A DNA stretch of 64,000 bases. Origin: an uncultured Gammaproteobacteria bacterium. GTDB lineage: Bacteria > Patescibacteriota > Patescibacteriia > Patescibacteriales > GWC2-42-12. The position numbers were made by a program, and so were the translations under genes. The notes below the pieces were generated by a model. That model made no database searches. It worked only from the letters and a program-made list of their open reading frames with translations, and was not told where the DNA came from. The stretch spans positions 12,201-76,200 of the forward strand of contig CAYSKV010000004.1 in NCBI GenBank assembly GCA_964431805.1, given 5' to 3'. Below are positions 1 through 64,000 of this stretch, in pieces; the stretch's first letter is position 1; every line of letters begins with the position of its first letter.

Positions 1-240
1 ATTTTCGTAATATATAATTACAAGTATGATGGTACAGGCATTGATTTGCCGGGTTATTTTTCTTTATATATAATTTTTATTGCGCCATTTTTATTTTTTA
101 TTCCATACAAATTGGCCAGTATAGAAAATATAGAGACAAAATTTTATTTTATTTTTTTTGGTCTTATACTGCCTTATTTGATGATTTATTTCCTTATTTA
201 TTTAGAATTTAGAAAAAATTTTAATCCTACTATTCTGTAG
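1..240 (+). CDS. C-terminal fragment of a hydrophobic membrane protein, truncated by the window edge
   Basis: Frame 1 is open from nt 1 to the TAG at 238-240. The product is Phe/Ile/Leu/Tyr-rich with TM-like stretches. No family recognised. Confidence 0.3.
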   Translation: MFVIYNYKYDGTGIDLPGYFSLYIIFIAPFLFFIPYKLASIENIETKFYFIFFGLILPYLMIYFLIYLEFRKNFNPTIL

Positions 241-251
241 TAATTTTGAGC

Positions 252-284
252 CAATACTTTTATATTTAAAGTATTGCTTTTATT
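252..284 (+). terminator. Rho-independent terminator candidate
   Basis: 9-bp stem CAATACTTT / AAAGTATTG with a 7-nt loop, followed by CTTTTATT. Confidence 0.55.
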
Positions 285-305
285 ATAGTATTTAATATCC
301 TATTT

Positions 306-334
306 TTGACTCCCAAACTCATATTTGCTATTAT
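306..334 (+). promoter_or_regulatory. sigma70-type promoter candidate
   Basis: TTGACT (306-311), 17-nt spacer, TATTAT (329-334); lies upstream of ATG 366. Confidence 0.5.
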
Positions 335-365
335 TAAATAATAATTAACTAATAACTAACTATTT

Positions 366-1340
366 ATGAATTTTAGAAACATTTTTAAGAAAGTTAAACC
401 CGTTACTAACGGCGGTAAAAAAATTGTCATAATAATCAGCGCGGTTTTAATTTTGCTTATAGTAATTGCTGCTGGTTTAGTCTTTTATTTAAAAAATGCT
501 AAAAAGGTTTTAAAGCCGGAAGAGGCTATGGTTGTGGCAGAAAAATTTATCAATGAAAATTTAGTATCGCCCAGCAATAAAGCTACGATTAAAAGCGCGG
601 TTTTAGAGGGTGATGTTTATAGTATTGTTTTAACCGTAGGTGGTAAAGATTATACTTCCTATATGACTAAAGATGGAGCCAAATTTTTTGAATCAGGAAT
701 TGATATGGCGAAATTTGCTGCAGAAAATAAAGCGCAACAAACTGCTTCAACTAATACCGCGCAACCTACTAATGTGCCGAAAAGTGATAAGCCAAAAGTA
801 GAATTGTTCGTTATGACCGAATGCCCTTATGGATTGCAAGCGGAAAAAGGCATTTTGCCGGCTTTCGCGGCGTTAGGCAATAAAATTGACGCCTCAATCA
901 AGTTTGTTCATTATTTTATGCATGGCGATAAAGAAGAAAAAGAAACTTATAATCAAGTTTGTATCAGAGATGAGCAACCTGCAAAATATGATAGTTATTT
1001 AAATTGCTATGTTATACAAGGCGATAATGCAAAATGCGTCGCGCAGGCTGGAATTGATAAAGCGAAAATGGACAGTTGCGTCGCCTCTAAAGCTAAAGAT
1101 ATTTATAAAGCGGATTCAGCTTTAAGCAATCAATATGGCGTAGAAGGTAGTCCGACTTTAATAATTAATGGAGCTCAGTCTAGCGCGGGTAGAGATGCGG
1201 CTAGTTATTTGGCCGGTATTTGCGCGGCTTTTAATACTGCTCCGGCAGAATGTTCAAATAAATTATCTAGTACGGCTCCGGCTGCTGGTTTTGGCGCCGG
1301 CGATGATGCTTCGGGCGGTGCAGCGGCTAGTTGCAATTAA
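366..1340 (+). CDS. Membrane-anchored thioredoxin-fold (DsbA-like) protein
   Basis: N-terminal TM helix (VIIISAVLILLIVIAAGLVFYL). The C-terminal half has DsbA/thioredoxin-like strings (VELFVMTECPYG, YGVEGSPTLIINGA). The active-site position reads CPYG, not CxxC. Confidence 0.55.
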   Translation: MNFRNIFKKVKPVTNGGKKIVIIISAVLILLIVIAAGLVFYLKNAKKVLKPEEAMVVAEKFINENLVSPSNKATIKSAVLEGDVYSIVLTVGGKDYTSYMTKDGAKFFESGIDMAKFAAENKAQQTASTNTAQPTNVPKSDKPKVELFVMTECPYGLQAEKGILPAFAALGNKIDASIKFVHYFMHGDKEEKETYNQVCIRDEQPAKYDSYLNCYVIQGDNAKCVAQAGIDKAKMDSCVASKAKDIYKADSALSNQYGVEGSPTLIINGAQSSAGRDAASYLAGICAAFNTAPAECSNKLSSTAPAAGFGAGDDASGGAAASCN

Positions 1341-1360
1341 TAGAATAATACAATTTTGTA

Positions 1361-1388
1361 AAAAGGGCGTTTAATACGCCCTTTTTTG
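1361..1388 (+). terminator. Rho-independent terminator
   Basis: GGGCGT-TTAAT-ACGCCC hairpin (1365-1381) followed by TTTTTT. Confidence 0.8.
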
Positions 1389-1398
1389 TTTCATAAAG

Positions 1399-1872
1399 AT
1401 GAGTTATAATAAAGTTATGTCAGCTATAGAAAAAAATTATACTATAAAAATTTTTATTTTGTTTTTAACAACTTGCATTAGTATTTTTGTTATTTGGTAT
1501 GCTTTAATGCGTCATGAAAGCGTTGATTGGTTAAGTTCGCAAATCGCTCATCAAATTTCACCTTATTTTATGGTTGAAACTGAGAATGGTTTTACTGTAC
1601 ACAATATGTTATTCGGTTATAATTTTAATTTGCCAGAAAATTTTAAAACAAATGGTTCAAAAAATTTGGTTTTATTTATTGATGAGGCTGATCAGAAAAA
1701 ATGTGAGATTAAACATTTTTTAATTAAAGCTAATAGTCTAGAGGTTAGCGAAACAAGATTAATTGTTCCGATGCGTCAGCAAGAATTAGTTTTTGAATTG
1801 GTAAATAAAGCCGAAAAAGATGCTTGCGCTAAATATTTAGAGGAGATAAAGAAAAGCGTGGTTAGTAATTAG
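1399..1872 (+). CDS. Hypothetical membrane-anchored protein
   Basis: 157-aa ORF with one N-terminal TM segment (IKIFILFLTTCISIFVIWYAL). No recognisable family. Confidence 0.5.
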   Translation: MSYNKVMSAIEKNYTIKIFILFLTTCISIFVIWYALMRHESVDWLSSQIAHQISPYFMVETENGFTVHNMLFGYNFNLPENFKTNGSKNLVLFIDEADQKKCEIKHFLIKANSLEVSETRLIVPMRQQELVFELVNKAEKDACAKYLEEIKKSVVSN

Positions 1873-1875
1873 GGC

Positions 1876-1903
1876 TTGCAATTTTCCTTAAATAATGTAT
1901 AAT
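1876..1903 (+). promoter_or_regulatory. sigma70-type promoter for the rpsA leader
   Basis: TTGCAA (1876-1881), 16-nt spacer, TATAAT (1898-1903). Confidence 0.6.
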
Positions 1904-1920
1904 ATATACATCAATTAAAT

Positions 1921-1997
1921 ACTCACCTTTTTATTAATCTCTTGGTTTAGGTGGCCAGGAGGCTTCTCTGTAAAGAGAGGTTATGAGTGTTTTTTTA
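1921..1997 (+). promoter_or_regulatory. Structured 5' leader segment of rpsA: two hairpins followed by a U-run
   Basis: Hairpin 1 is CTCTTGG (1939-1945) / CCAGGAG (1955-1961). Hairpin 2 is CTTCTCT (1963-1969) / AGAGAGG (1974-1980) with a GTAA (GNRA) loop. ACTCA (1921-1925) / TGAGT (1984-1988) closes them, then T-run 1990-1997. Confidence 0.45.
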
Positions 1998-2006
1998 TTT
2001 TATTTA

Positions 2007-2085
2007 CCCCGTTAGAAATTTCAACGAAAAAACTTAATTGGGTAATTATAAATAAAAGCAAATATTATGCAAATTTCTAACGGGG
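2007..2085 (+). promoter_or_regulatory. 15-bp perfect inverted repeat enclosing the rpsA start codon
   Basis: CCCCGTTAGAAATTT (2007-2021) is the exact reverse complement of AAATTTCTAACGGGG (2071-2085). ATG 2067 lies in the loop, 1 nt before the right arm. Confidence 0.6.
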
Positions 2086-3371
2086 CGAGCGAAGAAACTA
2101 AGAATAATGGCGCTAACATGCAGTTTGATCAAGCCAGCGATCAAGAATTTCAAAAATTGTTAGACGCGGAAAATGCTAAAATTCCTCAAGTCGGGGATAT
2201 TATAAAAGGTACGGTTTTGTCAGCTTCAAAAGCTGAAGTTAAACTTGATATTGATGGTATTGCTACCGGCGTGGTGCGCGGTCGCGAGCTTTATTTTGAA
2301 GCCGAAGAATATGCCAATTTAAAACCGGGCGATGAAGTTGAAGCTACTATAGTTGAGGAGGAAAATGAAAATGGAGATTTAGAGCTATCATTTAGAAGCG
2401 CCGGTCAACAAAAGGCTTGGAGCGCTTTGTTTGATGCTTATGAAAATAGAAAAATATTAAAATTCAGAGTTAACGACGCCAATAAGGGCGGCTTATTAGT
2501 AAGCTATGGCCAAATTCAAGGGTTTTTACCGGTTTCGCAGTTAGCGCCGGAAAACTATCCGCGAGTTAACGGTGGCGATAAGGGCAGAATTTTAGACAAA
2601 TTAAAATCTTTTGTCGGTACTGATTTTGAAGTTAAGATTATGACTTTAGATGAAAAGGATGAAAAATTGGTTGTTAGCGAAAAAGAGGCTTGGCAAGAAA
2701 AGCAAAAAGACATAATTTCAAAATATAAAGTTGGTAGCGTAGTCGAAGGTTCAATTACGGCTTTGACTGATTTTGGAATTTTTGTGAGCTTTGGTGAAAA
2801 TTTAGAAGGCTTAATCCATATTTCAGAATTAGCCTGGCAGCGCATTGATAATCCATCTGACTTATTTAAAGTTGGAGATACAATAAAAGCTGAAATAATT
2901 TCCATTGAAGGTTCAAAAATATTTTTGTCAGCTAAAAAACTTTTAACCGATCCTTGGCATGATGTAGAAAAGAAATATAAGGTCGGTCAAGTAGTTTCAG
3001 GCACTATTCTTAAAGTTAATCCTTTCGGTTTGTTTGTTGAGTTAGATGCAGACATACATGGTTTAGCCCATGTTAGTCAGATCGGATTAGCGGCAGGACA
3101 AAAAATTAGCGATACTTTTCACTCTGGAGAAAAAAGAGATTTCACTGTTGTTTCCATTGAGCCAAAAGATCATCGTTTAGGTTTATCTGTATCTGTTGAT
3201 GGTGAAAAGCCAGCTGCTAAAAGCAAAAAGAAAGAAGATAAAGACGATGAAGAAAAGAAAATAAAATCTAAAAAGGCCAAGAAAGAGAAAGATAGCGAAA
3301 AGGAAGAACCCTCCTCTGCTAAAGCTACGGAGGACAAGAAAAAAGAAAAGCCAGCTAAAAAGAAAAAATAA
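2067..3371 (+). CDS. rpsA: 30S ribosomal protein S1 (four S1/OB repeats) with a Lys/Glu-rich C-terminal tail
   Basis: Repeated S1-domain strings (GDIIKGTV, GGLLVSYGQIQGFLPVSQL, GSVVEGSITALTDFGIFVSF, GQVVSGTILKVNPFGLFVEL). The last ~55 aa are a K/E/D low-complexity tail. Confidence 0.9.
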   Translation: MQISNGASEETKNNGANMQFDQASDQEFQKLLDAENAKIPQVGDIIKGTVLSASKAEVKLDIDGIATGVVRGRELYFEAEEYANLKPGDEVEATIVEEENENGDLELSFRSAGQQKAWSALFDAYENRKILKFRVNDANKGGLLVSYGQIQGFLPVSQLAPENYPRVNGGDKGRILDKLKSFVGTDFEVKIMTLDEKDEKLVVSEKEAWQEKQKDIISKYKVGSVVEGSITALTDFGIFVSFGENLEGLIHISELAWQRIDNPSDLFKVGDTIKAEIISIEGSKIFLSAKKLLTDPWHDVEKKYKVGQVVSGTILKVNPFGLFVELDADIHGLAHVSQIGLAAGQKISDTFHSGEKRDFTVVSIEPKDHRLGLSVSVDGEKPAAKSKKKEDKDDEEKKIKSKKAKKEKDSEKEEPSSAKATEDKKKEKPAKKKK

Positions 3372-3393
3372 AAGTAAATTCAGATAAGATAAA

Positions 3394-3424
3394 AAACGCT
3401 CCTAAAAACTAGGAGCGTTTTTAT
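3394..3424 (+). terminator. Rho-independent terminator
   Basis: AACGCTCCT-AAAAACT-AGGAGCGTT hairpin followed by TTTTT. Confidence 0.85.
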
Positions 3425-3452
3425 TGCAAATATGCAAAGAAATGTTATAATG
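3425..3452 (+). promoter_or_regulatory. sigma70-type promoter for glyQS
   Basis: TTGCAA (3425-3430), 16-nt spacer, TATAAT (3447-3452). Confidence 0.6.
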
Positions 3453-3487
3453 AATTAAGCAAATTAAAGCCTAATTTTTATAAAAAT

Positions 3488-4894
3488 ATGAGTAATAAAA
3501 AGGATAATGCAGTCTTAGAAAAAATCGTTTCTTTATGTAAAAGGCGTGGTTTTGTGTATCCGTCTTCAGAAATTTATGGCGGCTTAGCCGCGATTTATGA
3601 CTATGGACATTATGGCACATTGTTAAAGAATAATATTCGCGATTCTTGGTGGAAAAGCATGATTCAGATGCGAGACGATGTCGTCGGTCTTGATAGCGCG
3701 ATTTTTATGCATCCAAAAACCTGGGTTGCCTCCGGACACGTTGGCGGTTTTAACGATCCGCAAATTGATTGCAAAGTTTGTAAAAATAGATTTAGAGCCG
3801 ATCATTTATTAAAAAGTTATGGCATTGAAGCTGATAAAGCTACCCTAGAAGAGATTAACAATCATCTAAATGAACTTCGCGCAAAAAAGAAATTAAAATG
3901 CCCTAACTGCGGTTCGACTAATTTAACGGACGCAAAAGTTTTTTCGTTAATGGTAAAATCAAATATCGGTTCTCCGACGGATGAGCTTAAAGAAGAAAAT
4001 GTTGTTTATTTAAGACCGGAAACTTGCGGCGGCATTTATTTAGAATATAAAAATACGGTTGATTCTTTGCATAAGAAATTACCTTTTGGTATCGCGCAAG
4101 TTGGTAAAGCTTTTAGAAATGAAATTGTGGCTAGGCAATTTATTTTTAGAACTCGCGAATTTGAACAAATGGAAATGCAATATTTTCTTCATCCGAGCAT
4201 GATGAAAGAAAAATATGATATGTGGAAAGAAATAAGATGGAATTGGTATTTAGCTAATGGCATACCGGCGGATAAAATAAAATGGTATAAACATGAAAAG
4301 TTGGCTCATTATGCCTCCGAAGCTTATGATATTTTATATGATTTTAAAATTTTTGGCGATTTTGATGAAGTGGAAGGAATTCATGCTCGAGGCAATTGGG
4401 ATTTAACTCAACATTCTAAATTTTCCGGCATAGAACTTAATTACACTGACGACAAAACCGGCGAAAAATTTATTCCGCATATTATGGAAACATCCGCCGG
4501 TCTTAATCGAATGCTTTTAATGTTCCTTGATTTCGCTTACTCAGAAGAAACGGTTAAAGACGAGACTAGAGTAGTAATGAAATTTCCTAAACATTTAGCG
4601 CCAATTAAAATCGCTGTTTTTCCTTTATTAAGAAATAAGCCGGAGTTGGTTAAAAAGGCTAAAGAATTATATTCAGAATTGGCAAAAAATTATATATGTG
4701 AGTTTGATGATAATGGCAATATCGGCAAGCGTTATCGCCGACAAGATGAAATTGGCACGCCATATTGCGTAACCGTTGACTTTGATACTTTAGAGGATAA
4801 TCAGGTCACAGTAAGAGACCGCGATACCATGGAACAAGCTAGAGTAAAGATATCTGAATTAGAAAATTTTTTTCAAGACAAGTTTTCTAAATGA
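3488..4894 (+). CDS. glyQS: Glycine--tRNA ligase (dimeric class II type)
   Basis: 468 aa. N-terminus KRRGFVYPSSEIYGG, LRPETCGGIYL, FRNEI..R.FIFRTREFEQMEMQYF, and a C-terminal anticodon-binding domain (KRYRRQDEIGTPYCVTVD). Confidence 0.93.
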   Translation: MSNKKDNAVLEKIVSLCKRRGFVYPSSEIYGGLAAIYDYGHYGTLLKNNIRDSWWKSMIQMRDDVVGLDSAIFMHPKTWVASGHVGGFNDPQIDCKVCKNRFRADHLLKSYGIEADKATLEEINNHLNELRAKKKLKCPNCGSTNLTDAKVFSLMVKSNIGSPTDELKEENVVYLRPETCGGIYLEYKNTVDSLHKKLPFGIAQVGKAFRNEIVARQFIFRTREFEQMEMQYFLHPSMMKEKYDMWKEIRWNWYLANGIPADKIKWYKHEKLAHYASEAYDILYDFKIFGDFDEVEGIHARGNWDLTQHSKFSGIELNYTDDKTGEKFIPHIMETSAGLNRMLLMFLDFAYSEETVKDETRVVMKFPKHLAPIKIAVFPLLRNKPELVKKAKELYSELAKNYICEFDDNGNIGKRYRRQDEIGTPYCVTVDFDTLEDNQVTVRDRDTMEQARVKISELENFFQDKFSK

Positions 4895-4923
4895 TTGCCA
4901 AAAATCAAAAAATGTAATATAAT
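4895..4923 (+). promoter_or_regulatory. sigma70-type promoter for ftsH
   Basis: TTGCCA (4895-4900), 17-nt spacer, TATAAT (4918-4923). Confidence 0.6.
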
Positions 4924-4957
4924 TTTATAATAATTAATAGTAAATTTACATAAATAA

Positions 4958-6787
4958 ATGAAAAATTTAATTAAAAACTTTTTAATATTTTTTACGGTAT
5001 TTTTGTTAATTGCCGCAATCTTTAGTTTTTTTGGCGGCACCGGACAAAAAACTGAACAAGTCGGAGTAGAAACTTTAATTGGGCAAATAAATAGCCAAAA
5101 CGTTAGTAAAATTGTTGTGGTGGGTAATGAAATAAGAGTAACTTTAAAAGATGGAAAAAGTGAAATAGTAAAAAAAGAAGCCGGTGATACTTTTTCGCAG
5201 ATTGTTAAAAATTATAACGTTGATCCAGCCCAATTAAGCGGCTTAACGGTTGAGGTTCAAGATAATCAGGGTATGGATTATTGGTTGGCGACAATTTTAC
5301 CATTTTTAATTCCGTTTCTCTTAATTAGTGTTTTTATTTATTTTATGATGCGTTCGGTTCAGGGCGCTAATTCTAAGGCTATGATGTTTGGTCAATCTCA
5401 GGCTAGAGAAACCGGTCGGGAATTTAAGGGTAAGGTAACTTTTAAAGATGTGGCCGGAGCTAAAGAGGCTAAAGAAGAATTATCAGAAGTAGTTGAATTT
5501 TTAAGAAATCCTTTAAAATTTTCTGATTTGGGAGCGCGCACACCGCGCGGAGTTTTGCTTTTAGGCAGTCCGGGTACGGGTAAAACATTATTAGCTCGAG
5601 CGGTTGCTGGCGAAGCTAGCGTGCCATTTTTTTCAATTTCCGGTTCCGAATTCGTTGAAATGTTTGTGGGCGTAGGCGCTTCGCGCGTTAGAGATTTATT
5701 TCGTAAAGCTAAAAAAAGCGCGCCTTGCATAATTTTTATTGATGAAATTGACGCGGTCGGTCGCCGACGCGGCGCAGGACTCGGCGGTTCTCACGATGAA
5801 CGCGAACAGACTTTAAATCAAATTTTAGTTGAAATGGATGGCTTTGATCCTAATACTAATGTTATAGTTATCGCGGCGACTAATCGCCCCGATGTTTTAG
5901 ATCCAGCCTTACTTCGACCAGGTCGTTTTGATCGCCGAGTTATTTTAGATGAACCAGATTTAGCCGATCGTGAAGCTATTTTAAAAGTTCATTCAAAGAA
6001 AAAACCATTAGGTAAGGACGTAAGCTTGAAGCGTGTTGCCGAAAGAACTCCTGGTTTTACCGGTGCTGATTTGGCTAATCTTTTAAATGAAGCCGCAATT
6101 TTAGCGGCCATGAAAAATAAAAAAATAATTGATTTAGAAGAAATTTTTTCTTCGATTGAAAAGGTAATGCTTGGTCCGGAAAGAAAATCAAGAATTTTAT
6201 CAGACAAAGAAAAAAAGATAACTGCTTATCATGAAGCTGGCCATGCTATTGTCGCGCATTTTCTACCGCATAGCGATCCAGTACAAAAAGTTTCTATTAT
6301 CGCTCGCGGCCAAGCCGGCGGTTATACTCTTAAAATACCTCTAGAAGATAAGCATATGTATTCTAAAACAGAGTATGTTGAAGAAATTGCTGTGCTACTT
6401 GCTGGTTATATTACTGAGCAGGAAATTTTTGGCGAAGTTACTACCGGCGCTACTTCTGATTTGCGCCGCGCTACTAATTTAGCTAGAAAATTAATTACTG
6501 ATTTTGGCATGAGTGAAAATTTGGGTCCGCGAACTTTTGGTGAAAAAGATGAGATGATCTTTTTAGGTAGAGAAATCCATGAACAGCGCGATTATAGTGA
6601 AAAAGTAGCTGAGCAAATTGATAAAGAAATATCTAATTTTATTGATAAGGCCGTGCATCAAGCCAAGGGTTTAATTAAATCCAAACATGAATTTTTAGAA
6701 AAAACCGTAGACGAACTTATGAAAAAAGAGACCTTAGAAAAAGAAGAATTTGAAAAGATTGTTGGCCCTAAACAAAAAGAAGAATAA
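4958..6787 (+). CDS. ftsH: ATP-dependent zinc metalloprotease FtsH
   Basis: Two N-terminal TM segments, Walker A GSPGTGKT, Walker [10 protein letters not shown], second region of homology [20 protein letters not shown], zinc motif HEAGHAIV. Confidence 0.97.
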
Positions 6788-6798
6788 TTATACTTAAG

Positions 6799-6937
6799 AT
6801 GTCATTGCGAGCGTTAGCGAAGCAATCCCACGAACAGTTAATTAAAATAAATCTTCATCGCAGAAACAATCTATTATTTTAATAAATAGTACGTGAGATT
6901 GCCGCGTCGCCTGGTCACAGGCTCCTCGCAATGACAT
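6799..6937. repeat. Extragenic palindromic element (GTCATTGCGAG...GCAATC family), two inverted units
   Basis: ATGTCATTGCGAG (6799-6811) is the exact reverse complement of CTCGCAATGACAT (6925-6937). Inner GCAATCCCACG (6822-6832) matches the reverse complement of CGTGAGATTGC (6892-6902) with one mismatch. A ~57-nt AT-rich spacer separates the units. Confidence 0.75.
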
Positions 6938-7011
6938 GAGATATTTTTTGTGGTATAATATAAATATTAATAATTAAACCTCGCTCCATAAAGCGAATGA
7001 AGGGGGAATTT

Positions 7012-7995
7012 ATGCCATTTTATAGAAATATTTTAAAACAAGCTTGGGACTTAACTCGGCGTAATAAATATCTCTGGTGGTTTGGTATTTTTGCCGCTTT
7101 AATTGGTAATGGCGGTGAATTTGAAATTTTATTTAATAATACCGGCGGTGATCCGGCGCAAGCGCTATTTCCTGCTTGGCAAAGAGTCGCTTCAACTGGA
7201 GTTTTTAGCGGTCATACTTTAAATAATATTGGAGCTTTATTAAGGCAAGATACCTTAAATATGATTCTTGTTTTTTTGGCTTGTTTAATTGTTTTAATTG
7301 TTGTGGTGCTGTTAGTTTGGCTGGTTATAGTTTCGCAAGCCGCGGTCGTTAATAATTCAGCCGCGATTATTAAACAAAAAAAACATAATCTTAAAGATGG
7401 TTTTGATTCTGGAATTTTGAATTTTTGGCCGGTTTTAACTTTGAATATTATAATCAAAGCTATAATTTATATATTGTTAGTGGCAATTAGTTTACCGGCA
7501 ATTTTTTTCAGAGGAAGTTTTGTCGCCAACACTTTTTATATTATTGCCTTAGTGATTGTTGTACTACTAGCTATAATTTTATCTTTTATAATGAAATATG
7601 CCGTGGCTTACGTGGTAGTTAATAAAAGTAAAGTTTTGTCTGCCATTAAACGCGGCTTTAAACTTTTTCAAAGAAATTGGTTAATAAGTTTTGAGATGGC
7701 TGTTATTCTATTCGCTGTAAATTTATTGATCGGTTTAGGTATAGTTTTAGCGATTTTGACTTTAGCCGTGCCATTTGCATTTTTAGCTTTAATTTTTTAC
7801 TATGCTTTTTCCGCAATTGGTTTTTGGTTAATAGCTATTTTAGCTTTTACTAGCTTTTTGTTTATTATTGTTTTAATTGGAGCGGCTTTAGCGGTTTTTC
7901 AGATTTCTTCCTGGACCGGGTTATTTTTAGAACTTGATAAAAAGAGTGGTTCCAGTAAATTAGTTAGAATGGTAAATAACATGGTAAAGGCGTAA
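7012..7995 (+). CDS. Polytopic integral membrane protein, function unknown
   Basis: About 6 or more TM segments. ATG 7012 is preferred over ATG 6997 because AAGGGGGA lies 4-12 nt upstream of it. No catalytic motif recognised. Confidence 0.6.
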   Translation: MPFYRNILKQAWDLTRRNKYLWWFGIFAALIGNGGEFEILFNNTGGDPAQALFPAWQRVASTGVFSGHTLNNIGALLRQDTLNMILVFLACLIVLIVVVLLVWLVIVSQAAVVNNSAAIIKQKKHNLKDGFDSGILNFWPVLTLNIIIKAIIYILLVAISLPAIFFRGSFVANTFYIIALVIVVLLAIILSFIMKYAVAYVVVNKSKVLSAIKRGFKLFQRNWLISFEMAVILFAVNLLIGLGIVLAILTLAVPFAFLALIFYYAFSAIGFWLIAILAFTSFLFIIVLIGAALAVFQISSWTGLFLELDKKSGSSKLVRMVNNMVKA

Positions 7996-8023
7996 AAAAC
8001 TTAAAATTATTTTTAGATAAAAA

Positions 8024-8051
8024 AGAGTATGACAGTAGTCATGCTCTTTTT
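8024..8051 (+). terminator. Rho-independent terminator
   Basis: AGAGTATGAC-AGTA-GTCATGCTCT (10-bp stem, one G.U pair) followed by TTTTT. Confidence 0.8.
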
Positions 8052-8080
8052 AAATTTAAATTTTCTAGGCTCGCCTTAAA

Positions 8081-8236
8081 ATATAATTTAAAATCACCAA
8101 AGGGGTTCGGGGAGTGGAGTTGGCGACAAGGCTTATAGAGATTAGATAAATCAATGTTCTAGCCAATCGGAACTCCCCGAGATTTTTTGCTTACTTTTTA
8201 GTCATAAAAAGTAAGTCCTAGCGAAGCGACACGGAT
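8081..8236 (+). ncRNA. Candidate structured RNA / repeat element, copy A (homolog of 27971-28136 on the minus strand)
   Basis: CGGGGAGT (8108-8115) pairs with ACTCCCCG (8172-8179). TTGGC (8120-8124) pairs with GCCAA (8162-8166). The 3' hairpin is CTTACTTTTT (8190-8199) / AAAAAGTAAG (8206-8215). Copy B keeps the same architecture with compensatory changes. Confidence 0.5.
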
Positions 8237-8320
8237 GTTAAATTCAGAAAAAAGTATACTATAACATTTGAATTCTTATGAATTGCTTATTTGTTAAATT
8301 TATGTAAAAATAAGAGTATT

Positions 8321-8899
8321 ATGATCTCATATTTAAAAGGAAAAATTAGGAATAAAGGTAACGGTTTTGTAATATTAGAAGTAAATAATATTGGCTATCA
8401 AGTTTTTATTTCGCCTTTGTTTTATGCTGATTTAAGCCTTAATCAAGAAGTTGAATTCTATATTTATCAGCAGGTGCGTGAAGACGCTTTGGATTTGTAT
8501 GGTTTTAGAAATATGGAAGAATTAGAATTATTTGAATTGTTGCTTTCTATTTCCGGCATCGGGCCAAAATCGGCTCTAGGAGTTATGTCAATCGCTAGCG
8601 TCGCCGATATTAAAGAATCAATTTTTAGAGGTGATCCGGCGCTACTAACTAAAGTTTCTGGTATCGGTCGGAAAACCGCCGAAAGAGTAGTTTTAGAATT
8701 AAAAGAAAAAATTGGCAAATTGGTTATTGAAGATGGCGGAATAAGTAAAAGCAGTCTTGGTTCAAGCGACGAGATTGACGCTTTAATGGCACTCGGCTAT
8801 TCGCTTTCACAAGCACGAGACGCGTTAAATAGTATTGACGGGAAAATAAAGGATAGTGGCGAAAGAATCAGACAAGCTTTAAAAATGTTGGGAAAATAA
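8321..8899 (+). CDS. ruvA: Holliday junction branch migration complex subunit RuvA
   Basis: MISYLKGKI start at ATG 8321 (the track ORF begins at an upstream TTG). Helix-hairpin-helix strings ISGIGPKSA and VSGIGRKTAERV. C-terminal domain III. Confidence 0.9.
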   Translation: MISYLKGKIRNKGNGFVILEVNNIGYQVFISPLFYADLSLNQEVEFYIYQQVREDALDLYGFRNMEELELFELLLSISGIGPKSALGVMSIASVADIKESIFRGDPALLTKVSGIGRKTAERVVLELKEKIGKLVIEDGGISKSSLGSSDEIDALMALGYSLSQARDALNSIDGKIKDSGERIRQALKMLGK

Positions 8900-8947
8900 A
8901 TCTTTAAAATTTTTTTAAGGATTTTTCTCTAAAGGGTTAAATATAAT

Positions 8948-9928
8948 ATGCAAATAATTAAGATAACGGATAAAAAACAGCTAAATGATTTTGTTGGCTC
9001 ACAAACTAAGAGCCAATTTTTGCAATCATGGCAATGGGGGGAATTTCAAAAAGAAGTTAGCGGTACTATTTGGCGAATTGGTGTCGTAGAAGATGATGGA
9101 CGGCTATTAGCTTCGGCTAAATTAGTTAAAAAACAATTACCCATGGGGCGAAGTTATTTTTATTGCGGACGCGGTCCGGCTATAGGAGATATAAAAAGAA
9201 GCGCGGTAATTATGAATGAATTATTTAAGACCATTAAAGATTTAGCCACGGATGAAGGCGCTATGTTTTTAAGGTTTGAACCGGTTAATGAATTTAAAAT
9301 TTCTGATTTTAATTTTTCGATTTCTCAGACCATTGATGTCCAGCCAAGCCAAACATTAATTTTAGATTTAACTAAATCTGAAGAAGAAATTTTGCAAGGC
9401 ATGCATCAAAAAACTCGTTATAATATTCGTTTGGCAGAAAAGAAAGGCGTTAAAATTATTGAGGCAGGCGCTGATCGCTTTGAAGAATTTTGGCAACTCT
9501 TAGCTTCTACTGGCGATCGGGATGATTTTAATTTGCATGGTCGTAGTTATTATCAGGCTATGCTAAAAATGGATAATAGTTTTGTAAAATTATTATTTGC
9601 TGAATATAAAGGTAAATTATTAGCTGGAAATTTAGTAGTTTTTTTCGGCGACACGGTTACTTATATTCATGGCGGTTCTTCTAATGATAATCGAGAGGTA
9701 ATGGCGCCATACGCTTTGCAGTGGCATACTATTAAATTAGCTAAACAAGCAGGATTTAAATATTATGATTTTCATGGTATTGATGAAGTTAAATGGCCAG
9801 GAGTAACTCGTTTTAAAATGGGTTACGGCGGACAGATTGTAAAATATCCTGGTACTTTTGATTTAGTATATGATGACGCTTGGTATAATATTTATAAAAT
9901 GATTAGAAAAGTAAGAAGAACATTTTAA
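8948..9928 (+). CDS. FemAB-family peptidoglycan interpeptide-bridge aminoacyltransferase
   Basis: FLQSWQWGEF near the N-terminus, KTRYNIRLAEKKGV, YIHGGSS...APYALQW; typical of lipid II:aminoacyl transferases. Confidence 0.8.
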   Translation: MQIIKITDKKQLNDFVGSQTKSQFLQSWQWGEFQKEVSGTIWRIGVVEDDGRLLASAKLVKKQLPMGRSYFYCGRGPAIGDIKRSAVIMNELFKTIKDLATDEGAMFLRFEPVNEFKISDFNFSISQTIDVQPSQTLILDLTKSEEEILQGMHQKTRYNIRLAEKKGVKIIEAGADRFEEFWQLLASTGDRDDFNLHGRSYYQAMLKMDNSFVKLLFAEYKGKLLAGNLVVFFGDTVTYIHGGSSNDNREVMAPYALQWHTIKLAKQAGFKYYDFHGIDEVKWPGVTRFKMGYGGQIVKYPGTFDLVYDDAWYNIYKMIRKVRRTF

Positions 9929-9940
9929 ATATAATTAGTT

Positions 9941-11344
9941 ATGGAAAAATTTTTGCATATAATAAAACGATATATTCCCATTAAAATATTTAATGCTTTA
10001 CAACCAATTTATCATTGGTTGTTTTCTGCTTTAGCTTCGGCTTGGTATGGTTGGCCGTCAAATAAACTTATAGTTATAGGCATAACTGGCACAACCGGTA
10101 AAACTACCAGTGTTTATTTAATTTCTAAAATGCTAACTTCGGCTGGCTATAAAACTGGCTTTACTTCAACGGCTATGTTTAATGACGGCGACAAAGAGTG
10201 GTTGAATAATAAAAAAATGACCATGTCCGGCAGATTTTTTACCCAGAAAATGTTAAAAAAAATGGTAAAAAATAAATGCCAATATGCGATCGTGGAAACT
10301 ACTTCCCAAGGTATAGAGCAATATCGCCATAAATTTATAAATTATGATGTTGTAATTTTTACCGGTCTTTATCCAGAGCATATTGAGGCGCATGGCAGTT
10401 TCGAGAAGTATAAAGAAGCTAAAGCTAAATTGTTCGCGCATCTTAAAAAATGCAAAACAAAATATGCGGATGATAAAAAGAAAATAATAAAAACCGATAG
10501 CGGTTTAAAAAAAATTGAAGCTAACCGGGTGAAAAAAACCATTATCGCTAATGGCGATGACGCATATGCTAATTTCTTTTTGTCTTTTTGGGCTGAAGAA
10601 AAATTAATTTATACTAAAAATAATGGAATAAGCGATAAATTAAAGAGCGATAAAACTCATATTGTAAATTATGGCGATATTAAATCAAATCAGTCGGGTA
10701 TTAGCTTCAAGGCTGAAAAAACAGAAATAAAATTAAATTTATTAGGCGAATATAATGCGGCTAACGCTATGAATGCGGTTTGTTTAGGTTTAAGCCAAGA
10801 TATAAAATTAGAAAAAATAAGAATTGGTTTAGAAAAAATAAAAGGCGTTCCTGGTAGAATGGAAATAATTAAGAGTGCAGAGCCGGTTTTTACGGTTATA
10901 ATTGATTACGCTTTTGAACCAGAAGCTTTAAAAAAAATATATAGTACTATTTTAAATTTAGAACATAATAAAATAATTCATGTTTTAGGTTCAGCTGGCG
11001 GCGGGCGAGATATAGCTAGGCGGTCTAAACTCGGAGCTCTTTCTAGCATGACCGCTGATATAGTAATTGTAACCAATGAAGACCCTTACGATGATGATCC
11101 AAAATTAATTATTGATCAAGTTGCCATGGGCGCTAAAAATGGCGGCAAAGTTTTAGAAAAAGATTTATTTAAAATTGAAGATCGGCGAGAAGCTATTAAA
11201 AAAGCTCTAACTGAAGCTAGTGAAGGCGATATAGTTTTAATAACCGGTAAGGGTTGCGAGCAGGCGATTTGCGTAGCCGGAGGTGTAAAAATTCCGTGGG
11301 ACGATAGAAAAGTGGTAGAGGAGGAATTGAAAAAATTGAAATAA
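9941..11344 (+). CDS. Mur ligase family protein (MurE-like)
   Basis: ATP-binding P-loop GITGTTGKTTS, central-domain strings, and C-terminal domain (VLGSAGGGRD, TNEDPYDDDP). Substrate specificity cannot be read from the sequence. Confidence 0.75.
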   Translation: MEKFLHIIKRYIPIKIFNALQPIYHWLFSALASAWYGWPSNKLIVIGITGTTGKTTSVYLISKMLTSAGYKTGFTSTAMFNDGDKEWLNNKKMTMSGRFFTQKMLKKMVKNKCQYAIVETTSQGIEQYRHKFINYDVVIFTGLYPEHIEAHGSFEKYKEAKAKLFAHLKKCKTKYADDKKKIIKTDSGLKKIEANRVKKTIIANGDDAYANFFLSFWAEEKLIYTKNNGISDKLKSDKTHIVNYGDIKSNQSGISFKAEKTEIKLNLLGEYNAANAMNAVCLGLSQDIKLEKIRIGLEKIKGVPGRMEIIKSAEPVFTVIIDYAFEPEALKKIYSTILNLEHNKIIHVLGSAGGGRDIARRSKLGALSSMTADIVIVTNEDPYDDDPKLIIDQVAMGAKNGGKVLEKDLFKIEDRREAIKKALTEASEGDIVLITGKGCEQAICVAGGVKIPWDDRKVVEEELKKLK

Positions 11345-11553
11345 ATTTTTATGTTAAAAATAACATACTTCGTGCATGGCACAATAAAGGATAATAAAAA
11401 AGGCATTGCTGCGGACTGGAAATATCAGTGCTCTATTTGTGGATAACAATATCTATTGTTATGTAAAAATAATATTAAAATTATATATTATCGCTAATAT
11501 TAAATAAAATTAATTAATCTTCTGTATTTTTTGAAAATTTAAGCTAAAAACCC

Positions 11554-11582
11554 TTGACAAGCCCAATGATTGTTGTTAATAT
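11554..11582 (+). promoter_or_regulatory. Consensus sigma70-type promoter
   Basis: TTGACA (11554-11559), 17-nt spacer, TAATAT (11577-11582). Confidence 0.65.
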
Positions 11583-11588
11583 TTAAGA

Positions 11589-11731
11589 AGTTTTCAACAG
11601 GTAAAAAATTTGTAAATAAAATAGAATTCTTTCTGAGTCTCCGTTTTAACGGGGAAGGCAGAATAAAAATCCAAACGGCTCCGTAAAGACAGAACTCTAA
11701 CGGAAAGGAAATAGCATTGGCCGTTTTTTTG
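11589..11731 (+). ncRNA. Candidate small RNA bounded by a promoter and a terminator, upstream of rpoB
   Basis: Starts just after the 11554 promoter. AAACGGC (11673-11679) pairs with GCCGTTT (11720-11726), enclosing TCCGT (11680-11684) / ACGGA (11700-11704), then a T-run to 11730. No family recognised. Confidence 0.4.
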
Positions 11732-11822
11732 TTATCTTCGTTATTCATTTTTAAAATCCCCTTGCATATTTTTAAATCTTAAATAAGTGAAGACTTGTCT
11801 CATTAATTAAATATTTCGCGTT

Positions 11823-11857
11823 AACTCACAGCTATTAAAAACTGGTTGAGTTTTTTT
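11823..11857 (+). terminator. Terminator/attenuator-like hairpin immediately upstream of rpoB
   Basis: AACTCACAG (11823-11831) pairs with CTG..TGAGTT (11842-11852), followed by TTTTTTT (11851-11857), 31 nt before ATG 11888. Confidence 0.5.
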
Positions 11858-11887
11858 GTTTTTAAATAAATTTATTAAAAATATATT

Positions 11888-14800
11888 ATGACTACGAAAT
11901 TAAAAACTGATAGCCGAAGATTTTTTACCGAAACTAAAGCGGCTATTGATTTACCAGATTTAATTGAAATTCAAAAAGATTCTTATAATTGGTTTTTGCG
12001 CGAAGGACTAAAGGATCTATTTGAGGAAATTTCTCCGATAACTGATTTTATCGGTCGTAATCTTGAATTATCTTTAGAAGATTATTATTTAGACGAACCT
12101 AAATTTGATGAAAGCGAAAGTAAGGCTAAAAATATTACTTATGAAGCTTCTTTACGAGTTAAAGCGAAATTATCAAATAAAAAAACCGGCCAAAGCGTTA
12201 CTCAAGAAGTATTTTTAGGCGACTTTCCTTTAATGACTAAAAACGGCACTTTTATAGTTAACGGCATTGAAAGAGTTGTGGTCTCGCAGTTAATTAGAAG
12301 CGCCGGCGTTATCTTTACTTCAGAATTTATAAAAGGAAAAAAATATTACGGTGCTAAAGTTATACCTAACCGAGGCGCTTGGCTTGAAATTGAAACCGAC
12401 ATGAACGACGTAATCTGGGTTAGAATTGATAGAAAAAGAAAAGTTGCTATTACTTCTTTATTTAGAGCTTTTGGTTATTCAACCGATGAAGAAATAAAAC
12501 AATTATTTGCCGGTGAAGAAGAAATAACCTCAGGCATTGACGGTGAAAAGAGTTTGCTTGGTTTTATTGAAGCTACTATAGCTAAAGATGCGGCTAAAAA
12601 TGAAGCCGAAGGATTAAAAGAAGTATATAAAAGAATCAGGCCAGGCGATTTAGCCACAACTGATAATGCCAGACAATTAATTCACTCCATGTTTTTTAGA
12701 TTTGATCGCTATGATTTTGATCGCGTCGGCCGCTACAAGATGAATAAACGATTTAATCAGAATGTCGTCAATAATAAAGAAAATAGAGTTTTAAGAAGAG
12801 AAGATTTGGTCGCGATTGTTAAAGAAGTTGTCAGATTAAATATTACTCAAGAAAAAGAAGATGATATAGATCATTTAGGCAATCGCCGCGTTAGAGCGAT
12901 TGGCGAATTAATTCAAAATAAATTTAGAGTTGGTCTCGCCAGAATGGAAAGAATTGTTAGGGACAGAATGAGTATTATGGATATTGATAGTTTAACGCCG
13001 AATAAATTAATTAATGCTCGTCCGGTGATTAGCGTAGTTAAGGAATTTTTCATGTCTTCGCAATTATCGCAATTTATGGATCAGACAAATCCTTTAGCCG
13101 AACTTGAACATAAACGTAGATTATCAGCTATGGGCCCAGGCGGTTTAACTCGCGAACGCGCTGGTTTCGAAGTGCGCGATGTGCACACCACTCATTACAG
13201 TCGTATTTGTCCGATTGCCACGCCAGAAGGTCCAAATATTGGTTTGGTTGGCCATTTAGCTAGTTATGCCAGACTTAATAGTTATGGTTTTATTGAAGCG
13301 CCTTATCGCGTAGTTTTACATGACATAGAAAATGACCCGGCTAAAACTGTTAATAAAATTGCTCGTGAAGATATTTATGAAATTAAAGGCGATAAAAAAG
13401 GCAAATTGATTATTAAAGCCGGTCAGGTAATTGATAAGAAAGTTGCAGTTGAATTAAAAGAAAAAATGGGGCATGTTACTATTCCGATAGTACCTGTTTT
13501 AGGCGACGAGATTGTTTACCTTGATGCTTTTGAAGAAGAAAAATATATTTCCACGCCGGCGACCACCCCGGTTGATGCTAACGGATATTTTAAGGTTCAA
13601 AAAGCTGAAGCTCGTAAGTATGGTCAACCTTCGCTTGAACCAGTTGAAAAAATAGATTTAATTGGCGTAGCGCCGAATCAAATTGTTTCTGTGGCCACTT
13701 CTTTAATTCCATTTTTGGAACATGATGATGGTATCAGAGCTTTAATGGGAACTAACATGCAACGCCAAGCTGTACCATTAATAACGGCTGAAGCGCCTAT
13801 TGTCGGTACGGGCATGGAAGCTAGAGCCGCTACTGATTGCGGACATGTAATTTTAGCTCCTGACGACGGAGAAATTGTTAAAGTTGATGGCGGCACAATT
13901 GAGTTTAAAGATAAAAAAGGCAAAACGACTAAGTATGTTTTAAATAAATTTTTACGTTCTAATGCTTCAACCTGCATAAATCAACGTCCGATCGTTGATC
14001 GAGGAGATAAAGTAAAGAAAGGCGATGTTTTAACTAACAGCTCAGCCGTAGATAATGGCGAATTGTCGTTAGGACGAAATGTTTTTGTAGCTTTTATGAC
14101 CTGGGAAGGTTTTAACTATGAAGACGCGGTAATTATTTCTGAACGTTTAATTAAGGAAGATGTTTATTCTTCAATTCATATAGAAAATTATACGATTGAC
14201 GTACGCGATACTAAGCTCGGACCGGAATTAATAACTAACGACATTCCTAATATCAGCGAAGAAAAATTAAAAGATTTAGATGAACGCGGTATTGTTCGTA
14301 TCAGCGCCGAAGTTTCTTCAGGTGATATTTTAGTCGGTAAAATTACGCCGAAAGGTGAGACCGAATTATCGGCGGAAGAAAAATTATTGCGCGCGATTTT
14401 TGGTGAAAAAGCCAAAGATGTTAGAGATTCTTCATTATATTTAGAGCATGGTGAACACGGTAAAGTGGTTGATGTTAAAATATTCTCTAGAGAAGACGGC
14501 GATAAATTAGCGGCTGGAGTAATTCAATCAATTCAGGTAACCGTAGCTAACTTAAGAAAGATTCAAATTGGAGATAAAATGGCTGGCCGTCATGGTAACA
14601 AAGGTGTTATTTCTAAAGTTGTGCCAGTTGAAGACATGCCTTACTTAGCCGATGGTACGCCGATTGAAATAATTTTGTCGCCTTTAGGTGTTGTTTCAAG
14701 AATGAACTTGGGACAGATTTTAGAAACTCATTTAGGTTATGCCGCGAAAAAATTAAATTATAAAATAGCCGTACCTCCATTAAACGGCATTGCTGAAAAA

Positions 14801-15343
14801 CAAATTAAAGAAGAATTGGCGAAAGCTGATTTACCAACTAACGGTAAAGTAACTCTTTATGACGGTAAGACCGGTGAGGCTTATGATAATCAAGTGGTTA
14901 TTGGTTATAAATACATGTTGAAATTAAATCACATGGTTGAAGATAAGATGCACCAACGTTCTATTGGTCCATACTCATTAATTACACAACAGCCTTTAGG
15001 CGGTAAAGCCCAATTCGGCGGACAACGTTTCGGAGAAATGGAAGTCTGGGCGCTTGAAGCTTACGGCGCAGCTCATTGCTTGCAAGAAATCTTAACCATT
15101 AAATCAGACGATGTGCCAGGCAGAAGTAAGGCTTATGAGTCAATTATTAAAGGTGAGCCGATTAGAAAATTAAATGTCCCAGAATCATTTAACGTTTTAG
15201 TTAGAGAATTAAAAGGTTTATGCTTAGACGTTGAATTAATGCAAGGTGATCAAGTAATAAGTTTAGAACGCCAAGGAGATGATAAACCGGCAGAAGAAGG
15301 GGAAAGAAGAAGCAATTTTGGAGAAAAAGTTGAAATAATATAA
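11888..15343 (+). CDS. rpoB: DNA-directed RNA polymerase subunit beta
   Basis: 1151 aa with universal beta motifs (GDKMAGRHGNKGVISK, GQRFGEMEVWALEAYGA, SQLSQFMDQTNPL). Confidence 0.98.
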   Translation: MTTKLKTDSRRFFTETKAAIDLPDLIEIQKDSYNWFLREGLKDLFEEISPITDFIGRNLELSLEDYYLDEPKFDESESKAKNITYEASLRVKAKLSNKKTGQSVTQEVFLGDFPLMTKNGTFIVNGIERVVVSQLIRSAGVIFTSEFIKGKKYYGAKVIPNRGAWLEIETDMNDVIWVRIDRKRKVAITSLFRAFGYSTDEEIKQLFAGEEEITSGIDGEKSLLGFIEATIAKDAAKNEAEGLKEVYKRIRPGDLATTDNARQLIHSMFFRFDRYDFDRVGRYKMNKRFNQNVVNNKENRVLRREDLVAIVKEVVRLNITQEKEDDIDHLGNRRVRAIGELIQNKFRVGLARMERIVRDRMSIMDIDSLTPNKLINARPVISVVKEFFMSSQLSQFMDQTNPLAELEHKRRLSAMGPGGLTRERAGFEVRDVHTTHYSRICPIATPEGPNIGLVGHLASYARLNSYGFIEAPYRVVLHDIENDPAKTVNKIAREDIYEIKGDKKGKLIIKAGQVIDKKVAVELKEKMGHVTIPIVPVLGDEIVYLDAFEEEKYISTPATTPVDANGYFKVQKAEARKYGQPSLEPVEKIDLIGVAPNQIVSVATSLIPFLEHDDGIRALMGTNMQRQAVPLITAEAPIVGTGMEARAATDCGHVILAPDDGEIVKVDGGTIEFKDKKGKTTKYVLNKFLRSNASTCINQRPIVDRGDKVKKGDVLTNSSAVDNGELSLGRNVFVAFMTWEGFNYEDAVIISERLIKEDVYSSIHIENYTIDVRDTKLGPELITNDIPNISEEKLKDLDERGIVRISAEVSSGDILVGKITPKGETELSAEEKLLRAIFGEKAKDVRDSSLYLEHGEHGKVVDVKIFSREDGDKLAAGVIQSIQVTVANLRKIQIGDKMAGRHGNKGVISKVVPVEDMPYLADGTPIEIILSPLGVVSRMNLGQILETHLGYAAKKLNYKIAVPPLNGIAEKQIKEELAKADLPTNGKVTLYDGKTGEAYDNQVVIGYKYMLKLNHMVEDKMHQRSIGPYSLITQQPLGGKAQFGGQRFGEMEVWALEAYGAAHCLQEILTIKSDDVPGRSKAYESIIKGEPIRKLNVPESFNVLVRELKGLCLDVELMQGDQVISLERQGDDKPAEEGERRSNFGEKVEII

Positions 15344-15381
15344 ACAGTAATTATAAATTAAATTTAAAATACTATAATATT

Positions 15382-18300
15382 ATGCTTAATCCAATAAAAA
15401 CAACTGATTTTGACGCCATTAAATTAAAATTAGCTTCACCAGAAGAAGTTTTAAATTGGTCTCATGGCGAAGTCACTCGCCCAGAAACCATTAATTATCG
15501 TACGCAAAAACCGGAAAAAGATGGGTTGTTTTGCGAACGAATTTTTGGGCCGTCAAAAGATTGGGAATGCTATTGCGGAAAATATAAAAAAATTCGCTAT
15601 AAAGGCATAATTTGCGATAAGTGTGGCGTAGAAGTAACTAGAAGTTTAGTTAGACGCGAACGCATGGGCCATATAAAACTTGAAGCGCCAGTTTCGCATA
15701 TTTGGTTTTTGCGCGGCACTTCTTCAAAAATTGGTTTAATTTTAGATTTACCGATGCAGGCTCTAGAAAAGGTTGTTTACTTCGCTAGTTTTATTATTTC
15801 TGATGTTAATGAAGAATTGCATTTAGCCACTATTGAACAAATTAAGCAAGAATATAAAAATAAGAGAAAATCCATTGAAGCTGATTGGCAAAAACAAGTT
15901 AATGAAATTAAAAATAAAAAAGGCAAATTATTAACTCAGGGTAAAAGTGAATTTGAAATTGAAACTTTGTTAAGCCAGGAAATTGAAGCTTTGGAAAAAA
16001 TAAAAAATGATAAGCTTAATAATTTAGAGCAAGCTTTTGATCAAGCGCAAAAAGAACTAAAAGATTTAAAACCTCTAACTATAATTTCTGAAAGCGTTTA
16101 TCAAAATTTAAGTTTAAAATACGGCCATATTTTTACCGCCGATATTGGCGCTAGCGCTATTAGAAAACTTTTAGAAAAAATTGATTTAGATAAAACCATT
16201 GAACAAATAGATAAAGAACTTTTAGTAGCGATTGATTCAAAAAAGGATAAAATGATTCGACGCTTAAAATTATTAAAGAGCTTAAGAGCTAATAATTTAA
16301 GGCCGGAATGGATGATTTTAAATGTAGTGCCGGTTATACCGCCAGATTTAAGGCCGATGGTACCGCTTGATGGCGGACGTTTTGCCACTTCTGATTTAAA
16401 TGATTTATATCGCAGAATTATTAATCGTAATAATCGTTTAAAACAATTGATTGAACTTAACGCGCCGGAAGTTATTTGCCGCAATGAAAAGAGAATGCTT
16501 CAGGAAGCGGTTGACGCTTTAATTGATAATTCTATTAGACATGGCAAAACTGTTGTGGCGTCTACCGGCCAAAAAAGAATGCTAAAGTCACTCGCTGATT
16601 CCTTAAAAGGCAAACAAGGCAGATTCAGACAGAATTTACTTGGTAAAAGAATTGATTATTCAGGTAGAAGCGTTATCGTAGTTAATCCAAATTTGAATTT
16701 AGATCAATGCGGTTTACCGAAGCGCATGGCTTTAGAATTATTTAAACCTTTTATTATTAGCCAATTAATTAATAAAGAGATTGTTCATAATGTTAGAAGC
16801 GCTTCTCGCTATATTGAATCAGGCAAAGATGAAGTTTGGGATATTTTAGAAAATATTGTTAAGAAATCATTCGTTATGTTAAATCGCGCGCCGACTTTGC
16901 ATCGTTTAGGTATTCAAGCTTTTAGGCCAATTTTAATTGAAGGTTTAGCGATTCAAGTTAATCCTTTGGTTTGTACGGCTTTTAACGCTGACTTTGACGG
17001 CGACCAAATGGCGGTTCATGTGCCTTTGACCGAAGAAGCGATTGCCGAAGCTCGCGATATTATGTTAGCCAGTCATAATTTATTAAAGCCGGCTACCGGC
17101 GATCCAGTAGTCGCGCCCAACCAAGATATAGTTTGGGGAGCTTTTTATATCACTAATGTTGATCAGGCCTATGCAGACGCTGATGAGAAAAAATTAAAGA
17201 ATTTTTGCTCACCCGAAGATGCTAAATTATCCTATAGCATGAAGAATATAAAATTACAGCAGAAAATTAGAGTAATGATAGATGATAAATTAATTATTAC
17301 TACCGTGGGCAGAATTATTTTTAATGAAGTTTTACCTCCAAAATTACGTTTTGTTAATGAAACTGTAGGCAAAGGTAAATTAAAAAATTTAGTTAAAGAA
17401 TGTTTAAGACATTACGGCGAACAACCGACGATTGATCTATTGGATAATTTAAAGAAGACCAGTTTTAAATATATTACTAAAAGCGGATTGTCTTGGGGCA
17501 TGGACGATATACCTCATCTTTATGAAAAAGATGAAATGTTGGTTCAAGCTTCAAAGCAGGCTGAAGAAATTAGCGAACAATATCGAGATGGTCTTTTAAC
17601 TGATAGTGAAAGATATAGTAAAATTATTGAGCTTTGGACTACGGTTAAAGAAAAAGTAACAGAAATTTGCCGTCACCATCTACCGAAAGATGGGCCGGTT
17701 TATTCTATGATTGAATCAGGCGCTCGCGGTTCTTGGGCTCAGTTAACTCAAATTTTAGGCATGAAAGGCTTAGTAACTTCACCTTCGGGCGATATTATTG
17801 AATTGCCGGTTAAAGGAAATTTTAAACAAGGCTTTTCGGTTCTTGAATATTTTATTGCTACGCACGGTGTGCGTAAAGGTTTGTCCGATACAGCTCTTCG
17901 TACTTCTAATGCCGGTTATTTAACTAGACGCTTAGTTGATGTTTCACAAGATATTATTATAGTTAAAGATGATTGCGGAGATGATGAAGGCTTGTTAATT
18001 ACTAAAAAGGAAAGTGAAGAAATGAGCGAGAGTTTAGTTAAGCGCATGACCGGTAGATTTTTAGCGGCTGATTTAAAAAATAAAACCGGGAAAGTTTTAA
18101 TAAAAGCCGGTGAATTAGTTACTGAAGATTTGGCGGAAAAAATTGCTAAAGAAGATATTTTAGAAGCGAAAATTAGATCGGTTTTAACTTGTAAAATTCA
18201 TCGCGGTATTTGCTCTAAATGTTATGGTTATGATTTAGCTTATAATAAAACGGTTAAAATGGGCACGGCTGTAGGTATTATTGCGGCTCAATCAATTGGT

Positions 18301-19326
18301 GAACCAGGAACTCAGCTTACTATGAGAACCTTTCATACTGGAGGTGTGGCTGGTCAAGAAGATATTACTCAGGGCTTACCAAGAGTAGAAGAAATTTTCG
18401 AAGGACGACCGCCAAAAAAGAAAGCTTTTATCGCTGATGTTGCCGGTAAGGTTAAAATTGAAACCGCCCAAAGAACTATTGCTCATGAAACTGGCGAAAT
18501 GATTATTTCTAATCCGCAATCAAAAATTTTAAAGATATATTATCAGGGCGCGGAAAGCGATAAATATTATTTTGCTGAAGCGATTAAAGAAGCTAGAGCA
18601 GAAGATAAAGATAATAAAAATAAAGAAGTAAAAATATTAGTTAAGGACGGAGCAGAAGTCGTTAAAAATAGCGAACTATTTTCCGTTGGTAAAAAGGTTT
18701 TTAAAGCTAGAAAAGCTGGCGTAATAAAATTAGACGAAAAGTTAATTAAAATTGTTAGCGACGTAGAAAAAGTTAAAGAATATATTGTGCCGAAAGGTTT
18801 TGGTATTTGGGTTAAAGATGGCGAAGAAGTTAAAATTGGCGATCAATTAACTGAAGGTTCGTTTGATCTACATCAATTATTTCAATTACGCGGTAAATTA
18901 GAAGCGCAAAAATATATTATTAAAGAAATTCAATATGTTTATTCATCTCAAGGTCAGCCTTTAAATGATAAACATATAGAAATAATCGCTCGCCAGATGT
19001 TTGCTCGTGTTTACGTTAATGATGCCGGTGATACAGAATTATTACCAGGAGAAATTGTGGAAAAAGCGATTTTTGACCGAACTAATGAAGAGACTAAATC
19101 TAGTGGAAAAAAAGTAGCCAAAGGCGATCAGTTATTATTAGGCATAACTAAATCATCTTTAACCACTAATAGCTTTTTGTCAGCGGCTTCATTTCAAGAA
19201 ACCGCCAGAGTTTTAATTGACGCAGCTGTTACCGGCAAAGTTGATCATCTTGAAGGTTTAAAAGAAAATGTTATTATTGGTCGGCCAATTCCAGCTGGCA
19301 CGGGTTATCGGGCGAAAGCAGATTAA
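15382..19326 (+). CDS. rpoC: DNA-directed RNA polymerase subunit beta'
   Basis: 1314 aa. Zinc-binding [21 protein letters not shown], catalytic NADFDGDQM, bridge-helix and trigger-loop regions. Confidence 0.98.
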   Translation: [1314 protein letters not shown]

Positions 19327-19360
19327 ATTGTTATTTGTTCTTTTTTATATAAAACAAAAA

Positions 19361-19394
19361 AGGCATTACGGTGAAAACCATAATGCCTTTTTTG
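19361..19394. terminator. Bidirectional terminator between convergent rpoC and porB
   Basis: AGGCATTA (19361-19368) / TAATGCCT (19381-19388), flanked by an A-run upstream and a T-run downstream. Confidence 0.8.
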
Positions 19395-19403
19395 TTTGAG
19401 TAA

Positions 19404-20309
19404 TTATTTCAAATTATATTTTTTTACATTTTCATCGGCCAGTTTTTGAATATAAGCGATTTGTTTTTTTCCTGAACCATTTTTAAATAGATGTTTAAAT
19501 CTGCCTTGCGGTTTTAAATAATTTTCAACTGGCGGACGCTGAGCTGGTACTTTTATTACTTCGCTAAGTTGACCATTTACATATTCGACTGCTGGATAAA
19601 TGCCAGTCTGTACGGCTAATTTAGCTAAATTTATAGTTTGGTTGGGTTCAATTTTCCAGCCTGGTATGCAAGGCACTAAAATTTGTAGATATGAAGGGCC
19701 CGGAGTGGCTATAGCCTTTTTAACTTTTTTAATTATATCTAATGGGTAAGCGACCGTAGTTTGCGCTACATATTTTAAGCCGTGCGCTAAAGCGATAGCT
19801 AGCATGTCTTTTTTTATAAAATGTGAACCAATACCGTTGATATCGGGTGAAGTTCCGGCCGGAGTAGTCGTAGTGTTAGCGGCCCAGGGAGTAGCTGCGC
19901 TAGCTTGTGCACCTGTGTTCATATAGCCTTCGTTATCGTAACAAACATAAAGAATATTTTCACCGCGTTCCCACATGCCGCTAATTAAGCCAAAACCGAT
20001 ATCAAAAGTGCCACCATCGCCGCCTTGGGCAACAACTTTAATTTTTTTGTCTTTACCTTGCGTTTTTAAGGCAGCTTGAATGCCCGAAGCAACGGCCGTG
20101 GCATTTTCAAATAAAGAATGAATCCAGGGCATGCCCCAACTTGATTCTGGGTAAGGCGTGGTGACAACTTCTAAACAACCGGTGGCGTTAGCGATAATAG
20201 TATCCGGGCCTAAACTGTCGGCCACTAATCGGGCCGCAATCATCTGGCCGCAACCAGCGCAACCGCGATGACCTGGAGAAAAAAGAGTTTTTCTTGTATT
20301 ATTTTTCAT
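19404..20309 (-). CDS. porB: Pyruvate (2-oxoacid):ferredoxin oxidoreductase beta subunit (TPP-binding)
   Basis: N-terminal GHRGCAGCG cysteine motif and TPP-binding GGDGGTFDIG. Confidence 0.9.
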   Translation of the reverse strand: MKNNTRKTLFSPGHRGCAGCGQMIAARLVADSLGPDTIIANATGCLEVVTTPYPESSWGMPWIHSLFENATAVASGIQAALKTQGKDKKIKVVAQGGDGGTFDIGFGLISGMWERGENILYVCYDNEGYMNTGAQASAATPWAANTTTTPAGTSPDINGIGSHFIKKDMLAIALAHGLKYVAQTTVAYPLDIIKKVKKAIATPGPSYLQILVPCIPGWKIEPNQTINLAKLAVQTGIYPAVEYVNGQLSEVIKVPAQRPPVENYLKPQGRFKHLFKNGSGKKQIAYIQKLADENVKKYNLK

Positions 20310-20321
20310 GTTTTTATAATT

Positions 20322-20534
20322 TTAATTGGCTTCAGCAATTTGTTTTTTAAAATTTTTAATTTCTTTTGCTTTATATATTTGACCAATAAATTTAGACGCA
20401 TTAAGTATTTCAATTAAAACAGGTTTTTTGGATTTTGATAAATGAATAATAAAATTACCAAGTTCAATCGCGTTTTTAATTGGATCTTTAGTAATTTCCC
20501 AGCTTATAATATTAGCTTCAATATCGTATTGCAT
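20322..20534 (-). CDS. DUF2283-like small protein (putative antitoxin partner)
   Basis: 70 aa. MQYDIEANIISWEI...PVLIEILNASKF matches my recollection of the DUF2283/YuzE pattern (YD.EAD..Y......GIEIL.AS). Confidence 0.5.
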   Translation of the reverse strand: MQYDIEANIISWEITKDPIKNAIELGNFIIHLSKSKKPVLIEILNASKFIGQIYKAKEIKNFKKQIAEAN

Positions 20535-20538
20535 AATT

Positions 20539-20754
20539 TTATTTAATAGGAAAAAAAGTTATAATTTTTATTATTTCAGCCTCTTTTTTATAAATAACTT
20601 TTATATTTTCTTTTTGCGCCGTCAAAAGTTTATCTTTTTTTCCGGCTTTGTCAGGCGCGCTAACCGTATCTTCAATTTGCTCGCGCGTAAAAAAGATTTT
20701 ATGTTTATTTAATAAATCAAATTTTTGTTCGGCGTATTTAGTAAAGTAAAACAT
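20539..20754 (-). CDS. DUF4258-like small protein (putative toxin partner)
   Basis: 71 aa. FTKYAEQKF...FTREQIEDTV...IKVIYKKEAEIIKIITFFP resembles the DUF4258 pattern. A 4-nt gap separates it from the DUF2283-like ORF. Confidence 0.45.
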   Translation of the reverse strand: MFYFTKYAEQKFDLLNKHKIFFTREQIEDTVSAPDKAGKKDKLLTAQKENIKVIYKKEAEIIKIITFFPIK

Positions 20755-20755
20755 A

Positions 20756-21190
20756 TTATTTGGGGAAAGCCGTGCTATTTGGGCAAAAACTTAAGCCGTA
20801 ATTAATATCTTGTAATTTAAACATATCAATAATTCCTCCCAATGGTCTTAGGTCAATAGTTAGTTTACAAGCATCTTCTTTTTTTATTTCTAAAATTTTA
20901 ATAAATTTTTTTTCTGCATTTTCGCGAGCTACTTGAATGTCAGGGCTACTAATAATGATAGAAAAACGATTAGTTTTTTTATCATACGTAAAAAAATAAT
21001 TCTGATTTTTATTATAGTAGAAAGTTCCATTGATATTTTCAAAATTTTTATTAGTTTCTGGGTCAACAATTTTAATAATACCAGAAGGGGATTCTAGATA
21101 AACCTTTTTACTTTGAAGAGAATAAAATATAATAATACTGATAAGTAAAATTATAATAAAGAATAGTATTAAAAAGTATTTTTTTTTCAT
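20756..21190 (-). CDS. Hypothetical membrane-anchored/exported protein
   Basis: ATG at 21190 (MKKKYFLILFFIIILLISIIIF) is preferred over the overlapping GTG at 21220. One N-terminal TM segment. No family recognised. Confidence 0.55.
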   Translation of the reverse strand: MKKKYFLILFFIIILLISIIIFYSLQSKKVYLESPSGIIKIVDPETNKNFENINGTFYYNKNQNYFFTYDKKTNRFSIIISSPDIQVARENAEKKFIKILEIKKEDACKLTIDLRPLGGIIDMFKLQDINYGLSFCPNSTAFPK

Positions 21191-21210
21191 ATTTTTAATT
21201 ATTAAATTTA

Positions 21211-22542
21211 TTATTTGCACTTATTATAGCTAGTTGTCCATGGATCCCATCTTCTTGCAGTATACAAATTACAAGCAAGCTTTATATTGTTCGCTGGCGT
21301 TAATAAATAATTTGAGCAAGTAGCGTAAAGACTAGAATCTTTTTTGTAGCAATTTCTTGCTTTGCATATAGTTGTTCCTGGCCAATATTCAAGACAACAT
21401 CCTATCGATGAATTACTATTTAAGCATGTTCTACCACTAGCATATGGATTACTTGCTGGTGTATTACCTGCGACAGCGATGCCGCCAGTGCCACCAGCTC
21501 CGCCGCACTCATTTGCACCCCCATGAGAATCAATCATGTTTATTTGCCACATACCCATTGAAAAAGCACTACCATCAGCGCATAAGTCAGTAGTGCTTGG
21601 TATGGATCTACCTTGGCTTTCCCTTTGACAGACGCAAGATGCTGTTGCTGCGTCTGCTGCCATACAGGTGCCGTTAAAATTTGCTTCTACACAGTTTCCT
21701 GTACCAGTAGCAATTTTTGAGCAGCAACAATGATAGACAACGTTGCCTGAGTCAGCGGTAGTTTGTGTTCCGCATTTACTTGTTTCAGTAGATATTATTT
21801 TATTTGTGTCGCCTCCGCATATAGTATCGCCTACGCCGCCCTCAGTGCCAATAGTATCTGGGATCCAAGTGCATGCGCCAGAAATAGCCGTTTCTATTTT
21901 TTTTACTTGAGTAATTTGCAGTGGGTTAAAAACAGTTAAGGCTGGGTTTATTTGATATAGAATTAAGTAAGAACATAAAGCAATAACCAAGCCGGTTAGA
22001 GAGGCGCCAACCCAGGATTTAGCTTCACCAATCATGGTTGCGCTACCGCCGGCCACAATCCACATTACGCCGCCGATCATTAAAACCACGGCTGCTAAAA
22101 TACCAACGATGCCGATTGCATATTGATATATTCCGGCAACATATTCGCCGATCCAATTTACAGAACAGACATTTTCACCTTTATCATTAGTTTTACAAGT
22201 ACTAGGAGAAAAAGTTAAATTAGGGATTGGTATTTGCAGTTTAGGCATGGTAGTATTTAGACCAGTAGCTTTAGGTGTTGTGGTTGGAGCTGCAGTGCAA
22301 GTTGTCGACGTATCACAGCAACATTCACAATTACTTGCGCTAGTACACATAACAGGTTTTTGGGGGTTACCAGGGCAATTGTCAAAACTACATGAAATTT
22401 GTCCATAATTACTACAATGTTTATCGCCCTGTATTACAGAATAATTGCAAGCCGCTTGAGCTATAGTTGGAAAATAAAAAAGACTAAATATTAAAAATAA
22501 TAATGGTAAATAGAATATAATTTTTGTTTTTTTGGATTTCAT
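21211..22542 (-). CDS. Cys-rich exported protein: TrbC/VirB2-like pilin hairpin fused to a C-terminal lysozyme-like domain
   Basis: Signal peptide ending AQA. Two-TM hairpin AIGIVGILAAVVLMIGGVMWIVAGG...AKSWVGASLTGLVIALCSYLIL. The C-terminal domain has CQRES (E308-S309) and SMGMWQIN (aa 328-335), like the catalytic Glu-Ser and GLMQ(IN) of SLT/lysozyme folds. Confidence 0.6.
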   Translation of the reverse strand: MKSKKTKIIFYLPLLFLIFSLFYFPTIAQAACNYSVIQGDKHCSNYGQISCSFDNCPGNPQKPVMCTSASNCECCCDTSTTCTAAPTTTPKATGLNTTMPKLQIPIPNLTFSPSTCKTNDKGENVCSVNWIGEYVAGIYQYAIGIVGILAAVVLMIGGVMWIVAGGSATMIGEAKSWVGASLTGLVIALCSYLILYQINPALTVFNPLQITQVKKIETAISGACTWIPDTIGTEGGVGDTICGGDTNKIISTETSKCGTQTTADSGNVVYHCCCSKIATGTGNCVEANFNGTCMAADAATASCVCQRESQGRSIPSTTDLCADGSAFSMGMWQINMIDSHGGANECGGAGGTGGIAVAGNTPASNPYASGRTCLNSNSSIGCCLEYWPGTTICKARNCYKKDSSLYATCSNYLLTPANNIKLACNLYTARRWDPWTTSYNKCK

Positions 22543-22552
22543 AACTTAATTT

Positions 22553-23446
22553 TTAAAAAGATGCACCTCCACTTGCTTTATAACAAGAATATAGCGTTGA
22601 TGAACATGGTCTTCCTCCAGAAATTAATGCAGGTTTAGGATTAAGAGTTTGAAGAGTTGTCGCAGAATAGCATTGACCTGAACCATCACCGCACCATTCA
22701 TTCTCATTAGCTTTTCCAAAGCAATTTCCAACGCCATCACACCATCCTGATCCACTATTACAACTGTCTCCAATTTTTGATCCCGCTGTACAAACACCAA
22801 TAGAACCTATTGCTGTAATATCCGTTGTGACCGTTTGTACTGTTGTAGTTTTAAAATTCACTAACGCCGGGTTTACTGTAGCTAAAATAAAGTAAGAGCA
22901 TAAAGCTAAAAGTAAACCGGTTAAAGAGGCGCCAATCCAAGATTTGGCTTCGCCGATAGCTGTAGCATTACCGCCAGCCACAATCCACATTACGCCGCCG
23001 ATCATTAAAACTACGGCTGCTAAAATACCGACGATGCCGATAGCGTATTTATAAATTGCTCTAATGTATTGACCTATCATGGTGGTTGAGCCGTCTGGAG
23101 TATATGCTTTTCCTTTCTGGAAATCAGTACCTATCCCGACTTGGGGAGTAAAAGAAGCTTTTTTCCCGTCAGTAGATGCTGCGGCCGTAGGTGCAGCAGT
23201 AGGAGTGGTTACGTTTTCACAACAACATTCACAGTTACTTGTATCAGTACACATTGTAGGCTTAGTTTGGCTAGCGCAACTAGAAAAATCACTTAAAGTT
23301 TGTCCATAGTCACTACAGTGTTTGCTAGCTTGTATTACAGAATAATTACAAGCCGCTTGTGTTATAATAGGGAAATAAAAAATATTAATTATAAATAACA
23401 ATATTAAGGGTAAATATAGTATAATTTTTATTTTTTTTGGATTCAT
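22553..23446 (-). CDS. Cys-rich exported TrbC/VirB2-like pilin-hairpin protein (paralog of 21211-22542)
   Basis: The signal peptide and first ~50 aa, and the two-TM hairpin (AIGIVGILAAVVLMIGGVMWIVAGG...AKSWIGASLTGLLLALCSYFIL), are nearly identical to the neighbour. The Cys/Gly-rich C-terminus is different. Confidence 0.65.
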   Translation of the reverse strand: MNPKKIKIILYLPLILLFIINIFYFPIITQAACNYSVIQASKHCSDYGQTLSDFSSCASQTKPTMCTDTSNCECCCENVTTPTAAPTAAASTDGKKASFTPQVGIGTDFQKGKAYTPDGSTTMIGQYIRAIYKYAIGIVGILAAVVLMIGGVMWIVAGGNATAIGEAKSWIGASLTGLLLALCSYFILATVNPALVNFKTTTVQTVTTDITAIGSIGVCTAGSKIGDSCNSGSGWCDGVGNCFGKANENEWCGDGSGQCYSATTLQTLNPKPALISGGRPCSSTLYSCYKASGGASF

Positions 23447-23458
23447 ATTATTATATTA

Positions 23459-24628
23459 TTATTTTCCAATAAATTGAGCTTTGTCGGATTTTTTATTGGC
23501 TTGTTTAATTATTTTTTTAATAATTTCTTTAGTAATATCGCGTCCACCTAAACCAACAACAAAACTAGCAATGTTGGCGTTAGTTTTTCCCTGGGCGAAA
23601 GCTTTAATTTCTGAAGCTAATATGCCCGTAGCTCCTAGCGAAATAGATTTATCTATAATCGCGATATTTTTAGCCGGTTTAATTATTTTTAAAATTTCAT
23701 CAGTTGGAAATGGTCTAAAACATTTAATTTTTAAAATGCCAATTTTATTTGATTTACCAATGGTTTCTTTAATAGTGCCGATAACCGAACCCATGGCCAC
23801 AACTATAGTATTAGGCTTTTTCGGACCAGAATATTCTATTAAACCATTATTTATAGATTTTTGATTTTTTAAATCAGGAAAAGTTTTGTTAAATTTTTTA
23901 TATTCTTGGTCTATAGTTTTTAAACTGGCGGTTAAATCTTCATGCAATTCCTGCCTGATTTCCATATAATAGGCTGGCGTGGCTAAGGCGCCTAAAGTCG
24001 TCGGATTAGCTGGGTCTAGGAATTGCCCTGATGCAGGTTTATAATTAGGTAAATATTTTTTTATTTGTTGCTCAGTTGGGATAATGACCGGTTCATAAGT
24101 ATGGGTCATAACAAAGCCGTCAACATTTATCATAACAGGCAATTTTAACTGCTCGGCGATTTTAAAAGCCATAATATGCTGATTAACCGCTTCTTGATGA
24201 TTTTCTGCGAACAGTAAAATCCAACCGGCATCTCTAACCGCCATTACATCTTGCTGATCATTCCAAATATTAATCGGCGCGCTTACCGCTCGATTAGCGC
24301 AAGTCATAACTATTGGTAATCTCATGCCAGCGATATTATAAATTACTTCGGCCATAAGAAGTAAGCCCTGTGAACTTGTAGCGCTATAAGCTCGTACGCC
24401 GGTAGCGCTAGCGCCTAAAACTATGGAAGCGGCTGCAAATTCTGATTCAGCGCGCACATATTCATAATCGGCTTGGCCGTCAGCTTTAAATTTGGCAAGA
24501 TCTTCAACAATATGAGTTTGGGGAGTAATTGGGTAAGCGGAAACGACGGCTGGACGGATATTTTTAACGGTTAAAGCAATTGCGCGAGAACCTTCTAAAA
24601 TTTGTTGTTTATTATTTTTATTTGTCAT
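23459..24628 (-). CDS. porA: Pyruvate:ferredoxin oxidoreductase alpha subunit
   Basis: 389 aa. GSRAIALTVKNIRPAVVSAYPITPQT, and the architecture typical of PorA/VorA alpha subunits. Confidence 0.9.
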   Translation of the reverse strand: MTNKNNKQQILEGSRAIALTVKNIRPAVVSAYPITPQTHIVEDLAKFKADGQADYEYVRAESEFAAASIVLGASATGVRAYSATSSQGLLLMAEVIYNIAGMRLPIVMTCANRAVSAPINIWNDQQDVMAVRDAGWILLFAENHQEAVNQHIMAFKIAEQLKLPVMINVDGFVMTHTYEPVIIPTEQQIKKYLPNYKPASGQFLDPANPTTLGALATPAYYMEIRQELHEDLTASLKTIDQEYKKFNKTFPDLKNQKSINNGLIEYSGPKKPNTIVVAMGSVIGTIKETIGKSNKIGILKIKCFRPFPTDEILKIIKPAKNIAIIDKSISLGATGILASEIKAFAQGKTNANIASFVVGLGGRDITKEIIKKIIKQANKKSDKAQFIGK

Positions 24629-24629
24629 A

Positions 24630-24920
24630 TTATTTTTCTTGTCTTTCCATTTTTATGGCTTTAAATGGGCACTCAACTGCGCATAAGCCACAACCCTTAC
24701 AATACAATAAATCACATTCAAAATATTTTTTACCGCTAGCGTTAGTTTTTTCGGTTTGATTAATTATGCCTTCAGGACAAATTCGTTGGCAAATGCCGCA
24801 AGCCGTGCATGCGTCATGTAAAAAATTTGGCCGGTTAGTGCGCCAGGCGCCGGTTTTATTTATTAATGTTGTGTTTGGTGAAACTGAAATATTATTTTTT
24901 ACCCCGTTAGATAGTCTCAT
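24630..24920 (-). CDS. porD: Pyruvate:ferredoxin oxidoreductase delta subunit (2x[4Fe-4S] ferredoxin)
   Basis: Two CxxCxxCxxxCP motifs: CTACGICQRICP and CKGCGLCAVECP. Confidence 0.9.
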   Translation of the reverse strand: MRLSNGVKNNISVSPNTTLINKTGAWRTNRPNFLHDACTACGICQRICPEGIINQTEKTNASGKKYFECDLLYCKGCGLCAVECPFKAIKMERQEK

Positions 24921-24961
24921 GTTTTTTAGTTATACCCCGTAAAATAATTATCTAACGGGGT
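24901..24961 (-). promoter_or_regulatory. 13-bp perfect inverted repeat enclosing the porD start codon (porG-porD junction)
   Basis: ACCCCGTTAGATA (24901-24913) is the exact reverse complement of TATCTAACGGGGT (24949-24961). A third partial copy, ACCCCGT, sits at 24934-24940. The porD ATG (24920-24918) lies inside. Confidence 0.6.
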
Positions 24962-25500
24962 GAATATTTGTATGCCTGTTCAATTGCTTTTATATTTTTT
25001 TCTATTAAATCATTATGGCCGGCAAATTTTTCTTCAATGGCTTGTTTTAAAGCAGCTAAACTTATTAAGCCAGTTGCTTTAGCAAAAGCGCCCAAAATAA
25101 CCGTATTAACAATATTTTTACCGATTATTTCTAAGGCGATTTTAGTGGCGTCAATCGTATAAATATTGGCTTGTGGCAGATTAATTTTTAAATCACGCTT
25201 AGCTTTAGACGTGTTAATAATGGCGATAGTTTTTTTGTCCGCGCCTTTAGTCATGTCAAAATTATCAAGCAGACTAGCGTCTTGAATAATTAAAATGTTT
25301 GGTTGATAAATTTGTTCTCTGGTTATTATTGGTTTATCGTCTATGCGGGCATAAGCTTCTACTGGAGCGCCGGTTCTTTCTACGCCGAAAGAGGGGAAAG
25401 CTTGCGCTTGCTCGCCGTTTTTAAAAGCGGCGATGGCGATTAGTTCAGCAGCCGTTACTACGCCTTGGCCGCCGCGGCCATGAATTCTAATTTGTATCAT
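24952..25500 (-). CDS. porG: Pyruvate:ferredoxin oxidoreductase gamma subunit
   Basis: MIQIRIHGRGGQGVVTAAELIA N-terminus, typical of PorG/PorC. Confidence 0.9.
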   Translation of the reverse strand: MIQIRIHGRGGQGVVTAAELIAIAAFKNGEQAQAFPSFGVERTGAPVEAYARIDDKPIITREQIYQPNILIIQDASLLDNFDMTKGADKKTIAIINTSKAKRDLKINLPQANIYTIDATKIALEIIGKNIVNTVILGAFAKATGLISLAALKQAIEEKFAGHNDLIEKNIKAIEQAYKYSPR

Positions 25501-25508
25501 AAATAAAA

Positions 25509-26177
25509 TTATTTTTTAAGTTCCTCTATGATTTTAATAAAAGTGCCAAGCGGTATATTACCTTCAATTTTATAGCCGTTAATAAAATAAGTTGGCGTGC
25601 CGCTAATTCCGAATTCTTGTCCGTCTGTTAAATCTTTTTTTATTTGTGTTAGATATTTTTGTTGGTTTAGACAATCATTAAATCTTGTTGTGTCGGCGCC
25701 TATTTGGTTAGCCAGAGCTGAAAGTTGATTGACCGAACTTATGCCTTGATTTTGAAATAATTTATCGTGCATGGGCCAAAATAAACCTTGTTCGCCCGCG
25801 CACCTACCGCCTAAGGCCAATAACGCAGAATAATCAGCGACTATCGGGTAGTCACGCCAAATATATTTTATATCGTTTTTATATTTTAAACTAATTTCTC
25901 TAATAGTTGGAAAGGCTTGTTCGCAGTTCGTGCAAGCAAAATCTCCAAATTCAACAATAGTTATTGGTGCTTTAGTTGAGCCTAGCCAATAATGATCGTC
26001 ATCTGCCGCATTATATTGTTGTCCGCTTAATTTAACGCCAGAGCTTTTTTGGGCAGTTTTAACGCTTTCATAAATATAAAAACCAATTGCTACTAAAAAA
26101 ATTAAGGCTATAGTTAAAAAAATAATAACTAATATGCCCCACCAGGCTTTAAACCAAGGTTTATCGGTGTATTCCAT
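25509..26177 (-). CDS. Membrane-anchored DsbA-like thiol:disulfide oxidoreductase
   Basis: N-terminal TM helix. CxxC active site in FGDFACTNCEQAF. C-terminal GISGTPTYFING, typical of DsbA-family thioredoxin folds. Confidence 0.8.
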   Translation of the reverse strand: MEYTDKPWFKAWWGILVIIFLTIALIFLVAIGFYIYESVKTAQKSSGVKLSGQQYNAADDDHYWLGSTKAPITIVEFGDFACTNCEQAFPTIREISLKYKNDIKYIWRDYPIVADYSALLALGGRCAGEQGLFWPMHDKLFQNQGISSVNQLSALANQIGADTTRFNDCLNQQKYLTQIKKDLTDGQEFGISGTPTYFINGYKIEGNIPLGTFIKIIEELKK

Positions 26178-26217
26178 TGATATTTTTACTTAACTGTTTT
26201 ATTATAAAGTTATAAAT

Positions 26218-26245
26218 ATTATAACATTTATTTATGAATAAACAA
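26218..26245 (-). promoter_or_regulatory. Promoter candidate for the dsbA-like/por operon
   Basis: On the minus strand: TTGTTT (26245-26240), 16-nt spacer, TG-extended TATAAT (26223-26218). Confidence 0.4.
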
Positions 26246-26371
26246 AATTTATATAAGTTAGAACAAGAATTAGAAAAACGGCAAAAAATCAAGGAAAAAC
26301 GGAAAAGAAAGCTCATGGTAGTAAGCGGCGGCTCGGTTAAGAAGCTACAAAGGATTATTATTGCAAAATAA
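26234..26371 (+). CDS. Possible 45-aa Lys/Arg-rich small protein
   Basis: ATG 26234 to TAA 26369-26371. MNKQNLYKLEQELEKRQKIKEKRKRKLMVVSGGSVKKLQRIIIAK. Below the ORF-track cutoff, no SD, no family recognised. Confidence 0.25.
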   Translation: MNKQNLYKLEQELEKRQKIKEKRKRKLMVVSGGSVKKLQRIIIAK

Positions 26372-26388
26372 TTTGACTGATGTATAAT
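26361..26388 (+). promoter_or_regulatory. sigma70-type promoter for the decarboxylase gene
   Basis: TTGCAA (26361-26366), 16-nt spacer, TATAAT (26383-26388). Confidence 0.55.
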
Positions 26389-26472
26389 TAAACCACGCTG
26401 CTTTGGCGGCTCTTAATTTTTAATAATAAGAAATTTCAAAGGCTTAAAACCAGAAAAATTTTCAGAAGCCAT

Positions 26473-27843
26473 ATGACAAAATATAAAAAGTTTTCTAATT
26501 TTTGGAAATTAGGCGAAGAGCAGTTTAATACTGAATCTTTTGGTATTTCTAATGACGGTGAATTAGTAGTGCGAGAAGGGAATTATCAATACAATATTTT
26601 TGATTTGGTAAAAAAATTTGGCGCGCCGTTAGAAATTGCTTTTCCCTTTATCGTAGAAAAGCGTTATTTAGAATTGGTGCAGACTTTTAATTTTTATATT
26701 AAAAAACATAATTATAAAGGCAGATTTTTTTACCATTATCCAATGAAGGTTAATCAGAATAAGGAATTTGTTTTGCCATTGATTTCAGAAGGTGCGAATC
26801 TTGAAACCGCTTCATATAATGAATTATGGTTAGTCAGAAAACTTTGGGAGCAGGATCAATTTCATTCACGCATCCGCGTTATTTGTAATGGTCCAAAAAC
26901 CGATAAATATTTAGCTTTAATCCAGGAATTAAAAGAAAAAGGTTTGTTTATTATTCCTATTATAGAAGATGTAACCGAATATGAAGCTTTAAGAAAATTC
27001 AAAGGCGATGTTGGCATTAGAATGAAAATGGAAATAAAAACTAAATCACATTGGAATAAAAAAAATGACCGCTATGGCTTGTCGCCGGAAGAAATTTTTG
27101 ATTTGGGTCGAGTGCGCAATTTGAAAATTTTACATTATCATATGGGTTCGCAAAGCATGAGTCAAGACGGTATTATCGAAGCTGTAAAAACTGCGGCAAA
27201 AGTTTATGCTAAGTTGAAAAAGAATAATCCTACACTTGATACTTTAAATATTGGCGGTGGCATGGCCATTCCATATGAAAAAAGGAAACATTACAGCACG
27301 GCTAACGTAGTTAATAGAATAATTACCACTATTAAAAAAGTTTGCACAGATCAGGAAATTTCTCATCCAAATATTATTGCTGAATGGGGTAGATATATTA
27401 TGGCTCCAGCGCAAATAACCATTTTTAAAGTTTTATGTCAGAAGCCAATTGCTAAAGCCATGGCTAAAAAATGGTATGTTATTGATGGTAGTTTTATGAA
27501 TGATTTAATTGATACTTGGGCGATTCATCAAAAATGGCATATTGTTCCGGTTAATAATATGACGGCGGAAAAATTATCTAGAGTTTGGTTAGCTGGCGCT
27601 TCTTGCGATTCAGATGATTGTTATACTGCAGGCGGCGGACAAATTCTTTTGCCGCGCCTAGAGGATGCTAATGGAGATTATCAATATATAGCTTTATTTG
27701 ATTCAGGAGCCTATCAAGACGCTTTAGCTTCGCACCATTGTCTTCTATCTTCACCGGCTAAAGTTATTGCTCAAAACGGTATTTTAACCATAGCTAGACG
27801 TCGTGAATCAGCTGATGAAGTTGGCAAGTTATTTGGTTGGTAA
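26473..27843 (+). CDS. PLP-dependent Orn/DAP/Arg decarboxylase-fold enzyme, short arginine decarboxylase (SpeA)-like
   Basis: The N-terminal region resembles SpeA (FGAPLEIAFPFIVEKRY..., YHYPMKVNQNKEFV with the PLP lysine). GGGMAIPY glycine-rich loop. 456 aa is shorter than classical SpeA. Confidence 0.6.
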   Translation: MTKYKKFSNFWKLGEEQFNTESFGISNDGELVVREGNYQYNIFDLVKKFGAPLEIAFPFIVEKRYLELVQTFNFYIKKHNYKGRFFYHYPMKVNQNKEFVLPLISEGANLETASYNELWLVRKLWEQDQFHSRIRVICNGPKTDKYLALIQELKEKGLFIIPIIEDVTEYEALRKFKGDVGIRMKMEIKTKSHWNKKNDRYGLSPEEIFDLGRVRNLKILHYHMGSQSMSQDGIIEAVKTAAKVYAKLKKNNPTLDTLNIGGGMAIPYEKRKHYSTANVVNRIITTIKKVCTDQEISHPNIIAEWGRYIMAPAQITIFKVLCQKPIAKAMAKKWYVIDGSFMNDLIDTWAIHQKWHIVPVNNMTAEKLSRVWLAGASCDSDDCYTAGGGQILLPRLEDANGDYQYIALFDSGAYQDALASHHCLLSSPAKVIAQNGILTIARRRESADEVGKLFGW

Positions 27844-27855
27844 AATTAGTTTTTC

Positions 27856-27885
27856 TGTCATTCCGGCCGCCGAGCCGGAATCTAG
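27856..27885. repeat. GTCATT-type palindromic hairpin unit
   Basis: CTGTCATTCCGGC-CGCCGA-GCCGGAATC with an 8-bp stem at 27860-27867 / 27874-27881. It shares the TGTCATT...AATC frame with the element at 6799-6937. Confidence 0.6.
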
Positions 27886-27970
27886 AGTTCGGTGAAACAA
27901 GTTTGGTGTTATCTATTTTCTAAGTAGACAGTCTAATGAGTTTATTATACTTTTTATTAATATAATTATT

Positions 27971-28136
27971 CGTGCCGCTCCGCTAGGGGTTACTTTCTTA
28001 TAATTAAGAAAGTAACCAAAGAACTTTTGGGGTGCCTCAATGCGCTATCACTTTGATTAATTTTTTTATGCTCACACCTTGGCGCTTATTCGTCACCCCA
28101 AACCCCGGGGTGATTTTAAATATATAGTTTTATTTT
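27971..28136 (-). ncRNA. Candidate structured RNA / repeat element, copy B (homolog of 8081-8236)
   Basis: The reverse complement aligns end to end with copy A. Shared features are the 5' TTTAAAATCACC, an outer stem (GGGGTG/CACCCC versus GGGGAGT/ACTCCCC), a 3' hairpin (GTTACTTTCTT/AAGAAAGTAAC versus CTTACTTTTT/AAAAAGTAAG) and the tail CCTAGCG(G/A)AGCG(G/A)CACG. Confidence 0.5.
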
Positions 28137-28142
28137 TTGTAT

Positions 28143-28910
28143 ATGAAAATAATTTCTTGGAATGTAAATGGTATACGAGCAGTAGTTAAAAAAGGCTTTA
28201 CTAATTTTTTAAAAAAACAAAAGCCGGATATTTTGTGTTTGCAGGAAATTAAAATAAATGACGAGGCTAGAATGAAAGAGCAATTTGATTTTAGAGATTA
28301 TCAAGAATATTGGCATCCGGCCGAGAAACCTGGTTATAGCGGTACAGCGGTGCTTGTTAAAAATAATTTACCTGTTGTAAGTATAAAAAATGGTATAGGA
28401 AATAAAAAATTTGATCGTGAGGGTAGGGTGCAAACTTTGGAATTTAAAAATTTTTATTTAATTAACGCTTATTTTCCTAATAGTAACCATGAGTTAACTC
28501 GGCTTGATTTTAAATTGGAGTTTAATAAAGCATTTCATAAATATGCAAATAAACTGGCGAAGAAAAAGCCGCTGATTATGGGCGGTGATTTTAATGTGGC
28601 ACACGAAGAAATTGATTTGGCGCGTCCAAAAGATAATATTGGCAATCCGGGATTTACCGATCAAGAACGGACTTGGATGACAAAATTTTTAAATTCCGGC
28701 TACATTGACACCTATAGATATTTAAATAAAAATAAAGTTCAATATTCTTGGTGGGGCTACCGTTTTAACTCGCGCGCTAGAAACATCGGCTGGCGCATTG
28801 ATTATTTTTGTGTCCCCGAGAAAATGAAGGAACAAATTAAAAATGCTTTTATTTTGGATAAAATAATGGGGTCTGACCATTGTCCGATTGGTATCGAAAT
28901 AAAATTTTAA
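28143..28910 (+). CDS. xth: Exodeoxyribonuclease III (AP endonuclease)
   Basis: MKIISWNVNGIRA start at ATG 28143, CLQEIK, and C-terminal GSDHCPI. Confidence 0.93.
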   Translation: MKIISWNVNGIRAVVKKGFTNFLKKQKPDILCLQEIKINDEARMKEQFDFRDYQEYWHPAEKPGYSGTAVLVKNNLPVVSIKNGIGNKKFDREGRVQTLEFKNFYLINAYFPNSNHELTRLDFKLEFNKAFHKYANKLAKKKPLIMGGDFNVAHEEIDLARPKDNIGNPGFTDQERTWMTKFLNSGYIDTYRYLNKNKVQYSWWGYRFNSRARNIGWRIDYFCVPEKMKEQIKNAFILDKIMGSDHCPIGIEIKF

Positions 28911-28954
28911 TTTAGCTTGCCTTTTAGCCAATTTTAGTATAAAATTAGTGTATT

Positions 28955-31822
28955 ATGGAAAAATATAATCATAAAAAAATAGAAGATAAATGGCGGGAAA
29001 AATGGGAAAAAGAGAAATTATATAAAACCGGCGAAGATAAAGCCAAGCCCAAATTTTATATTTTGGATATGTTTCCTTATCCTTCGGGCGCTGGCCTTCA
29101 TGTTGGCCATCCCAAAGGTTATATTGCTACGGATATTTTTGCTCGCGCTAAAATGATGCAAGGGTACAACGTGCTTCATCCTATGGGTTGGGATGCTTTT
29201 GGTTTGCCGGCAGAAAATTATGCTATTCAAAATAAAATTCATCCAAGAGTTGCCACAGAAAAAAATGTAGAAACTTTTAAAAGTCAGTTAAAAAAATTAG
29301 GTTTTACTTATGATTGGGATCGAGAGATAAACACCACCGATCCGGGATTTTATAAATGGACACAATGGGCATTTATAAAAATGTTTGAGCGTGGCCTAGC
29401 TTATGAATCAAACGAGCCGGTTAATTGGTGTCCGAGCTGTAAAACGGTTTTATCTAACGAAGATTTAGAAAATGGCAAATGTGAACGCTGCGGTTCTGAG
29501 ATTGAAAGAAAGCCGATGCGACAATGGGTTTTAAAAATTACTGATTACGCCGAAAGAATGTTAAATGATTTAGAAAAATTGCCATATTGGGAAGAGTCAA
29601 TTAAAGAAATGCAAAAAAATTGGATCGGCCGATCAGAAGGCGCGGAAGTTGATTTTGAAATTAACGGCGAAAAAGTAACGGTGTTTACTACGCGACCGGA
29701 TACTTTGTTCGGCGCGACGTTTTTTGTTATGGCGCCTGAACATCCATTAGTTAAAAAAATAACTACTGCTGAACAAAAATCACAAGTAGAAAAATATATT
29801 AAAGAAGCAGCTAGCAAGTCCGACATGGAAAGAACGGAATTAGCTAAAGAAAAAACCGGTGTATTTACTGGAGCTTATGCGATTAATCCAGTTAATCAAG
29901 AAAAAATTCCGGTTTACATTGCTGATTATGTGATGATGGGATATGGCACGGGCGCAATTATGGCCGTGCCGGCGCACGATGAAAGAGATTGGGAGTTTGC
30001 CAAAAAATATGACATACCGATTAAACAAGTTGTGGCGCCATATTTTTCAATTAATGATGGTCCGGACGCCGTACGTTCTGATAAAAAAACCGTAAAACGA
30101 TATACCGCTTATTCTCTCGTAAAACATTGTAAAAAAGATGAATATTTATGTTTAGATTGGGAAAAATTTGGTTGGCATTCAGGAATTATCGGCGGCATTG
30201 ACGAAGGTGAAGATTCTATAGAATCAGCCAAGCGAGAAATTATTGAAGAAACTGGCTATAAAAATATTCGCTTAGTAAAAGATCTGGGCATGGAAACTCA
30301 TAATAATTTTTACGCTGCCCATAAAAATGAAAATCGTTATGCTTTTGGTCCGGCCTTTTTGTTTGAATTAATAGATGAAGAGCAAGAACCGACTAGCGAA
30401 GAGCATACGAAAAATCATAAGGCTGTTTGGGTTAAAAAAGAAGACATGTCGACATTTTTAAATTTAGCTAATTTTGTTTATTTTTGGAAAATTTTGCAAG
30501 GTCAGGAAAGTTTTTGTTTTGCTGATAATGGCGTCGCGACTAATTCAGGTTTTTTAAATGATTTAGAAACTAAAACTGCCAAAGAAAAAATTATTAAATG
30601 GCTAGAAGAAAAAAAATTAGGTAAACGAGCGATAAATTATAAAATAAAAGATTGGGTGTTTTCTAGACAAAGATATTGGGGCGAGCCGATTCCGATTGTG
30701 CATTGCGAAAAGTGCGGTAATGTAGCCGTACCGGAAAATGAGTTACCATTAAAATTGCCGGAAGTAAAAAATTATGAACCGACCGGAACTGGCGAGTCGC
30801 CGCTAGCTAATATAAAAGAATGGGTAAATACAAAATGTCCGAAATGCGGCGGACCGGCTAAAAGAGAAACTAATACTATGCCGCAATGGGCTGGGTCAAG
30901 CTGGTATTATTTAAGATATATTGATCCGCATAATGATAAAGCTTTAATTGAAAAGGGGAAAGATAAATATTGGTCGCCGGTTGATTTTTATGTAGGCGGC
31001 GCTGAGCATGCCACGCGCCATTTAATTTACGCGCGTTTCTGGCATAAATTTTTGTTTGATATTGGCGTGGTAAATTACGACGAACCATTTACTCGTTTAC
31101 AACATGTCGGTTTAATTTTAGCCGAAGACGGACGTAAAATGAGTAAGCGCTGGATGAATGTTATTAATCCGGACGAGGTCGTAGAAAAATACGGCGCTGA
31201 TGCTATGCGCGTTTATGAAATGTTTATGGGGCCATTTTCCCAACCTTGCGCTTGGAGCACTAACGGACTAATCGGCGCTAGAAGATTTTTAGAAAATGTT
31301 TATAAATTAAAAGATAAACAATTATATGATTGCCAAGCAGATAGTTATATAAAAGAATTAGGCATGCCGCAAATGATTCATAAAACTATAAAAAAAGTTA
31401 GCGAAGATATTGAAAATTTTCGTTATAATACAGCTATTGCCCAGATGATGATTTTTGTAAATTTTGCTGTTAAGTTTGATGAACTACCGCGCGAAGTTTT
31501 TGAGAATTTTTTAAAGCTTTTAGCTCCGTTTGCGCCGCATTTAGCTGAAGAATTATGGGCTGAAATTGGCAATAAAGAATCTATTTTTAAACAAGCCTGG
31601 CCAAAATATAATCCGGCCTTAGTTAAAGATGAAACTATAAATTTAGTTATTCAAATTAATGGGAAGATTCGTGATACTATCGAAGTTTCGGCTGATATTA
31701 GCGAAGAAGAAGCAAAAAAAATAGCTCTAGAAAGCGAAAAAGTTAAAAAATGGCTTGAAGGTAAAGAGACAATAAAAGTTATTTTTGTGAAAGGGAAATT
31801 AGTTAATATAGTTATTAAATAA
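28955..31822 (+). CDS. leuS: Leucine--tRNA ligase with an inserted NUDIX-hydrolase-like domain
   Basis: HIGH motif (HVGHPKGY), KMSKS motif (KMSKRW), editing-domain end [16 protein letters not shown]. At 955 aa it is about 100-150 aa longer than typical bacterial LeuRS. NUDIX box at aa 413-435. Confidence 0.95.
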
Positions 31823-31832
31823 ATAAAAATTT

Positions 31833-32258
31833 ATGCTTTGGTTATTATTTTTAGGATTTACAATTGTTGCTTGGACTGTAAATGATGTTTTTTTTAAACT
31901 TCTAGGCAATCAAATGAATTATTTTTTAGCGTTATTTATTATAGCATTAAGCCAACTTGTAGTAGCTATTCCTTTTTTAGTTTATGCGATGTCTAGAGGT
32001 GAATTGGATTATTCAGCTAAAGGTTTTTATATTTCTGGTTTAATCGGTGTTTCTTTAGCCTTAGGAACTATTTTTTTCTTTTATACTTTTAAGTTTGGCG
32101 CGCCTCTTTCGGTTGCCATGTCAGTATATGGTATTGGTAGTATCATAGTGGGTGCTTTAGCGGGAGTTTTTATTTTTAAAGAAGTTATTAGTCCAACTGT
32201 TCTAGTGGGTATGGTTTTAGGGGCTGTTAGCATAATTTTATTAACGGTAAAATTATAG
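31833..32258 (+). CDS. Small EamA/DMT-like membrane protein
   Basis: 141 aa with 4-5 TM segments; resembles a single EamA domain. Confidence 0.5.
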   Translation: MLWLLFLGFTIVAWTVNDVFFKLLGNQMNYFLALFIIALSQLVVAIPFLVYAMSRGELDYSAKGFYISGLIGVSLALGTIFFFYTFKFGAPLSVAMSVYGIGSIIVGALAGVFIFKEVISPTVLVGMVLGAVSIILLTVKL

Positions 32259-32264
32259 AATATT

Positions 32265-32301
32265 AAAAAACACACTTCTTATAACGAGAAGTGTGTTTTT
32301 A
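32265..32301. terminator. Bidirectional terminator
   Basis: ACACACTTCT (32270-32279) / AGAAGTGTGT (32287-32296), with an A-run before and a T-run after; lies between convergent genes. Confidence 0.85.
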
Positions 32302-32314
32302 TTTAAATTATTTT

Positions 32315-33301
32315 TTATAAATTCGTCATTAACCAAGTTCCGTCGGACTGTTTTTTAACGTAATATTTTATTTCGATTTTTTCACCCTGAAAATAAACGT
32401 AATTATGATAAATTTTCTCTGTTGCGGTGGCAGTTAATAAACTTGAACCAGTAAGCATTTCGCTCCAAACTAATTTATTTTCTGAACTAAGAAAGTTCAT
32501 AGTGTATTTAATGGTTGATGCGAGATTAGAAGTGAAATAAGCTGCAACTTTATCAGTTTCATTGCTTCTTATAGCTTCGCCGGCTTTATAGATTGTTTGG
32601 TCAGTATCCGTATTAACCGTGTTAGTTTGGCTTGTGTTATTAGAAGAAGATGATGAAGTAGCGGCAGTAGTTTGTTGATTATTAAAATAGCCAGTAATAA
32701 TTTTATTTATATCATTATTACTAATACCCAGGCCCAATTTTTTCATTATTATAAAAGTTTCATCGGGCGAACCTAAATAATAGCGTTTACTATCGGAGGG
32801 GTTTATATACCAAGCTTGTCCGCGGTTTTCTACTTGTAAAAAAATTTTTCCTAGATTATTTTTAATTATTTTTTCGTCAGGTATAATTTTTTCTGAACCG
32901 ATTGGGTTATAAAAATTGATAATTTCTGTTTTATCGTCAAAACCATCGTCATCAGAATCTTTTTTATTAGAGTCAGTTCCTATTGCTAATTCTAAATTAT
33001 TCGGCAGTCCGTCGCTATCATCGTCAACGCCAGAGTAGTCGGTTAAACCAACAGAAATTTTATTTAAATTATTATTAGTTATTCCAATGCCAAAAGCTCG
33101 TAGTAAATTAAATGCGTCTTTTGGTCCGCCAAGAAAATATTTTTTTAAATCAATTGGGTTTAAATACCAGGCTTCGCCGTGAGATTGAACTTGAAGTAAA
33201 ATTTTACCGGTTATTTTTTGAATAAAACTAGTATAAGCCTTTGCGGGTAAGGTTAATATAATAAAAAAAATAAAGATGGTAATTATATATTTTTTGAGCA
33301 T
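32315..33301 (-). CDS. Secreted repeat protein with Asp-rich calcium-binding-like linkers
   Basis: Signal peptide. Two copies of a ~55-aa module (GKILLQVQSHGEAWYLNP...GIGITNNNLNKI and GKIFLQVENRGQAWYINP...GLGISNNDINKI), each followed by a DxDxDG-type stretch. Confidence 0.6.
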   Translation of the reverse strand: MLKKYIITIFIFFIILTLPAKAYTSFIQKITGKILLQVQSHGEAWYLNPIDLKKYFLGGPKDAFNLLRAFGIGITNNNLNKISVGLTDYSGVDDDSDGLPNNLELAIGTDSNKKDSDDDGFDDKTEIINFYNPIGSEKIIPDEKIIKNNLGKIFLQVENRGQAWYINPSDSKRYYLGSPDETFIIMKKLGLGISNNDINKIITGYFNNQQTTAATSSSSSNNTSQTNTVNTDTDQTIYKAGEAIRSNETDKVAAYFTSNLASTIKYTMNFLSSENKLVWSEMLTGSSLLTATATEKIYHNYVYFQGEKIEIKYYVKKQSDGTWLMTNL

Positions 33302-33347
33302 TTTAAATAATTATGGTATAATATAGTTAATAAATTAATAAAAAATT

Positions 33348-33851
33348 ATGTCTAAAAGGCGTAAAATACAATTAATAAGCTTACTAGTTATAATTTTGTT
33401 AGCGATTTTTTTAACTCCGAGGGTGGTAGATTATTTTCAATATAGAAATGTAGTTGCCGAAGCGGCTGGTTCAAGCTATCCTTGGCAATGCGGCGCATAT
33501 CAAGTGGCAGCAGTTGTAAGTACGTGCGCGGTTGTTAATGGAGTTTGTACTTGCGCTTCTTGCACTGCTGATGCTTGTAATAATTATAGTATGATGACTT
33601 TTACTGGTCAGCAAAATTGCGGGGCTACTTATGCGTGTATTAGTAATTTGGTTCAAGTAAAAGGTGGCGCTACAACTTTAATGGAGTGCGCGGGTAAGCA
33701 AGCTATACTCGCCGGTACTACCAATATTAATATGATGGCTCCTAATGCTTTAGTGGCTTGCCCAGGTTCTGTTGCAGCTAACAATATGGATAAATTTGTA
33801 AATTGGTTTGATAAATATATTATAGCAGGTTTCAAAGATAAAATTAAATAA
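33348..33851 (+). CDS. Hypothetical Cys-rich membrane-anchored/exported protein
   Basis: 167 aa with an N-terminal TM helix and many cysteines (TCAVVNGVCTCASCTADAC). No family recognised. Confidence 0.55.
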   Translation: MSKRRKIQLISLLVIILLAIFLTPRVVDYFQYRNVVAEAAGSSYPWQCGAYQVAAVVSTCAVVNGVCTCASCTADACNNYSMMTFTGQQNCGATYACISNLVQVKGGATTLMECAGKQAILAGTTNINMMAPNALVACPGSVAANNMDKFVNWFDKYIIAGFKDKIK

Positions 33852-33853
33852 GG

Positions 33854-34684
33854 ATGAATTTATTTGAACAAACTAAAGAGCTTTGTCGTCTCTACAATAT
33901 TAAACCTGCTCGTTCAAAAGGGCAGAATTTTTTAATTGAAGAAGAAATTTATGATCAGATGGCAAACGCGGCAGATTTACAAAATAATGATGTAATATTA
34001 GAAGTTGGTCCGGGTTTAGGTTTTTTAACGGCCAAGTTGGCGAAAAAGGTTAGCCGTGTAATTGCAGTAGAACTTGATGATAAATTGGCGAAGGTTTTAA
34101 AAACGGGGTTGTTAGCTAAAGAAATTAAGAATGTGGAAGTAATAAACGAAGATATATTAAAATTTTCACCAGCAAATTATAAATTACAAAATTATAAAAT
34201 TGTAGCGAATTTACCATACAATATTACTTCTATCTTTTTGCGTAAATTTCTAGAGTCTGAAAAGAAACCAGAATTTATGACCTTAATGCTGCAGAAAGAA
34301 GTAGCTGAAAGAATTTGCGCGCAACCAGGAAAGATGAGTTTGCTTTCCGTGTCGGTTCAATTTTATGCCAAACCGGAAATAATACAAATTGTACCTAAAG
34401 AAGATTTTTGGCCAAGTCCGGAAGTCGATAGCGCTATTATTAAAATTATATCTCATCCTAAACTTCTTCTTAACAAGGAAAAGGAGGAAAAAGATTTTTT
34501 TCGGTTAGTTAAATTCGGTTTTAGCGCTAAAAGAAAAATGTTAAAAAATAATTTAGCCGCCGGTTTTAAAATTGATCAAACCGAAGTTGAAAATAAAATA
34601 GTAAAAGCCGGACTTAATTCTAAAATTAGAGCTCAAGAATTATTGATTAATGATTGGTTAAAGTTATTAGATAATTTTAGTTAG
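33854..34684 (+). CDS. rsmA: 16S rRNA (adenine1518/1519-N6)-dimethyltransferase
   Basis: KGQNFL, SAM motif LEVGPGLGFLT, NLPYNITS. Confidence 0.93.
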   Translation: MNLFEQTKELCRLYNIKPARSKGQNFLIEEEIYDQMANAADLQNNDVILEVGPGLGFLTAKLAKKVSRVIAVELDDKLAKVLKTGLLAKEIKNVEVINEDILKFSPANYKLQNYKIVANLPYNITSIFLRKFLESEKKPEFMTLMLQKEVAERICAQPGKMSLLSVSVQFYAKPEIIQIVPKEDFWPSPEVDSAIIKIISHPKLLLNKEKEEKDFFRLVKFGFSAKRKMLKNNLAAGFKIDQTEVENKIVKAGLNSKIRAQELLINDWLKLLDNFS

Positions 34685-34758
34685 TTTTCTTTTTTTATCG
34701 CTATTTTATTATATTATTATTTTTTTATATCAGAATGAAATATTTAGGGTAATTTTTT

Positions 34759-37224
34759 ATGAATTTTACTATAATATTACCATTAATCAGCGCGATCTTA
34801 GCTATTAGCATAGGCATTTTTGTATTTAAGCAAAATAGAAAAAGTTTGATAAATCAAACTTTTTTTCTTTTTACTCTTGGTATAACGGAATGGTTTATTT
34901 GCACTTTCATGATGTTTTTATATAAAGATGATGTGGCGGGGGTAATTTTTTGGGATAGATTAGTCTATGCTGGTGTAGCATTTATGCCGGTTTTTACTTA
35001 TAAATTTTATTTAGCCTTAATTGGTAAAAAATCTGACAAAATTCTTTATGTCGGTTATTTATTATCAATAAGTTTTGCGATCCTTACACGTTCAAAATAT
35101 TTTATTGATGGTATTTATGTTTATAGCTGGGGCGTCCATACACAAGCTAGAATTCTGCACCATATATTTTTGGTGTATTTTGTAGTATTTATATTATTAT
35201 GGTTCTTCGCTACTTTAAAATTTTATAAAAGCCTTAAACCGTCATTAATTAAAGAACAAACTAAATATATATTTATATCTTTTGGCGTATTTTATTTAAT
35301 TGCGCCTCTCGGTTTTTTAGCGGCTTATAATGTAGGAGTTTATCCTGTAACATATTTTTCTGGATTAATTTTTACTATCATGATGGCTTATTGTATAGCG
35401 ATTTATCGCGTTATGGACATTAAATTAGTAATTAGAAAATCCTCCGTCTATCTCTTTTCCCTGGCCACAGTTTTAATTTTTATGACGACCGTTAAATTGA
35501 TTTCTGCTCAATTATTTACTGCTCCTCCAATTTGGATTGATTTATTGGTTCTATTAATTGCTGTTTATATTTTTTCGCCTATTAAGCATTATTACTATCG
35601 TTTAGCTAATAAATATTTCTTCTCCTCTTTGTATGATAGCCGCGAACTAATTGCTGATTTAAGCGATAAACTCCGCTCTACCATTGAAATCGGTAAAATC
35701 TATGAATATGTTTCAGAAATTTTAGTTAATGCTTTGCACGTGACCGCTTTTGGCGTTGTGTCTTTTGATGAAAAAAAACAAGTTTATATAACCCAGTATG
35801 GTCAAGGCTTAAACATCGGCCAACAAGAAATATTCCCAGGCAGTAAAGAAATATATAAAATTTTTACTAAAAGAAATCAGCCGATCATTGTTGAAGAAAT
35901 AAAATTTAGTAATTTTAAAATTAATAAGTCAATTTTAAATTTACTCACTAAAGCAAACGTCGCCCTGTTATCTCCTCTAAACATGAAAGATAAAACAGTC
36001 GGCATGATGGTATTTGGCCCTAAAGAATCCAAAGACCCTTTTAACGAAGAAGATTTAAAAGTTCTAGAAATTTTAGGCACGCAAATCGCTTTTGCCATGG
36101 AGAACGCTTTGCTCTACGCAGAATCGGTAAAATTTAATATCCAATTGAATGAAGAAAAAAATAAAATTGCGGCTATTATCGCTAACTTTATCGACCCGAT
36201 TATCTTTGTTGACCGCTATAATAATATTAACCTCATAAACCCGGCCGCTAAAAACATCCTCGGTTTAACAGAAAAAAGCTTGGGCGTAAGCATAGATACT
36301 AGCAATAATTGCCCGATGTCTAACTTCCGTACCGTCATCAAAAAAGAGTTTCAGATTAAAGAAATTGGCAATTTAAAATCAACTGATCATCATAGCGAAG
36401 AAATGTCTATTTTAGTTAATAACCAAGAATTAATTTATAAAATTACAACCATCAGGGTTTTTGATGATCAAACAAACCACCTAGGCCTCATGAAAATTTT
36501 CGTCAATCTCACCCGCGAAAAAGGCATTGATAAAATGAAATCAGAATTTATCTCTATCGCCGCCCATCAGCTAAGAACCCCATTATCAGCCATTAAATGG
36601 GTAATTAAGATGATATTAGACGGGGATGCTGGAGAACTTAATGTTGAGCAAAAAGATTTATTAAGGAAGGGCTATATTAGCAACGAAAGAATTATCAGAT
36701 TAGTTAATGATTTATTAAACGTTTCTCGTATTGAAGAAGGTAAGTTTGGATTTAATTTTGAAAAAACCGATTTTCAAGAAATTTTGACTACGACCAAAAG
36801 CAACTTAGAAGGTTTAATAGCAAAAAATCACCAAGAATTAATAGTGCAAAAACCAGAGAAACTACCTAAAGTATATCTGGACAAAGAAAGAATGGTTATG
36901 GTTTTGCAAAATTTACTTGATAATGCCATAAAATATACTCCAGAATATGGAAAAATAGAAATAATTGTTACTACCGACAAAAAATTTCTGCATGTTAAAG
37001 TTAAAGATCAAGGGGTAGGCATAAGCAAAAATGATCAAGCTAAATTATTTTCTAAATTTTTCCGAGCCTCTAATGCGCTTAAACTAGAAACCGAAGGCAG
37101 CGGATTAGGATTGTTTATAGTAAAAAATATTATTGAAAAACATAATGGTTCAATTGAATTAAAAAGCGAAGAAGGTCGAGGAACCGAAATAAGTTTTTCT
37201 TTGCCAATTGAGCAAAAACTTTAG
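34759..37224 (+). CDS. Sensor histidine kinase 1 (multi-TM sensor, GAF-like, PAS-like, HisKA, HATPase_c)
   Basis: H-box SIAAHQLRTPL, N-box LLDNAIKYTP, G-boxes DQGVGI and GSGLGL, and an N-terminal domain of about 7 TM segments. Confidence 0.9.
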   Translation: MNFTIILPLISAILAISIGIFVFKQNRKSLINQTFFLFTLGITEWFICTFMMFLYKDDVAGVIFWDRLVYAGVAFMPVFTYKFYLALIGKKSDKILYVGYLLSISFAILTRSKYFIDGIYVYSWGVHTQARILHHIFLVYFVVFILLWFFATLKFYKSLKPSLIKEQTKYIFISFGVFYLIAPLGFLAAYNVGVYPVTYFSGLIFTIMMAYCIAIYRVMDIKLVIRKSSVYLFSLATVLIFMTTVKLISAQLFTAPPIWIDLLVLLIAVYIFSPIKHYYYRLANKYFFSSLYDSRELIADLSDKLRSTIEIGKIYEYVSEILVNALHVTAFGVVSFDEKKQVYITQYGQGLNIGQQEIFPGSKEIYKIFTKRNQPIIVEEIKFSNFKINKSILNLLTKANVALLSPLNMKDKTVGMMVFGPKESKDPFNEEDLKVLEILGTQIAFAMENALLYAESVKFNIQLNEEKNKIAAIIANFIDPIIFVDRYNNINLINPAAKNILGLTEKSLGVSIDTSNNCPMSNFRTVIKKEFQIKEIGNLKSTDHHSEEMSILVNNQELIYKITTIRVFDDQTNHLGLMKIFVNLTREKGIDKMKSEFISIAAHQLRTPLSAIKWVIKMILDGDAGELNVEQKDLLRKGYISNERIIRLVNDLLNVSRIEEGKFGFNFEKTDFQEILTTTKSNLEGLIAKNHQELIVQKPEKLPKVYLDKERMVMVLQNLLDNAIKYTPEYGKIEIIVTTDKKFLHVKVKDQGVGISKNDQAKLFSKFFRASNALKLETEGSGLGLFIVKNIIEKHNGSIELKSEEGRGTEISFSLPIEQKL
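35438..36636 (+). repeat. Identical segment shared by the two kinase genes (copy 1)
   Basis: 35438-36582 is identical base for base to 37956-39100 (offset 2518; I compared every line). There are two mismatches at 36583 and 36585, then identity to 36636. Confidence 0.95.
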
Positions 37225-37255
37225 ATTGATTTTTATTTGAGAATAAAGGTATTTT

Positions 37256-39748
37256 ATGAATTTACAAAATTTTTTATCACTAAATGGTCTTTTAACCGGA
37301 ATCATAGCCGCTGTTTTTGGTTTCATGGTTATTTTTAAAGATCGAAAAAATATTATTAATCAAACCCTTTTTGGCCTAACTATGACTACCGCTCTTTGGC
37401 AACTTGGTTATTGGCGTTGGTTAATGATTTATGATAATCAAGATTTAGCTTTATTTTGGTGTCGAGTTTTATCAGTCGGTTCTCATTTTCTCGCAGTTTT
37501 TTATTTTCATTGGATTGTTTCTTTGTTGGGTTTGAATAAACAGAAAAAAAAGCTTATTTTTGTTTCTTATTTTGTAGCTGGTATTTTTTTGTTTTTTATT
37601 TTTTCCCCTTGGTTTGTCAGTAGTGTTGAGCCCGTCGGAAATTATTTTGCTTTTTGGCCTAAAGCCGGTTTTTTATATTCTATTTACATAGTTTTAATGT
37701 TTTTGGGTTTAGCTCCTTATGCTCTTTTTTTACTTTTCAGACATTATAAAAAATCTGTTGGTCAAAAAAGAAATCAAATAAAATATGTTATTATTGCCAC
37801 AATTCTCGCTTTTGGTGGGGGAGAAACTAATTTTCCTCTTTGGTATGATATTCCTATATTGCCCATAGGAAATGTATTAGTCGTGTTATATCCAATTCTT
37901 TTTTCTTATGCAATTATTAGACATCGTTTAATGGATATAAAGTTTGTTTTACGCCAATCCTCCGTCTATCTCTTTTCCCTGGCCACAGTTTTAATTTTTA
38001 TGACGACCGTTAAATTGATTTCTGCTCAATTATTTACTGCTCCTCCAATTTGGATTGATTTATTGGTTCTATTAATTGCTGTTTATATTTTTTCGCCTAT
38101 TAAGCATTATTACTATCGTTTAGCTAATAAATATTTCTTCTCCTCTTTGTATGATAGCCGCGAACTAATTGCTGATTTAAGCGATAAACTCCGCTCTACC
38201 ATTGAAATCGGTAAAATCTATGAATATGTTTCAGAAATTTTAGTTAATGCTTTGCACGTGACCGCTTTTGGCGTTGTGTCTTTTGATGAAAAAAAACAAG
38301 TTTATATAACCCAGTATGGTCAAGGCTTAAACATCGGCCAACAAGAAATATTCCCAGGCAGTAAAGAAATATATAAAATTTTTACTAAAAGAAATCAGCC
38401 GATCATTGTTGAAGAAATAAAATTTAGTAATTTTAAAATTAATAAGTCAATTTTAAATTTACTCACTAAAGCAAACGTCGCCCTGTTATCTCCTCTAAAC
38501 ATGAAAGATAAAACAGTCGGCATGATGGTATTTGGCCCTAAAGAATCCAAAGACCCTTTTAACGAAGAAGATTTAAAAGTTCTAGAAATTTTAGGCACGC
38601 AAATCGCTTTTGCCATGGAGAACGCTTTGCTCTACGCAGAATCGGTAAAATTTAATATCCAATTGAATGAAGAAAAAAATAAAATTGCGGCTATTATCGC
38701 TAACTTTATCGACCCGATTATCTTTGTTGACCGCTATAATAATATTAACCTCATAAACCCGGCCGCTAAAAACATCCTCGGTTTAACAGAAAAAAGCTTG
38801 GGCGTAAGCATAGATACTAGCAATAATTGCCCGATGTCTAACTTCCGTACCGTCATCAAAAAAGAGTTTCAGATTAAAGAAATTGGCAATTTAAAATCAA
38901 CTGATCATCATAGCGAAGAAATGTCTATTTTAGTTAATAACCAAGAATTAATTTATAAAATTACAACCATCAGGGTTTTTGATGATCAAACAAACCACCT
39001 AGGCCTCATGAAAATTTTCGTCAATCTCACCCGCGAAAAAGGCATTGATAAAATGAAATCAGAATTTATCTCTATCGCCGCCCATCAGCTAAGAACCCCA
39101 CTCTCAGCCATTAAATGGGTAATTAAGATGATATTAGACGGGGATGCTGGAGAATTGTCTCTGGAACAACAAGAACTATTAAACAAAGGTTATCTAAGCA
39201 ACGAACGAGTTATTAGGTTAGTTAACGACCTATTGAACGTTTCTCGTATTGAAGAAGGCAAATTTGGGTTTAATTTTGAGAGCACTGATTTTAAAGAAGT
39301 TCTAGACACTTCCATTAGTAATATTGATAGTTTAATTGATAAAAGCCATCAAGAGCTCAAGATTGAAATCCCGCCAAAACTACCCAAGATATATTTAGAT
39401 AAAGAAAGAATCATTATGGTAATACAAAATTTATTAAGTAATGCCATCAAATATACTCCAGAATATGGTAAGATTGAAGTAATTATTAAAGTTGACAAGC
39501 AGTACCTGAATGTTAAAATTAAAGACCAGGGGGTAGGCATACCGGCCGAAGATCAGCCAAAAATATTTTCTAAATTTTTCCGAGCGGCTAATGTGGTTAA
39601 ATTAGAAACCGAAGGCAGCGGACTAGGCCTCTTTATGGTTAAAAACATCATCGAAAAACATAAGGGCCAAGTCAGTTTAAAAAGCGAAGAAGGCAAAGGC
39701 ACGGAAGTTAGTTTTACTTTGCCGATAAATGGAATGATTAGTTTATAA
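37256..39748 (+). CDS. Sensor histidine kinase 2 (paralog of 34759-37224)
   Basis: Same domain order as kinase 1. The N-terminal TM sensor is only weakly similar, the core is identical, and the catalytic domain is moderately diverged. Confidence 0.9.
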   Translation: MNLQNFLSLNGLLTGIIAAVFGFMVIFKDRKNIINQTLFGLTMTTALWQLGYWRWLMIYDNQDLALFWCRVLSVGSHFLAVFYFHWIVSLLGLNKQKKKLIFVSYFVAGIFLFFIFSPWFVSSVEPVGNYFAFWPKAGFLYSIYIVLMFLGLAPYALFLLFRHYKKSVGQKRNQIKYVIIATILAFGGGETNFPLWYDIPILPIGNVLVVLYPILFSYAIIRHRLMDIKFVLRQSSVYLFSLATVLIFMTTVKLISAQLFTAPPIWIDLLVLLIAVYIFSPIKHYYYRLANKYFFSSLYDSRELIADLSDKLRSTIEIGKIYEYVSEILVNALHVTAFGVVSFDEKKQVYITQYGQGLNIGQQEIFPGSKEIYKIFTKRNQPIIVEEIKFSNFKINKSILNLLTKANVALLSPLNMKDKTVGMMVFGPKESKDPFNEEDLKVLEILGTQIAFAMENALLYAESVKFNIQLNEEKNKIAAIIANFIDPIIFVDRYNNINLINPAAKNILGLTEKSLGVSIDTSNNCPMSNFRTVIKKEFQIKEIGNLKSTDHHSEEMSILVNNQELIYKITTIRVFDDQTNHLGLMKIFVNLTREKGIDKMKSEFISIAAHQLRTPLSAIKWVIKMILDGDAGELSLEQQELLNKGYLSNERVIRLVNDLLNVSRIEEGKFGFNFESTDFKEVLDTSISNIDSLIDKSHQELKIEIPPKLPKIYLDKERIIMVIQNLLSNAIKYTPEYGKIEVIIKVDKQYLNVKIKDQGVGIPAEDQPKIFSKFFRAANVVKLETEGSGLGLFMVKNIIEKHKGQVSLKSEEGKGTEVSFTLPINGMISL
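37956..39154 (+). repeat. Identical segment shared by the two kinase genes (copy 2)
   Basis: See 35438-36636. Even the antisense 73-aa track ORFs (35877-36098 and 38395-38616) are identical. Confidence 0.95.
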
Positions 39749-39787
39749 TTTTATATTTATATATTAATTAAATTTAAACAAAATTAT

Positions 39788-40603
39788 ATGGCAACTAAAA
39801 AAAATGAAATTTTAAATGGAGGGAGCAACAAAATTTTAATTATTGAAGACGAGGATGCTTTAGCTAGCGTTTTATTAGCAAAATTCAAATTAGAAAAATT
39901 CGCAGTAGATATTGCTAATAACGGTGAAGAAGGTTTAAGTAAAATTGAATCTTGGCAACCAGATTTAATTTTACTTGATATTATTATGCCGAAAATGAAT
40001 GGTTATGAAGTTTTAGAAAATTTACAAAAAAAGGGCAATAAAATTCCGGTGATAGTAATTTCTAATTCTGGTCAAGACGTTGAATTAGAAAAAATAAAAA
40101 AGTTGGGAGCTCTTGACTATATAATTAAAACTCAAATTAATCCGGAAGAGGTTATAGAAAAAGCGATAAATGTTTTAAGCGGTCGCGTTGTGGTTAGCAG
40201 TAAAAAGGAAGATAATACGAAAACTGGCGTTAAGGTTTTATTAGTTGAAGACGATTCTTTTTTAAGAGATATCTGTTTTAAAAAGTTAAATAAAGAAGGT
40301 TTTAATGTTGATGTAGCGCTTAACGGAGAAGAGGCTGTAAAAAAAGTTAATGAATTTATACCAGCTATTGTTTTATTAGATATTATTTTACCCGCCATGG
40401 ATGGTTTCGAAGTTTTAAAGGCGATTCGTTCAAGTAAAAATAATGCTATTAAAAATGTGCCGGTTATTATGTTAACAAATTTAGGACAAGAGGAAGATAA
40501 CAGAAAAGCCTTAGCCTTAGGAGCTAATGATTATTTAGTTAAGGCGCATTTTACAACCGAGGAAATTGTTAAAAAAATTAAGAGTAAATTGGGTTTAGAA
40601 TAA
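39788..40603 (+). CDS. Response regulator with two receiver domains and no output domain
   Basis: REC1: ILIIEDEDAL...DLILLDIIMPKMNG...DYIIK. REC2: VLLVEDDSFL...IVLLDIILPAMDG...DYLVK. Confidence 0.88.
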   Translation: MATKKNEILNGGSNKILIIEDEDALASVLLAKFKLEKFAVDIANNGEEGLSKIESWQPDLILLDIIMPKMNGYEVLENLQKKGNKIPVIVISNSGQDVELEKIKKLGALDYIIKTQINPEEVIEKAINVLSGRVVVSSKKEDNTKTGVKVLLVEDDSFLRDICFKKLNKEGFNVDVALNGEEAVKKVNEFIPAIVLLDIILPAMDGFEVLKAIRSSKNNAIKNVPVIMLTNLGQEEDNRKALALGANDYLVKAHFTTEEIVKKIKSKLGLE

Positions 40604-40656
40604 ATTTGTGTTATAATAAAATAGAAATTAGTTTATAAATTTATACAAACATTATT

Positions 40657-41025
40657 ATGCAAATTAAAGAAATAAAAAACATTAATAAAGTATCATTAGC
40701 TAAATTAATAGCTTTGATTTATGGTTTTGTTGGTTTTTTCACAGCTTTAATAGTGGCCATATCAACTATGGCTAATATTATCATGCAAAAAGATTTTGCC
40801 GGTTCAGTTATTTTAGTAACTCTATTTAATATTGGCGCCGGGTTACTTTTAGGGGTTTTAGTTTCTTTAGTTACAGCTTTAATTGGTTTTATTATCGGTT
40901 ATATTTCCGCTGCAGTTTATAATTGGTTTAGTAAAAAAGTCGGCGGGATTAAACTAGAATTAGTAGATATCGCTGAAGTAAAAAAGGAGAGCAATATAAC
41001 AGAAGATCAAAATAATTTAATTTAA
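40657..41025 (+). CDS. Hypothetical small membrane protein
   Basis: 122 aa with 3 predicted TM segments. No family recognised. Confidence 0.5.
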   Translation: MQIKEIKNINKVSLAKLIALIYGFVGFFTALIVAISTMANIIMQKDFAGSVILVTLFNIGAGLLLGVLVSLVTALIGFIIGYISAAVYNWFSKKVGGIKLELVDIAEVKKESNITEDQNNLI

Positions 41026-41055
41026 TTTTGCCCCCGTTCGGGGATAAATAATTTT

Positions 41056-41349
41056 ATGCCTTTAATTAATGATAGTCATGATTTATTAAATATAGTTATT
41101 GCTTTATCAGTTCTATTATTTACTATATTTTCTTGCTGGGCGATTTATTATTTAGCTAGGATTTTACAGCAGATGTTTAAAGTTATTAAAGAAACACGCG
41201 ATCGGCTTAATAAATTTGATGAATTGGTAAAAATGATAAAAGAAAAAATTGAACATAGCGCTTCATATCTGCCGTTAATTGTTGACGGTGTAAAAAAATT
41301 GGTTGATCTTATGAAAAGTCGGGCGGAGAAAAAGAAAAAAAGTAAATAG
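41056..41349 (+). CDS. Hypothetical small membrane-anchored coiled-coil protein
   Basis: 97 aa with one TM segment, then a charged helical region and a KKKKSK tail. Confidence 0.5.
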   Translation: MPLINDSHDLLNIVIALSVLLFTIFSCWAIYYLARILQQMFKVIKETRDRLNKFDELVKMIKEKIEHSASYLPLIVDGVKKLVDLMKSRAEKKKKSK

Positions 41350-41371
41350 AATAATAAAACTTATACAAAAA

Positions 41372-41398
41372 AAGAGGTTAAAATGACCTTCTTTTTTT
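41372..41398 (+). terminator. Rho-independent terminator candidate
   Basis: AAGAGGT / ACCTTCTT imperfect hairpin followed by TTTTTTT. Confidence 0.6.
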
Positions 41399-41402
41399 AT
41401 AA

Positions 41403-41435
41403 ATAAAAAAAGAGACCTTTGTTATATCGGTCTCT
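41403..41435 (-). terminator. Rho-independent terminator for the minus-strand gene 41468-41719
   Basis: AGAGACC (41411-41417) / GGTCTCT (41429-41435). The A-run at 41403-41410 gives a U-run on the minus strand. Confidence 0.7.
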
Positions 41436-41467
41436 TGCGCAGATGTTTTATTCCGTTAGGAGTTGCT

Positions 41468-41719
41468 TTAAATTAGGTTTGAGTAGGATTTATTTTTTTT
41501 GCGTTTAAACTCACAATGAAAAATAAAAGTCGAGATACCAGCGAGCATCGTCATCAAAGAGACGACAGACACAAAAGAGAAAATGTCATAATAATTCGCT
41601 GGCTGGTTAGAAAAAATTATTTTTTGGAACAGTTCTTCTGCTGTCGGCCATAATAAAAATGATATAGCCGTAGCGCTGGCAACAAACAAGAAAAGTAAAT
41701 AAGTTGTTCGATTTTTCAT
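41468..41719 (-). CDS. Hypothetical small membrane protein
   Basis: 83 aa with two TM segments. Confidence 0.45.
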   Translation of the reverse strand: MKNRTTYLLFLFVASATAISFLLWPTAEELFQKIIFSNQPANYYDIFSFVSVVSLMTMLAGISTFIFHCEFKRKKNKSYSNLI

Positions 41720-41759
41720 TTTTTCCCCTCCCTGTCTTTTTTTTATTTTTTTAATAATG

Positions 41760-43988
41760 CTATTTTATATATCCACAATCTTTATTAGAGCATTTAACTT
41801 CGCCTTTTTTCGCGTCTTCTATTAATAAGCTATCGCAGTCCGGGCATTTTTCTCCAGTTGGCTTACCCCAAAAAGCGGTTTTGCAATCCGGATATTGATT
41901 ACAGGCGTAGAAAATTCCTCGTTTACTGCGTTTCTGTACGACCTCGCCTTTACCGCAAACCGGACAGGTTATGCCAGTGCCATTATTTCCGCCGCCAATA
42001 TTTTTTAAATTTTTACATTTCGGATAGCCGGTGCAAGCTAAAAATGGCCCGAATTTTCCAACTTTAATCGCCATAGCTGAACCACACTTTTCGCAAACCT
42101 CGTCTTTATATTTTTCTTTTAATTCTTTAATTTCTTCGTTATCGGTTTGGCCGTTGCCGTTTTTGTCTGCGCCAGGCATTGATTTTATATTTTTACATTC
42201 AGGAAAAGCGCTGCAGGCTAAAAATTTTCCATAGCGGCCGGTTTTAATAATCATAGGCGCGCCGCATTTATCGCAAACTTCAGTTGATTTTTCTTCAGGC
42301 ATAATATCATTTTTATTTATAACTTCGTATTTATTTTCTAAATTAGTGTGAAAAGGCTCGTAAAATTCTTTAATTATCGGTTGCCATTTAGCCTCGCCCT
42401 CAGCGATTAAATCCAAATCATTTTCTAATTTAGCGGTAAACTGGTAATCCACAATTTTAGGGAAATGCTCAACTAATAAATCGTTAACTACAAAAGCGAT
42501 ATCAGTCGGCGCTAAGCGTTTATTTTCGTCGCGTTGCACATAATTTCTGTCAACGATTGTGGCTATAGTCGGAGCATAAGTTGATGGTCGGCCAATACCA
42601 TATTTTTCTAATTCTTTTACTAGGCCAGCGTCAGAATATCTGGCTGGTGGTTTTGTAAAATGTTGTTCTTTTTTTATTTCTTCTAAATCAAGTTTTTCTT
42701 TTATTTCTAATTCCGGGAGTTCTATTTCCTGACTTTTTTCCGGATAAATTTTTAAATAGCCGTCGAATTTTAAAATTTGGCCGTTAGCTCTAAATTGATA
42801 AGGCGTGTTTTTAGCTTCAACATCAACGGCCGTGGCGTCAACTATGGCTTCGCTCATCTGCGAGGCTACAGCTCTTTGCCAAATTAATTTATATAATTTA
42901 TTTTGATTAGGATTTAATTCGCTTTCTACGGATTCCGGGGTGCGCGAGGCTTCGGATGGGCGAATAGCTTCATGAGCTTCTTGCGCGCCTTTAGATTTAG
43001 TTTTAAAGCGGCGCGGCGAGGAAAGTGCGTAATTAGCGCCTAAATTAGAAGTTAAATATTCGGTCGCTTCGTTTAAAAATTTATCAGCTAAATTTAGCGA
43101 ATCGGTTCTCATATAGGTTATAAAACCTACTTCATAAAGTTGCTGGGCTACCATCATAGTTTGCTTGGCCGAAAAGCCGAGCCAGCGGTTAGCGGTTTGC
43201 TGTAAACTTGAAGTGGTAAAAGGTTTTGGCGGTTGTTTTTTAGTTTGTTTTTTTTCTAAGTTGGTTACAAAATATTCAGCATGATCAAGATCGTTTAAAA
43301 TTTTTGAAGCTTCCTGCTCATTTTTAATTTCTAGTTTATCAATCGTTTTATTGTTGATTTTATTTAATCTGACTAAAAATGGCAGTTGCTTTTTATTTTT
43401 TAAAATTGCCGAAATAGACCAGTATTCTTGCGTGATAAATTTTTTTATTTCTTGTTCACGTTCAACAATTAAACGAACTGCCACCGATTGGACTCGTCCA
43501 GCAGACAAACCTTTAGCTACTTTTTTCCATAAGAAAGGGGATAGTTCATAACCGACTAAGCGATCAAGAATTCTTCTGGCTTGTTGGGCATTAACCAATT
43601 TCATATCAATTTTTCTCGGGTGTTCTAAAGCTTCCATAATCGCTGGTTTAGTAATTTCATGAAAGACGATGCGGTCAGTATCTTTCGGGTCAACTTTTAG
43701 AGCTTCGGCCAAATGCCAAGCGATTGCTTCTCCTTCGCGGTCTTCGTCGGTTGCCAGAACAATTTTATCTGATTTTTTAGCTAATTCCTGAAGTTTTTTA
43801 AGATTTTTTTTAGCTTTTACTGGCACAACATATTTAGGTTCAAAATCATGTTCAATATCAATACCCATTTTACTGACCGGTAAATCGCGTACATGGCCGA
43901 AAGAAGATTCAATATTAAAATCAGAGCCTAAAAATTTAGCTATAGTTTTTGCTTTAGTTGGAGATTCGACAATGACTAATTTTTTCAT
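41760..43988 (-). CDS. topA: DNA topoisomerase I
   Basis: TOPRIM N-terminus MKKLVIVESPTKAKTI, EGEAIAWH, YITYMRTDS active-site Tyr region, and four C-terminal CxxC...CxxC zinc ribbons. Confidence 0.96.
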   Translation of the reverse strand: MKKLVIVESPTKAKTIAKFLGSDFNIESSFGHVRDLPVSKMGIDIEHDFEPKYVVPVKAKKNLKKLQELAKKSDKIVLATDEDREGEAIAWHLAEALKVDPKDTDRIVFHEITKPAIMEALEHPRKIDMKLVNAQQARRILDRLVGYELSPFLWKKVAKGLSAGRVQSVAVRLIVEREQEIKKFITQEYWSISAILKNKKQLPFLVRLNKINNKTIDKLEIKNEQEASKILNDLDHAEYFVTNLEKKQTKKQPPKPFTTSSLQQTANRWLGFSAKQTMMVAQQLYEVGFITYMRTDSLNLADKFLNEATEYLTSNLGANYALSSPRRFKTKSKGAQEAHEAIRPSEASRTPESVESELNPNQNKLYKLIWQRAVASQMSEAIVDATAVDVEAKNTPYQFRANGQILKFDGYLKIYPEKSQEIELPELEIKEKLDLEEIKKEQHFTKPPARYSDAGLVKELEKYGIGRPSTYAPTIATIVDRNYVQRDENKRLAPTDIAFVVNDLLVEHFPKIVDYQFTAKLENDLDLIAEGEAKWQPIIKEFYEPFHTNLENKYEVINKNDIMPEEKSTEVCDKCGAPMIIKTGRYGKFLACSAFPECKNIKSMPGADKNGNGQTDNEEIKELKEKYKDEVCEKCGSAMAIKVGKFGPFLACTGYPKCKNLKNIGGGNNGTGITCPVCGKGEVVQKRSKRGIFYACNQYPDCKTAFWGKPTGEKCPDCDSLLIEDAKKGEVKCSNKDCGYIK

Positions 43989-44027
43989 AAAAAATAAATG
44001 TCATTTTAGTGACAAATTAAATAATAC

Positions 44028-45119
44028 TTATCTGGCCAATACGTATTGCATACTGCCTAAATTTTTTACCATTCCTTTCATTTCCATGATAGTAAGTGTA
44101 CTATTTATAATTGATGTGTCAAGTTTTGTCAACTGTTTAAGCTCGTCAATATGAATTGGCTCATAAGATAATCCCGCGAGAATTATTTTTTCTTCATTTG
44201 TATCAGGAATTACTTTTTTGTTTTCAATGTAAGAAGCCGCTTCGGCTAAATTAAGAGTTTCTATAATATCTTTAGCGCTGGTTACTAATTTTGCTCCCAT
44301 AGCAATTAAGCGATTAGTGCCTTCCGAAGAACCGGAATAAATACTGCCGGGCACGGCAAAAACTTCTCGATTTTGCTCTAAAGCATGAAAAGCCGTAATT
44401 AGCGCGCCGGATTTTTCAGCGGCTTCTACAACTAAAGTAGCGTTAGATAGGCCGGAAATTATTCGGTTTCTTTGGGGAAAGTGATGCTTTAAAGGCATAG
44501 TGCCGATTGGGTATTCTGATAAAATTAATCCGCCGTGAGTCTGAATTTTATCCGCTAAATAGCGATTTTGTGAAGGGTAAATATTTTGTTGGTCAAGTCC
44601 GGAGCCTAAAACCGCTACGGTTTTTCCGCCAGCTTCAATCGCGGCTGAATGAGCTAGAGTATCTATGCCTAAAGCTAAGCCGCTCGTAATAGTTAAATTA
44701 TTTAAACTTAACTCTCTGGTTAATTTTTCCGTAGCTTGCGCTCCGTAAGGGCTATATTTTCTGGCGCCGACCACGGCTAGTAAAAAACCGTTCAAAGCTT
44801 CTAAATCTCCGCGGTAATATAAGATAAAGGGCGGATCATAAATTTGTTTTAAAAGTTTTGGGTAAGCTGGATCTTCTATGGTTAAAGCTTTTAATTTTTC
44901 TTTGTTCAAATTTTCCAATAATTTTTCCGGTTCAACTTTATGTTTAAAAATTATGAATTCTTCAGCGATCTTTTCTTCAATGCCAGCGTGAATATAATCT
45001 TTTATCGTGGCTTTATAGGCGTTTTCAATATTAGAAAAATAATTTTTTAACTTTTTAAATTTTATTGGGCCGAATTTATAAAACTGGCTTAGCGCCAGCC
45101 AATATTTAAGATCATTCAT
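44028..45119 (-). CDS. dprA: DNA processing protein DprA (Smf)
   Basis: VVGARKYSPYG, GLALGIDTLAHSAA, FPQRNRIISGLS, VVEAAEKSGALITA; adjacent to topA, as in many bacteria. Confidence 0.92.
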   Translation of the reverse strand: MNDLKYWLALSQFYKFGPIKFKKLKNYFSNIENAYKATIKDYIHAGIEEKIAEEFIIFKHKVEPEKLLENLNKEKLKALTIEDPAYPKLLKQIYDPPFILYYRGDLEALNGFLLAVVGARKYSPYGAQATEKLTRELSLNNLTITSGLALGIDTLAHSAAIEAGGKTVAVLGSGLDQQNIYPSQNRYLADKIQTHGGLILSEYPIGTMPLKHHFPQRNRIISGLSNATLVVEAAEKSGALITAFHALEQNREVFAVPGSIYSGSSEGTNRLIAMGAKLVTSAKDIIETLNLAEAASYIENKKVIPDTNEEKIILAGLSYEPIHIDELKQLTKLDTSIINSTLTIMEMKGMVKNLGSMQYVLAR

Positions 45120-45168
45120 GTTTAATTTTTATTTTATATTAGCGATAATTATCTAGATTATTTAAGTC

Positions 45169-45197
45169 TTGACAGGATGGTTTAGTTATGTTAATAT
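45169..45197 (+). promoter_or_regulatory. Consensus sigma70-type promoter for candidate sRNA 1
   Basis: TTGACA (45169-45174), 17-nt spacer, TAATAT (45192-45197). Confidence 0.65.
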
Positions 45198-45203
45198 ACT
45201 ATG

Positions 45204-45332
45204 ATATTTAATTTTATAGCGTTCAGTTTGTTACTTGCTTAAGGGCATAATTTATAAATAGTTTTCCTCCTTAATTATTTATAAATTTTGAATCCCTTTT
45301 AAAGCAAGTAGCACATTGAGCGTTATTTTTTT
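45204..45332 (+). ncRNA. Candidate sRNA 1: ~110-nt extended hairpin with a CCUCCU apical loop and U7 terminator
   Basis: 45216-45245 pairs with 45294-45326 (one mismatch, four G.U pairs, a small internal loop). A 12-bp apical stem joins 45249-45260 and 45276-45287. The 15-nt loop is GTTTTCCTCCTTAAT. T-run 45326-45332. Confidence 0.55.
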
Positions 45333-45360
45333 GACAATTATCTTTTTTCATAATAACATA
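45331..45360 (+). promoter_or_regulatory. sigma70-type promoter candidate for element 2 / orphan ORF leader
   Basis: TTGACA (45331-45336) overlaps the preceding U-run. The best -10 candidates are TAATAA (45351-45356) or TAACAT (45355-45360). Confidence 0.45.
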
Positions 45361-45361
45361 T

Positions 45362-45505
45362 TTAGACGTAACCACAAATAGTATTTAGAATTTTGTCTAG
45401 GAGTGGTGAAAGTTAAACCTCCCTCCTGGTTTGGCTGGAGCCTTAAATCGGGGTTATCCCTATGCTTCTAGACAGAATTGTAAATAGTATTTGTTGTTTT
45501 TATTT
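45362..45505 (+). ncRNA. Candidate structured RNA 2 or 5' leader of ORF 45551 (27-bp closing stem, anti-SD box)
   Basis: 45374-45400 pairs with 45468-45494 (two G-G mismatches, one G.U pair), followed by TGTTTTTATTTATT. The internal CCTCCCTCCT (45418-45427) contains CCCTCCT, complementary to AGGAGGG (45540-45546). Confidence 0.45.
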
Positions 45506-45550
45506 ATTGGTCATTATAACTAATTATTTAAAGAGATTGAGGAGGGTATA

Positions 45551-45871
45551 ATGAATGCTATAGAAATGACGGTTAAAGTTGTTGACAGGAAAAACGAAGG
45601 AGATATTCATAATGATGATTTTATTTACGGCGGCTGGAAAGATGAAGATGAGAAAAAAGAATTCGTCCAGTATTTAAGGCTTGGGCGCTTCTTTCAAGCC
45701 CAACACGAACACTTAAAACAGCTGACAGTATTAAAGAATGACAAAGAAATAGTGCGAGCAGTTATTGCTGGAGAAACTAATAATGAAAATATTCTGCGCG
45801 ATGCTCGCAACGAATACCTCTACTTTTTTAAAGCAAAACATGGTAAACTCCCCAGCTTTAAGAAACAATAA
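45551..45871 (+). CDS. Hypothetical 106-aa cytoplasmic protein (orphan)
   Basis: Strong SD GAGGAGGG sits 4 nt before ATG 45551. No TM segment and no recognisable family. Confidence 0.6.
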   Translation: MNAIEMTVKVVDRKNEGDIHNDDFIYGGWKDEDEKKEFVQYLRLGRFFQAQHEHLKQLTVLKNDKEIVRAVIAGETNNENILRDARNEYLYFFKAKHGKLPSFKKQ

Positions 45872-45889
45872 TTAACAAAAAATACAAAA

Positions 45890-45918
45890 ACGGCCACTTA
45901 TATTGGCCGTCTTTTTTT
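45890..45918. terminator. Bidirectional terminator
   Basis: ACGGCCA (45890-45896) / TGGCCGT (45904-45910), flanked by an A-run and a T-run; lies between convergent genes. Confidence 0.85.
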
Positions 45919-45928
45919 ATTTAAAAAA

Positions 45929-46432
45929 TTAATTTTTTTTTGTTATTTCAGATATTGTAGAGTTGATTTTTTTTAATTCTTCCGGCTTGAATTTTTGCAA
46001 AACGAATTTTTCCGCAGGAATTTTTTCTAACTCTAGCGTTTTAATACCGATTCTTAGGCGTTTAAAGTTTTTAGTGTTTAGCCGATCAATTATAGATTGA
46101 ACTCCATTATGTCCGGCGCTTCTTGAGTCCACAGAAATTTTATATTTGCCGAGTTCTATATCTAAATCATCATGAATAACGGTTAAATTTTCCGGCGATA
46201 ATTTATAATAAGCTAAAGTTAATACTACGGCCGAGCCGGATTCATTCATAAAAGTAAGCGGTTTTACTAAAATAACATCATCGCCTTTAGCTATGTCGGC
46301 TTTAAATTTTTTATTATTTTTCCATTTTAAATCTAATTTTTTAGCTAAAGCGTCAACCGCCATAAAACCAGCGTTATGACGAGTTGTTTTATATTGTTCG
46401 CCTGGATTGCCCAGACCGACGATAATATTCAT
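45929..46432 (-). CDS. pth: Peptidyl-tRNA hydrolase
   Basis: MNIIVGLGNPG...TRHNAGF start at ATG 46432. The track ORF extends 19 codons upstream into the der 3' end. Confidence 0.92.
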   Translation of the reverse strand: MNIIVGLGNPGEQYKTTRHNAGFMAVDALAKKLDLKWKNNKKFKADIAKGDDVILVKPLTFMNESGSAVVLTLAYYKLSPENLTVIHDDLDIELGKYKISVDSRSAGHNGVQSIIDRLNTKNFKRLRIGIKTLELEKIPAEKFVLQKFKPEELKKINSTISEITKKN

Positions 46433-46442
46433 ATAATTAATT

Positions 46443-47879
46443 TTAGTAATCACCATGCTGCCCATGGACTTTTTTAGTTTTTGCCACATTAACCGAAAGC
46501 GGAGTACCTAAAAAACCATAAGTTTCGCGTAAGCGATTTTCAATAAAGCGCAGATAAGAAAAATGTAAATCTTCTTTAGCGCCGATTTTCATTTCAAATT
46601 TCGGCGGGTTGGCTTGGGTTTGCGTGAATTCGCGAATGCGCGGATGCCTAACGCCTTTACCTTTGGCCGGACGATGGATTTTTACGATACGAGATAGAAA
46701 ATGCGATAATTGAGAATCGCTAAGCTGTAATTTTCTTTCGTCAGAGATTTGCAAAGCTAAGTCTAGAATTTTTTTTATTTTTTCTCCGGTTTTCGCTGAA
46801 GTAAACTGCACGGGGGCGTATTGAGCAAAAGGTAATTTTCCATAAAGATAATCAGTATATTTTTTTGTGTCTCGTTTTTCAATTTTATCCCATTTATTAG
46901 CGATAAAAATAAAACTTTTTTGAGCTTCAACAATTTCTTCAATTAATTTAGCGTCTTGATGAGTTATGTCTTCGCTAATATCAAGCGTCATTAGAGCAAC
47001 ATCGCTTTTAGATAGGGCGTTTAACGATTTAGCGATGCCGAATTTTTCTAAACCTTTAGTTTTCGCTCCTCTTTTACTTATACCGGCCGTATCAATTAAT
47101 AATATCGGTCGGCCTCTATAAATTATTTTTGTATGTTGGGGTTCGCGCGTGGTATGAGGTTCTGGGCTGACAATAACTCGGTTATAACCTAAAATTGAAT
47201 TTAACAGGCTCGATTTTCCGACGTTTGGTTTTCCAATAATGCAGATTTTAACTAAATTTTCTGCCGCTGATTTAACGGCTAGCATCTTAGTTTCTTTTTC
47301 ATCTTCGTCTTCATCTAATTCGTCTTTAATTTTTAACTTTTTAATTATAATATCAAGTAAATCTCCGGTGCCAGAACCGTTAGCCGCGGAAATCGGATAA
47401 GGTTCGCCAAGCGATAGTTTATAGAATTCAGAAACTTTTAAACGGTCCTTAGGCGCATCAACTTTATTAACCGTTAAAAGAACTTTACTAGCATTAACAT
47501 TTTTTTTAATTAAAAGCGCCATTTCTCTATCATGAGGCAGTAAGCCAGTTTTATTATCAACTAAAAATATAACTAGATCGGCTTGCTTTAAATATTGTTT
47601 AGCTTGTTTTTGAACTTGATCATCAATATCGTTAGTGCCAATTTTTTTGCTAGTTAAATGTTTTAAATTCATAATCCCGCCAGTGTCGACGACTTCTAAA
47701 TGATGGCCGCGCCAAAAAATTTGTCCTAAATTACTATCGCGAGTTGTGCCGGCGATATCAGAAATTAAGGCTTGTCGTTTTTCGGTTAAACAATTAAATA
47801 GAGTTGATTTACCAACGTTAGTTCGACCGAAAATAACGATAAGGGGTAGAGGATTACTATTTTTTTCTATAGCTTGCAT
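46443..47879 (-). CDS. der: Ribosome-associated GTPase Der (EngA)
   Basis: Two G domains (GRTNVGKST...DTGG and GKPNVGKSS...DTAG) plus a KH-like C-terminal domain. Confidence 0.93.
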   Translation of the reverse strand: MQAIEKNSNPLPLIVIFGRTNVGKSTLFNCLTEKRQALISDIAGTTRDSNLGQIFWRGHHLEVVDTGGIMNLKHLTSKKIGTNDIDDQVQKQAKQYLKQADLVIFLVDNKTGLLPHDREMALLIKKNVNASKVLLTVNKVDAPKDRLKVSEFYKLSLGEPYPISAANGSGTGDLLDIIIKKLKIKDELDEDEDEKETKMLAVKSAAENLVKICIIGKPNVGKSSLLNSILGYNRVIVSPEPHTTREPQHTKIIYRGRPILLIDTAGISKRGAKTKGLEKFGIAKSLNALSKSDVALMTLDISEDITHQDAKLIEEIVEAQKSFIFIANKWDKIEKRDTKKYTDYLYGKLPFAQYAPVQFTSAKTGEKIKKILDLALQISDERKLQLSDSQLSHFLSRIVKIHRPAKGKGVRHPRIREFTQTQANPPKFEMKIGAKEDLHFSYLRFIENRLRETYGFLGTPLSVNVAKTKKVHGQHGDY

Positions 47880-47890
47880 AAATTTATTTT

Positions 47891-49384
47891 TTATTGCCCT
47901 GTATTTTCCGTTCCCGAATTTGTTTTATCAGCGTCTTGACCGATAATTAAAATAAAATCAGGTTGTGTTAAATTAGTTTGGTTAGAATTTTGTTTGGCTA
48001 CTTCATCTATTAACCATTGTGGCATGCCTAAAGCGACATTAGCATTGGTTCTATTTTTTAGTACGGTTAAGGCCTGAAGTTTTTCCCCGTAAGTTAAATC
48101 ATAGATAACCGTTTTTTCAAAATTTTTCTGGCTAGTGTTGCCAATGCGCACTATATCAAAACCGTATTTTTCTAAATCTAAAGCCATAGAGTTAGCTAAC
48201 CCGTTTATCCAAGTGCCATTTCTAATTTCAATCGTGGCTTTTTCTTCTTTTACTTTTTCTTTGTCGGTTGCCGGCGCATCGGCAAAAACATTGTTAACTA
48301 AATATTGTATTTCTGAAAAGTCGCCGCTTCTGGGTTGGAGTAAATAAGCCCCGTCTAAGCCAACGGTATCAACTAAAAGTCCGCTCGGGCTATTATCTAA
48401 AACACGGCTACTAATATTTTCGCTTTTTATATCTTTGGCTAAATTCCATAATTTTACCATCTCCCAGATTTTTAAATTTGAACTGTAATTTTCGGTAATA
48501 TCGGAAATTATATTAGAAATCATGGTTGGTTTAAATAAAACATTAAGCGATAAAACTTTTTCCTTAACCGCTTCTAAGACTTTTTGCTGGCGGCGCGAGC
48601 GCGCGAAATCAGAACCCTCAACGCCTAAAGCATGGCGAGATCGGACATATTTTAAAGCTAATTCGCCGTTCATAACTTGCTCGCCTTTTTCAATATGCAA
48701 ATGCTCCCATCTTTGATCCCAGGCAGCATCTTCATTACCTAGTATAGGATACTTATAGTCATCAAAAGTATTTTCTACATTAACTTTTATACCGCCTAAA
48801 TCGTCAATAATTTTTATAAAACCGGCAAAATCAACGGTTAAATAATAGTCAATCGGAATTTGAAAAATGTCGCTTATAGTTTGGCTTATGGCTAAGCCAC
48901 CCGAGCCGGGAGTTTCCATTTCGGCGTAAGCGTTAACGCTATTAATTTTCCGCCAGCCCATATTTTCAATCGGTACGGCTAAATCGCGTGGGATAGAAAT
49001 TAAAGATACTTTTTTTTCGCTTGGCTTTAAACTAGCTAACATTATAGTATCAGTTAAAAGTCCGCCGTCATGATTTTTCCCGCCGATACCTAACAGCAAA
49101 ATATTTATTCGATCATCGCTTTCACCCTTTAATTTAGTCTCCGCGCTTTCTACTAGATGTTTAATTTGGCTTATAACGGGAATTTTATCAAACCAGGAAG
49201 CCGTAGGTTCACTCGTCGATTTATTAAAAGAAAAAATTAGATACACGGCCAAGAGAAAAATTAAAATAAACCCAATGGGTTTAAGTTGTCTGGCGTTAGA
49301 ATTTTTACTTGATTTTATTGTTATCGGCCTCTTAATTTCCGATTGAGCGAGATTTGAATTTAGTAAATCTATTTTTCTATTCAT
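47891..49384 (-). CDS. LytR-CpsA-Psr (LCP) family cell-envelope phosphotransferase
   Basis: N-terminal TM anchor. LCP core (RINILLLGIGG...LTDTIMLASL...SIPRDL...KINSVNAY). C-terminal LytR_C-like domain. Confidence 0.85.
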   Translation of the reverse strand: MNRKIDLLNSNLAQSEIKRPITIKSSKNSNARQLKPIGFILIFLLAVYLIFSFNKSTSEPTASWFDKIPVISQIKHLVESAETKLKGESDDRINILLLGIGGKNHDGGLLTDTIMLASLKPSEKKVSLISIPRDLAVPIENMGWRKINSVNAYAEMETPGSGGLAISQTISDIFQIPIDYYLTVDFAGFIKIIDDLGGIKVNVENTFDDYKYPILGNEDAAWDQRWEHLHIEKGEQVMNGELALKYVRSRHALGVEGSDFARSRRQQKVLEAVKEKVLSLNVLFKPTMISNIISDITENYSSNLKIWEMVKLWNLAKDIKSENISSRVLDNSPSGLLVDTVGLDGAYLLQPRSGDFSEIQYLVNNVFADAPATDKEKVKEEKATIEIRNGTWINGLANSMALDLEKYGFDIVRIGNTSQKNFEKTVIYDLTYGEKLQALTVLKNRTNANVALGMPQWLIDEVAKQNSNQTNLTQPDFILIIGQDADKTNSGTENTGQ

Positions 49385-49478
49385 AATATAATAAATATAT
49401 AATAATTATATGATTTTGACAACCGCGTTAATTTATTGTCCCGTTTATTATTAACTGTTTATTGTAATTATGTCAACT

Positions 49479-49507
49479 TTGTCTTTTTAATAACAAGCTG
49501 TTATAAT
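49479..49507 (+). promoter_or_regulatory. sigma70-type promoter for lepB
   Basis: TTGTCT (49479-49484), 17-nt spacer, TATAAT (49502-49507). Confidence 0.55.
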
Positions 49508-49527
49508 AGTGATTAGACAAAATACTA

Positions 49528-50151
49528 ATGAGGCCAAAAGCTTATTTATTCTTATTAAATAAGGTTTTTTGTCTTTTAACTTTTTTTATGGTAAAGAATT
49601 TTTTTATTTATGTTTTTGAATTAGTTAAAGTAGTGGCGATTTCTTTAGCCATTATTATTCCTGTTAGATATTTTTTAATCCAGCCGTTTTATGTTAAGGG
49701 TGCTTCAATGGAACCGAGTTTTTATGATAAAGAATATTTAATAATTGATGAAATAAGTTATCGTTTTAATACGCCGGAGCGAGGCGATATTATTGTTTTT
49801 CGCTATCCGAGAAATCCAGAAGAGTATTTTATAAAAAGAATTATTGGTTTACCTGGAGAAAAGGTAGAAATTCAGGATGGTTCGGTTTATGTATATAATA
49901 AGGAAAATCCTTTAGGTTTAAAATTAGAAGAACCATATTTAGCAGCCGATCAAAAAACCTATTCCTTAAGCGAAGAACCAATAGCTTTAAGCGATAGCGA
50001 ATATTATGTGTTAGGCGATAACAGAAATGCTTCTAAGGATTCGCGCAGTTTCGGGCCGGTTGATAAAAAGTTAATTACCGGCAGGGTTTTACTAAGAGGC
50101 TGGCCGTTTAACAGAGTTGATGTTTTTTCGGCGCCGCAATATAATTATTAA
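49528..50151 (+). CDS. lepB: Signal peptidase I
   Basis: Ser box GASMEPSF, Lys box YFIKRIIGLPGE, GDNRNASKDSR. The start could instead be ATG 49588. Confidence 0.9.
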   Translation: MRPKAYLFLLNKVFCLLTFFMVKNFFIYVFELVKVVAISLAIIIPVRYFLIQPFYVKGASMEPSFYDKEYLIIDEISYRFNTPERGDIIVFRYPRNPEEYFIKRIIGLPGEKVEIQDGSVYVYNKENPLGLKLEEPYLAADQKTYSLSEEPIALSDSEYYVLGDNRNASKDSRSFGPVDKKLITGRVLLRGWPFNRVDVFSAPQYNY

Positions 50152-50165
50152 TAAAATTATAATAT

Positions 50166-51536
50166 ATGCCAAAACTTTTTAAGAAAAAAGACAATAAAGA
50201 AGTTGATGAAAAAGTTTCTAAAGCCAGAAAGGCTAGATTCATTTCGCGTCTAAGAGGCACTAAAGATATTTTGCCGGATGAATATAAATATTGGAATTTA
50301 GTTTTTAAAAAAGCTTCAGAACTTTCAAAATCTTATAGCTTTAAGCGTATGGATACGCCGGTTTTAGAAAATGCGGAATTGTATGAACGTTCAACCGGTC
50401 GTCATTCAGACGTCGTTACTAAAGAGATGTTTTCTTTTATTGATAAGAACGGAGAAAAAATTGCGCTTCGCCCGGAAGCAACTCCAGGTATTGTAAGATC
50501 GTATATTGAGCATGGCATGTTTAATATGCCCCAGCCGGTAAAATTGTTTTGGCTCGGTCCGGTTTTTAGGCATGAAAAACCTCAGGCCGGCCGTTTTCGC
50601 CAATTTACCCAATTTAATTTAGAAAGTATCGGAGACACTAGCCCGGTAGCGGACGCCGAACTTATCGCTATATCGCATTATTTTTTTAGCGAGTTGCAGC
50701 TTGATGTTGTAACGCAAATTAATAGCGTTGGTTGCCCGGTCTGCCGCAAGGATTATTTAACTAAGCTGGAAAATTTTTATAAAGAACGCGGACGCCGCAC
50801 AAAATTATGTAATGACTGTAAAAAGAGATTAGTAAAAAACCCTTTGCGCTTATTAGATTGTAAAGAAAAGCAATGTCAGGAAATCGCCGTTGAAGCGCCC
50901 CAGATAGTTGATAGCTTATGCGAAGATTGTAAAAATCATTTTATAAAAGTTCTTGAATATTTAGACGAATTAAATATTCCATATAACTTAAATTCAAATT
51001 TAGTCAGAGGTTTAGATTATTATAACCGAACCGTGTTTGAAGTTTGGCCCTCCTATGCGGAAGGCCAAGAGGGCAAGCCGGCTGATGAACCGTCGCGGCA
51101 GAATGCTTTAGGCGGCGGCGGTCGTTATGACGGCTTAGTAGAATATATGGGCGGTCGACCGACTCCGGCTTGCGGCTTCGGTATTGGCATTGAAAGAGTA
51201 ATTTTAAAAATAAAAGAAAAAAATATTCCTTTGCAGGATGAAGAAAAAGGCGATGTCTTTTTAGCTCATTTAGGCGATCCGGCCAGAAGAAAAATAATGG
51301 TCTTATTTGAAGAGTTAAGAAAAAATGGCATTAAAGTCCGCCAGGCTTTTACTAAAGATAATTTAAAGAGTCAACTAGAAACCGCTAATCAGGCCGGAGT
51401 AAAATACACTTTAATTTTAGGCCAAAAAGAAATAATGGACGGCACGATTTTAATTAGAGATATGGAATCAGGCATTCAGGAAATAGTTGATTATAAAAAG
51501 GTGGTAACAGAGGTTAAAAAGAGGTTGACCGTTTAG
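50166..51536 (+). CDS. hisS: Histidine--tRNA ligase
   Basis: RGTKDILP near the N-terminus, motif 2 FRHEKPQAGRFRQFTQ, motif 3 GGGGRYDGL, and a C-terminal anticodon-binding domain. The insertion domain is Cys-rich. Confidence 0.94.
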   Translation: MPKLFKKKDNKEVDEKVSKARKARFISRLRGTKDILPDEYKYWNLVFKKASELSKSYSFKRMDTPVLENAELYERSTGRHSDVVTKEMFSFIDKNGEKIALRPEATPGIVRSYIEHGMFNMPQPVKLFWLGPVFRHEKPQAGRFRQFTQFNLESIGDTSPVADAELIAISHYFFSELQLDVVTQINSVGCPVCRKDYLTKLENFYKERGRRTKLCNDCKKRLVKNPLRLLDCKEKQCQEIAVEAPQIVDSLCEDCKNHFIKVLEYLDELNIPYNLNSNLVRGLDYYNRTVFEVWPSYAEGQEGKPADEPSRQNALGGGGRYDGLVEYMGGRPTPACGFGIGIERVILKIKEKNIPLQDEEKGDVFLAHLGDPARRKIMVLFEELRKNGIKVRQAFTKDNLKSQLETANQAGVKYTLILGQKEIMDGTILIRDMESGIQEIVDYKKVVTEVKKRLTV

Positions 51537-51538
51537 GG

Positions 51539-51567
51539 TTTACAAATTATAAATAATTGTTTAATAT
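51539..51567 (+). promoter_or_regulatory. sigma70-type promoter for rpsU
   Basis: TTTACA (51539-51544), 17-nt spacer, TAATAT (51562-51567). SD GGAGGTG lies before ATG 51619. Confidence 0.55.
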
Positions 51568-51618
51568 AAGGTTTACGCTTATTAAGCGATTTAGCAATAT
51601 TGGATTGGAGGTGCATTT

Positions 51619-51855
51619 ATGGCAGAATTCAAAAGAAAAAAAGGCGAAAGTTTTGAGAGCTTCTTAAGAAGATTCAATAAAAAACTTCAGCAAAGCGGCA
51701 AATTATATTTAGCCCGCCAGGTTCAACATGTTCAGCCGAAAATCAATAAAACGCAGCAGAAAAAGCGCGCTTTAGTTGGCATGAAACTTAAATCAAAAAG
51801 AGAATATTTAAAGAAAATCGGTAAACTAGAAGAAGAAACCAGAAAGAGATGGTAA
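51619..51855 (+). CDS. rpsU: 30S ribosomal protein S21
   Basis: MAEFKRKKGESFESFLRRFNKK...; basic, 78 aa. Confidence 0.88.
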   Translation: MAEFKRKKGESFESFLRRFNKKLQQSGKLYLARQVQHVQPKINKTQQKKRALVGMKLKSKREYLKKIGKLEEETRKRW

Positions 51856-51863
51856 ATAAAAAT

Positions 51864-52313
51864 ATGTCAAAATTACTAGAACAAATTAATCAAGATTTAA
51901 AAGAAGCCATGAAAAGCAAAGAGGCGGACTTAACGTCTGTCTTAAGAATGCTAATTTCCGCGATACGCAATAAAGAAATAACTTTAAGAAAAGACGGCCA
52001 GGCCGAATTATCCGACGAGCAAGTTTTAGAAGTTATAAGTTCGGAAGTTAAAAAACGTCGTGATTCAATCGAAGCTTATATTTCTGGCGGACGCCAGGAA
52101 TTAGCGGATAAAGAAAATTCTGAAATAAAAATTTTAGAAAAATATTTACCCGAGCAGATGTCGGATGAAGAATTAGAAAAAGTCGTTAAAGAAGTTATCG
52201 GCGCTGGAGATGAAAATTTCGGAAAAGTAATGGGGCAAGTTATGGCGAAAGTAAAAGGCAAAGCCGATGGCGGAAAAGTAGGGGAAATGGTAAAAAAATT
52301 ATTAGTGAAATAA
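51864..52313 (+). CDS. yqeY: GatB/YqeY domain protein
   Basis: LKEAMKSKEADLTSVLRMLISAIRNKEI. The ATG at 51864 avoids overlap with rpsU; the track start is 51849. Confidence 0.85.
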   Translation: MSKLLEQINQDLKEAMKSKEADLTSVLRMLISAIRNKEITLRKDGQAELSDEQVLEVISSEVKKRRDSIEAYISGGRQELADKENSEIKILEKYLPEQMSDEELEKVVKEVIGAGDENFGKVMGQVMAKVKGKADGGKVGEMVKKLLVK

Positions 52314-52328
52314 AATTAGATATAAAAA

Positions 52329-52358
52329 ACACCTCCGAATTTTCGGAGGTGTTTTTTA
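52329..52358. terminator. Bidirectional terminator
   Basis: ACACCTCCGA-ATTT-TCGGAGGTGT perfect 10-bp stem, flanked by an A-run and a T-run. Confidence 0.9.
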
Positions 52359-52368
52359 AATAATCTTT

Positions 52369-53829
52369 TTATATCTTCGGTATAAACTTTTTAAGGTTAT
52401 CTATCATTGTAGAGTTTAAATTTTGTTTAATTTTATTTCTGGCCGTAGCGGTTTTAACGAACTTAAGCCAGTCGCGATTCGGGCCTTTTCTCTTTTTTTC
52501 CGTAATGATTTCTACTAAGTCGCCGTTTTTTAATTCTTTATCAAGCGTTGAAATATTATCGTTTATTCTAGCGCCGGTCGCGCGATTGCCAATATCCGAA
52601 TGAACATAATAAGCAAAATCAATCGGCGTTGAACCTTCGGGCAAATCAAAAACGTCGCCTTTGGGCGTAAAGACAAAAATACGGTCATGAAATACATCAA
52701 ATTTTATTTGTTTAATAAAATCAGAAGTATTTTCGGTTTCCTTTTGAATGTTTAAAACTTCTTTTACCCAAGCCGGTTGTTTTTTTAGATCGCTACCACT
52801 ACCCATTTTGTATGACCAGTGGGCGGCGATGCCGTATTTAGCGCCTTCATCCATCTCTTTAGTTCTGATTTGAAATTCAGTAGATTTACCTTCTGGACCA
52901 TAAACCGTGGTATGAAGAGCTTGGTAACCATTAGGTTTTGGTACGGCGATATAATCTTTAAGTCGGCCTGGGTTAGGTCGCCAAAGCGAATGAATAATGC
53001 CTAAAGTTTTATAGCAGTCAGCGATATCGGGCACGGTAATTCTTAAAGCGAAAACATCATAAATTTCATCAAATTTTCTGTCTTTTTTTTGCAGTTTTAA
53101 ATAAATACTATAAAGATGTTTAAAACGGCTCGTTATATGATAAGCAATTTTTGCTTCTCGCAGTTTCGCGCCAAGTATATTTTTTACTTTTTGAATGTAT
53201 TGGTTATGCTCAAGTTTTTTTTCAACTTCGTATTTATAGGCTAGTTTTTTATAGTCTTCAGGGTAAAGATGTTTAAAGCAAATATCTTCCATTTGCCATT
53301 TTAATCTAGCGATACCTAAAAGTCCGGCGATTGGCGCGTAAATTTCTAAAGTTTCACGGGCAATGCGCTGGCGTTTTTCTAAGGGTAGAGATTCAAGCGT
53401 TCTTAAATTATGTAAACGGTCGGCAAATTTAATTAAGATAACTCTTATGTCTTGCGCCATGGCTAAAAACATTTTACGCAGACTTTCTCTGTATCGTTCA
53501 ATGCCGCGATATTTTATTTTACTTAATTTAGTTATGCCTTCAACTAAATCAGCGACTTCTTTACCAAAATTTTTTTCAATGTCCGATAAAGTGTATTCGG
53601 TATCTTCCGGAACGTCATGGAGTAGGCCGGCGATAACGGTCGCTAGGTCGGCTTTAATTTGAGTTAAAACAAAAGCCGTGTGTAAACTATGTTGAATATA
53701 AGGTTCGCCACTTTTTCTTTTTTGACCAGAATGAGCTTTAACCGCGAAATCATAAGCCAGCTGAATCATAGTGGTATCAGCCCCAGGATTATTATCCTTA
53801 AAGTTGTTTATGATTTGATTTATGGTCAT
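52369..53829 (-). CDS. rel: RelA/SpoT homolog, (p)ppGpp synthetase/hydrolase (HD + synthetase + TGS; no ACT region evident)
   Basis: HD domain (HSLHTA...LLHDVPEDT), synthetase region (YQALHTTV, EFQIRTKEM), TGS (IFVFTPKGDVFDLPEGSTPIDFAY). At 486 aa it is shorter than long RSH enzymes. Confidence 0.88.
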   Translation of the reverse strand: MTINQIINNFKDNNPGADTTMIQLAYDFAVKAHSGQKRKSGEPYIQHSLHTAFVLTQIKADLATVIAGLLHDVPEDTEYTLSDIEKNFGKEVADLVEGITKLSKIKYRGIERYRESLRKMFLAMAQDIRVILIKFADRLHNLRTLESLPLEKRQRIARETLEIYAPIAGLLGIARLKWQMEDICFKHLYPEDYKKLAYKYEVEKKLEHNQYIQKVKNILGAKLREAKIAYHITSRFKHLYSIYLKLQKKDRKFDEIYDVFALRITVPDIADCYKTLGIIHSLWRPNPGRLKDYIAVPKPNGYQALHTTVYGPEGKSTEFQIRTKEMDEGAKYGIAAHWSYKMGSGSDLKKQPAWVKEVLNIQKETENTSDFIKQIKFDVFHDRIFVFTPKGDVFDLPEGSTPIDFAYYVHSDIGNRATGARINDNISTLDKELKNGDLVEIITEKKRKGPNRDWLKFVKTATARNKIKQNLNSTMIDNLKKFIPKI

Positions 53830-53911
53830 TGTTTGCTTTTGTTATTTTGTTTATGTTATAATATTATTATAAAATTGTGCAAAAGTCAAAGTACTTAATT
53901 TCTCTTTTCCC

Positions 53912-55642
53912 ATGCTAAAAATCGGAAAATTAAACAGGTTTTATAAAATAGCCGGCGTTTTTTTATTTACGCTGTTGGCTGTTTTTTTATTAGGCAATTT
54001 TGTTTTAGCCGCGACTGGTCCTGACGTTGGCATTACTTACGCCGAAGGTACGGGCTTAAGTAATTCTCAGGATATTAGAGTAATCATCGCAAAAATCATT
54101 AGAGTAGTTATTGGATTTTTAGGCATCATCGCGGTTGGCTTAATAATTTATGCCGGCTGGCTTTGGATGACGAGCGGCGGCAATGAAGAAAAAGTTGAGC
54201 AAGCTAAAAAAACTTTAACTAATGCGGTTATCGGTTTAATCATTATTATAGCCTCGTTCGCTATCGCCAGCTTTATTCTTAATAAGTTGATTGCGGCAAC
54301 TAGCGGCGATATGATTAACGCTCCGGGCGGCGGTACTGGCGGCGGCGTGGCGGCTTTAGGCTCGGGCATAATCGAATCTCATTATCCGGAACGCAACCAG
54401 AAAGATATTCCGAGAAATACTAAAATCGCTATTACTTTTAAAGAAGCGATTGATCCGACTACGATTATAACCGACGGTAAAATTAATAAAGATAATATTA
54501 AAATTTATAAAACTAAAGATGGCGTAGCCGGCGCGGTTACTTTTGATGTTATTGCCATGAAAACCGAAGATAATAAAACTTTTGTTTTTAAGCCGACGGA
54601 ATATTTAGGCTCGCCGACTGAAAAAATTTGGTATTCGGTTGCCTTAGGTAAAAATATAAAAAAGGCTACCGGCGATTTGGCTTTTGGCGCGATTGTTGGC
54701 GCTATTGCTTATGACTGGATGTTTGAAGTCGGTACGTTTATTGATACTACGCCGCCAAAAGTTGAAAGCGTAATTCCTCAACCGAGCTCTACCGAACCGA
54801 GAAATGTTGTGGTGCAAATTAATTTTTCCGAAGCGGTAGACCCGATTGCGGCTAGCGGCGCCTTTAAGGGTGGTAGCGGCTTTAACAATATTAAAATTAT
54901 TGATAATGCCACTCAAGGTTTAATTGAAGGTAATTTTTATGTTTCTAACCAGTATAAAACTGTAGAATTTTTAACTTTTGACGCTTGCGGAACTAATTCT
55001 TGCGGTCAGACGATTTATTGTTTGCCGGGCGATAAGCAGATTAAAGCTTTTATTAACGCCGCGACTTTTGACCCTAATACAGCTTCGGCTATTTTTCCAT
55101 ATGACGGCGTAGTTGATATGGCTGATAATTCTTTTGACGGCAACGCTAACGGTACGGCTCAAGGTCCTCAGGCGCAAAGTTCTTTACCGCCTTTTAATGC
55201 TAATAGCCAAACTCACGAGGGAGAAGGCGATGATTATTTTTGGCTATTTAATACTAATAATACGATTGATACCACCCCGCCAAAAATAGATTTAGTTAGC
55301 CCGATGGTTGGCGGTAGCGGCGTTGATTTATTGGCTATTCCGGAAGCTACTTTTTCTAAATTATTAATGAGTTCGTCTTTAAATAGCTCTAGTATAAATT
55401 TTAAAAGCAGCGGCGCGGCTTATAATTACTGGATAACTAAAACCGATAATTTTAGCGATAAAAAAACTACCGCCCATGTTAATCATGATCAGTTTAATGA
55501 AAATAGTAATTATTTTGTTCAGTTTAATGCCGGCGTTAAAGATATTTACCAAAATTGTTATACGCCTTGCTCCGGTTTAGGTATAACCGGCACGCCGTCT
55601 TGCTGTAATGGTCAGGCGAGCGGTCAGGCGAGCTGCCAGTAG
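53912..55642 (+). CDS. Surface protein: TrbC/VirB2-like pilin hairpin plus Ig-like (SbsA-type) repeats and a Cys-containing C-terminus
   Basis: N-terminal anchor and hairpin (VIGFLGIIAVGLIIYAGWLWMTSGGNEEKVEQAKKTL...IIIIASFAIASFILN), a Gly-rich linker, and three repeats of the TTPPKV/PRN...F(S/K)EA(V/I)DP type. Confidence 0.65.
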   Translation: MLKIGKLNRFYKIAGVFLFTLLAVFLLGNFVLAATGPDVGITYAEGTGLSNSQDIRVIIAKIIRVVIGFLGIIAVGLIIYAGWLWMTSGGNEEKVEQAKKTLTNAVIGLIIIIASFAIASFILNKLIAATSGDMINAPGGGTGGGVAALGSGIIESHYPERNQKDIPRNTKIAITFKEAIDPTTIITDGKINKDNIKIYKTKDGVAGAVTFDVIAMKTEDNKTFVFKPTEYLGSPTEKIWYSVALGKNIKKATGDLAFGAIVGAIAYDWMFEVGTFIDTTPPKVESVIPQPSSTEPRNVVVQINFSEAVDPIAASGAFKGGSGFNNIKIIDNATQGLIEGNFYVSNQYKTVEFLTFDACGTNSCGQTIYCLPGDKQIKAFINAATFDPNTASAIFPYDGVVDMADNSFDGNANGTAQGPQAQSSLPPFNANSQTHEGEGDDYFWLFNTNNTIDTTPPKIDLVSPMVGGSGVDLLAIPEATFSKLLMSSSLNSSSINFKSSGAAYNYWITKTDNFSDKKTTAHVNHDQFNENSNYFVQFNAGVKDIYQNCYTPCSGLGITGTPSCCNGQASGQASCQ

Positions 55643-55767
55643 AAAAATTTTTATAATTTCTAATTTTTAATTTCTAAATAATATATTAATTTTTAAATTG
55701 GAAATTAATTAATTGAAAATTGTTTGAAAATTTGAAATTGAGAATTGAAAATTATTAAGTGTTTTTC

Positions 55768-58700
55768 ATGAATAAAATTAGAATAAAAAAAGTATTGTTT
55801 ATTTTTTGTTTATTAGTTGCAGTTTTTGCTGTGGCTCATTTTGCTTTAGCCGCTGACCTTAATGTTGGTTTAGATAAGGCGGCTGGCACTGGATTAGGGG
55901 ATACTGATCCGAGGATTATTGCGGCTAGAATTATCCGAATATTTTTAGGCTTTTTAGGAATTATCGCGGTTAGTTTAGTAATGTATGCTGGCTGGATGTA
56001 TATGACGGCCGAAGGCGATTCGGAAAAAGTTGAAAAAGCTAAAAAAATATTAATTGGCGCTTTAATTGGTTTAGTAATTTGTCTGGCTTCGTTCGCGATC
56101 GCCAGTTTTATTTTAAATAGTTTATTAGACGCGACCGGCGCGCAGGATAATACTGGCGGTGGCGGTGGCGGCACAATAACGCCAGGTGGCGGTATTCCAA
56201 ATTTACCAGGAGAAGGCGAGCCATGTTTAACTAATCCTTTAGATACCCAATGCGCCGCCGGACAATGCGCCGCCGGTTTAAATTGCTCTCAGAGCGATTG
56301 TTTATGTAAAAAAACTAACCAACCAGGAGAAGGAGAAAGTTGCGACGGCGATACTAAGGTCGACGGTTGTCAAGCGATTGACTGCGCTAATAATTTAATT
56401 TGTTCATCATCAGATAATTGTACTTGCATTAAAACTCCTTTGATTGCTTGGGTAAGCCCGATGGACGCTTCAAGCACGCCTAATGGAGCAGTTGGTAATT
56501 TTATAACCATCGGCGGCAGATATTTTGGCACGACGACCGGCCAGGTAGTTTTTATGGGTGATCCTAATAATGCTAATGATGATAAAGTTGCGACTTTTCC
56601 AAATTTAATTAATCCATTATGTTTAAGTTTTTGGCAGGATGATCAGATTATAGTTGTTGTGCCAGACGGAGCGGTTAATGGTCCGATTAAAGTGATTGAT
56701 AGTAAAAATCGTTACGACACCACGGATGATAATCGCGGCGCGCGCATTAATGATTTTGTGGTAAATAGTATTAAGCGCCCTGGCCTTTGCCAAGTCGATC
56801 CATCAAGCGGCGGTTTAGCCGATCCATTTAACTTACAAGGTAATTCTTTTAATCTCACGCCTCATTCGGTTTTGTTTGGTAAAGAGACTAGCGCCATAGA
56901 AGCTAATAATATAAAAAATTGGACTAATACTTCGGTTGATGCTGTTGTGCCAAACATTGTTGATGGAAGAAACTCTATATTTGTTAAAACCGGTGATGTT
57001 TATTCTAATTCCTTGTCTTTTTCAGTTGTCAATAAAACTGATACTAATCCGGTGATTGAATATATTGAACCGGATAAAGGTCCTTCAGGACAATACATAA
57101 CAATTTACGGCCGTAATTTTCAAATTTATAACGCGCAGAAAAGCGCAGTGAAATTTTATTTGCCGGCCGATCCGAATAATAAAATTAATGCGGACATTGA
57201 TTTTCCCGCAGCTTGTAAAAGTACTTGGTGGCACGATACTTATATTGTCGTTAAAGTGCCTAAGGTAAATAGTTTAGGAGATTATAAAGTTGAAGTTACT
57301 AATTCTTACGATAAAACTAGTTTGCCGGCTGATTTTGTAATTAATAATGAAACGCCAACCCCAGGCCTTTGCGCCCTAGATCCTAATAATGGTCCGATCG
57401 GTTGGCCGATGTCGGCTTATGGCGAAAGATTTGGCGCTACCCAAGGCAGCGGGCGCGCTCAATATTTTAATAATAAAGATGCAACCGCTAGTAGTTGGGC
57501 TGATGGAAAAGTTAATACTAATGTGCCGGCTCAGTCGGTTAGCGGTCCATTTAGAATAATTGATAACCAAGGTTATATTAGTAATTCGTTGCCTTTTAGA
57601 GTTGGTAAATGTTCTTCTAATGCTGATTGTGATAGTAGCGAGGAATGTTGTGGTGGCGGAACTTATTGGTCAGGCATCTGCCGTCCAGCCGGGACTTGTA
57701 ATCAAGGTGCGCCTTTAGGTTGCGGTTTTGGTTGGACCTTTTCTACTAAAGCTGGTGATTGCGCCATCACTCAACAAAAGTGCGACATTCCTAATCCGCC
57801 CGCCGGCAGTACAATAACTTTTAATTGTTGCGCGCCCGGACAATGCAATGCTTATACTGGGCAATGCGATAGCTGTCCGGTTAATAAACCTGATATGTGC
57901 GATGGCGATTTAAAATGTTGTTCGACTGGCGGTTGTATAGATCTAGATAATGATGGTAAGACTGAATGTTCTGACGGCGAAGCTTGCTCGCAATATGGTT
58001 TAAGTCAATGTTCAAGCAGTTATTTCTGTCCGAACTCTCCAGGAAAATGTTCGACTTATGGCGGCGGCGGCACGATTGAAACCGGCGATTGCGATTTTAG
58101 CTGTAATAATTTTAGCGCTTGCAAAACTGATTTGTGCGAATATAGATCAGGTATAAATAAATGTATTAAAAAGAGTCAGACTTGCAGTTTATCTAAAACT
58201 GTTAGTTATAATGTTGGTTTAACTCCAGCTACGGCTACGGCCGAATGCTCGGCTTACGACGGTGGCAATCGTTGGATTATGAAAATCAGCACTTCTTGCC
58301 CGGCTGGTTGGACTAGCATAAGCGGCGGTCGTTGCGTAGAAAATAATACAACTTGTTCAATTTGCGATACTGGCTTTAAATGTTTAAAAGAAACGGCCAG
58401 CGCGGTTGATGGCGGTTGTTTTATCGATCAAAATGTTTGCCAAGTTGGTTCAGCCTGCAGTAGCAGCAATAAATGTATTAAAAGCGATAGCGCTAGCTGC
58501 GAATGTTGCTGCCGTATTGGTCATGATAGCGAGGACTGCTGTTCACCTTTAAAATGCGAAGGCAAATGCGGTAGCGATATAACCGCTAATACTAATACTT
58601 ACGGACGTTGTTCTGGTTGCGCCAGCGTTGGCACAACCCAAGCCGACCATAATGAAGCTTGCAACTGCTCCGGCACTAGCGGTAAATTTTGTTTAGTTGA

Positions 58701-61170
58701 TGCGGCTAACCCGAGCGGCGTTTGCCAAGACTGCGCGCAGATAAGCGACGCGGCGCTTTGCAGTAATCAAGGCGTTGGCACTTGCTGCGTTGATGCTAAA
58801 AATAAAAATGCTTGCCGCGGCGGTACAGCTCCATACGCTAGCGGCAGCCCATCTTATAATTATTGCGGTTATTATGAATGTAATAATGGTAGCTGTTCCG
58901 GCACGCCAGTAGCCACTTCGACAGTTTTAAGTTATAAAACTTTAACTGAATGCAGTAATAAGTGTACGACTCCGCCTCAATTTGGCAATACCTGTTTTAG
59001 TAGCGCCACCACAACGCAAAGCTGTGATATTAATAAGTGTACCGGCTTTGCTTGTATTAACGCAGATGGCACAGGCCCAGCGGCTCCAAATTGCGGTACC
59101 TGCTGCTGCGATCCTTTTGCTACTATTGATAATTGTAAAAATTTAAATCCTAACTTAACTTGTAAACCTAACCAAGCGCCTTGTAGCGGTAGTAGCCGCG
59201 GCCTTTGCTGCGGTTGTTCCGCGGATAGCGATTGCGGTAGCGTAACTGGTTGCGGGACTGATACTTGCTGTCATGCCAGGCCGACCGTGATTGAAACTGT
59301 GCCGGCGGATGGAGCTACTAATGTTTGCCGCAATGGTTTAATTAAAGCTACATTTGACCAAGCCATGCAAACCGATACTTTTAAAGAAAATGTGATTGTG
59401 GTTGGGGATTACGGGCTTGATAAATGTCCGACCGGAACTAAATATTTAACTGAAGCTTATAAACCGGGTTTGTTTGAAAAATTAACTTATTGGTTAGCGA
59501 GGCTGCCTTTATTAGATAAGATTTTTATAAATCAAGCGAAAGCTTTAACTGGAAATTTCTGCGCGGTTACCGGATCGATTAGCGGTTATGCGGCAGGCAA
59601 CACAACTGTCATGGAATTTAAAACGAAAAAAGCTTTAGAGGCCGGTAGAAAATATTATGTTATTATAAAAGGCGATAGTAATTTAAATGATGCGGTTGCC
59701 GTCGGAGTTTTAAGCGAATCGGGCGTTGGCCTAGGCCAGTCATCCACCGAGTCATTTAACGGTGTTAATTTCACCGGTAAAATTTGGTCGTTTACTACTA
59801 AAGAAAGTACGGCCACTGATAACGGCATTTGTTTAGTTTCTTCGGTCGCGATTGATCCTTCAAGTTATTTATTTAATACTGCTACTAATGATTCGGCCGA
59901 TGATAATGTCGGAACAAATTATGATACGATTAGGGACAGCGATAAAGTTTTTTATTCAACGGCTTATTCTTCGGAAAAACAACCGATCATTCCAATTGAA
60001 AGTCTTTATAATTGGCAGTGGAATTGGAATATAGATAATAAAGCAGTTGTGAAATTTAAAAATGGCGAGAATGCGCTGGATAATAGTTCAACTCAGACTT
60101 TAGTTGCGCAAAATGTTAAAGAAGCTAATACTTTGCTTCATGCCAAACTTACTATTACTCAAGATGAAGTTAATAAAATATCAACTATCGGCCAATCTAA
60201 AGAAAAAACTGCTCCGGTTTATGTTTTCTTATGTTCTAATCCTTGGCCGTCGTTTAAAACTGATGGCACCTGGGAGCCTTGGCAAGATGCTGCTGGAAAT
60301 TGCATATCTGCATCCGGTGATTGTTCGGCTACTAATTTTGAATTATATTATTGCCGTGACGCTGGGGCTGAAGGCACAGCTGATGATTTACCGGCTATTA
60401 TAAGTGATAAAGCAGTAATCAGGGGCCAAAATTTGAAATGCGATGACGGAACTGGTAGTTGTTTGGGTAAAGCTAAAAATGACACATGTAATGATGGTAG
60501 TGGAAAATGTCAAGTGGATATAGTAAAAGAATTTTATTTCTTTAGAGAAAATATGCCTAACGTAGCGGGCGTGAATTTAACTACTAGAGTTAACGATGAA
60601 GTGCAGCAGGGCGGTAAAGCCGGGTTAGTTTGGCAGGCAGTTACTATACCAGCGGGCGAAGAATTAGATAAATATTTAATTTATTATGGCACTAGGTCAG
60701 GAAATTATGAACAGTCAATTTTTACGGCTGAGCCAGGTTCAATTAATAACCCGGCGATCGTTAATAATTTAACTAACGGAGTAAAATATTATTTTGCCGT
60801 GACCGCTAGATATAAAAGCGGAGCCGAAAGCATTTATTCAAATGAAACTAGTTTCACTCCGGCCGATAATTGGGCGCCATTAACTCCAGTAGATTTTATT
60901 GGCGAAGCCGATCAGGGGCAAGCTAAACTTGAATGGCTTGCCAATCAAGACGATACGACAATTTATAAAGTTTATTATGGTGCTACTAGCGGTTCTTTGG
61001 CTGCGTCGGTTAATTTAGAAAAAAAGAAATGTTCTGCCGCTAGCGGAAAATGTACTCTTACTATAGATGAGTTATCCGCCGGCACTACTTATTATTTTGC
61101 CGTGACCGCTCTAGACCTTAAAGGCAATGAGAGCAATAAATCAGCTGAAATTAATTTATTAATTTTATAA
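55768..61170 (+). CDS. Giant (~1800 aa) Cys-rich surface protein with an N-terminal pilin hairpin, IPT/TIG-like, Ig-like and FN3-like domains
   Basis: ATG 55768 (MNKIRIKK) is preferred over GTG 55759. Hairpin FLGFLGIIAVSLVMYAGWMYMTAEGDSEKVEKAKKIL. Two tandem Cys-knot-like repeats (GEGEPC... and GEGESC...). Four IPT-like repeats. A ~560-aa Cys-dense region at nt ~57600-59280. Two C-terminal FN3-like repeats (YYFAVTA twice). Confidence 0.7.
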   Translation: MNKIRIKKVLFIFCLLVAVFAVAHFALAADLNVGLDKAAGTGLGDTDPRIIAARIIRIFLGFLGIIAVSLVMYAGWMYMTAEGDSEKVEKAKKILIGALIGLVICLASFAIASFILNSLLDATGAQDNTGGGGGGTITPGGGIPNLPGEGEPCLTNPLDTQCAAGQCAAGLNCSQSDCLCKKTNQPGEGESCDGDTKVDGCQAIDCANNLICSSSDNCTCIKTPLIAWVSPMDASSTPNGAVGNFITIGGRYFGTTTGQVVFMGDPNNANDDKVATFPNLINPLCLSFWQDDQIIVVVPDGAVNGPIKVIDSKNRYDTTDDNRGARINDFVVNSIKRPGLCQVDPSSGGLADPFNLQGNSFNLTPHSVLFGKETSAIEANNIKNWTNTSVDAVVPNIVDGRNSIFVKTGDVYSNSLSFSVVNKTDTNPVIEYIEPDKGPSGQYITIYGRNFQIYNAQKSAVKFYLPADPNNKINADIDFPAACKSTWWHDTYIVVKVPKVNSLGDYKVEVTNSYDKTSLPADFVINNETPTPGLCALDPNNGPIGWPMSAYGERFGATQGSGRAQYFNNKDATASSWADGKVNTNVPAQSVSGPFRIIDNQGYISNSLPFRVGKCSSNADCDSSEECCGGGTYWSGICRPAGTCNQGAPLGCGFGWTFSTKAGDCAITQQKCDIPNPPAGSTITFNCCAPGQCNAYTGQCDSCPVNKPDMCDGDLKCCSTGGCIDLDNDGKTECSDGEACSQYGLSQCSSSYFCPNSPGKCSTYGGGGTIETGDCDFSCNNFSACKTDLCEYRSGINKCIKKSQTCSLSKTVSYNVGLTPATATAECSAYDGGNRWIMKISTSCPAGWTSISGGRCVENNTTCSICDTGFKCLKETASAVDGGCFIDQNVCQVGSACSSSNKCIKSDSASCECCCRIGHDSEDCCSPLKCEGKCGSDITANTNTYGRCSGCASVGTTQADHNEACNCSGTSGKFCLVDAANPSGVCQDCAQISDAALCSNQGVGTCCVDAKNKNACRGGTAPYASGSPSYNYCGYYECNNGSCSGTPVATSTVLSYKTLTECSNKCTTPPQFGNTCFSSATTTQSCDINKCTGFACINADGTGPAAPNCGTCCCDPFATIDNCKNLNPNLTCKPNQAPCSGSSRGLCCGCSADSDCGSVTGCGTDTCCHARPTVIETVPADGATNVCRNGLIKATFDQAMQTDTFKENVIVVGDYGLDKCPTGTKYLTEAYKPGLFEKLTYWLARLPLLDKIFINQAKALTGNFCAVTGSISGYAAGNTTVMEFKTKKALEAGRKYYVIIKGDSNLNDAVAVGVLSESGVGLGQSSTESFNGVNFTGKIWSFTTKESTATDNGICLVSSVAIDPSSYLFNTATNDSADDNVGTNYDTIRDSDKVFYSTAYSSEKQPIIPIESLYNWQWNWNIDNKAVVKFKNGENALDNSSTQTLVAQNVKEANTLLHAKLTITQDEVNKISTIGQSKEKTAPVYVFLCSNPWPSFKTDGTWEPWQDAAGNCISASGDCSATNFELYYCRDAGAEGTADDLPAIISDKAVIRGQNLKCDDGTGSCLGKAKNDTCNDGSGKCQVDIVKEFYFFRENMPNVAGVNLTTRVNDEVQQGGKAGLVWQAVTIPAGEELDKYLIYYGTRSGNYEQSIFTAEPGSINNPAIVNNLTNGVKYYFAVTARYKSGAESIYSNETSFTPADNWAPLTPVDFIGEADQGQAKLEWLANQDDTTIYKVYYGATSGSLAASVNLEKKKCSAASGKCTLTIDELSAGTTYYFAVTALDLKGNESNKSAEINLLIL

Positions 61171-61184
61171 TTTAATAAAATTTT

Positions 61185-61838
61185 ATGTTTGACGAATTAG
61201 ATAAAAACAATCCGGTTCCGACCGGAAATTTTAAACCAGCCGGACCAGCGCCAGCAAAAGCCGAAGATATTTTTTCCGAAGTTGATAATTCTGTTAAACC
61301 AGAAGTCTTTAGGCCAAAAATTAACGATCCGATGGCTATACCGGATACAGTAATACCAGCGGAAACCACTTGGTTAAAAAACAAAGGTTTGATTTTTGGT
61401 TTAGTTATTGGCGGCTTAATTATTATTTTTGGCGGTTTTATTATTTTAAAATTAATGATTAAAGATGATGCGACGGTTGCGCCAGTTAAAGAAGAAGCAC
61501 AAAATACTCAAACCCAAACCCCAACTCAAGAAGTTACCGAACCGATGGAAGAAGAAGTTGCTACTTCCACTAATCAATTAACTCAGCCGATAGTTACTGA
61601 GCCGCTTGATACTGATTTAGATGGTTTAACCGATGAAGAAGAAGGCAGTCTTAGAACTGATATTAATAGTTCGGATACTGATCAAGATGGTTTAACTGAT
61701 CGCGAGGAAGTAAAAGTTTATAGCACAGATCCTTTACAAGCTGATACTGACGGCGATGGTTATTCGGACGGTGAAGAAGTTAAAAACGGTTTTAACCCAA
61801 GTGGCGAGGGCAAACTCTTAGATATTAATAATCAATAA
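61185..61838 (+). CDS. Membrane-anchored protein with thrombospondin type-3-like Asp-rich Ca-binding repeats
   Basis: One central TM segment. DTDLDGLTDEEE, DTDQDGLTDREE, DTDGDGYSDGEE. Confidence 0.65.
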   Translation: MFDELDKNNPVPTGNFKPAGPAPAKAEDIFSEVDNSVKPEVFRPKINDPMAIPDTVIPAETTWLKNKGLIFGLVIGGLIIIFGGFIILKLMIKDDATVAPVKEEAQNTQTQTPTQEVTEPMEEEVATSTNQLTQPIVTEPLDTDLDGLTDEEEGSLRTDINSSDTDQDGLTDREEVKVYSTDPLQADTDGDGYSDGEEVKNGFNPSGEGKLLDINNQ

Positions 61839-61844
61839 AATAAT

Positions 61845-62843
61845 ATGTTTGGTTTTTTTAAAAAAGAAAAAATAGAAAAGATTGAAACTATCGGTGAAAA
61901 AAAATCCGCGGCTGCTTTAAAAGAGCAAGTTAATGTTGATAATATAGATGTTCATGTTATGCCAGATCGTTTTCGCAATCAACCAATTAAGCAGCATAGC
62001 GCTAAAACTACTGGTCTAATAATAATTATTGGCGGCGGGGTATTTTTAGTAGTGCTTTCGGCGGTTTTATATTATTTTCTGTTTAAAAAACCAAGCGTAA
62101 CTATTAATCAGGAACCGTCTATAATTAAAGAAGAAAATAAACCCACTCAAGAGAATAATCAAATCAATCAAAATTTAGCTGCAACCGGAACCGAATCAAC
62201 GCTTTTACCGATAAGTTCTGAAGCGGCGACCACAACCGTTGCTACTACAACCGAAGAAATTATGGAAGAGACAGATAATCTTGCTTTAAGTTTTGGGCAA
62301 GATAGCGACAATGATGGTTTAACTGATATGGAAGAAACTATTTTAAGCAGTAGCACTTCCACGCCTGACACTGACGGCGATGGTTATCTCGACGGTTCAG
62401 AATTAGGAAATTTATACAATCCAGCCGGCGAAGGTAAAATAACCGCTAATTCAAACATCGTGCTTTATGAAAATAAAACTTTTTCTTACGATTTGTTTTA
62501 TCCGGCGATTTGGCAAACTAGCGTTAACGGCGGGGATGATTCGTTGATGTTTAAAACCAGCGATAACCAATTTGTGCAAATAATCGTTCAGCCTAACGTT
62601 AATAAACAAACGCTTGATGACTGGTATATAGAACAGCTTGGCGTTATCGCTATTAACGAAGCTGATAGAATGAGCGGCGGAAATTGGCAGGGCATTAAAA
62701 GCCCGGATGGTTTAAACATTTATTTAATGAATGAAAAACAGAGTTATATATTTAATTTAACTTATAGTCCGGGCGAAAATAAAATTTTACAATATTTTAA
62801 TATTTTTCAGATGATGGTTAAATCGTTTAATTTAAAAAATTAA
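61845..62843 (+). CDS. Membrane-anchored protein with Asp-rich Ca-binding repeats and a C-terminal globular domain
   Basis: One TM segment. DSDNDGLTDMEE and DTDGDGYLDGSE. C-terminal domain of ~140 aa with no recognised family. Confidence 0.6.
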   Translation: MFGFFKKEKIEKIETIGEKKSAAALKEQVNVDNIDVHVMPDRFRNQPIKQHSAKTTGLIIIIGGGVFLVVLSAVLYYFLFKKPSVTINQEPSIIKEENKPTQENNQINQNLAATGTESTLLPISSEAATTTVATTTEEIMEETDNLALSFGQDSDNDGLTDMEETILSSSTSTPDTDGDGYLDGSELGNLYNPAGEGKITANSNIVLYENKTFSYDLFYPAIWQTSVNGGDDSLMFKTSDNQFVQIIVQPNVNKQTLDDWYIEQLGVIAINEADRMSGGNWQGIKSPDGLNIYLMNEKQSYIFNLTYSPGENKILQYFNIFQMMVKSFNLKN

Positions 62844-62852
62844 GGTAATGAA

Positions 62853-62953
62853 CCCCAGTTAGAAATTAATTAATGGTTTAATTATTCTGGTTATATTAAG
62901 TAAAAATAAAATAATTACTGCGATGAAAAAACAAAAAAGAAATTCTAACGGGG
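62853..62953 (+). promoter_or_regulatory. Imperfect inverted repeat of the CCCCGTTAGA family spanning the ybeY start codon
   Basis: CCCCAGTTAGAAATT (62853-62867) versus AATTCTAACGGGG (62941-62953): 4 + 7 bp with one bulged A. ATG 62923 lies between the arms. Confidence 0.5.
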
Positions 62954-63360
62954 TAAAGCTAGAAATTAATAATCAAACCAAACATAAAATTGACTCGAAA
63001 TTAATAGAAAAAGTTATTAAAGTTTTCGGCCGAGTTTATAAAATAAATAAAAATAAAGAGATCTCTTTAGCTTTTGTAAGCGATAATGAAATAAAGAAAT
63101 TAAATAAATCATATCGCGGTTTTAATAAGCCGACCGATATTTTATCTTTTCCTGGCGAAGGCGATTTTTTAGGAGAAATTATTATTGATTACGATCAAAT
63201 TAAGCGCCAAGCGGTTAATTTTAAAAATAGCGCTAAGCAAGAGTTAATTTTTATTTTGATCCACGGCCTACTGCATTTAGTCGGCTACGATGATAAAACC
63301 GATAAGGCCAGAGAAAAGATGATAAAGCTAGGCGAGAAATTTATAAAAAATTATTTATGA
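62923..63360 (+). CDS. ybeY: rRNA maturation endoribonuclease YbeY
   Basis: Zinc motif HGLLHLVGYDD, and TDILSFP. Confidence 0.92.
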   Translation: MKKQKRNSNGVKLEINNQTKHKIDSKLIEKVIKVFGRVYKINKNKEISLAFVSDNEIKKLNKSYRGFNKPTDILSFPGEGDFLGEIIIDYDQIKRQAVNFKNSAKQELIFILIHGLLHLVGYDDKTDKAREKMIKLGEKFIKNYL

Positions 63361-63728
63361 TAAGAATTAGTAGATTATTAAAAAGTTATAGTTATGCTAT
63401 TAGGGGGTTATTTAAAACTTTTCGCGAAGAGCAAAATTTAAAAATTCAGACTATCGCTAGTTTAGTTGTTTTAATTTTAGGAATTTATTTTTCTATTAGC
63501 CGGATTGAATGGGCAATTTTAGTATTAGTGGTTTGTTTAGTTTTGACCGCTGAAATTGCTAATAGCGCGATTGAACGAGTAACTGATGTTTTAAAACCAA
63601 GAATCAATACTTATATAAAAGAAATAAAAGACATAATGGCGGCGGCGGTTTTACTTTCGTCAATCGCGGCCATAATTATTGGCGTGATTATATTTTTTCC
63701 TTACCTGTATAAGTTTTTTGGACATTAA
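63357..63728 (+). CDS. dgkA: Diacylglycerol/undecaprenol kinase (DgkA family)
   Basis: 123 aa, three TM segments, EIANSAIERVTD and KDIMAAAVLL. Overlaps the ybeY stop by 4 nt. Confidence 0.88.
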   Translation: MIRISRLLKSYSYAIRGLFKTFREEQNLKIQTIASLVVLILGIYFSISRIEWAILVLVVCLVLTAEIANSAIERVTDVLKPRINTYIKEIKDIMAAAVLLSSIAAIIIGVIIFFPYLYKFFGH

Positions 63729-63747
63729 GATAATTATTTAGTATAAT
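63718..63747 (+). promoter_or_regulatory. sigma70-type promoter firing into the ftsA-upstream structured element
   Basis: TTGGAC (63718-63723), 18-nt spacer, TATAAT (63742-63747). Confidence 0.55.
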
Positions 63748-63749
63748 AA

Positions 63750-63926
63750 AGAGATAGTTACAAAACTATTTTGTAACGAAATTTAGATATTTTTTGCCAA
63801 GACGAGGAAGGCCAGCAAAATGATTGAGTCGTAGCAATAGCTACGGCGAAATAACTTTGCGCCAGCTTGACGAAGTATTGATAGAAAATAGCAAATTGCA
63901 GTAAAAATAATTTTGTAACTATCTCT
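63750..63926 (+). ncRNA. Candidate structured leader/sRNA or MITE-like element closed by a 23-nt inverted repeat
   Basis: AGAGATAGTTACAAAACTATTTT (63750-63772) versus AAAATAATTTTGTAACTATCTCT (63904-63926), 22/23 complementary. A competing local hairpin is GTTACAAAA-CTA-TTTTGTAAC (63757-63777). An inner hairpin is CGTAGC-AATA-GCTACG. Confidence 0.45.
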
Positions 63927-63934
63927 AACGATAT

Positions 63935-64000
63935 ATGAAAGATAACATTATTGCCGGACTTGATATCGGCTCAACTTCCATTAGACTTGTAGCCGGTCAA
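63935..64000 (+). CDS. ftsA: Cell division protein FtsA, N-terminal fragment (runs off the window)
   Basis: MKDNIIAGLDIGSTSIRLVAGQ is the actin-like ATPase phosphate-1 motif typical of FtsA. Confidence 0.75.
   Translation, partial: MKDNIIAGLDIGSTSIRLVAGQ

Follow-up and report, generated by a model that had tools for sequence, protein, structure and literature searches.

Two adjacent putative small RNA genes with anti-Shine-Dalgarno-like loops between dprA and pth in a Candidate Phyla Radiation bacterium

The stretch of DNA analysed here (hereafter the window) covers 64,000 nucleotides and carries, between dprA and pth, two structured units in tandem followed by an orphan gene of 106 codons (ORF106). 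A first-pass annotation of the window had offered two readings of the second unit, an independent small RNA (sRNA) and a leader of the orphan gene, and took the tandem units for a regulatory system dedicated to that gene. The features of the locus, counted from the first letter of the window, are as follows.

45169-45197, + strand: candidate promoter of unit 1 from the promoter scan, TTGACA, 17 nt, then TG-n-TAATAT (extended -10)
45216-45327, + strand: unit 1 RNA, a long imperfect hairpin, with a U-run (45328-45334) directly after it
45264-45272, + strand: apical loop of unit 1, UUCCUCCUU
45331-45359, + strand: candidate promoter of unit 2, a consensus match (TTGACA, 17 nt, TAACAT) with a predicted start near 45364-45366
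45370-45377 with 45491-45498, + strand: lineage-specific outer extension of helix P1, paired in the minimum free energy (MFE) structure of the window
45378-45490, + strand: core of the unit 2 RNA, a three-way junction according to MFE folding, RNAalifold and pair counts
45378-45404 / 45464-45490, + strand: closing helix P1 of unit 2
45405-45407 / 45440-45442, + strand: junction helix of unit 2
45412-45419 / 45428-45435, + strand: hairpin P2 of unit 2
45420-45427, + strand: apical loop of P2, UCCCUCCU, the anti-SD-like box with its invariant core CCCUCCU (45421-45427)
45450-45453 / 45458-45461, + strand: hairpin P3 of unit 2
45495-45508, + strand: U-rich tract UGUUUUUAUUUAUU, possibly a leftover terminator U-tract, as its presumed homology to such tracts suggests
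45509-45550, + strand: leader of ORF106, with the block GGTCATTATAAC (45509-45520, possibly a weak -10) and the Shine-Dalgarno sequence (SD) GAGGAGGG (45539-45546)
45551-45871, + strand: ORF106, an orphan protein of 106 codons
45886-45914, both strands: scan-predicted bidirectional intrinsic terminator common to ORF106 and pth (+ strand 45890-45910, - strand 45914-45886)

All of the sequence elements that the first-pass annotation had described in unit 2 are present at the positions it gave. The second TTGACA stands at 45331-45336 and is followed, after a 17-nt spacer, by TAACAT at 45354-45359; the interior box CCTCCCTCCT occupies 45418-45427 and the upstream AGGAGTGG 45399-45406, and AGGAGGG at 45540-45546, five bases before the ATG at 45551, is the exact 7-nt complement of the CCCTCCT box. 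The 27-position stem (45374-45400 / 45468-45494) encloses 67 nt and by direct reading has G-G mismatches at 45381/45487 and 45388/45480 and a single G.U pair at 45393/45475, but the helix conserved among relatives is P1, which lies four pairs further inward, the outermost stem pairs (45374-45377 / 45491-45494) being confined to the ORF106-bearing clade. The 3' partner of this outer extension is replaced by unrelated sequence in relatives that have no ORF106. The U-rich tract TGTTTTTATTTATT reported after the stem is likewise there (45495-45508), but a terminator at this place is not called by the consensus scan, and the first canonical terminator that the scan finds downstream of the unit 2 promoter is 45890-45910, past ORF106. 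With its predicted start and end, the unit 2 RNA would be about 130-145 nt long. The apical loop of P2 has eight nucleotides, which are unpaired in both the MFE and the consensus structure, and the apical loop of unit 1 in its hairpin fold is UUUUCCUCCUUAA; both units thus expose a C/U-rich, SD-complementary motif in an unpaired loop (CCCUCCU and UCCUCCUU, respectively).

Folded from the + strand, the region 45360-45510 reaches -56 kcal/mol, compared with -30.2 +/- 3.7 kcal/mol for shuffled sequences (n = 200; z -7.0, 0 of 200 as good), and the hairpin of unit 1 reaches an MFE of -50.3 kcal/mol (z -8.9). Base pairing is also conserved. A MAFFT alignment of 13 unit 2 sequences, which is independent of the covariance model described below, has 97.5% of its cells paired and 6 pairs that change on both sides, and the same picture is given by an alignment of 19 sequences (A5), fitted to the model and therefore biased towards the structure in its pair counts, where 97.2% is paired over 40 pairs and 11 of them change on both sides. 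Since the aligned sequences are related, the counted cells are not independent events; none of 500 shuffles reaches the observed pairing percentage, the double-change counts or the covariation score, and sliding the pairing partners by one to three columns lowers the pairing of unit 2 to 35-53%. For unit 1, RNAalifold gives 38 pairs, six of them with compensatory changes. In unit 2, G.U or U.G prevails at seven pairs of the + strand; these turn into A-C mismatches when read on the - strand, whose fold (z -4.9) is 18 kcal/mol weaker. The structure of unit 2 is real and belongs to the + strand; we considered a reading of the - strand, in which GGA-rich loops would form a CsrB-like sponge, and rejected it because of these mismatches and the weaker fold.

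The comparison set consists of the window and 20 related loci, which gives 21 loci with unit 2, always between dprA and pth. The DprA relatives that carry a name belong to Candidatus Falkowbacteria / Parcubacteria. The first loci were collected with an exact 22-nt DNA pattern of the unit 2 core, box included; among species-representative genomes it retrieved one Patescibacteria MAG (the L001 genome) and two chance matches, and in metagenomes 11 real loci. The matches discarded as chance events, L009 and L011 from the genomes and L022 from the metagenomes, lie in GC-rich DNA, that of L009 being coding. Further loci were reached through DprA homologues of at most 76% identity, and three of these loci are too distant to appear among the 120 best DprA matches of the window, the weakest of which is 61% identical. 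Another DprA homologue (L030, 65% identical) has different DNA upstream of dprA on a contig that ends after 224 nt, and is uninformative. Using covariance models built here, we detected unit 2 (model R1) in 21 loci with 88-163 bits and unit 1 (model R2) in 19, always upstream of unit 2 and on the same strand; L033 displays unit 1 only, and the window holds no second copy of either unit. Conservation of the dprA-pth locus, a check proposed in the first-pass annotation, is borne out for both units, all homologues belonging to a single clade.

All 21 loci preserve the CCCUCCU core without change, each time in the apical loop of a hairpin. This invariance carries independent weight in eight loci only, those found by way of DprA (L024-L029, L031 and L032). 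In the DprA-reached loci the box reads CCUCCCUCCU, CCCCCCUCCU (L024), CGCCCCUCCU (L029), ACCCUCCU or CCCCCUCCU with the core retained, as it is in L031 and L032. The 10-mer box is an ordinary sequence by itself, with one match at up to one mismatch in comparison to 0.91 expected, so that its weight derives from conservation and not from rarity. In unit 1 the core UCCUCCUU is also invariant and lies in the loop. The units of L017, L018 and L023 are 91-95% identical to those of the window, a level that drops to 75-84% for the DNA of pth, dprA and der, and in relatives devoid of ORF106 unit 2 is still 83-99% identical to that of the window. This higher conservation relative to the neighbouring coding DNA implies that both RNAs are under selection.

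No known family accounts for the units. Rfam produced no match in the whole window at the gathering threshold, nothing overlapping unit 2 in 45000-46000 at E values up to 10, and no match at all in four relatives at E up to 0.05, and a scan of the window with ARAGORN found no tRNA or tmRNA. Regarding housekeeping RNAs, no family model for tRNA, tmRNA, SRP RNA, 6S, RNase P or 5S matched (Rfam, ARAGORN); SRP, 6S, 5S and Y RNA were also discarded by eye, given the absence of their defining motifs and of matches to their Rfam models. Paralogy of the two units was rejected as well: their local alignment is out of register and no better than that of shuffled sequences (11 of 500 as high), and cross-matches between the R1 and R2 models are weak (21-27 bits).

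Of the 19 unit 1 loci, 13 have a promoter of the form TTGACA-17(16)-TAATAT that scores 10 of 12, and three more have one-base variants. The spacer of this promoter varies freely in sequence, and the retention of the promoter over a variable spacer is the signature of a working sigma-70-type promoter. For unit 2, TTGACA-17-TAACAT is identical in 11 of the 21 loci, with a one-base variant in L023; L013, L016 and L027, in which the -35 is weak, retain the -10 block AATAATAACAT as well. A clear -35 is missing in nine of the 21 loci and the promoter is unclear in the most distant ones, which suggests that in some lineages transcription of unit 2 may depend on read-through from unit 1. In L004, L013 and L028 the elements are set apart by insertions of 75-190 nt: a 75-nt repeat divides promoter 1 from hairpin 1 in L004, and stretches of about 180 nt (L013) and about 190 nt (L028) lie between the two units. 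Neither unit is disturbed, indicating that promoters and units are separable modules. The best reading of these consensus matches is that of two sRNA genes which, at least mostly, have their own promoters.

The space behind unit 2 is variable. ORF106 occupies it in five of the 21 loci (the window, L001, L004, L007 and L020), which are the closest relatives, with flanking genes 88-95% identical in DNA; the remaining 16 keep unit 2 without ORF106, and the tandem arrangement of both units in such relatives supports the independent sRNA that the first-pass annotation had offered as one of its two readings. Thirteen of the 21 loci carry an A-tract, a GC-rich hairpin and a U-tract (local folds of -12 to -32 kcal/mol) immediately behind unit 2, beyond which comes the 3' end of the oppositely oriented pth. 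The other three harbor unrelated co-oriented orphan ORFs of 51 (L024), 291 (L031) and 87 (L032) amino acids, which have G-rich SDs and no Pfam match. In L014, a gene on the opposite strand lies beyond the terminator. The terminator hairpin is absent where a co-oriented ORF follows closely, that is, in the five ORF106-bearing loci, L024 and L031. The sequence GGGTGTTTTTATTTATTAGG comes right after the GC-rich hairpin in L013 and GTTGTTTTTATTTATTGG is found without a hairpin in the window, so the U-rich tract UGUUUUUAUUUAUU of the window is possibly what is left of the terminator seen in L013. As far as consensus matches can define a promoter, an own promoter, a terminator and the lack of an obligatory downstream gene, the attributes of an independent RNA gene, are all found here.

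ORF106 itself is a real coding gene, given its intact frame in all alleles and its low dN/dS (0.09-0.19 in the two comparisons with an estimable dS). In agreement with the first-pass annotation it has no recognisable family: there is no Pfam match, the AlphaFold model, a structure prediction that the annotation had called for, is helical (pLDDT 67) and has no fold match in the PDB, and homologues are confined to six clusters among 5.8 billion proteins, all in the arrangement dprA / ORF / pth, and to three clusters in a representative set of 1.84 billion. The loci that carry it differ in the protein (62-76% identical) but hardly at all in unit 2, and their block GGTCATTATAAC is unchanged except for its last base in L007/L008. 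The dS of ORF106 is 1.2-1.6 or saturated, compared with 0.24-0.57 in the flanking genes, implying that its alleles are much older than the surrounding DNA or that they have been exchanged as a cassette.

To place the box in its translational context we compared the ribosome-binding sites of the window and of ten related loci. The SD of ORF106 has the strongest predicted duplex with the 16S anti-SD among 47 window genes (-12.7 kcal/mol), and ORF106 is also the best predicted duplex partner of both loops in the window (-13.8 and -16.1 kcal/mol). The 7-nt match between box and SD is less trivial than the box alone, since GGAGG with a start codon and a real ORF occurs in three cases in the 64-kb window: ORF106, an 83-aa hydrophobic ORF just after topA (41468-41719), and a bS21-like rpsU (51619-51855; Pfam Ribosomal_S21, below the curated cut-off) whose strong SD falls in 51607-51621. 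The ten related loci display a bimodal pattern, in which dprA, topA, der and pth have no SD (duplex energies above -3 kcal/mol, with one exception at -5) and many small lineage-specific ORFs, both behind unit 2 and after topA, have AAGGAGG(G) with -6 to -12 kcal/mol. We therefore discarded the idea that a strong SD is special to the ORFs behind unit 2, as the small ORFs after topA, far from this unit, are equally strong; it is a trait of small accessory genes and rpsU in the clade and not of the position. The SD of ORF106 varies among alleles (GAGGAGGG, GGGGAGGG, GGGGAGGC and GAGGAGGA) while the box is constant. SDs of the type GGAGGG are common here (ORF106, ORF83, orf81 and orf120) and match the unit 2 loop (CCCUCC) more closely than they do a canonical ACCUCC tail of 16S rRNA. 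As the two conserved RNAs expose an anti-SD core, this small set of SD-led genes would be their natural partners.

Taken as a whole, we moderately favour the interpretation that unit 2 encodes an independent sRNA with an anti-SD loop and is the downstream member of a pair of neighbouring sRNA genes between dprA and pth. That it is a stand-alone sRNA is by itself highly probable. Read from the + strand, unit 2 folds into a three-way junction on a long closing helix, with CCCUCCU displayed by one of its arms in the 8-nt loop, and unit 1 presents UCCUCCUU in a similar way; both loops appear to copy the anti-SD core of 16S rRNA. They may then pair, presumably in trans, with GGAGG-type ribosome-binding sites and block translation initiation, such sites being rare in the clade and confined to rpsU and small accessory ORFs. 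This mechanism, suggested by the invariant loops, the target landscape and precedent, we hold to be nearly as probable as its contrary. Two observations fit it less well: the RNA is conserved as a whole, more than seed pairing usually needs, which hints at a protein partner or another function, and an 8-nt loop cannot easily give a full 7-bp helix with a target. ORF106 would be a lineage-specific cassette in a variable slot behind the sRNA, and not the purpose of the RNA.

A coupling restricted to this lineage is compatible with the stand-alone sRNA and we consider it a possibility, though rather an unlikely one. It proposes that loss of the terminator hairpin produced a joint transcript of sRNA and ORF106, and that the loop of unit 2, or that of unit 1, dampens translation of ORF106, acting in cis or in trans. 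Transcription from the sRNA promoter could plausibly run on into ORF106 because the GC-rich hairpin is missing and the first terminator detected by the scan comes after ORF106; the hairpin is missing precisely in loci where a co-oriented ORF follows closely, and the best duplex energies of the window are those with the ORF106 SD. On the other hand, the block GGTCATTATAAC, conserved ahead of ORF106, may act as a weak promoter of the gene itself, and the extended AU-rich stem together with the U-tract may still terminate transcription, as the hairpin of unit 1 apparently does. With the hairpin lost, ORF106 may share a transcript with unit 2 and count among its targets.

By analogy, the loops could instead mimic the 16S 3' tail (CCUCCUUA in unit 1) in a structural or decoy RNA that binds proteins or associates with the ribosome, an option that we regard as unlikely. 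Candidate partners would be the proteins that normally hold the 16S tail, such as bS21, bS18 or bS6 in Bacteroidia. Ribosomes of this group hide their anti-SD by means of bS21, bS18 and bS6 (PMC7797042, PMC9976891), and their rpsU keeps a strong SD (PMC7797042, PMC9976891, PMC13000453). The genome studied here follows the same pattern, being SD-poor and yet having rpsU (bS21) with a strong SD, and both the purifying selection on the whole RNA, beyond the loops, and the strong, constitutive-looking promoters are in line with such a role. The system of Bacteroidia, however, uses ribosomal proteins, with no RNA component or anti-SD mimic described in it, and the proposal stands purely on analogy: no gene at the locus codes for a protein partner, the neighbouring dprA and pth have nothing to do with such a role and there is no known RNA of this kind for comparison.

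The other reading of the first-pass annotation, a riboswitch, thermosensor or terminator/anti-SD type leader, would make unit 2 the 5' UTR of ORF106, switching between sequestration and release of its SD. We find it very improbable. Box and SD are exactly complementary over 7 nt, no canonical terminator separates the unit 2 promoter from ORF106, this gene has the strongest SD of an SD-poor window, and other orphan ORFs with G-rich SDs take the same position in L024, L031 and L032. Nevertheless, the reading largely fails as the primary function because such a cis-regulator would have no downstream gene in the 13 loci where unit 2 ends in a terminator, and for the same reason the two tandem units are not a system dedicated to the orphan gene, since relatives keep them without it; a decay of unit 2 in those relatives is contradicted by its 83-99% identity. 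The annotation had set as a refuting outcome that box and SD should not be conserved together, and the box is in fact invariant whether or not an SD follows, the SD itself being variable. Neither is there a sign of a switch. The upstream competitor suggested for the box does not hold, as its AGGAG (45399-45403) is locked in P1 by covarying pairs, and we found no conserved alternative pairing of the box. The leader region 45496-45600 has no significant structure (z -0.15) and the SD is in no local hairpin; a full-length, pseudoknot-free fold of 45364-45600 keeps unit 2 with the box in its own loop and the SD outside the unit. Strong SDs are moreover general in small accessory ORFs, some of them far from unit 2, and no riboswitch or leader family of Rfam matches. 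Finally, that there is no RNA gene at all but a DNA palindrome, a mobile repeat (MITE) or the mere terminator of a neighbouring gene is hardly credible: long AT-rich inverted repeats are common in the window and a real dispersed repeat exists there, but each unit is single-copy in it and always found at the same locus, the pattern of G.U pairs and compensatory changes holds for one strand only, dprA is oriented away from the units and pth has its own terminator.

The pair of RNAs matches no described family; its logic is known, and its architecture and genomic setting differ from those of known sRNAs with anti-SD loops. The closest in design are the cuckoo/RSs0680 sRNAs, single transcripts of two to four adjacent hairpins (modules of 24-50 nt), each with a CCUCCUCCC loop read as an anti-SD, where the stems are highly variable and the motif is the most conserved part (PMC4615179). 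As in cuckoo/RSs0680 (CcsR), C14 and NfeR1-type RNAs, adjacent hairpins carry CCUCC-type loops for which occlusion of the ribosome-binding site has been proposed or shown (PMC4615179). In contrast to cuckoo/RSs0680, the units described here exceed 110 nt, one is a three-way junction, their stems are strongly conserved, they have, at least mostly, their own promoters and show no sequence or model similarity, and the host is a bacterium of the Candidate Phyla Radiation (CPR) whose core genes have no SD. We do not assign them to that family, as the motif is CCUCCCUCCU or UUCCUCCUU, the host belongs to Parcubacteria and not to alpha-proteobacteria, and Rfam gives no match. RsaE/RoxS, RNAIII and RsaA of Firmicutes likewise direct unpaired C-rich loops against SDs and are independent genes with an intrinsic terminator, but they have no homology to the present units and their motifs are UCCC or CCCC instead of a full CCUCCU, the loops of RNAIII being UCCC (PMC4615179). 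The hosts of these Firmicutes sRNAs translate most genes from an SD, so specificity depends on further complementarity in the sequence around the motif. With SD-sequestering leaders such as thermometers and riboswitches, the window shares an anti-SD upstream of an SD, maybe on the same transcript. In those leaders the anti-SD/SD helix belongs to one compact element that always travels with its gene, whereas the unit 2 box is displayed in a hairpin loop some 115 nt before the SD and the unit in most relatives has no downstream gene.

The analysis yields two sRNA families supported by covariation, with covariance models (R1 and R2) and a genomic anchor between dprA and pth, in a clade with two translation regimes, core genes without SD versus an SD-led rpsU and small accessory ORFs. 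To our knowledge, RNA regulators of CPR bacteria are almost unstudied, and very few protein regulators occur there. The SD-poor context makes a specific hypothesis on the targets of the loops testable in this poorly understood bacterial group. As a more speculative and doubtful extension, the two strongly promoted RNAs that copy the 16S tail could constitute a dedicated control layer for the SD-dependent set (rpsU and small accessory ORFs with a fast turnover, such as ORF106). They would either block these SDs or titrate away proteins that keep the ribosomal anti-SD hidden, and newly acquired SD-led genes would come under this control by landing preferentially in the slot behind unit 2. For annotation, the case advises caution, as a structured RNA followed by an orphan ORF should not be equated with a leader unless relatives are checked first. 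If true, the link between the loops and SDs would carry what is described for Bacteroidia, a hidden anti-SD and an SD-led rpsU, over to another and very distant lineage and bring an RNA component into it.

The genome from which the window derives is poor in Shine-Dalgarno (SD) sequences, and its gene leaders follow two regimes. In the window the core genes topA, dprA, der, pth and lytR have AT-rich leaders without an SD, whereas very strong SDs are confined to a few small ORFs. An identical split between core genes and small ORFs was found in ten related loci. Sites exemplifying it in the window, together with the two small genes discussed below, are:

43989-44010, topA leader, AT-rich, without SD
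45120-45141, dprA leader, AT-rich, without SD
41720-41731 and 51607-51618, further example sites for the split
41468-41719, minus strand, hydrophobic orphan ORF of 83 aa, directly after topA
51619-51855, plus strand, bS21-like gene of 78 aa, SD at 51607-51611

The 83-aa ORF is led by a strong SD, CAGGGAGGGG, at about 41724-41733, in which AGGGAGG forms a 7-nt complement to the apical loop of unit 2, the second of the two predicted sRNA genes. Relatives carry other small SD-led ORFs in the same position after topA (orf75 in L024, orf81 in L028 and orf120 in L032). In the window, GGAGG precedes the start codon of just three ORFs, among them the bS21-like gene, whose match to Pfam Ribosomal_S21 (23.2 bits) lies below the cut-off of 27 and whose SD-led state parallels that of rpsU in the SD-blind Bacteroidia.

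The window also contains a dispersed repeat, TTTACCCCGTTAGAT, with five copies at no more than two mismatches against 0.23 expected:

2003-2017, single copy
24898-24912 and 24950-24964, inverted pair spanning 24882-24980
60771-60785, single copy
62943-62957, single copy

The inverted pair makes a MITE-like hairpin element, and the same element lies between the promoter and the hairpin of unit 1 in four related loci, L004 (about 2575-2650), L005, L006 and L020. Repeat-rich insertions separate unit 1 from unit 2 in L013 (about 2412-2560) and L028 (about 2674-2790), and in L028 a stretch of 560 nt carrying GC-rich inverted repeats (about 2940-3500) is situated between dprA and the unit 1 promoter. 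Elsewhere in the window, identical 40-nt contexts of minus-strand motifs occur about 2.5 kb apart (35445-35528 and 37963-38046), within a pair of neighbouring ORFs each about 820-830 aa long (starts 34759 and 37256), which suggests a tandem gene duplication. Further long inverted repeats, at 6822-6902 (29-nt arms, 83% complementarity) and 63750-63926 (23-nt arms, 96%, 131-nt spacing), could be additional structured RNAs or repeat elements.

Unit 2 and pth flank a variable slot, which is occupied by unrelated orphan genes in different lineages:

L024, 2955-3110, minus strand
L031, 2125-3000, minus strand
L032, 2663-2926, minus strand
L014, beyond the terminator that follows unit 2

None of these four has a Pfam match, and three slot orphan genes share the orientation of the sRNA. 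ORF106, the 106-aa orphan gene downstream of unit 2 in the window (45551-45871), shows a dN/dS of 0.09-0.19 and is under purifying selection. Synonymous divergence between its alleles (window versus L001, L004 and L007) is 1.2-1.6 or saturated, compared with 0.24-0.57 for the adjoining dprA, pth and der; the history of ORF106 differs from that of its flanking genes.

Follow-up and report, generated by a model that had tools for sequence, protein, structure and literature searches.

Pilins of the VirB2/TrbC type (PF04956, with the patescibacterial branch PF18895) share a simple plan, in which a cleavable leader is followed by two hydrophobic helices joined by a short polar loop, with both termini predicted to lie outside. 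Known members are about 70–120 aa long when mature, lack any other domain and have VirB4/B3/B6 genes as neighbours. A similar hairpin makes up the 'Mbov_0395 family' protein of a Mycoplasma ICE (NF045849, 'pilin-like conjugal transfer protein'), the model being that of a stand-alone mobile-element protein of 80 residues. Mycoplasmas are wall-less monoderms, and Patescibacteria are likewise monoderm.

Much of bacterial diversity belongs to the Patescibacteria, and those that have been cultured live attached to other cells. To our knowledge, the mechanism of attachment is known for type IV pili in Saccharibacteria only. The patescibacterial T4SS is essential in the one species tested, its VirB2-like pilins are unusual for a monoderm, and we know of no adhesin found for it so far. 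The VirB2 genes of these bacteria form arrays, defined by an i-E below 0.001, more than 50% profile coverage and 2–11 tandem genes; they encode small pilins, often near virB4, with a mean within-array identity of 25% and a maximum of 54% (PMC12102498). Essential arrays of this kind are reported for Patescibacteria, in which reportedly no PrgB-like adhesin and few VirB1 homologues were detected (PMC12102498, PMC12857230, PMC10633639). The literature examined on these arrays makes no mention of fusion to large ectodomains. A general search for pilin-hairpin fusions to large ectodomains also gave no description, which is weak evidence because few subscription journals were covered.

We analysed a 64-kb stretch of DNA (the window) from a member of the patescibacterial class ABY1, which is ultra-small and of the Falkowbacteria type. 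Four plus-strand ORFs at 53912–62843 code for surface proteins (Table 1), and the ORF coordinates reproduce the co-directional order and short gaps of the original prediction. That prediction had set one anchor under all four genes. This holds for the 576-aa ('medium') and giant proteins and fails for the 217-aa and 332-aa proteins, each of which has a single ordinary transmembrane (TM) helix by hydropathy. The giant probably starts at ATG 55768 rather than GTG 55759, as favoured by the family alignment. The intergenic region upstream of the medium gene is likely to be the promoter region of the cluster; a promoter-like site at 53839–53867 on the plus strand has 9 of 12 matches to the consensus, and we infer rather than assign the promoter because the site is a consensus match only. 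Within the cluster, scans for promoters and terminators gave results no better than shuffled sequence. The sole strong terminator-like stem-loop, of 16 pairs, lies at 52323–52358, upstream of the cluster.

Table 1. Features of the surface-protein cluster and of related genes in the window. Residues of the giant are counted from GTG 55759.
Feature	Position	Strand	Details
Two further hairpin proteins, 443 and 297 aa	21211–23446	-	T4SS_pilin 21.7 and 21.9 bits
Membrane-anchored DsbA-like thioredoxin	25509–26177	-	Thioredoxin_4 95.8 bits, DSBA 59 bits
Divergent intergenic region, relA/spoT (-) and medium gene	53830–53911	.	82-nt gap
Medium hairpin protein	53912–55642	+	576 aa; 68 orthologues in related loci
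VirB2-like hairpin of medium protein	aa 55–130, nt 54074–54301	+	PF18895, NF045849
Giant hairpin protein	55759–61170	+	1803 aa
VirB2/TrbC-like hairpin of giant	aa 51–126, nt 55909–56136	+	T4SS_pilin 30.2 bits alone
Gly-rich disordered linker	aa 127–152, within nt 56137–56436	+	pLDDT below 50
Two tandem ~37-aa modules, six Cys each	aa 153–226, within nt 56137–56436	+	Sequence
Four IPT/TIG beta-sandwich domains	aa 227–614, nt 56437–57600	+	Pfam TIG 58.2 bits, 3 stretches
Cysteine-rich region	aa 615–1175, nt 57601–59280	+	81 Cys: 11 CC, 3 CxC, 5 CxxC
Big_5-like Ig domain, then beta-rich domains	nt 59281–60558	+	Big_5 37–45 bits
Two C-terminal FN3 domains, membrane-distal tip	nt 60559–61167	+	Pfam fn3 50 bits, 2 stretches
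217-aa single-pass membrane protein	61185–61838	+	Gap to giant 14 nt
332-aa single-pass membrane protein	61845–62843	+	Gap to 217-aa ORF 6 nt

The medium and giant proteins begin with one common module, as had been predicted: a signal peptide and helical hairpin, 57% identical between the two over 123 aa (E 2e-29). The medium protein scores 33.5 bits against Pfam T4SS_pilin PF18895, above the gathering cut-off of 26.6 bits (profile positions 5–71 of 71, E 4.6e-8). The giant falls below it as a whole protein (23.4 bits, positions 13–71 of 71, E 6.5e-5) and rises above it when its N-terminal 130 aa are scanned alone. The profile check proposed with the original prediction gave a clear answer, all 15 orthologous modules tested matching PF18895 (best 4.3e-13) and 4 of the 15 also matching PF04956 TrbC/VIRB2 (best E 3.9e-9); PF04956 is not listed for the giant module of the window at E <= 1, nor for the 576-aa protein at E <= 0.1. 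Against NF045849 (cut-off 40) the medium protein reaches 43.3 bits, with 71 of the 80 model positions aligned to the hairpin, and the giant 38.9. That model is an equivalog, meant for full-length equivalents of an 80-aa protein; the cluster proteins are 7–22 times longer, and therefore share a domain with it and are not its equivalogs. The order of signal peptide, two hydrophobic helices and short hydrophilic loop (AF2, hydropathy) is that of VirB2/TrbC pilins. The fold search did not isolate the hairpin, and the likeness to pilins is one of sequence profiles and AF2 helix layout.

The medium protein consists of a signal peptide (aa 1–34), a short N-tail, the hairpin, a linker and about three Big_5 domains (Pfam, 75 bits over three stretches). 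Its hydrophobic segments are 9–39, 54–88 and 100–130 (hydropathy), and a sequence search found no PDB relative. In the giant, the signal peptide (aa 1–32) and a conserved TGLG..DPR tail precede the hairpin. AF2 places helices at 3–29, 48–80 and 85–123 when numbered from 55768, the last two being aa 51–83 and 88–126 when counted from GTG 55759, with a pLDDT of ~80 in the hairpin.

The ectodomain of the giant largely follows the layout originally read from its sequence. The Gly-run and the two tandem Cys modules are both present; the Cys positions of the modules are invariant or nearly so in the family, and aa 127–226 has no Pfam match. Four IPT/TIG-like repeats had been predicted, and Pfam TIG matches in three stretches while AF2 models four sandwiches (pLDDT ~90). 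Foldseek relates this region to plexin IPT chains and GhpA Ig-domain chains, and the extracellular rod to plexin, contactin and GhpA Ig-domain chains. The ~560-aa region said to be full of CC, CxC and CxxC strings contains them in number; it matches no known family, most of its Cys are invariant across the family, and its AF2 model is beta-rich and partly confident. The Ig-like domain expected next was recovered as a Big_5 match, but only a partial one. Its surroundings carry the invariant W/Y/C motifs VYVFLCxNPWP and YYCRD, with a pLDDT of 80–93 over most of the region. Pfam also finds the two predicted FN3-like repeats, for which PDB profile matches are to titin and neogenin FN3. In total the giant has 113 Cys, or 6.3% of its residues vs 0.84% in the rest of the window, the majority being invariant in the family.

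DxDxDG repeats had been noted in the two downstream membrane proteins and were found in both. The 217-aa protein has a TM helix at about aa 66–94 and three TSP3 repeats (TSP3_bac, 46 bits), and the 332-aa protein a TM helix at about aa 56–81 and two repeats (19.8 bits), all predicted to bind Ca. The C-terminal domain of the latter is weakly PsbP-like (E 0.0017 scanned alone, below cut-off). Of 84 loci, 70 have the 217-aa protein downstream of the giant, and the 332-aa protein is conserved in the same number.

In some 70 of 80 species-level loci, the block of medium hairpin protein, giant, TSP3 protein and ~335-aa protein occupies one and the same housekeeping slot. Where a locus is long enough to show it, the gene order is nearly always relA(-)/medium/giant/TSP3/~335 aa/ybeY/dgkA(/ftsA/ftsZ), and loci that cover both hairpin genes have exactly two hairpin ORFs, in tandem. 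The cluster belongs to the syntenic core of the chromosome and not to a T4SS or mobile element.

The cluster genes evolve at about twice the rate of the flanks, with median identities of 36–41% vs 61–72% for flanking genes. Their dN/dS is 0.12–0.25. Over giant aa ~1300–1800, which include the two FN3 domains, dS is 0.7–1.45 vs 0.17–0.24 in flanking genes, and synonymous divergence at the distal ends is 3–6 times background. The membrane-distal ends look recombinant, and the low identity together with high distal synonymous divergence may be the signature of a surface interaction. The turnover of ectodomains that the original prediction had raised did not bear out for the giant, a conserved orthologue of fixed architecture in which the distal end alone diverges fast.

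The hairpin is the most conserved part of these proteins, with identities of 61–66% (66% median in the giant), somewhat raised by its hydrophobic low-complexity sequence; the single TM anchors encoded next to them have 24% and 42%, and the signal peptides 34–43%. By this comparison, hairpin conservation far exceeds what a plain anchor would need. The hairpins of the two paralogues also co-evolve within genomes: the medium and giant hairpins are 68.4% identical within a genome and 57.6 +/- 0.7% identical in shuffled pairings, and none of 5000 permutations gave a value as high as the one observed. Old gene conversion, rather than physical interaction, could also explain this likeness within genomes. 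Recent conversion between the hairpin segments of the window was rejected, their nucleotide identity being just 65%; the two modules use the same codon at 39 of 68 conserved residues.

A second hairpin subfamily is encoded elsewhere in the window, by the genes for the 443-aa and 297-aa proteins. These consist of a Cys-rich N-domain, a hairpin and a C-terminal domain, and are related to the cluster by the module without being part of it. They had been predicted to be a related subfamily, and match T4SS_pilin at E 2e-4, below cut-off. The 443-aa protein has an SLT_3 lysozyme-like match (E 8e-4), and relatives of the subfamily are fused to peptidoglycan hydrolase domains of no fewer than six kinds, in keeping with the claim that one hairpin family bears very different ectodomains. 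A 'CECCC' motif common to the giant and these two proteins was considered and is not significant (E 2.8).

We propose, with confidence that is about evenly balanced, that the four genes form a core-genome surface module in which a pilin-derived, self-associating membrane base would display adhesive stalks. The medium and giant proteins would be exported by Sec, and signal peptidase I would cut both leaders after ALA/VLA. The VirB2/TrbC-derived hairpin would then hold them in the cytoplasmic membrane, with the N-terminus outside, a short Lys-rich loop inside and the C-terminus outside. Beyond a Gly-rich tether, IPT/TIG, Big_5 and FN3 domains, all Ig-like, would make up a long rod together with disulfide-rich modules. 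The DsbA-like protein is a candidate oxidase of extracytoplasmic cysteines and would probably oxidise those of the rod. The fast-evolving, recombining distal tip may bind a partner cell or surface; such an adhesive role is suggested by the domain types alone, and structural proteins and enzymes have these domains too. The hairpin would act as a self-associating pilin module and not as a passive anchor, the two paralogues pairing through it and possibly also with T4SS pilin machinery encoded elsewhere. The single-pass TSP3 proteins would be accessory surface components.

It is tentatively possible that the proteins are instead displayed on a pilus. A T4SS with VirB4 would extract the hairpins and build the pilus, the giant would be a minor or tip subunit serving as adhesin, and the hydrolase fusions would take the role of VirB1. 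Membership of the pilin families is what such a pilus would call for, as are the very high conservation and co-evolution of the hairpins. In VirB2/TraA pilins the topology puts the C-terminus on the outer face, and it would set a C-terminal fusion there in the same way. The hydrolase domains of the second subfamily, and the essential arrays, lack of a PrgB-like adhesin and scarcity of VirB1 described above, also fit. The genomic context argues against it. No T4SS genes lie within 10 kb of the cluster by gene content in six loci (L001–L004, L086, L087), the genes sitting in housekeeping slots. Scanned window ORFs of at least 100 aa contain no T4SS or type IV pilus ATPase, in agreement with the original remark that no VirB4/VirD4-type ATPase is visible; the two largest remaining ORFs (11888–15343 and 15382–19326) are RNA polymerase beta/beta' according to the annotation of related loci. 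VirB4 is encoded elsewhere in five of five cluster-bearing relatives, which speaks for such a pilus but says little because VirB4 is present in most Patescibacteria. A 190-kDa ectodomain per subunit would be hard to fit in a lattice, allowing a rare subunit at most, and a pilus is yet to be observed for a patescibacterial T4SS.

Less probably still, the medium and giant proteins could, instead of binding a partner, build a coat or spacer like an S-layer that gives the envelope its shape, the nearby ftsA/ftsZ and LytR genes pointing to an envelope or division role; we regard this as quite unlikely. Big_5, which from its Pfam/InterPro naming we take to be the Ig-like domain type of the S-layer protein SbsA, would suit such a coat, as would the invariant cysteine framework, the Ca-binding TSP3 partners and the fact that each genome has one copy, at a constant core site with cell-envelope and division genes as neighbours. 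Pfam and NCBIfam scans of the cluster proteins, however, found no SLH or other wall-binding domain, and an 1800-aa rod would be atypical as a lattice former. Fast divergence and recombination at the distal ends are as expected of an interaction surface, and some genomes have an extra adhesin-like gene (He_PIG/NHL, 1478 aa) inserted in the same slot.

That the hairpin is a plain anchor, matching pilin models by convergent hydrophobic composition rather than by descent or function, seems very improbable. The models are short and hydrophobic, the whole giant scores below the PF18895 cut-off, the listed loci have no T4SS neighbourhood, and the hairpin profile, searched against PDB sequences, gave no solved pilin, only chance GPCR helices at E ~1. 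Three independent curated models nevertheless match, and two of these matches exceed the cut-off; both subfamilies share invariant Gly, Ala and Lys positions; and the hairpin is conserved far above the real plain anchors of the same operon. The module profile further retrieves 82,598 library proteins at E <= 1e-3, short pilin-sized ones among them, and the library includes proteins that consist of 2–17 tandem hairpins. Finally, only the unusual length and the GTG start in the ORF list would make the giant a chance ORF, misassembly or decaying pseudogene, and this can practically be dismissed given more than 120 full-length homologues (1.5–2.7 kaa) from many independent assemblies, relatives in 181 species-level genomes, a dN/dS of 0.12 against an 89%-identical relative, invariant cysteines and confident AF2 domains. 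The giant is by these measures an intact gene under purifying selection, and the frameshift that had been named as a possible objection is absent.

The locus has the pilin module as the base of very large, conserved and fast-evolving surface proteins, and the sister subfamily bears cell-wall hydrolases on the same module. A broader and doubtful reading would make the conjugative-pilin hairpin a general docking module, by which giant adhesins, hydrolases and concatenated multi-hairpin proteins are recruited to, or polymerised by, the essential T4SS to give a decorated pilus or contact organelle. Were this true, a monoderm would have a structure that provides the two functions, adhesin and VirB1, reported as lacking at patescibacterial T4SS loci, and host attachment would depend on it. 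A tie between these proteins and the T4SS through the hairpin would account for what that system displays and for its passage across the wall; failing such a tie, the cluster would be a clear case of a pilin put to new use as a conserved module for membrane assembly. In both cases the locus offers concrete candidates for host-contact proteins in the class ABY1, and it connects, in a way that can be tested, two sets of proteins so far studied apart.

Several known systems resemble the cluster in part. Secreted, very Cys-rich proteins of ~1650 aa that vary between strains and have a proposed role in attachment were described in Peregrinibacteria (CPR), a different lineage (PMC4736985). The giant is like them by description; the word 'pilin' is absent from the text of that paper, which therefore mentions no pilin-type base. 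The Aureispira grappling-hook protein GhpA and plexin PSI-IPT ectodomains also have IPT/Ig-like chains, with small Cys-rich modules ahead of IPT. Foldseek matches to such rods reach E 1e-12 to 1e-14 at about 10–14% identity, a likeness of common domain folds alone, as anchoring and assembly differ. PrgB-type T4SS adhesins are sortase-anchored by a C-terminal LPXTG signal, whereas none of the four cluster proteins has an LPxTG-like C-terminal sorting motif. Gram-positive S-layer proteins have an SLH/wall-binding module along with domains that form a lattice, where the cluster has Big_5 Ig-like domains only.

The closest parallels remain the pilins themselves. The cluster hairpins have the leader, helices, loop and predicted outside termini of VirB2/TrbC pilins. 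Unlike these small stand-alone proteins, they belong to proteins of 576 and 1803 aa that also contain Big_5, TIG, fn3 and Cys-rich regions, carry 450 or 1680 extra extracellular residues, and lie in a housekeeping neighbourhood and not, in the 64-kb window or the listed loci, beside VirB4 and T4SS genes. Unlike the Mbov_0395 protein, the hairpin here is the base of very large chromosomal proteins. With the patescibacterial VirB2 arrays (PMC12102498; Southlakia epibionticum T4SS, PMC10633639) the cluster shares the Pfam family, the phylum and the pattern of divergent tandem paralogues, two adjacent pilin-module genes qualifying under the array definition at 57% identity, whereas the array pilins are small and often near virB4. 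To these systems the cluster adds a conserved slot, fast evolution, a hairpin that is conserved and co-evolves, and VirB4 in five cluster-bearing relatives.

The first ~125 residues of the 576-aa protein (hereafter the medium protein) and of the 1803-aa protein (the giant) are common to both, with 57% identity (E 2e-29), and include a two-helix unit, the hairpin. The medium protein scores 33.5 bits against the Pfam family T4SS_pilin (PF18895; cut-off 26.6 bits), while the giant scores 23.4 bits as a whole protein and 30.2 bits when its N-terminal 130 aa are taken alone. Fifteen modules were tested, the window's own four plus eleven orthologues; all matched PF18895 (best 4.3e-13) and four matched PF04956, TrbC/VIRB2 (best 3.9e-9). 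NCBIfam NF045849, the 'Mbov_0395 family pilin-like conjugal transfer protein', has a cut-off of 40 bits, against which the medium protein and the giant reach 43.3 and 38.9 bits, respectively. A search of the module profile against solved structures found no pilin by sequence. An AlphaFold2 model built from 38 sequences (mean pLDDT 82) contains a leader helix, two long helices (48-80 and 85-123, model numbering) connected by a four-residue turn, and a disordered Gly linker, and the hydropathy profile is consistent with this leader-plus-hairpin arrangement. The base module is a member of the VirB2/TrbC-like pilin families, as held by the original prediction, which had made such scoring its own test.

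The window is patescibacterial DNA, AT-rich at ~35% G+C, and the positions of its features are collected in the table. The cluster consists of four ORFs on the same strand, encoding proteins of 576, 1803, 217 and 332 aa and separated, in order, by 116, 14 and 6 nt. The original prediction of four co-directional genes, with 14- and 6-nt gaps before the last two, agrees with these coordinates, and the two membrane proteins with DxDxDG repeats that it placed after the giant are there. It had also built all four genes on one anchor module; this holds for the medium protein and the giant, and the other two have no hairpin. Instead, the 217- and 332-aa proteins each have a cytoplasmic N-terminus ahead of a single transmembrane helix, then a linker of low complexity and calcium-binding DxDxDG repeats of the TSP3 type, three in the former and two in the latter. 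The C-terminal domain of the 332-aa protein has a weak PsbP-like match.

Positions of features in the window
Feature	Position	Strand	Remark
Four-gene cluster	53912-62843		
Medium protein	53912-55642		
Medium protein, C-terminal half	54815-55639		synonymous divergence ~2x that of flanks
Giant	55759-61170		listed from GTG 55759; homologue alignments begin at ATG 55768 (MNKIRIKK)
Giant, distal end	59660-61167		synonymous divergence 3-6x that of flanks
Stem-loop	52323-52358		between convergent yqeY and relA/spoT
Second-subfamily hairpin gene	21211-22542	-	443 aa
Second-subfamily hairpin gene	22553-23446	-	297 aa
porA-porB region	19404-26177	-	two hairpin genes and small ORFs between porA and porB
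Leucyl-tRNA synthetase	28955-31822	+	NUDIX domain, aa 407-498
Cys-rich ORF	33348-33851	+	167 aa; adjoins ksgA
Histidine kinases and response regulator	34759-40603	+	

In the giant, the linker leads into a pair of six-Cys modules that match nothing in Pfam and then into four IPT/TIG sandwiches, scored at 58 bits by Pfam and modelled at pLDDT ~90. Next comes a 560-aa region of no known family with 81 cysteines, then an Ig domain of the Big_5 type, a set of conserved beta-rich domains in which Trp, Tyr and Cys motifs are invariant, and finally two C-terminal FN3 domains. The four IPT/TIG repeats, the ~560-aa Cys region and the two FN3 repeats originally described are thus all recovered. Cysteine accounts for 113 residues (6.3%), against 0.84% in the remainder of the window, and in alignments of 26-72 homologues the majority are invariant. 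Fold searches matched solely Ig/FN3/IPT chains, such as plexin, contactin, titin and the grappling-hook protein GhpA, with no enzyme fold among the matches. More than 120 full-length homologues exist (1.5-2.7 kaa), and dN/dS relative to an 89%-identical homologue is 0.12; the giant is therefore a real gene, and the frameshifted pseudogene that would have undone the earlier reading is not borne out.

With each species represented by a single genome, relatives of the giant turned up in 181 genomes, and 80 loci were fetched. In nearly all loci of sufficient length, the order upstream is Der, LytR, signal peptidase I, HisS, YqeY and RelA/SpoT (the last on the opposite strand), followed by a medium hairpin protein (560-996 aa), a giant (1.5-2.6 kaa), a TSP3 protein and a ~335-aa protein, after which come YbeY, DgkA and, optionally, FtsA and FtsZ. 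Such loci contain exactly two hairpin ORFs, in tandem every time. In certain genomes the slot holds one more large surface gene together with a second TSP3 gene, as in locus L086 (15215-21335), where a 1478-aa He_PIG/NHL protein and the second TSP3 gene lie between the giant and TSP3 genes; the block therefore admits further surface genes. Upstream of the cluster in the window, a perfect 16-bp stem-loop with A and T runs on its sides is likely a bidirectional terminator.

Of the fetched loci, the one most closely related to the window comes from a 'Patescibacteria group bacterium' MAG; it is 99-100% identical in the flanking HisS and RelA and 89% in the giant. Across 45 loci, median identity to the window's proteins is 61-72% for the flanking housekeeping proteins and 36-41% for the four cluster proteins. 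With the MAG as reference, flanking genes have a dS of 0.17-0.24, the C-terminal half of the medium protein has 0.39-0.53, and for giant residues 1300-1800 the value is 0.7-1.45. Evolution is fastest at the distal ends, whose raised dS suggests that these membrane-distal parts have been swapped by recombination (allelic exchange). The hairpin is the best-conserved part: median identity is 66% for the giant's copy and 61% for that of the medium protein, against 31-53% elsewhere in these proteins; signal peptides lie at 34-43%, and the single transmembrane anchors of the two downstream proteins, in the same genomes, at 24% and 42%. These identities put the constraint on the hairpin much above that on a plain anchor. 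Hairpins of the medium protein and giant are on average 68.4% identical within a genome, compared with 57.6 +/- 0.7% when genomes are shuffled, a value as high as that observed occurring in none of 5000 permutations; as judged by sequence, the hairpins of the two paralogues co-evolve. Recent gene conversion between the two modules in the window is ruled out, because their DNA is only 65% identical.

Beyond the cluster, the hairpin profile was searched against 1.84 billion cluster representatives and matched 82,598 proteins at E <= 1e-3, among them 26,515 that reach E <= 1e-10. The top-scoring matches carry 2-17 tandem hairpins per chain, and are concatenated pilin modules, polytopic membrane proteins made of pilin units. 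Library proteins of this kind include P0121 (552 aa), P0122 (1775 aa) and P0131 (1147 aa), the first with six near-identical units joined by short linkers.

Hairpin proteins of the second subfamily combine a Cys-rich N-domain, the hairpin and a C-terminal domain. Their relatives have the N-terminal part in common and differ in their C-terminal peptidoglycan hydrolase domains (SLT, SLT_3, 3D, glucosaminidase, amidase_2 or VanY/M15); a hydrolase domain, from at least six Pfam families, was found in 49 of the best 120 matches, and the 443-aa protein of the window matches SLT_3 weakly (E 8e-4). The position of the genes is fixed as well: they lie within the pyruvate:ferredoxin oxidoreductase gene set, adjoining a DsbA-like gene. 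In the window a DsbA-like membrane thioredoxin lies directly upstream of them, and the porA-porB layout recurs in other genomes; second-subfamily loci include L089, L091 and L092.

Other features of the window were also recorded. The NUDIX domain of the leucyl-tRNA synthetase scores above cut-off (32 bits); the domain matches of the enzyme in locus L091 include a weak Ham1p_like one instead. Downstream of two tandem paralogous histidine kinases of ~825 aa (7TM, GAF, PAS, HisKA, HATPase) lies a response regulator that has a pair of receiver domains, and the ORF next to ksgA is 6% Cys with no Pfam match. Loci L006, L014, L015 and many more have patescibacterial gene content under the title 'uncultured Gammaproteobacteria bacterium', which is probably a labelling error in MAG submissions.

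The cluster genes are real and conserved, with an architecture of the secreted type. The proteins would be exported via Sec, after which the leader would be cleaved. In membrane-bound VirB2 and TraA, both ends face the outside of the cell and the loop its inside; the hairpin would sit likewise, its Lys-rich loop inside. Disulfides may be formed by the DsbA-like protein, the ectodomain would extend as a long rod, of some 40-60 nm by a rough guess from its domain count, and contact a partner through its tip, and the hairpins of the two proteins may associate mutually or with a shared machine. That the base stays in the membrane and self-associates is, in our estimate, an even chance.

Incorporation of the hairpin proteins into a true T4SS pilus is an unlikely alternative, albeit the foremost. 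Five cluster-carrying genomes, all of class ABY1, are listed with 'Presence of VirB4: Yes' in Table S1 of PMC12102498, and such genomes therefore have a T4SS elsewhere. None of the scanned ORFs of the window (100 aa or longer) was found to encode an ATPase of a T4SS or type IV pilus, in line with the absence of a VirB4/VirD4-type ATPase first noted (two large ORFs outside the scan are RNA polymerase subunits by annotation in related loci), and no such gene lies within 10 kb of the cluster in loci with gene lists. By its context, the cluster is not a T4SS locus but a syntenic block of the core genome. More doubtful still is a structural coat formed by the cluster proteins, and convergence or artefact receives only the small weight left over.

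In public annotation these proteins are tagged PF18895 and named only 'IPT/TIG domain-containing' or 'hypothetical'. Within the searchable literature, no description was found of a pilin module fused to giant ectodomains or wall hydrolases, of the conserved four-gene block, or of the pattern of hairpin conservation and co-evolution. The T4SS_pilin family and its abundance in freshwater Patescibacteria have already been published, as have small VirB2-like pilins in tandem arrays (PMC12102498), and CPR bacteria are on record as having large surface proteins rich in Cys (PMC4736985). VirB1-like functions have been reported as mostly absent near patescibacterial virB4; hairpin-hydrolase proteins could supply them.
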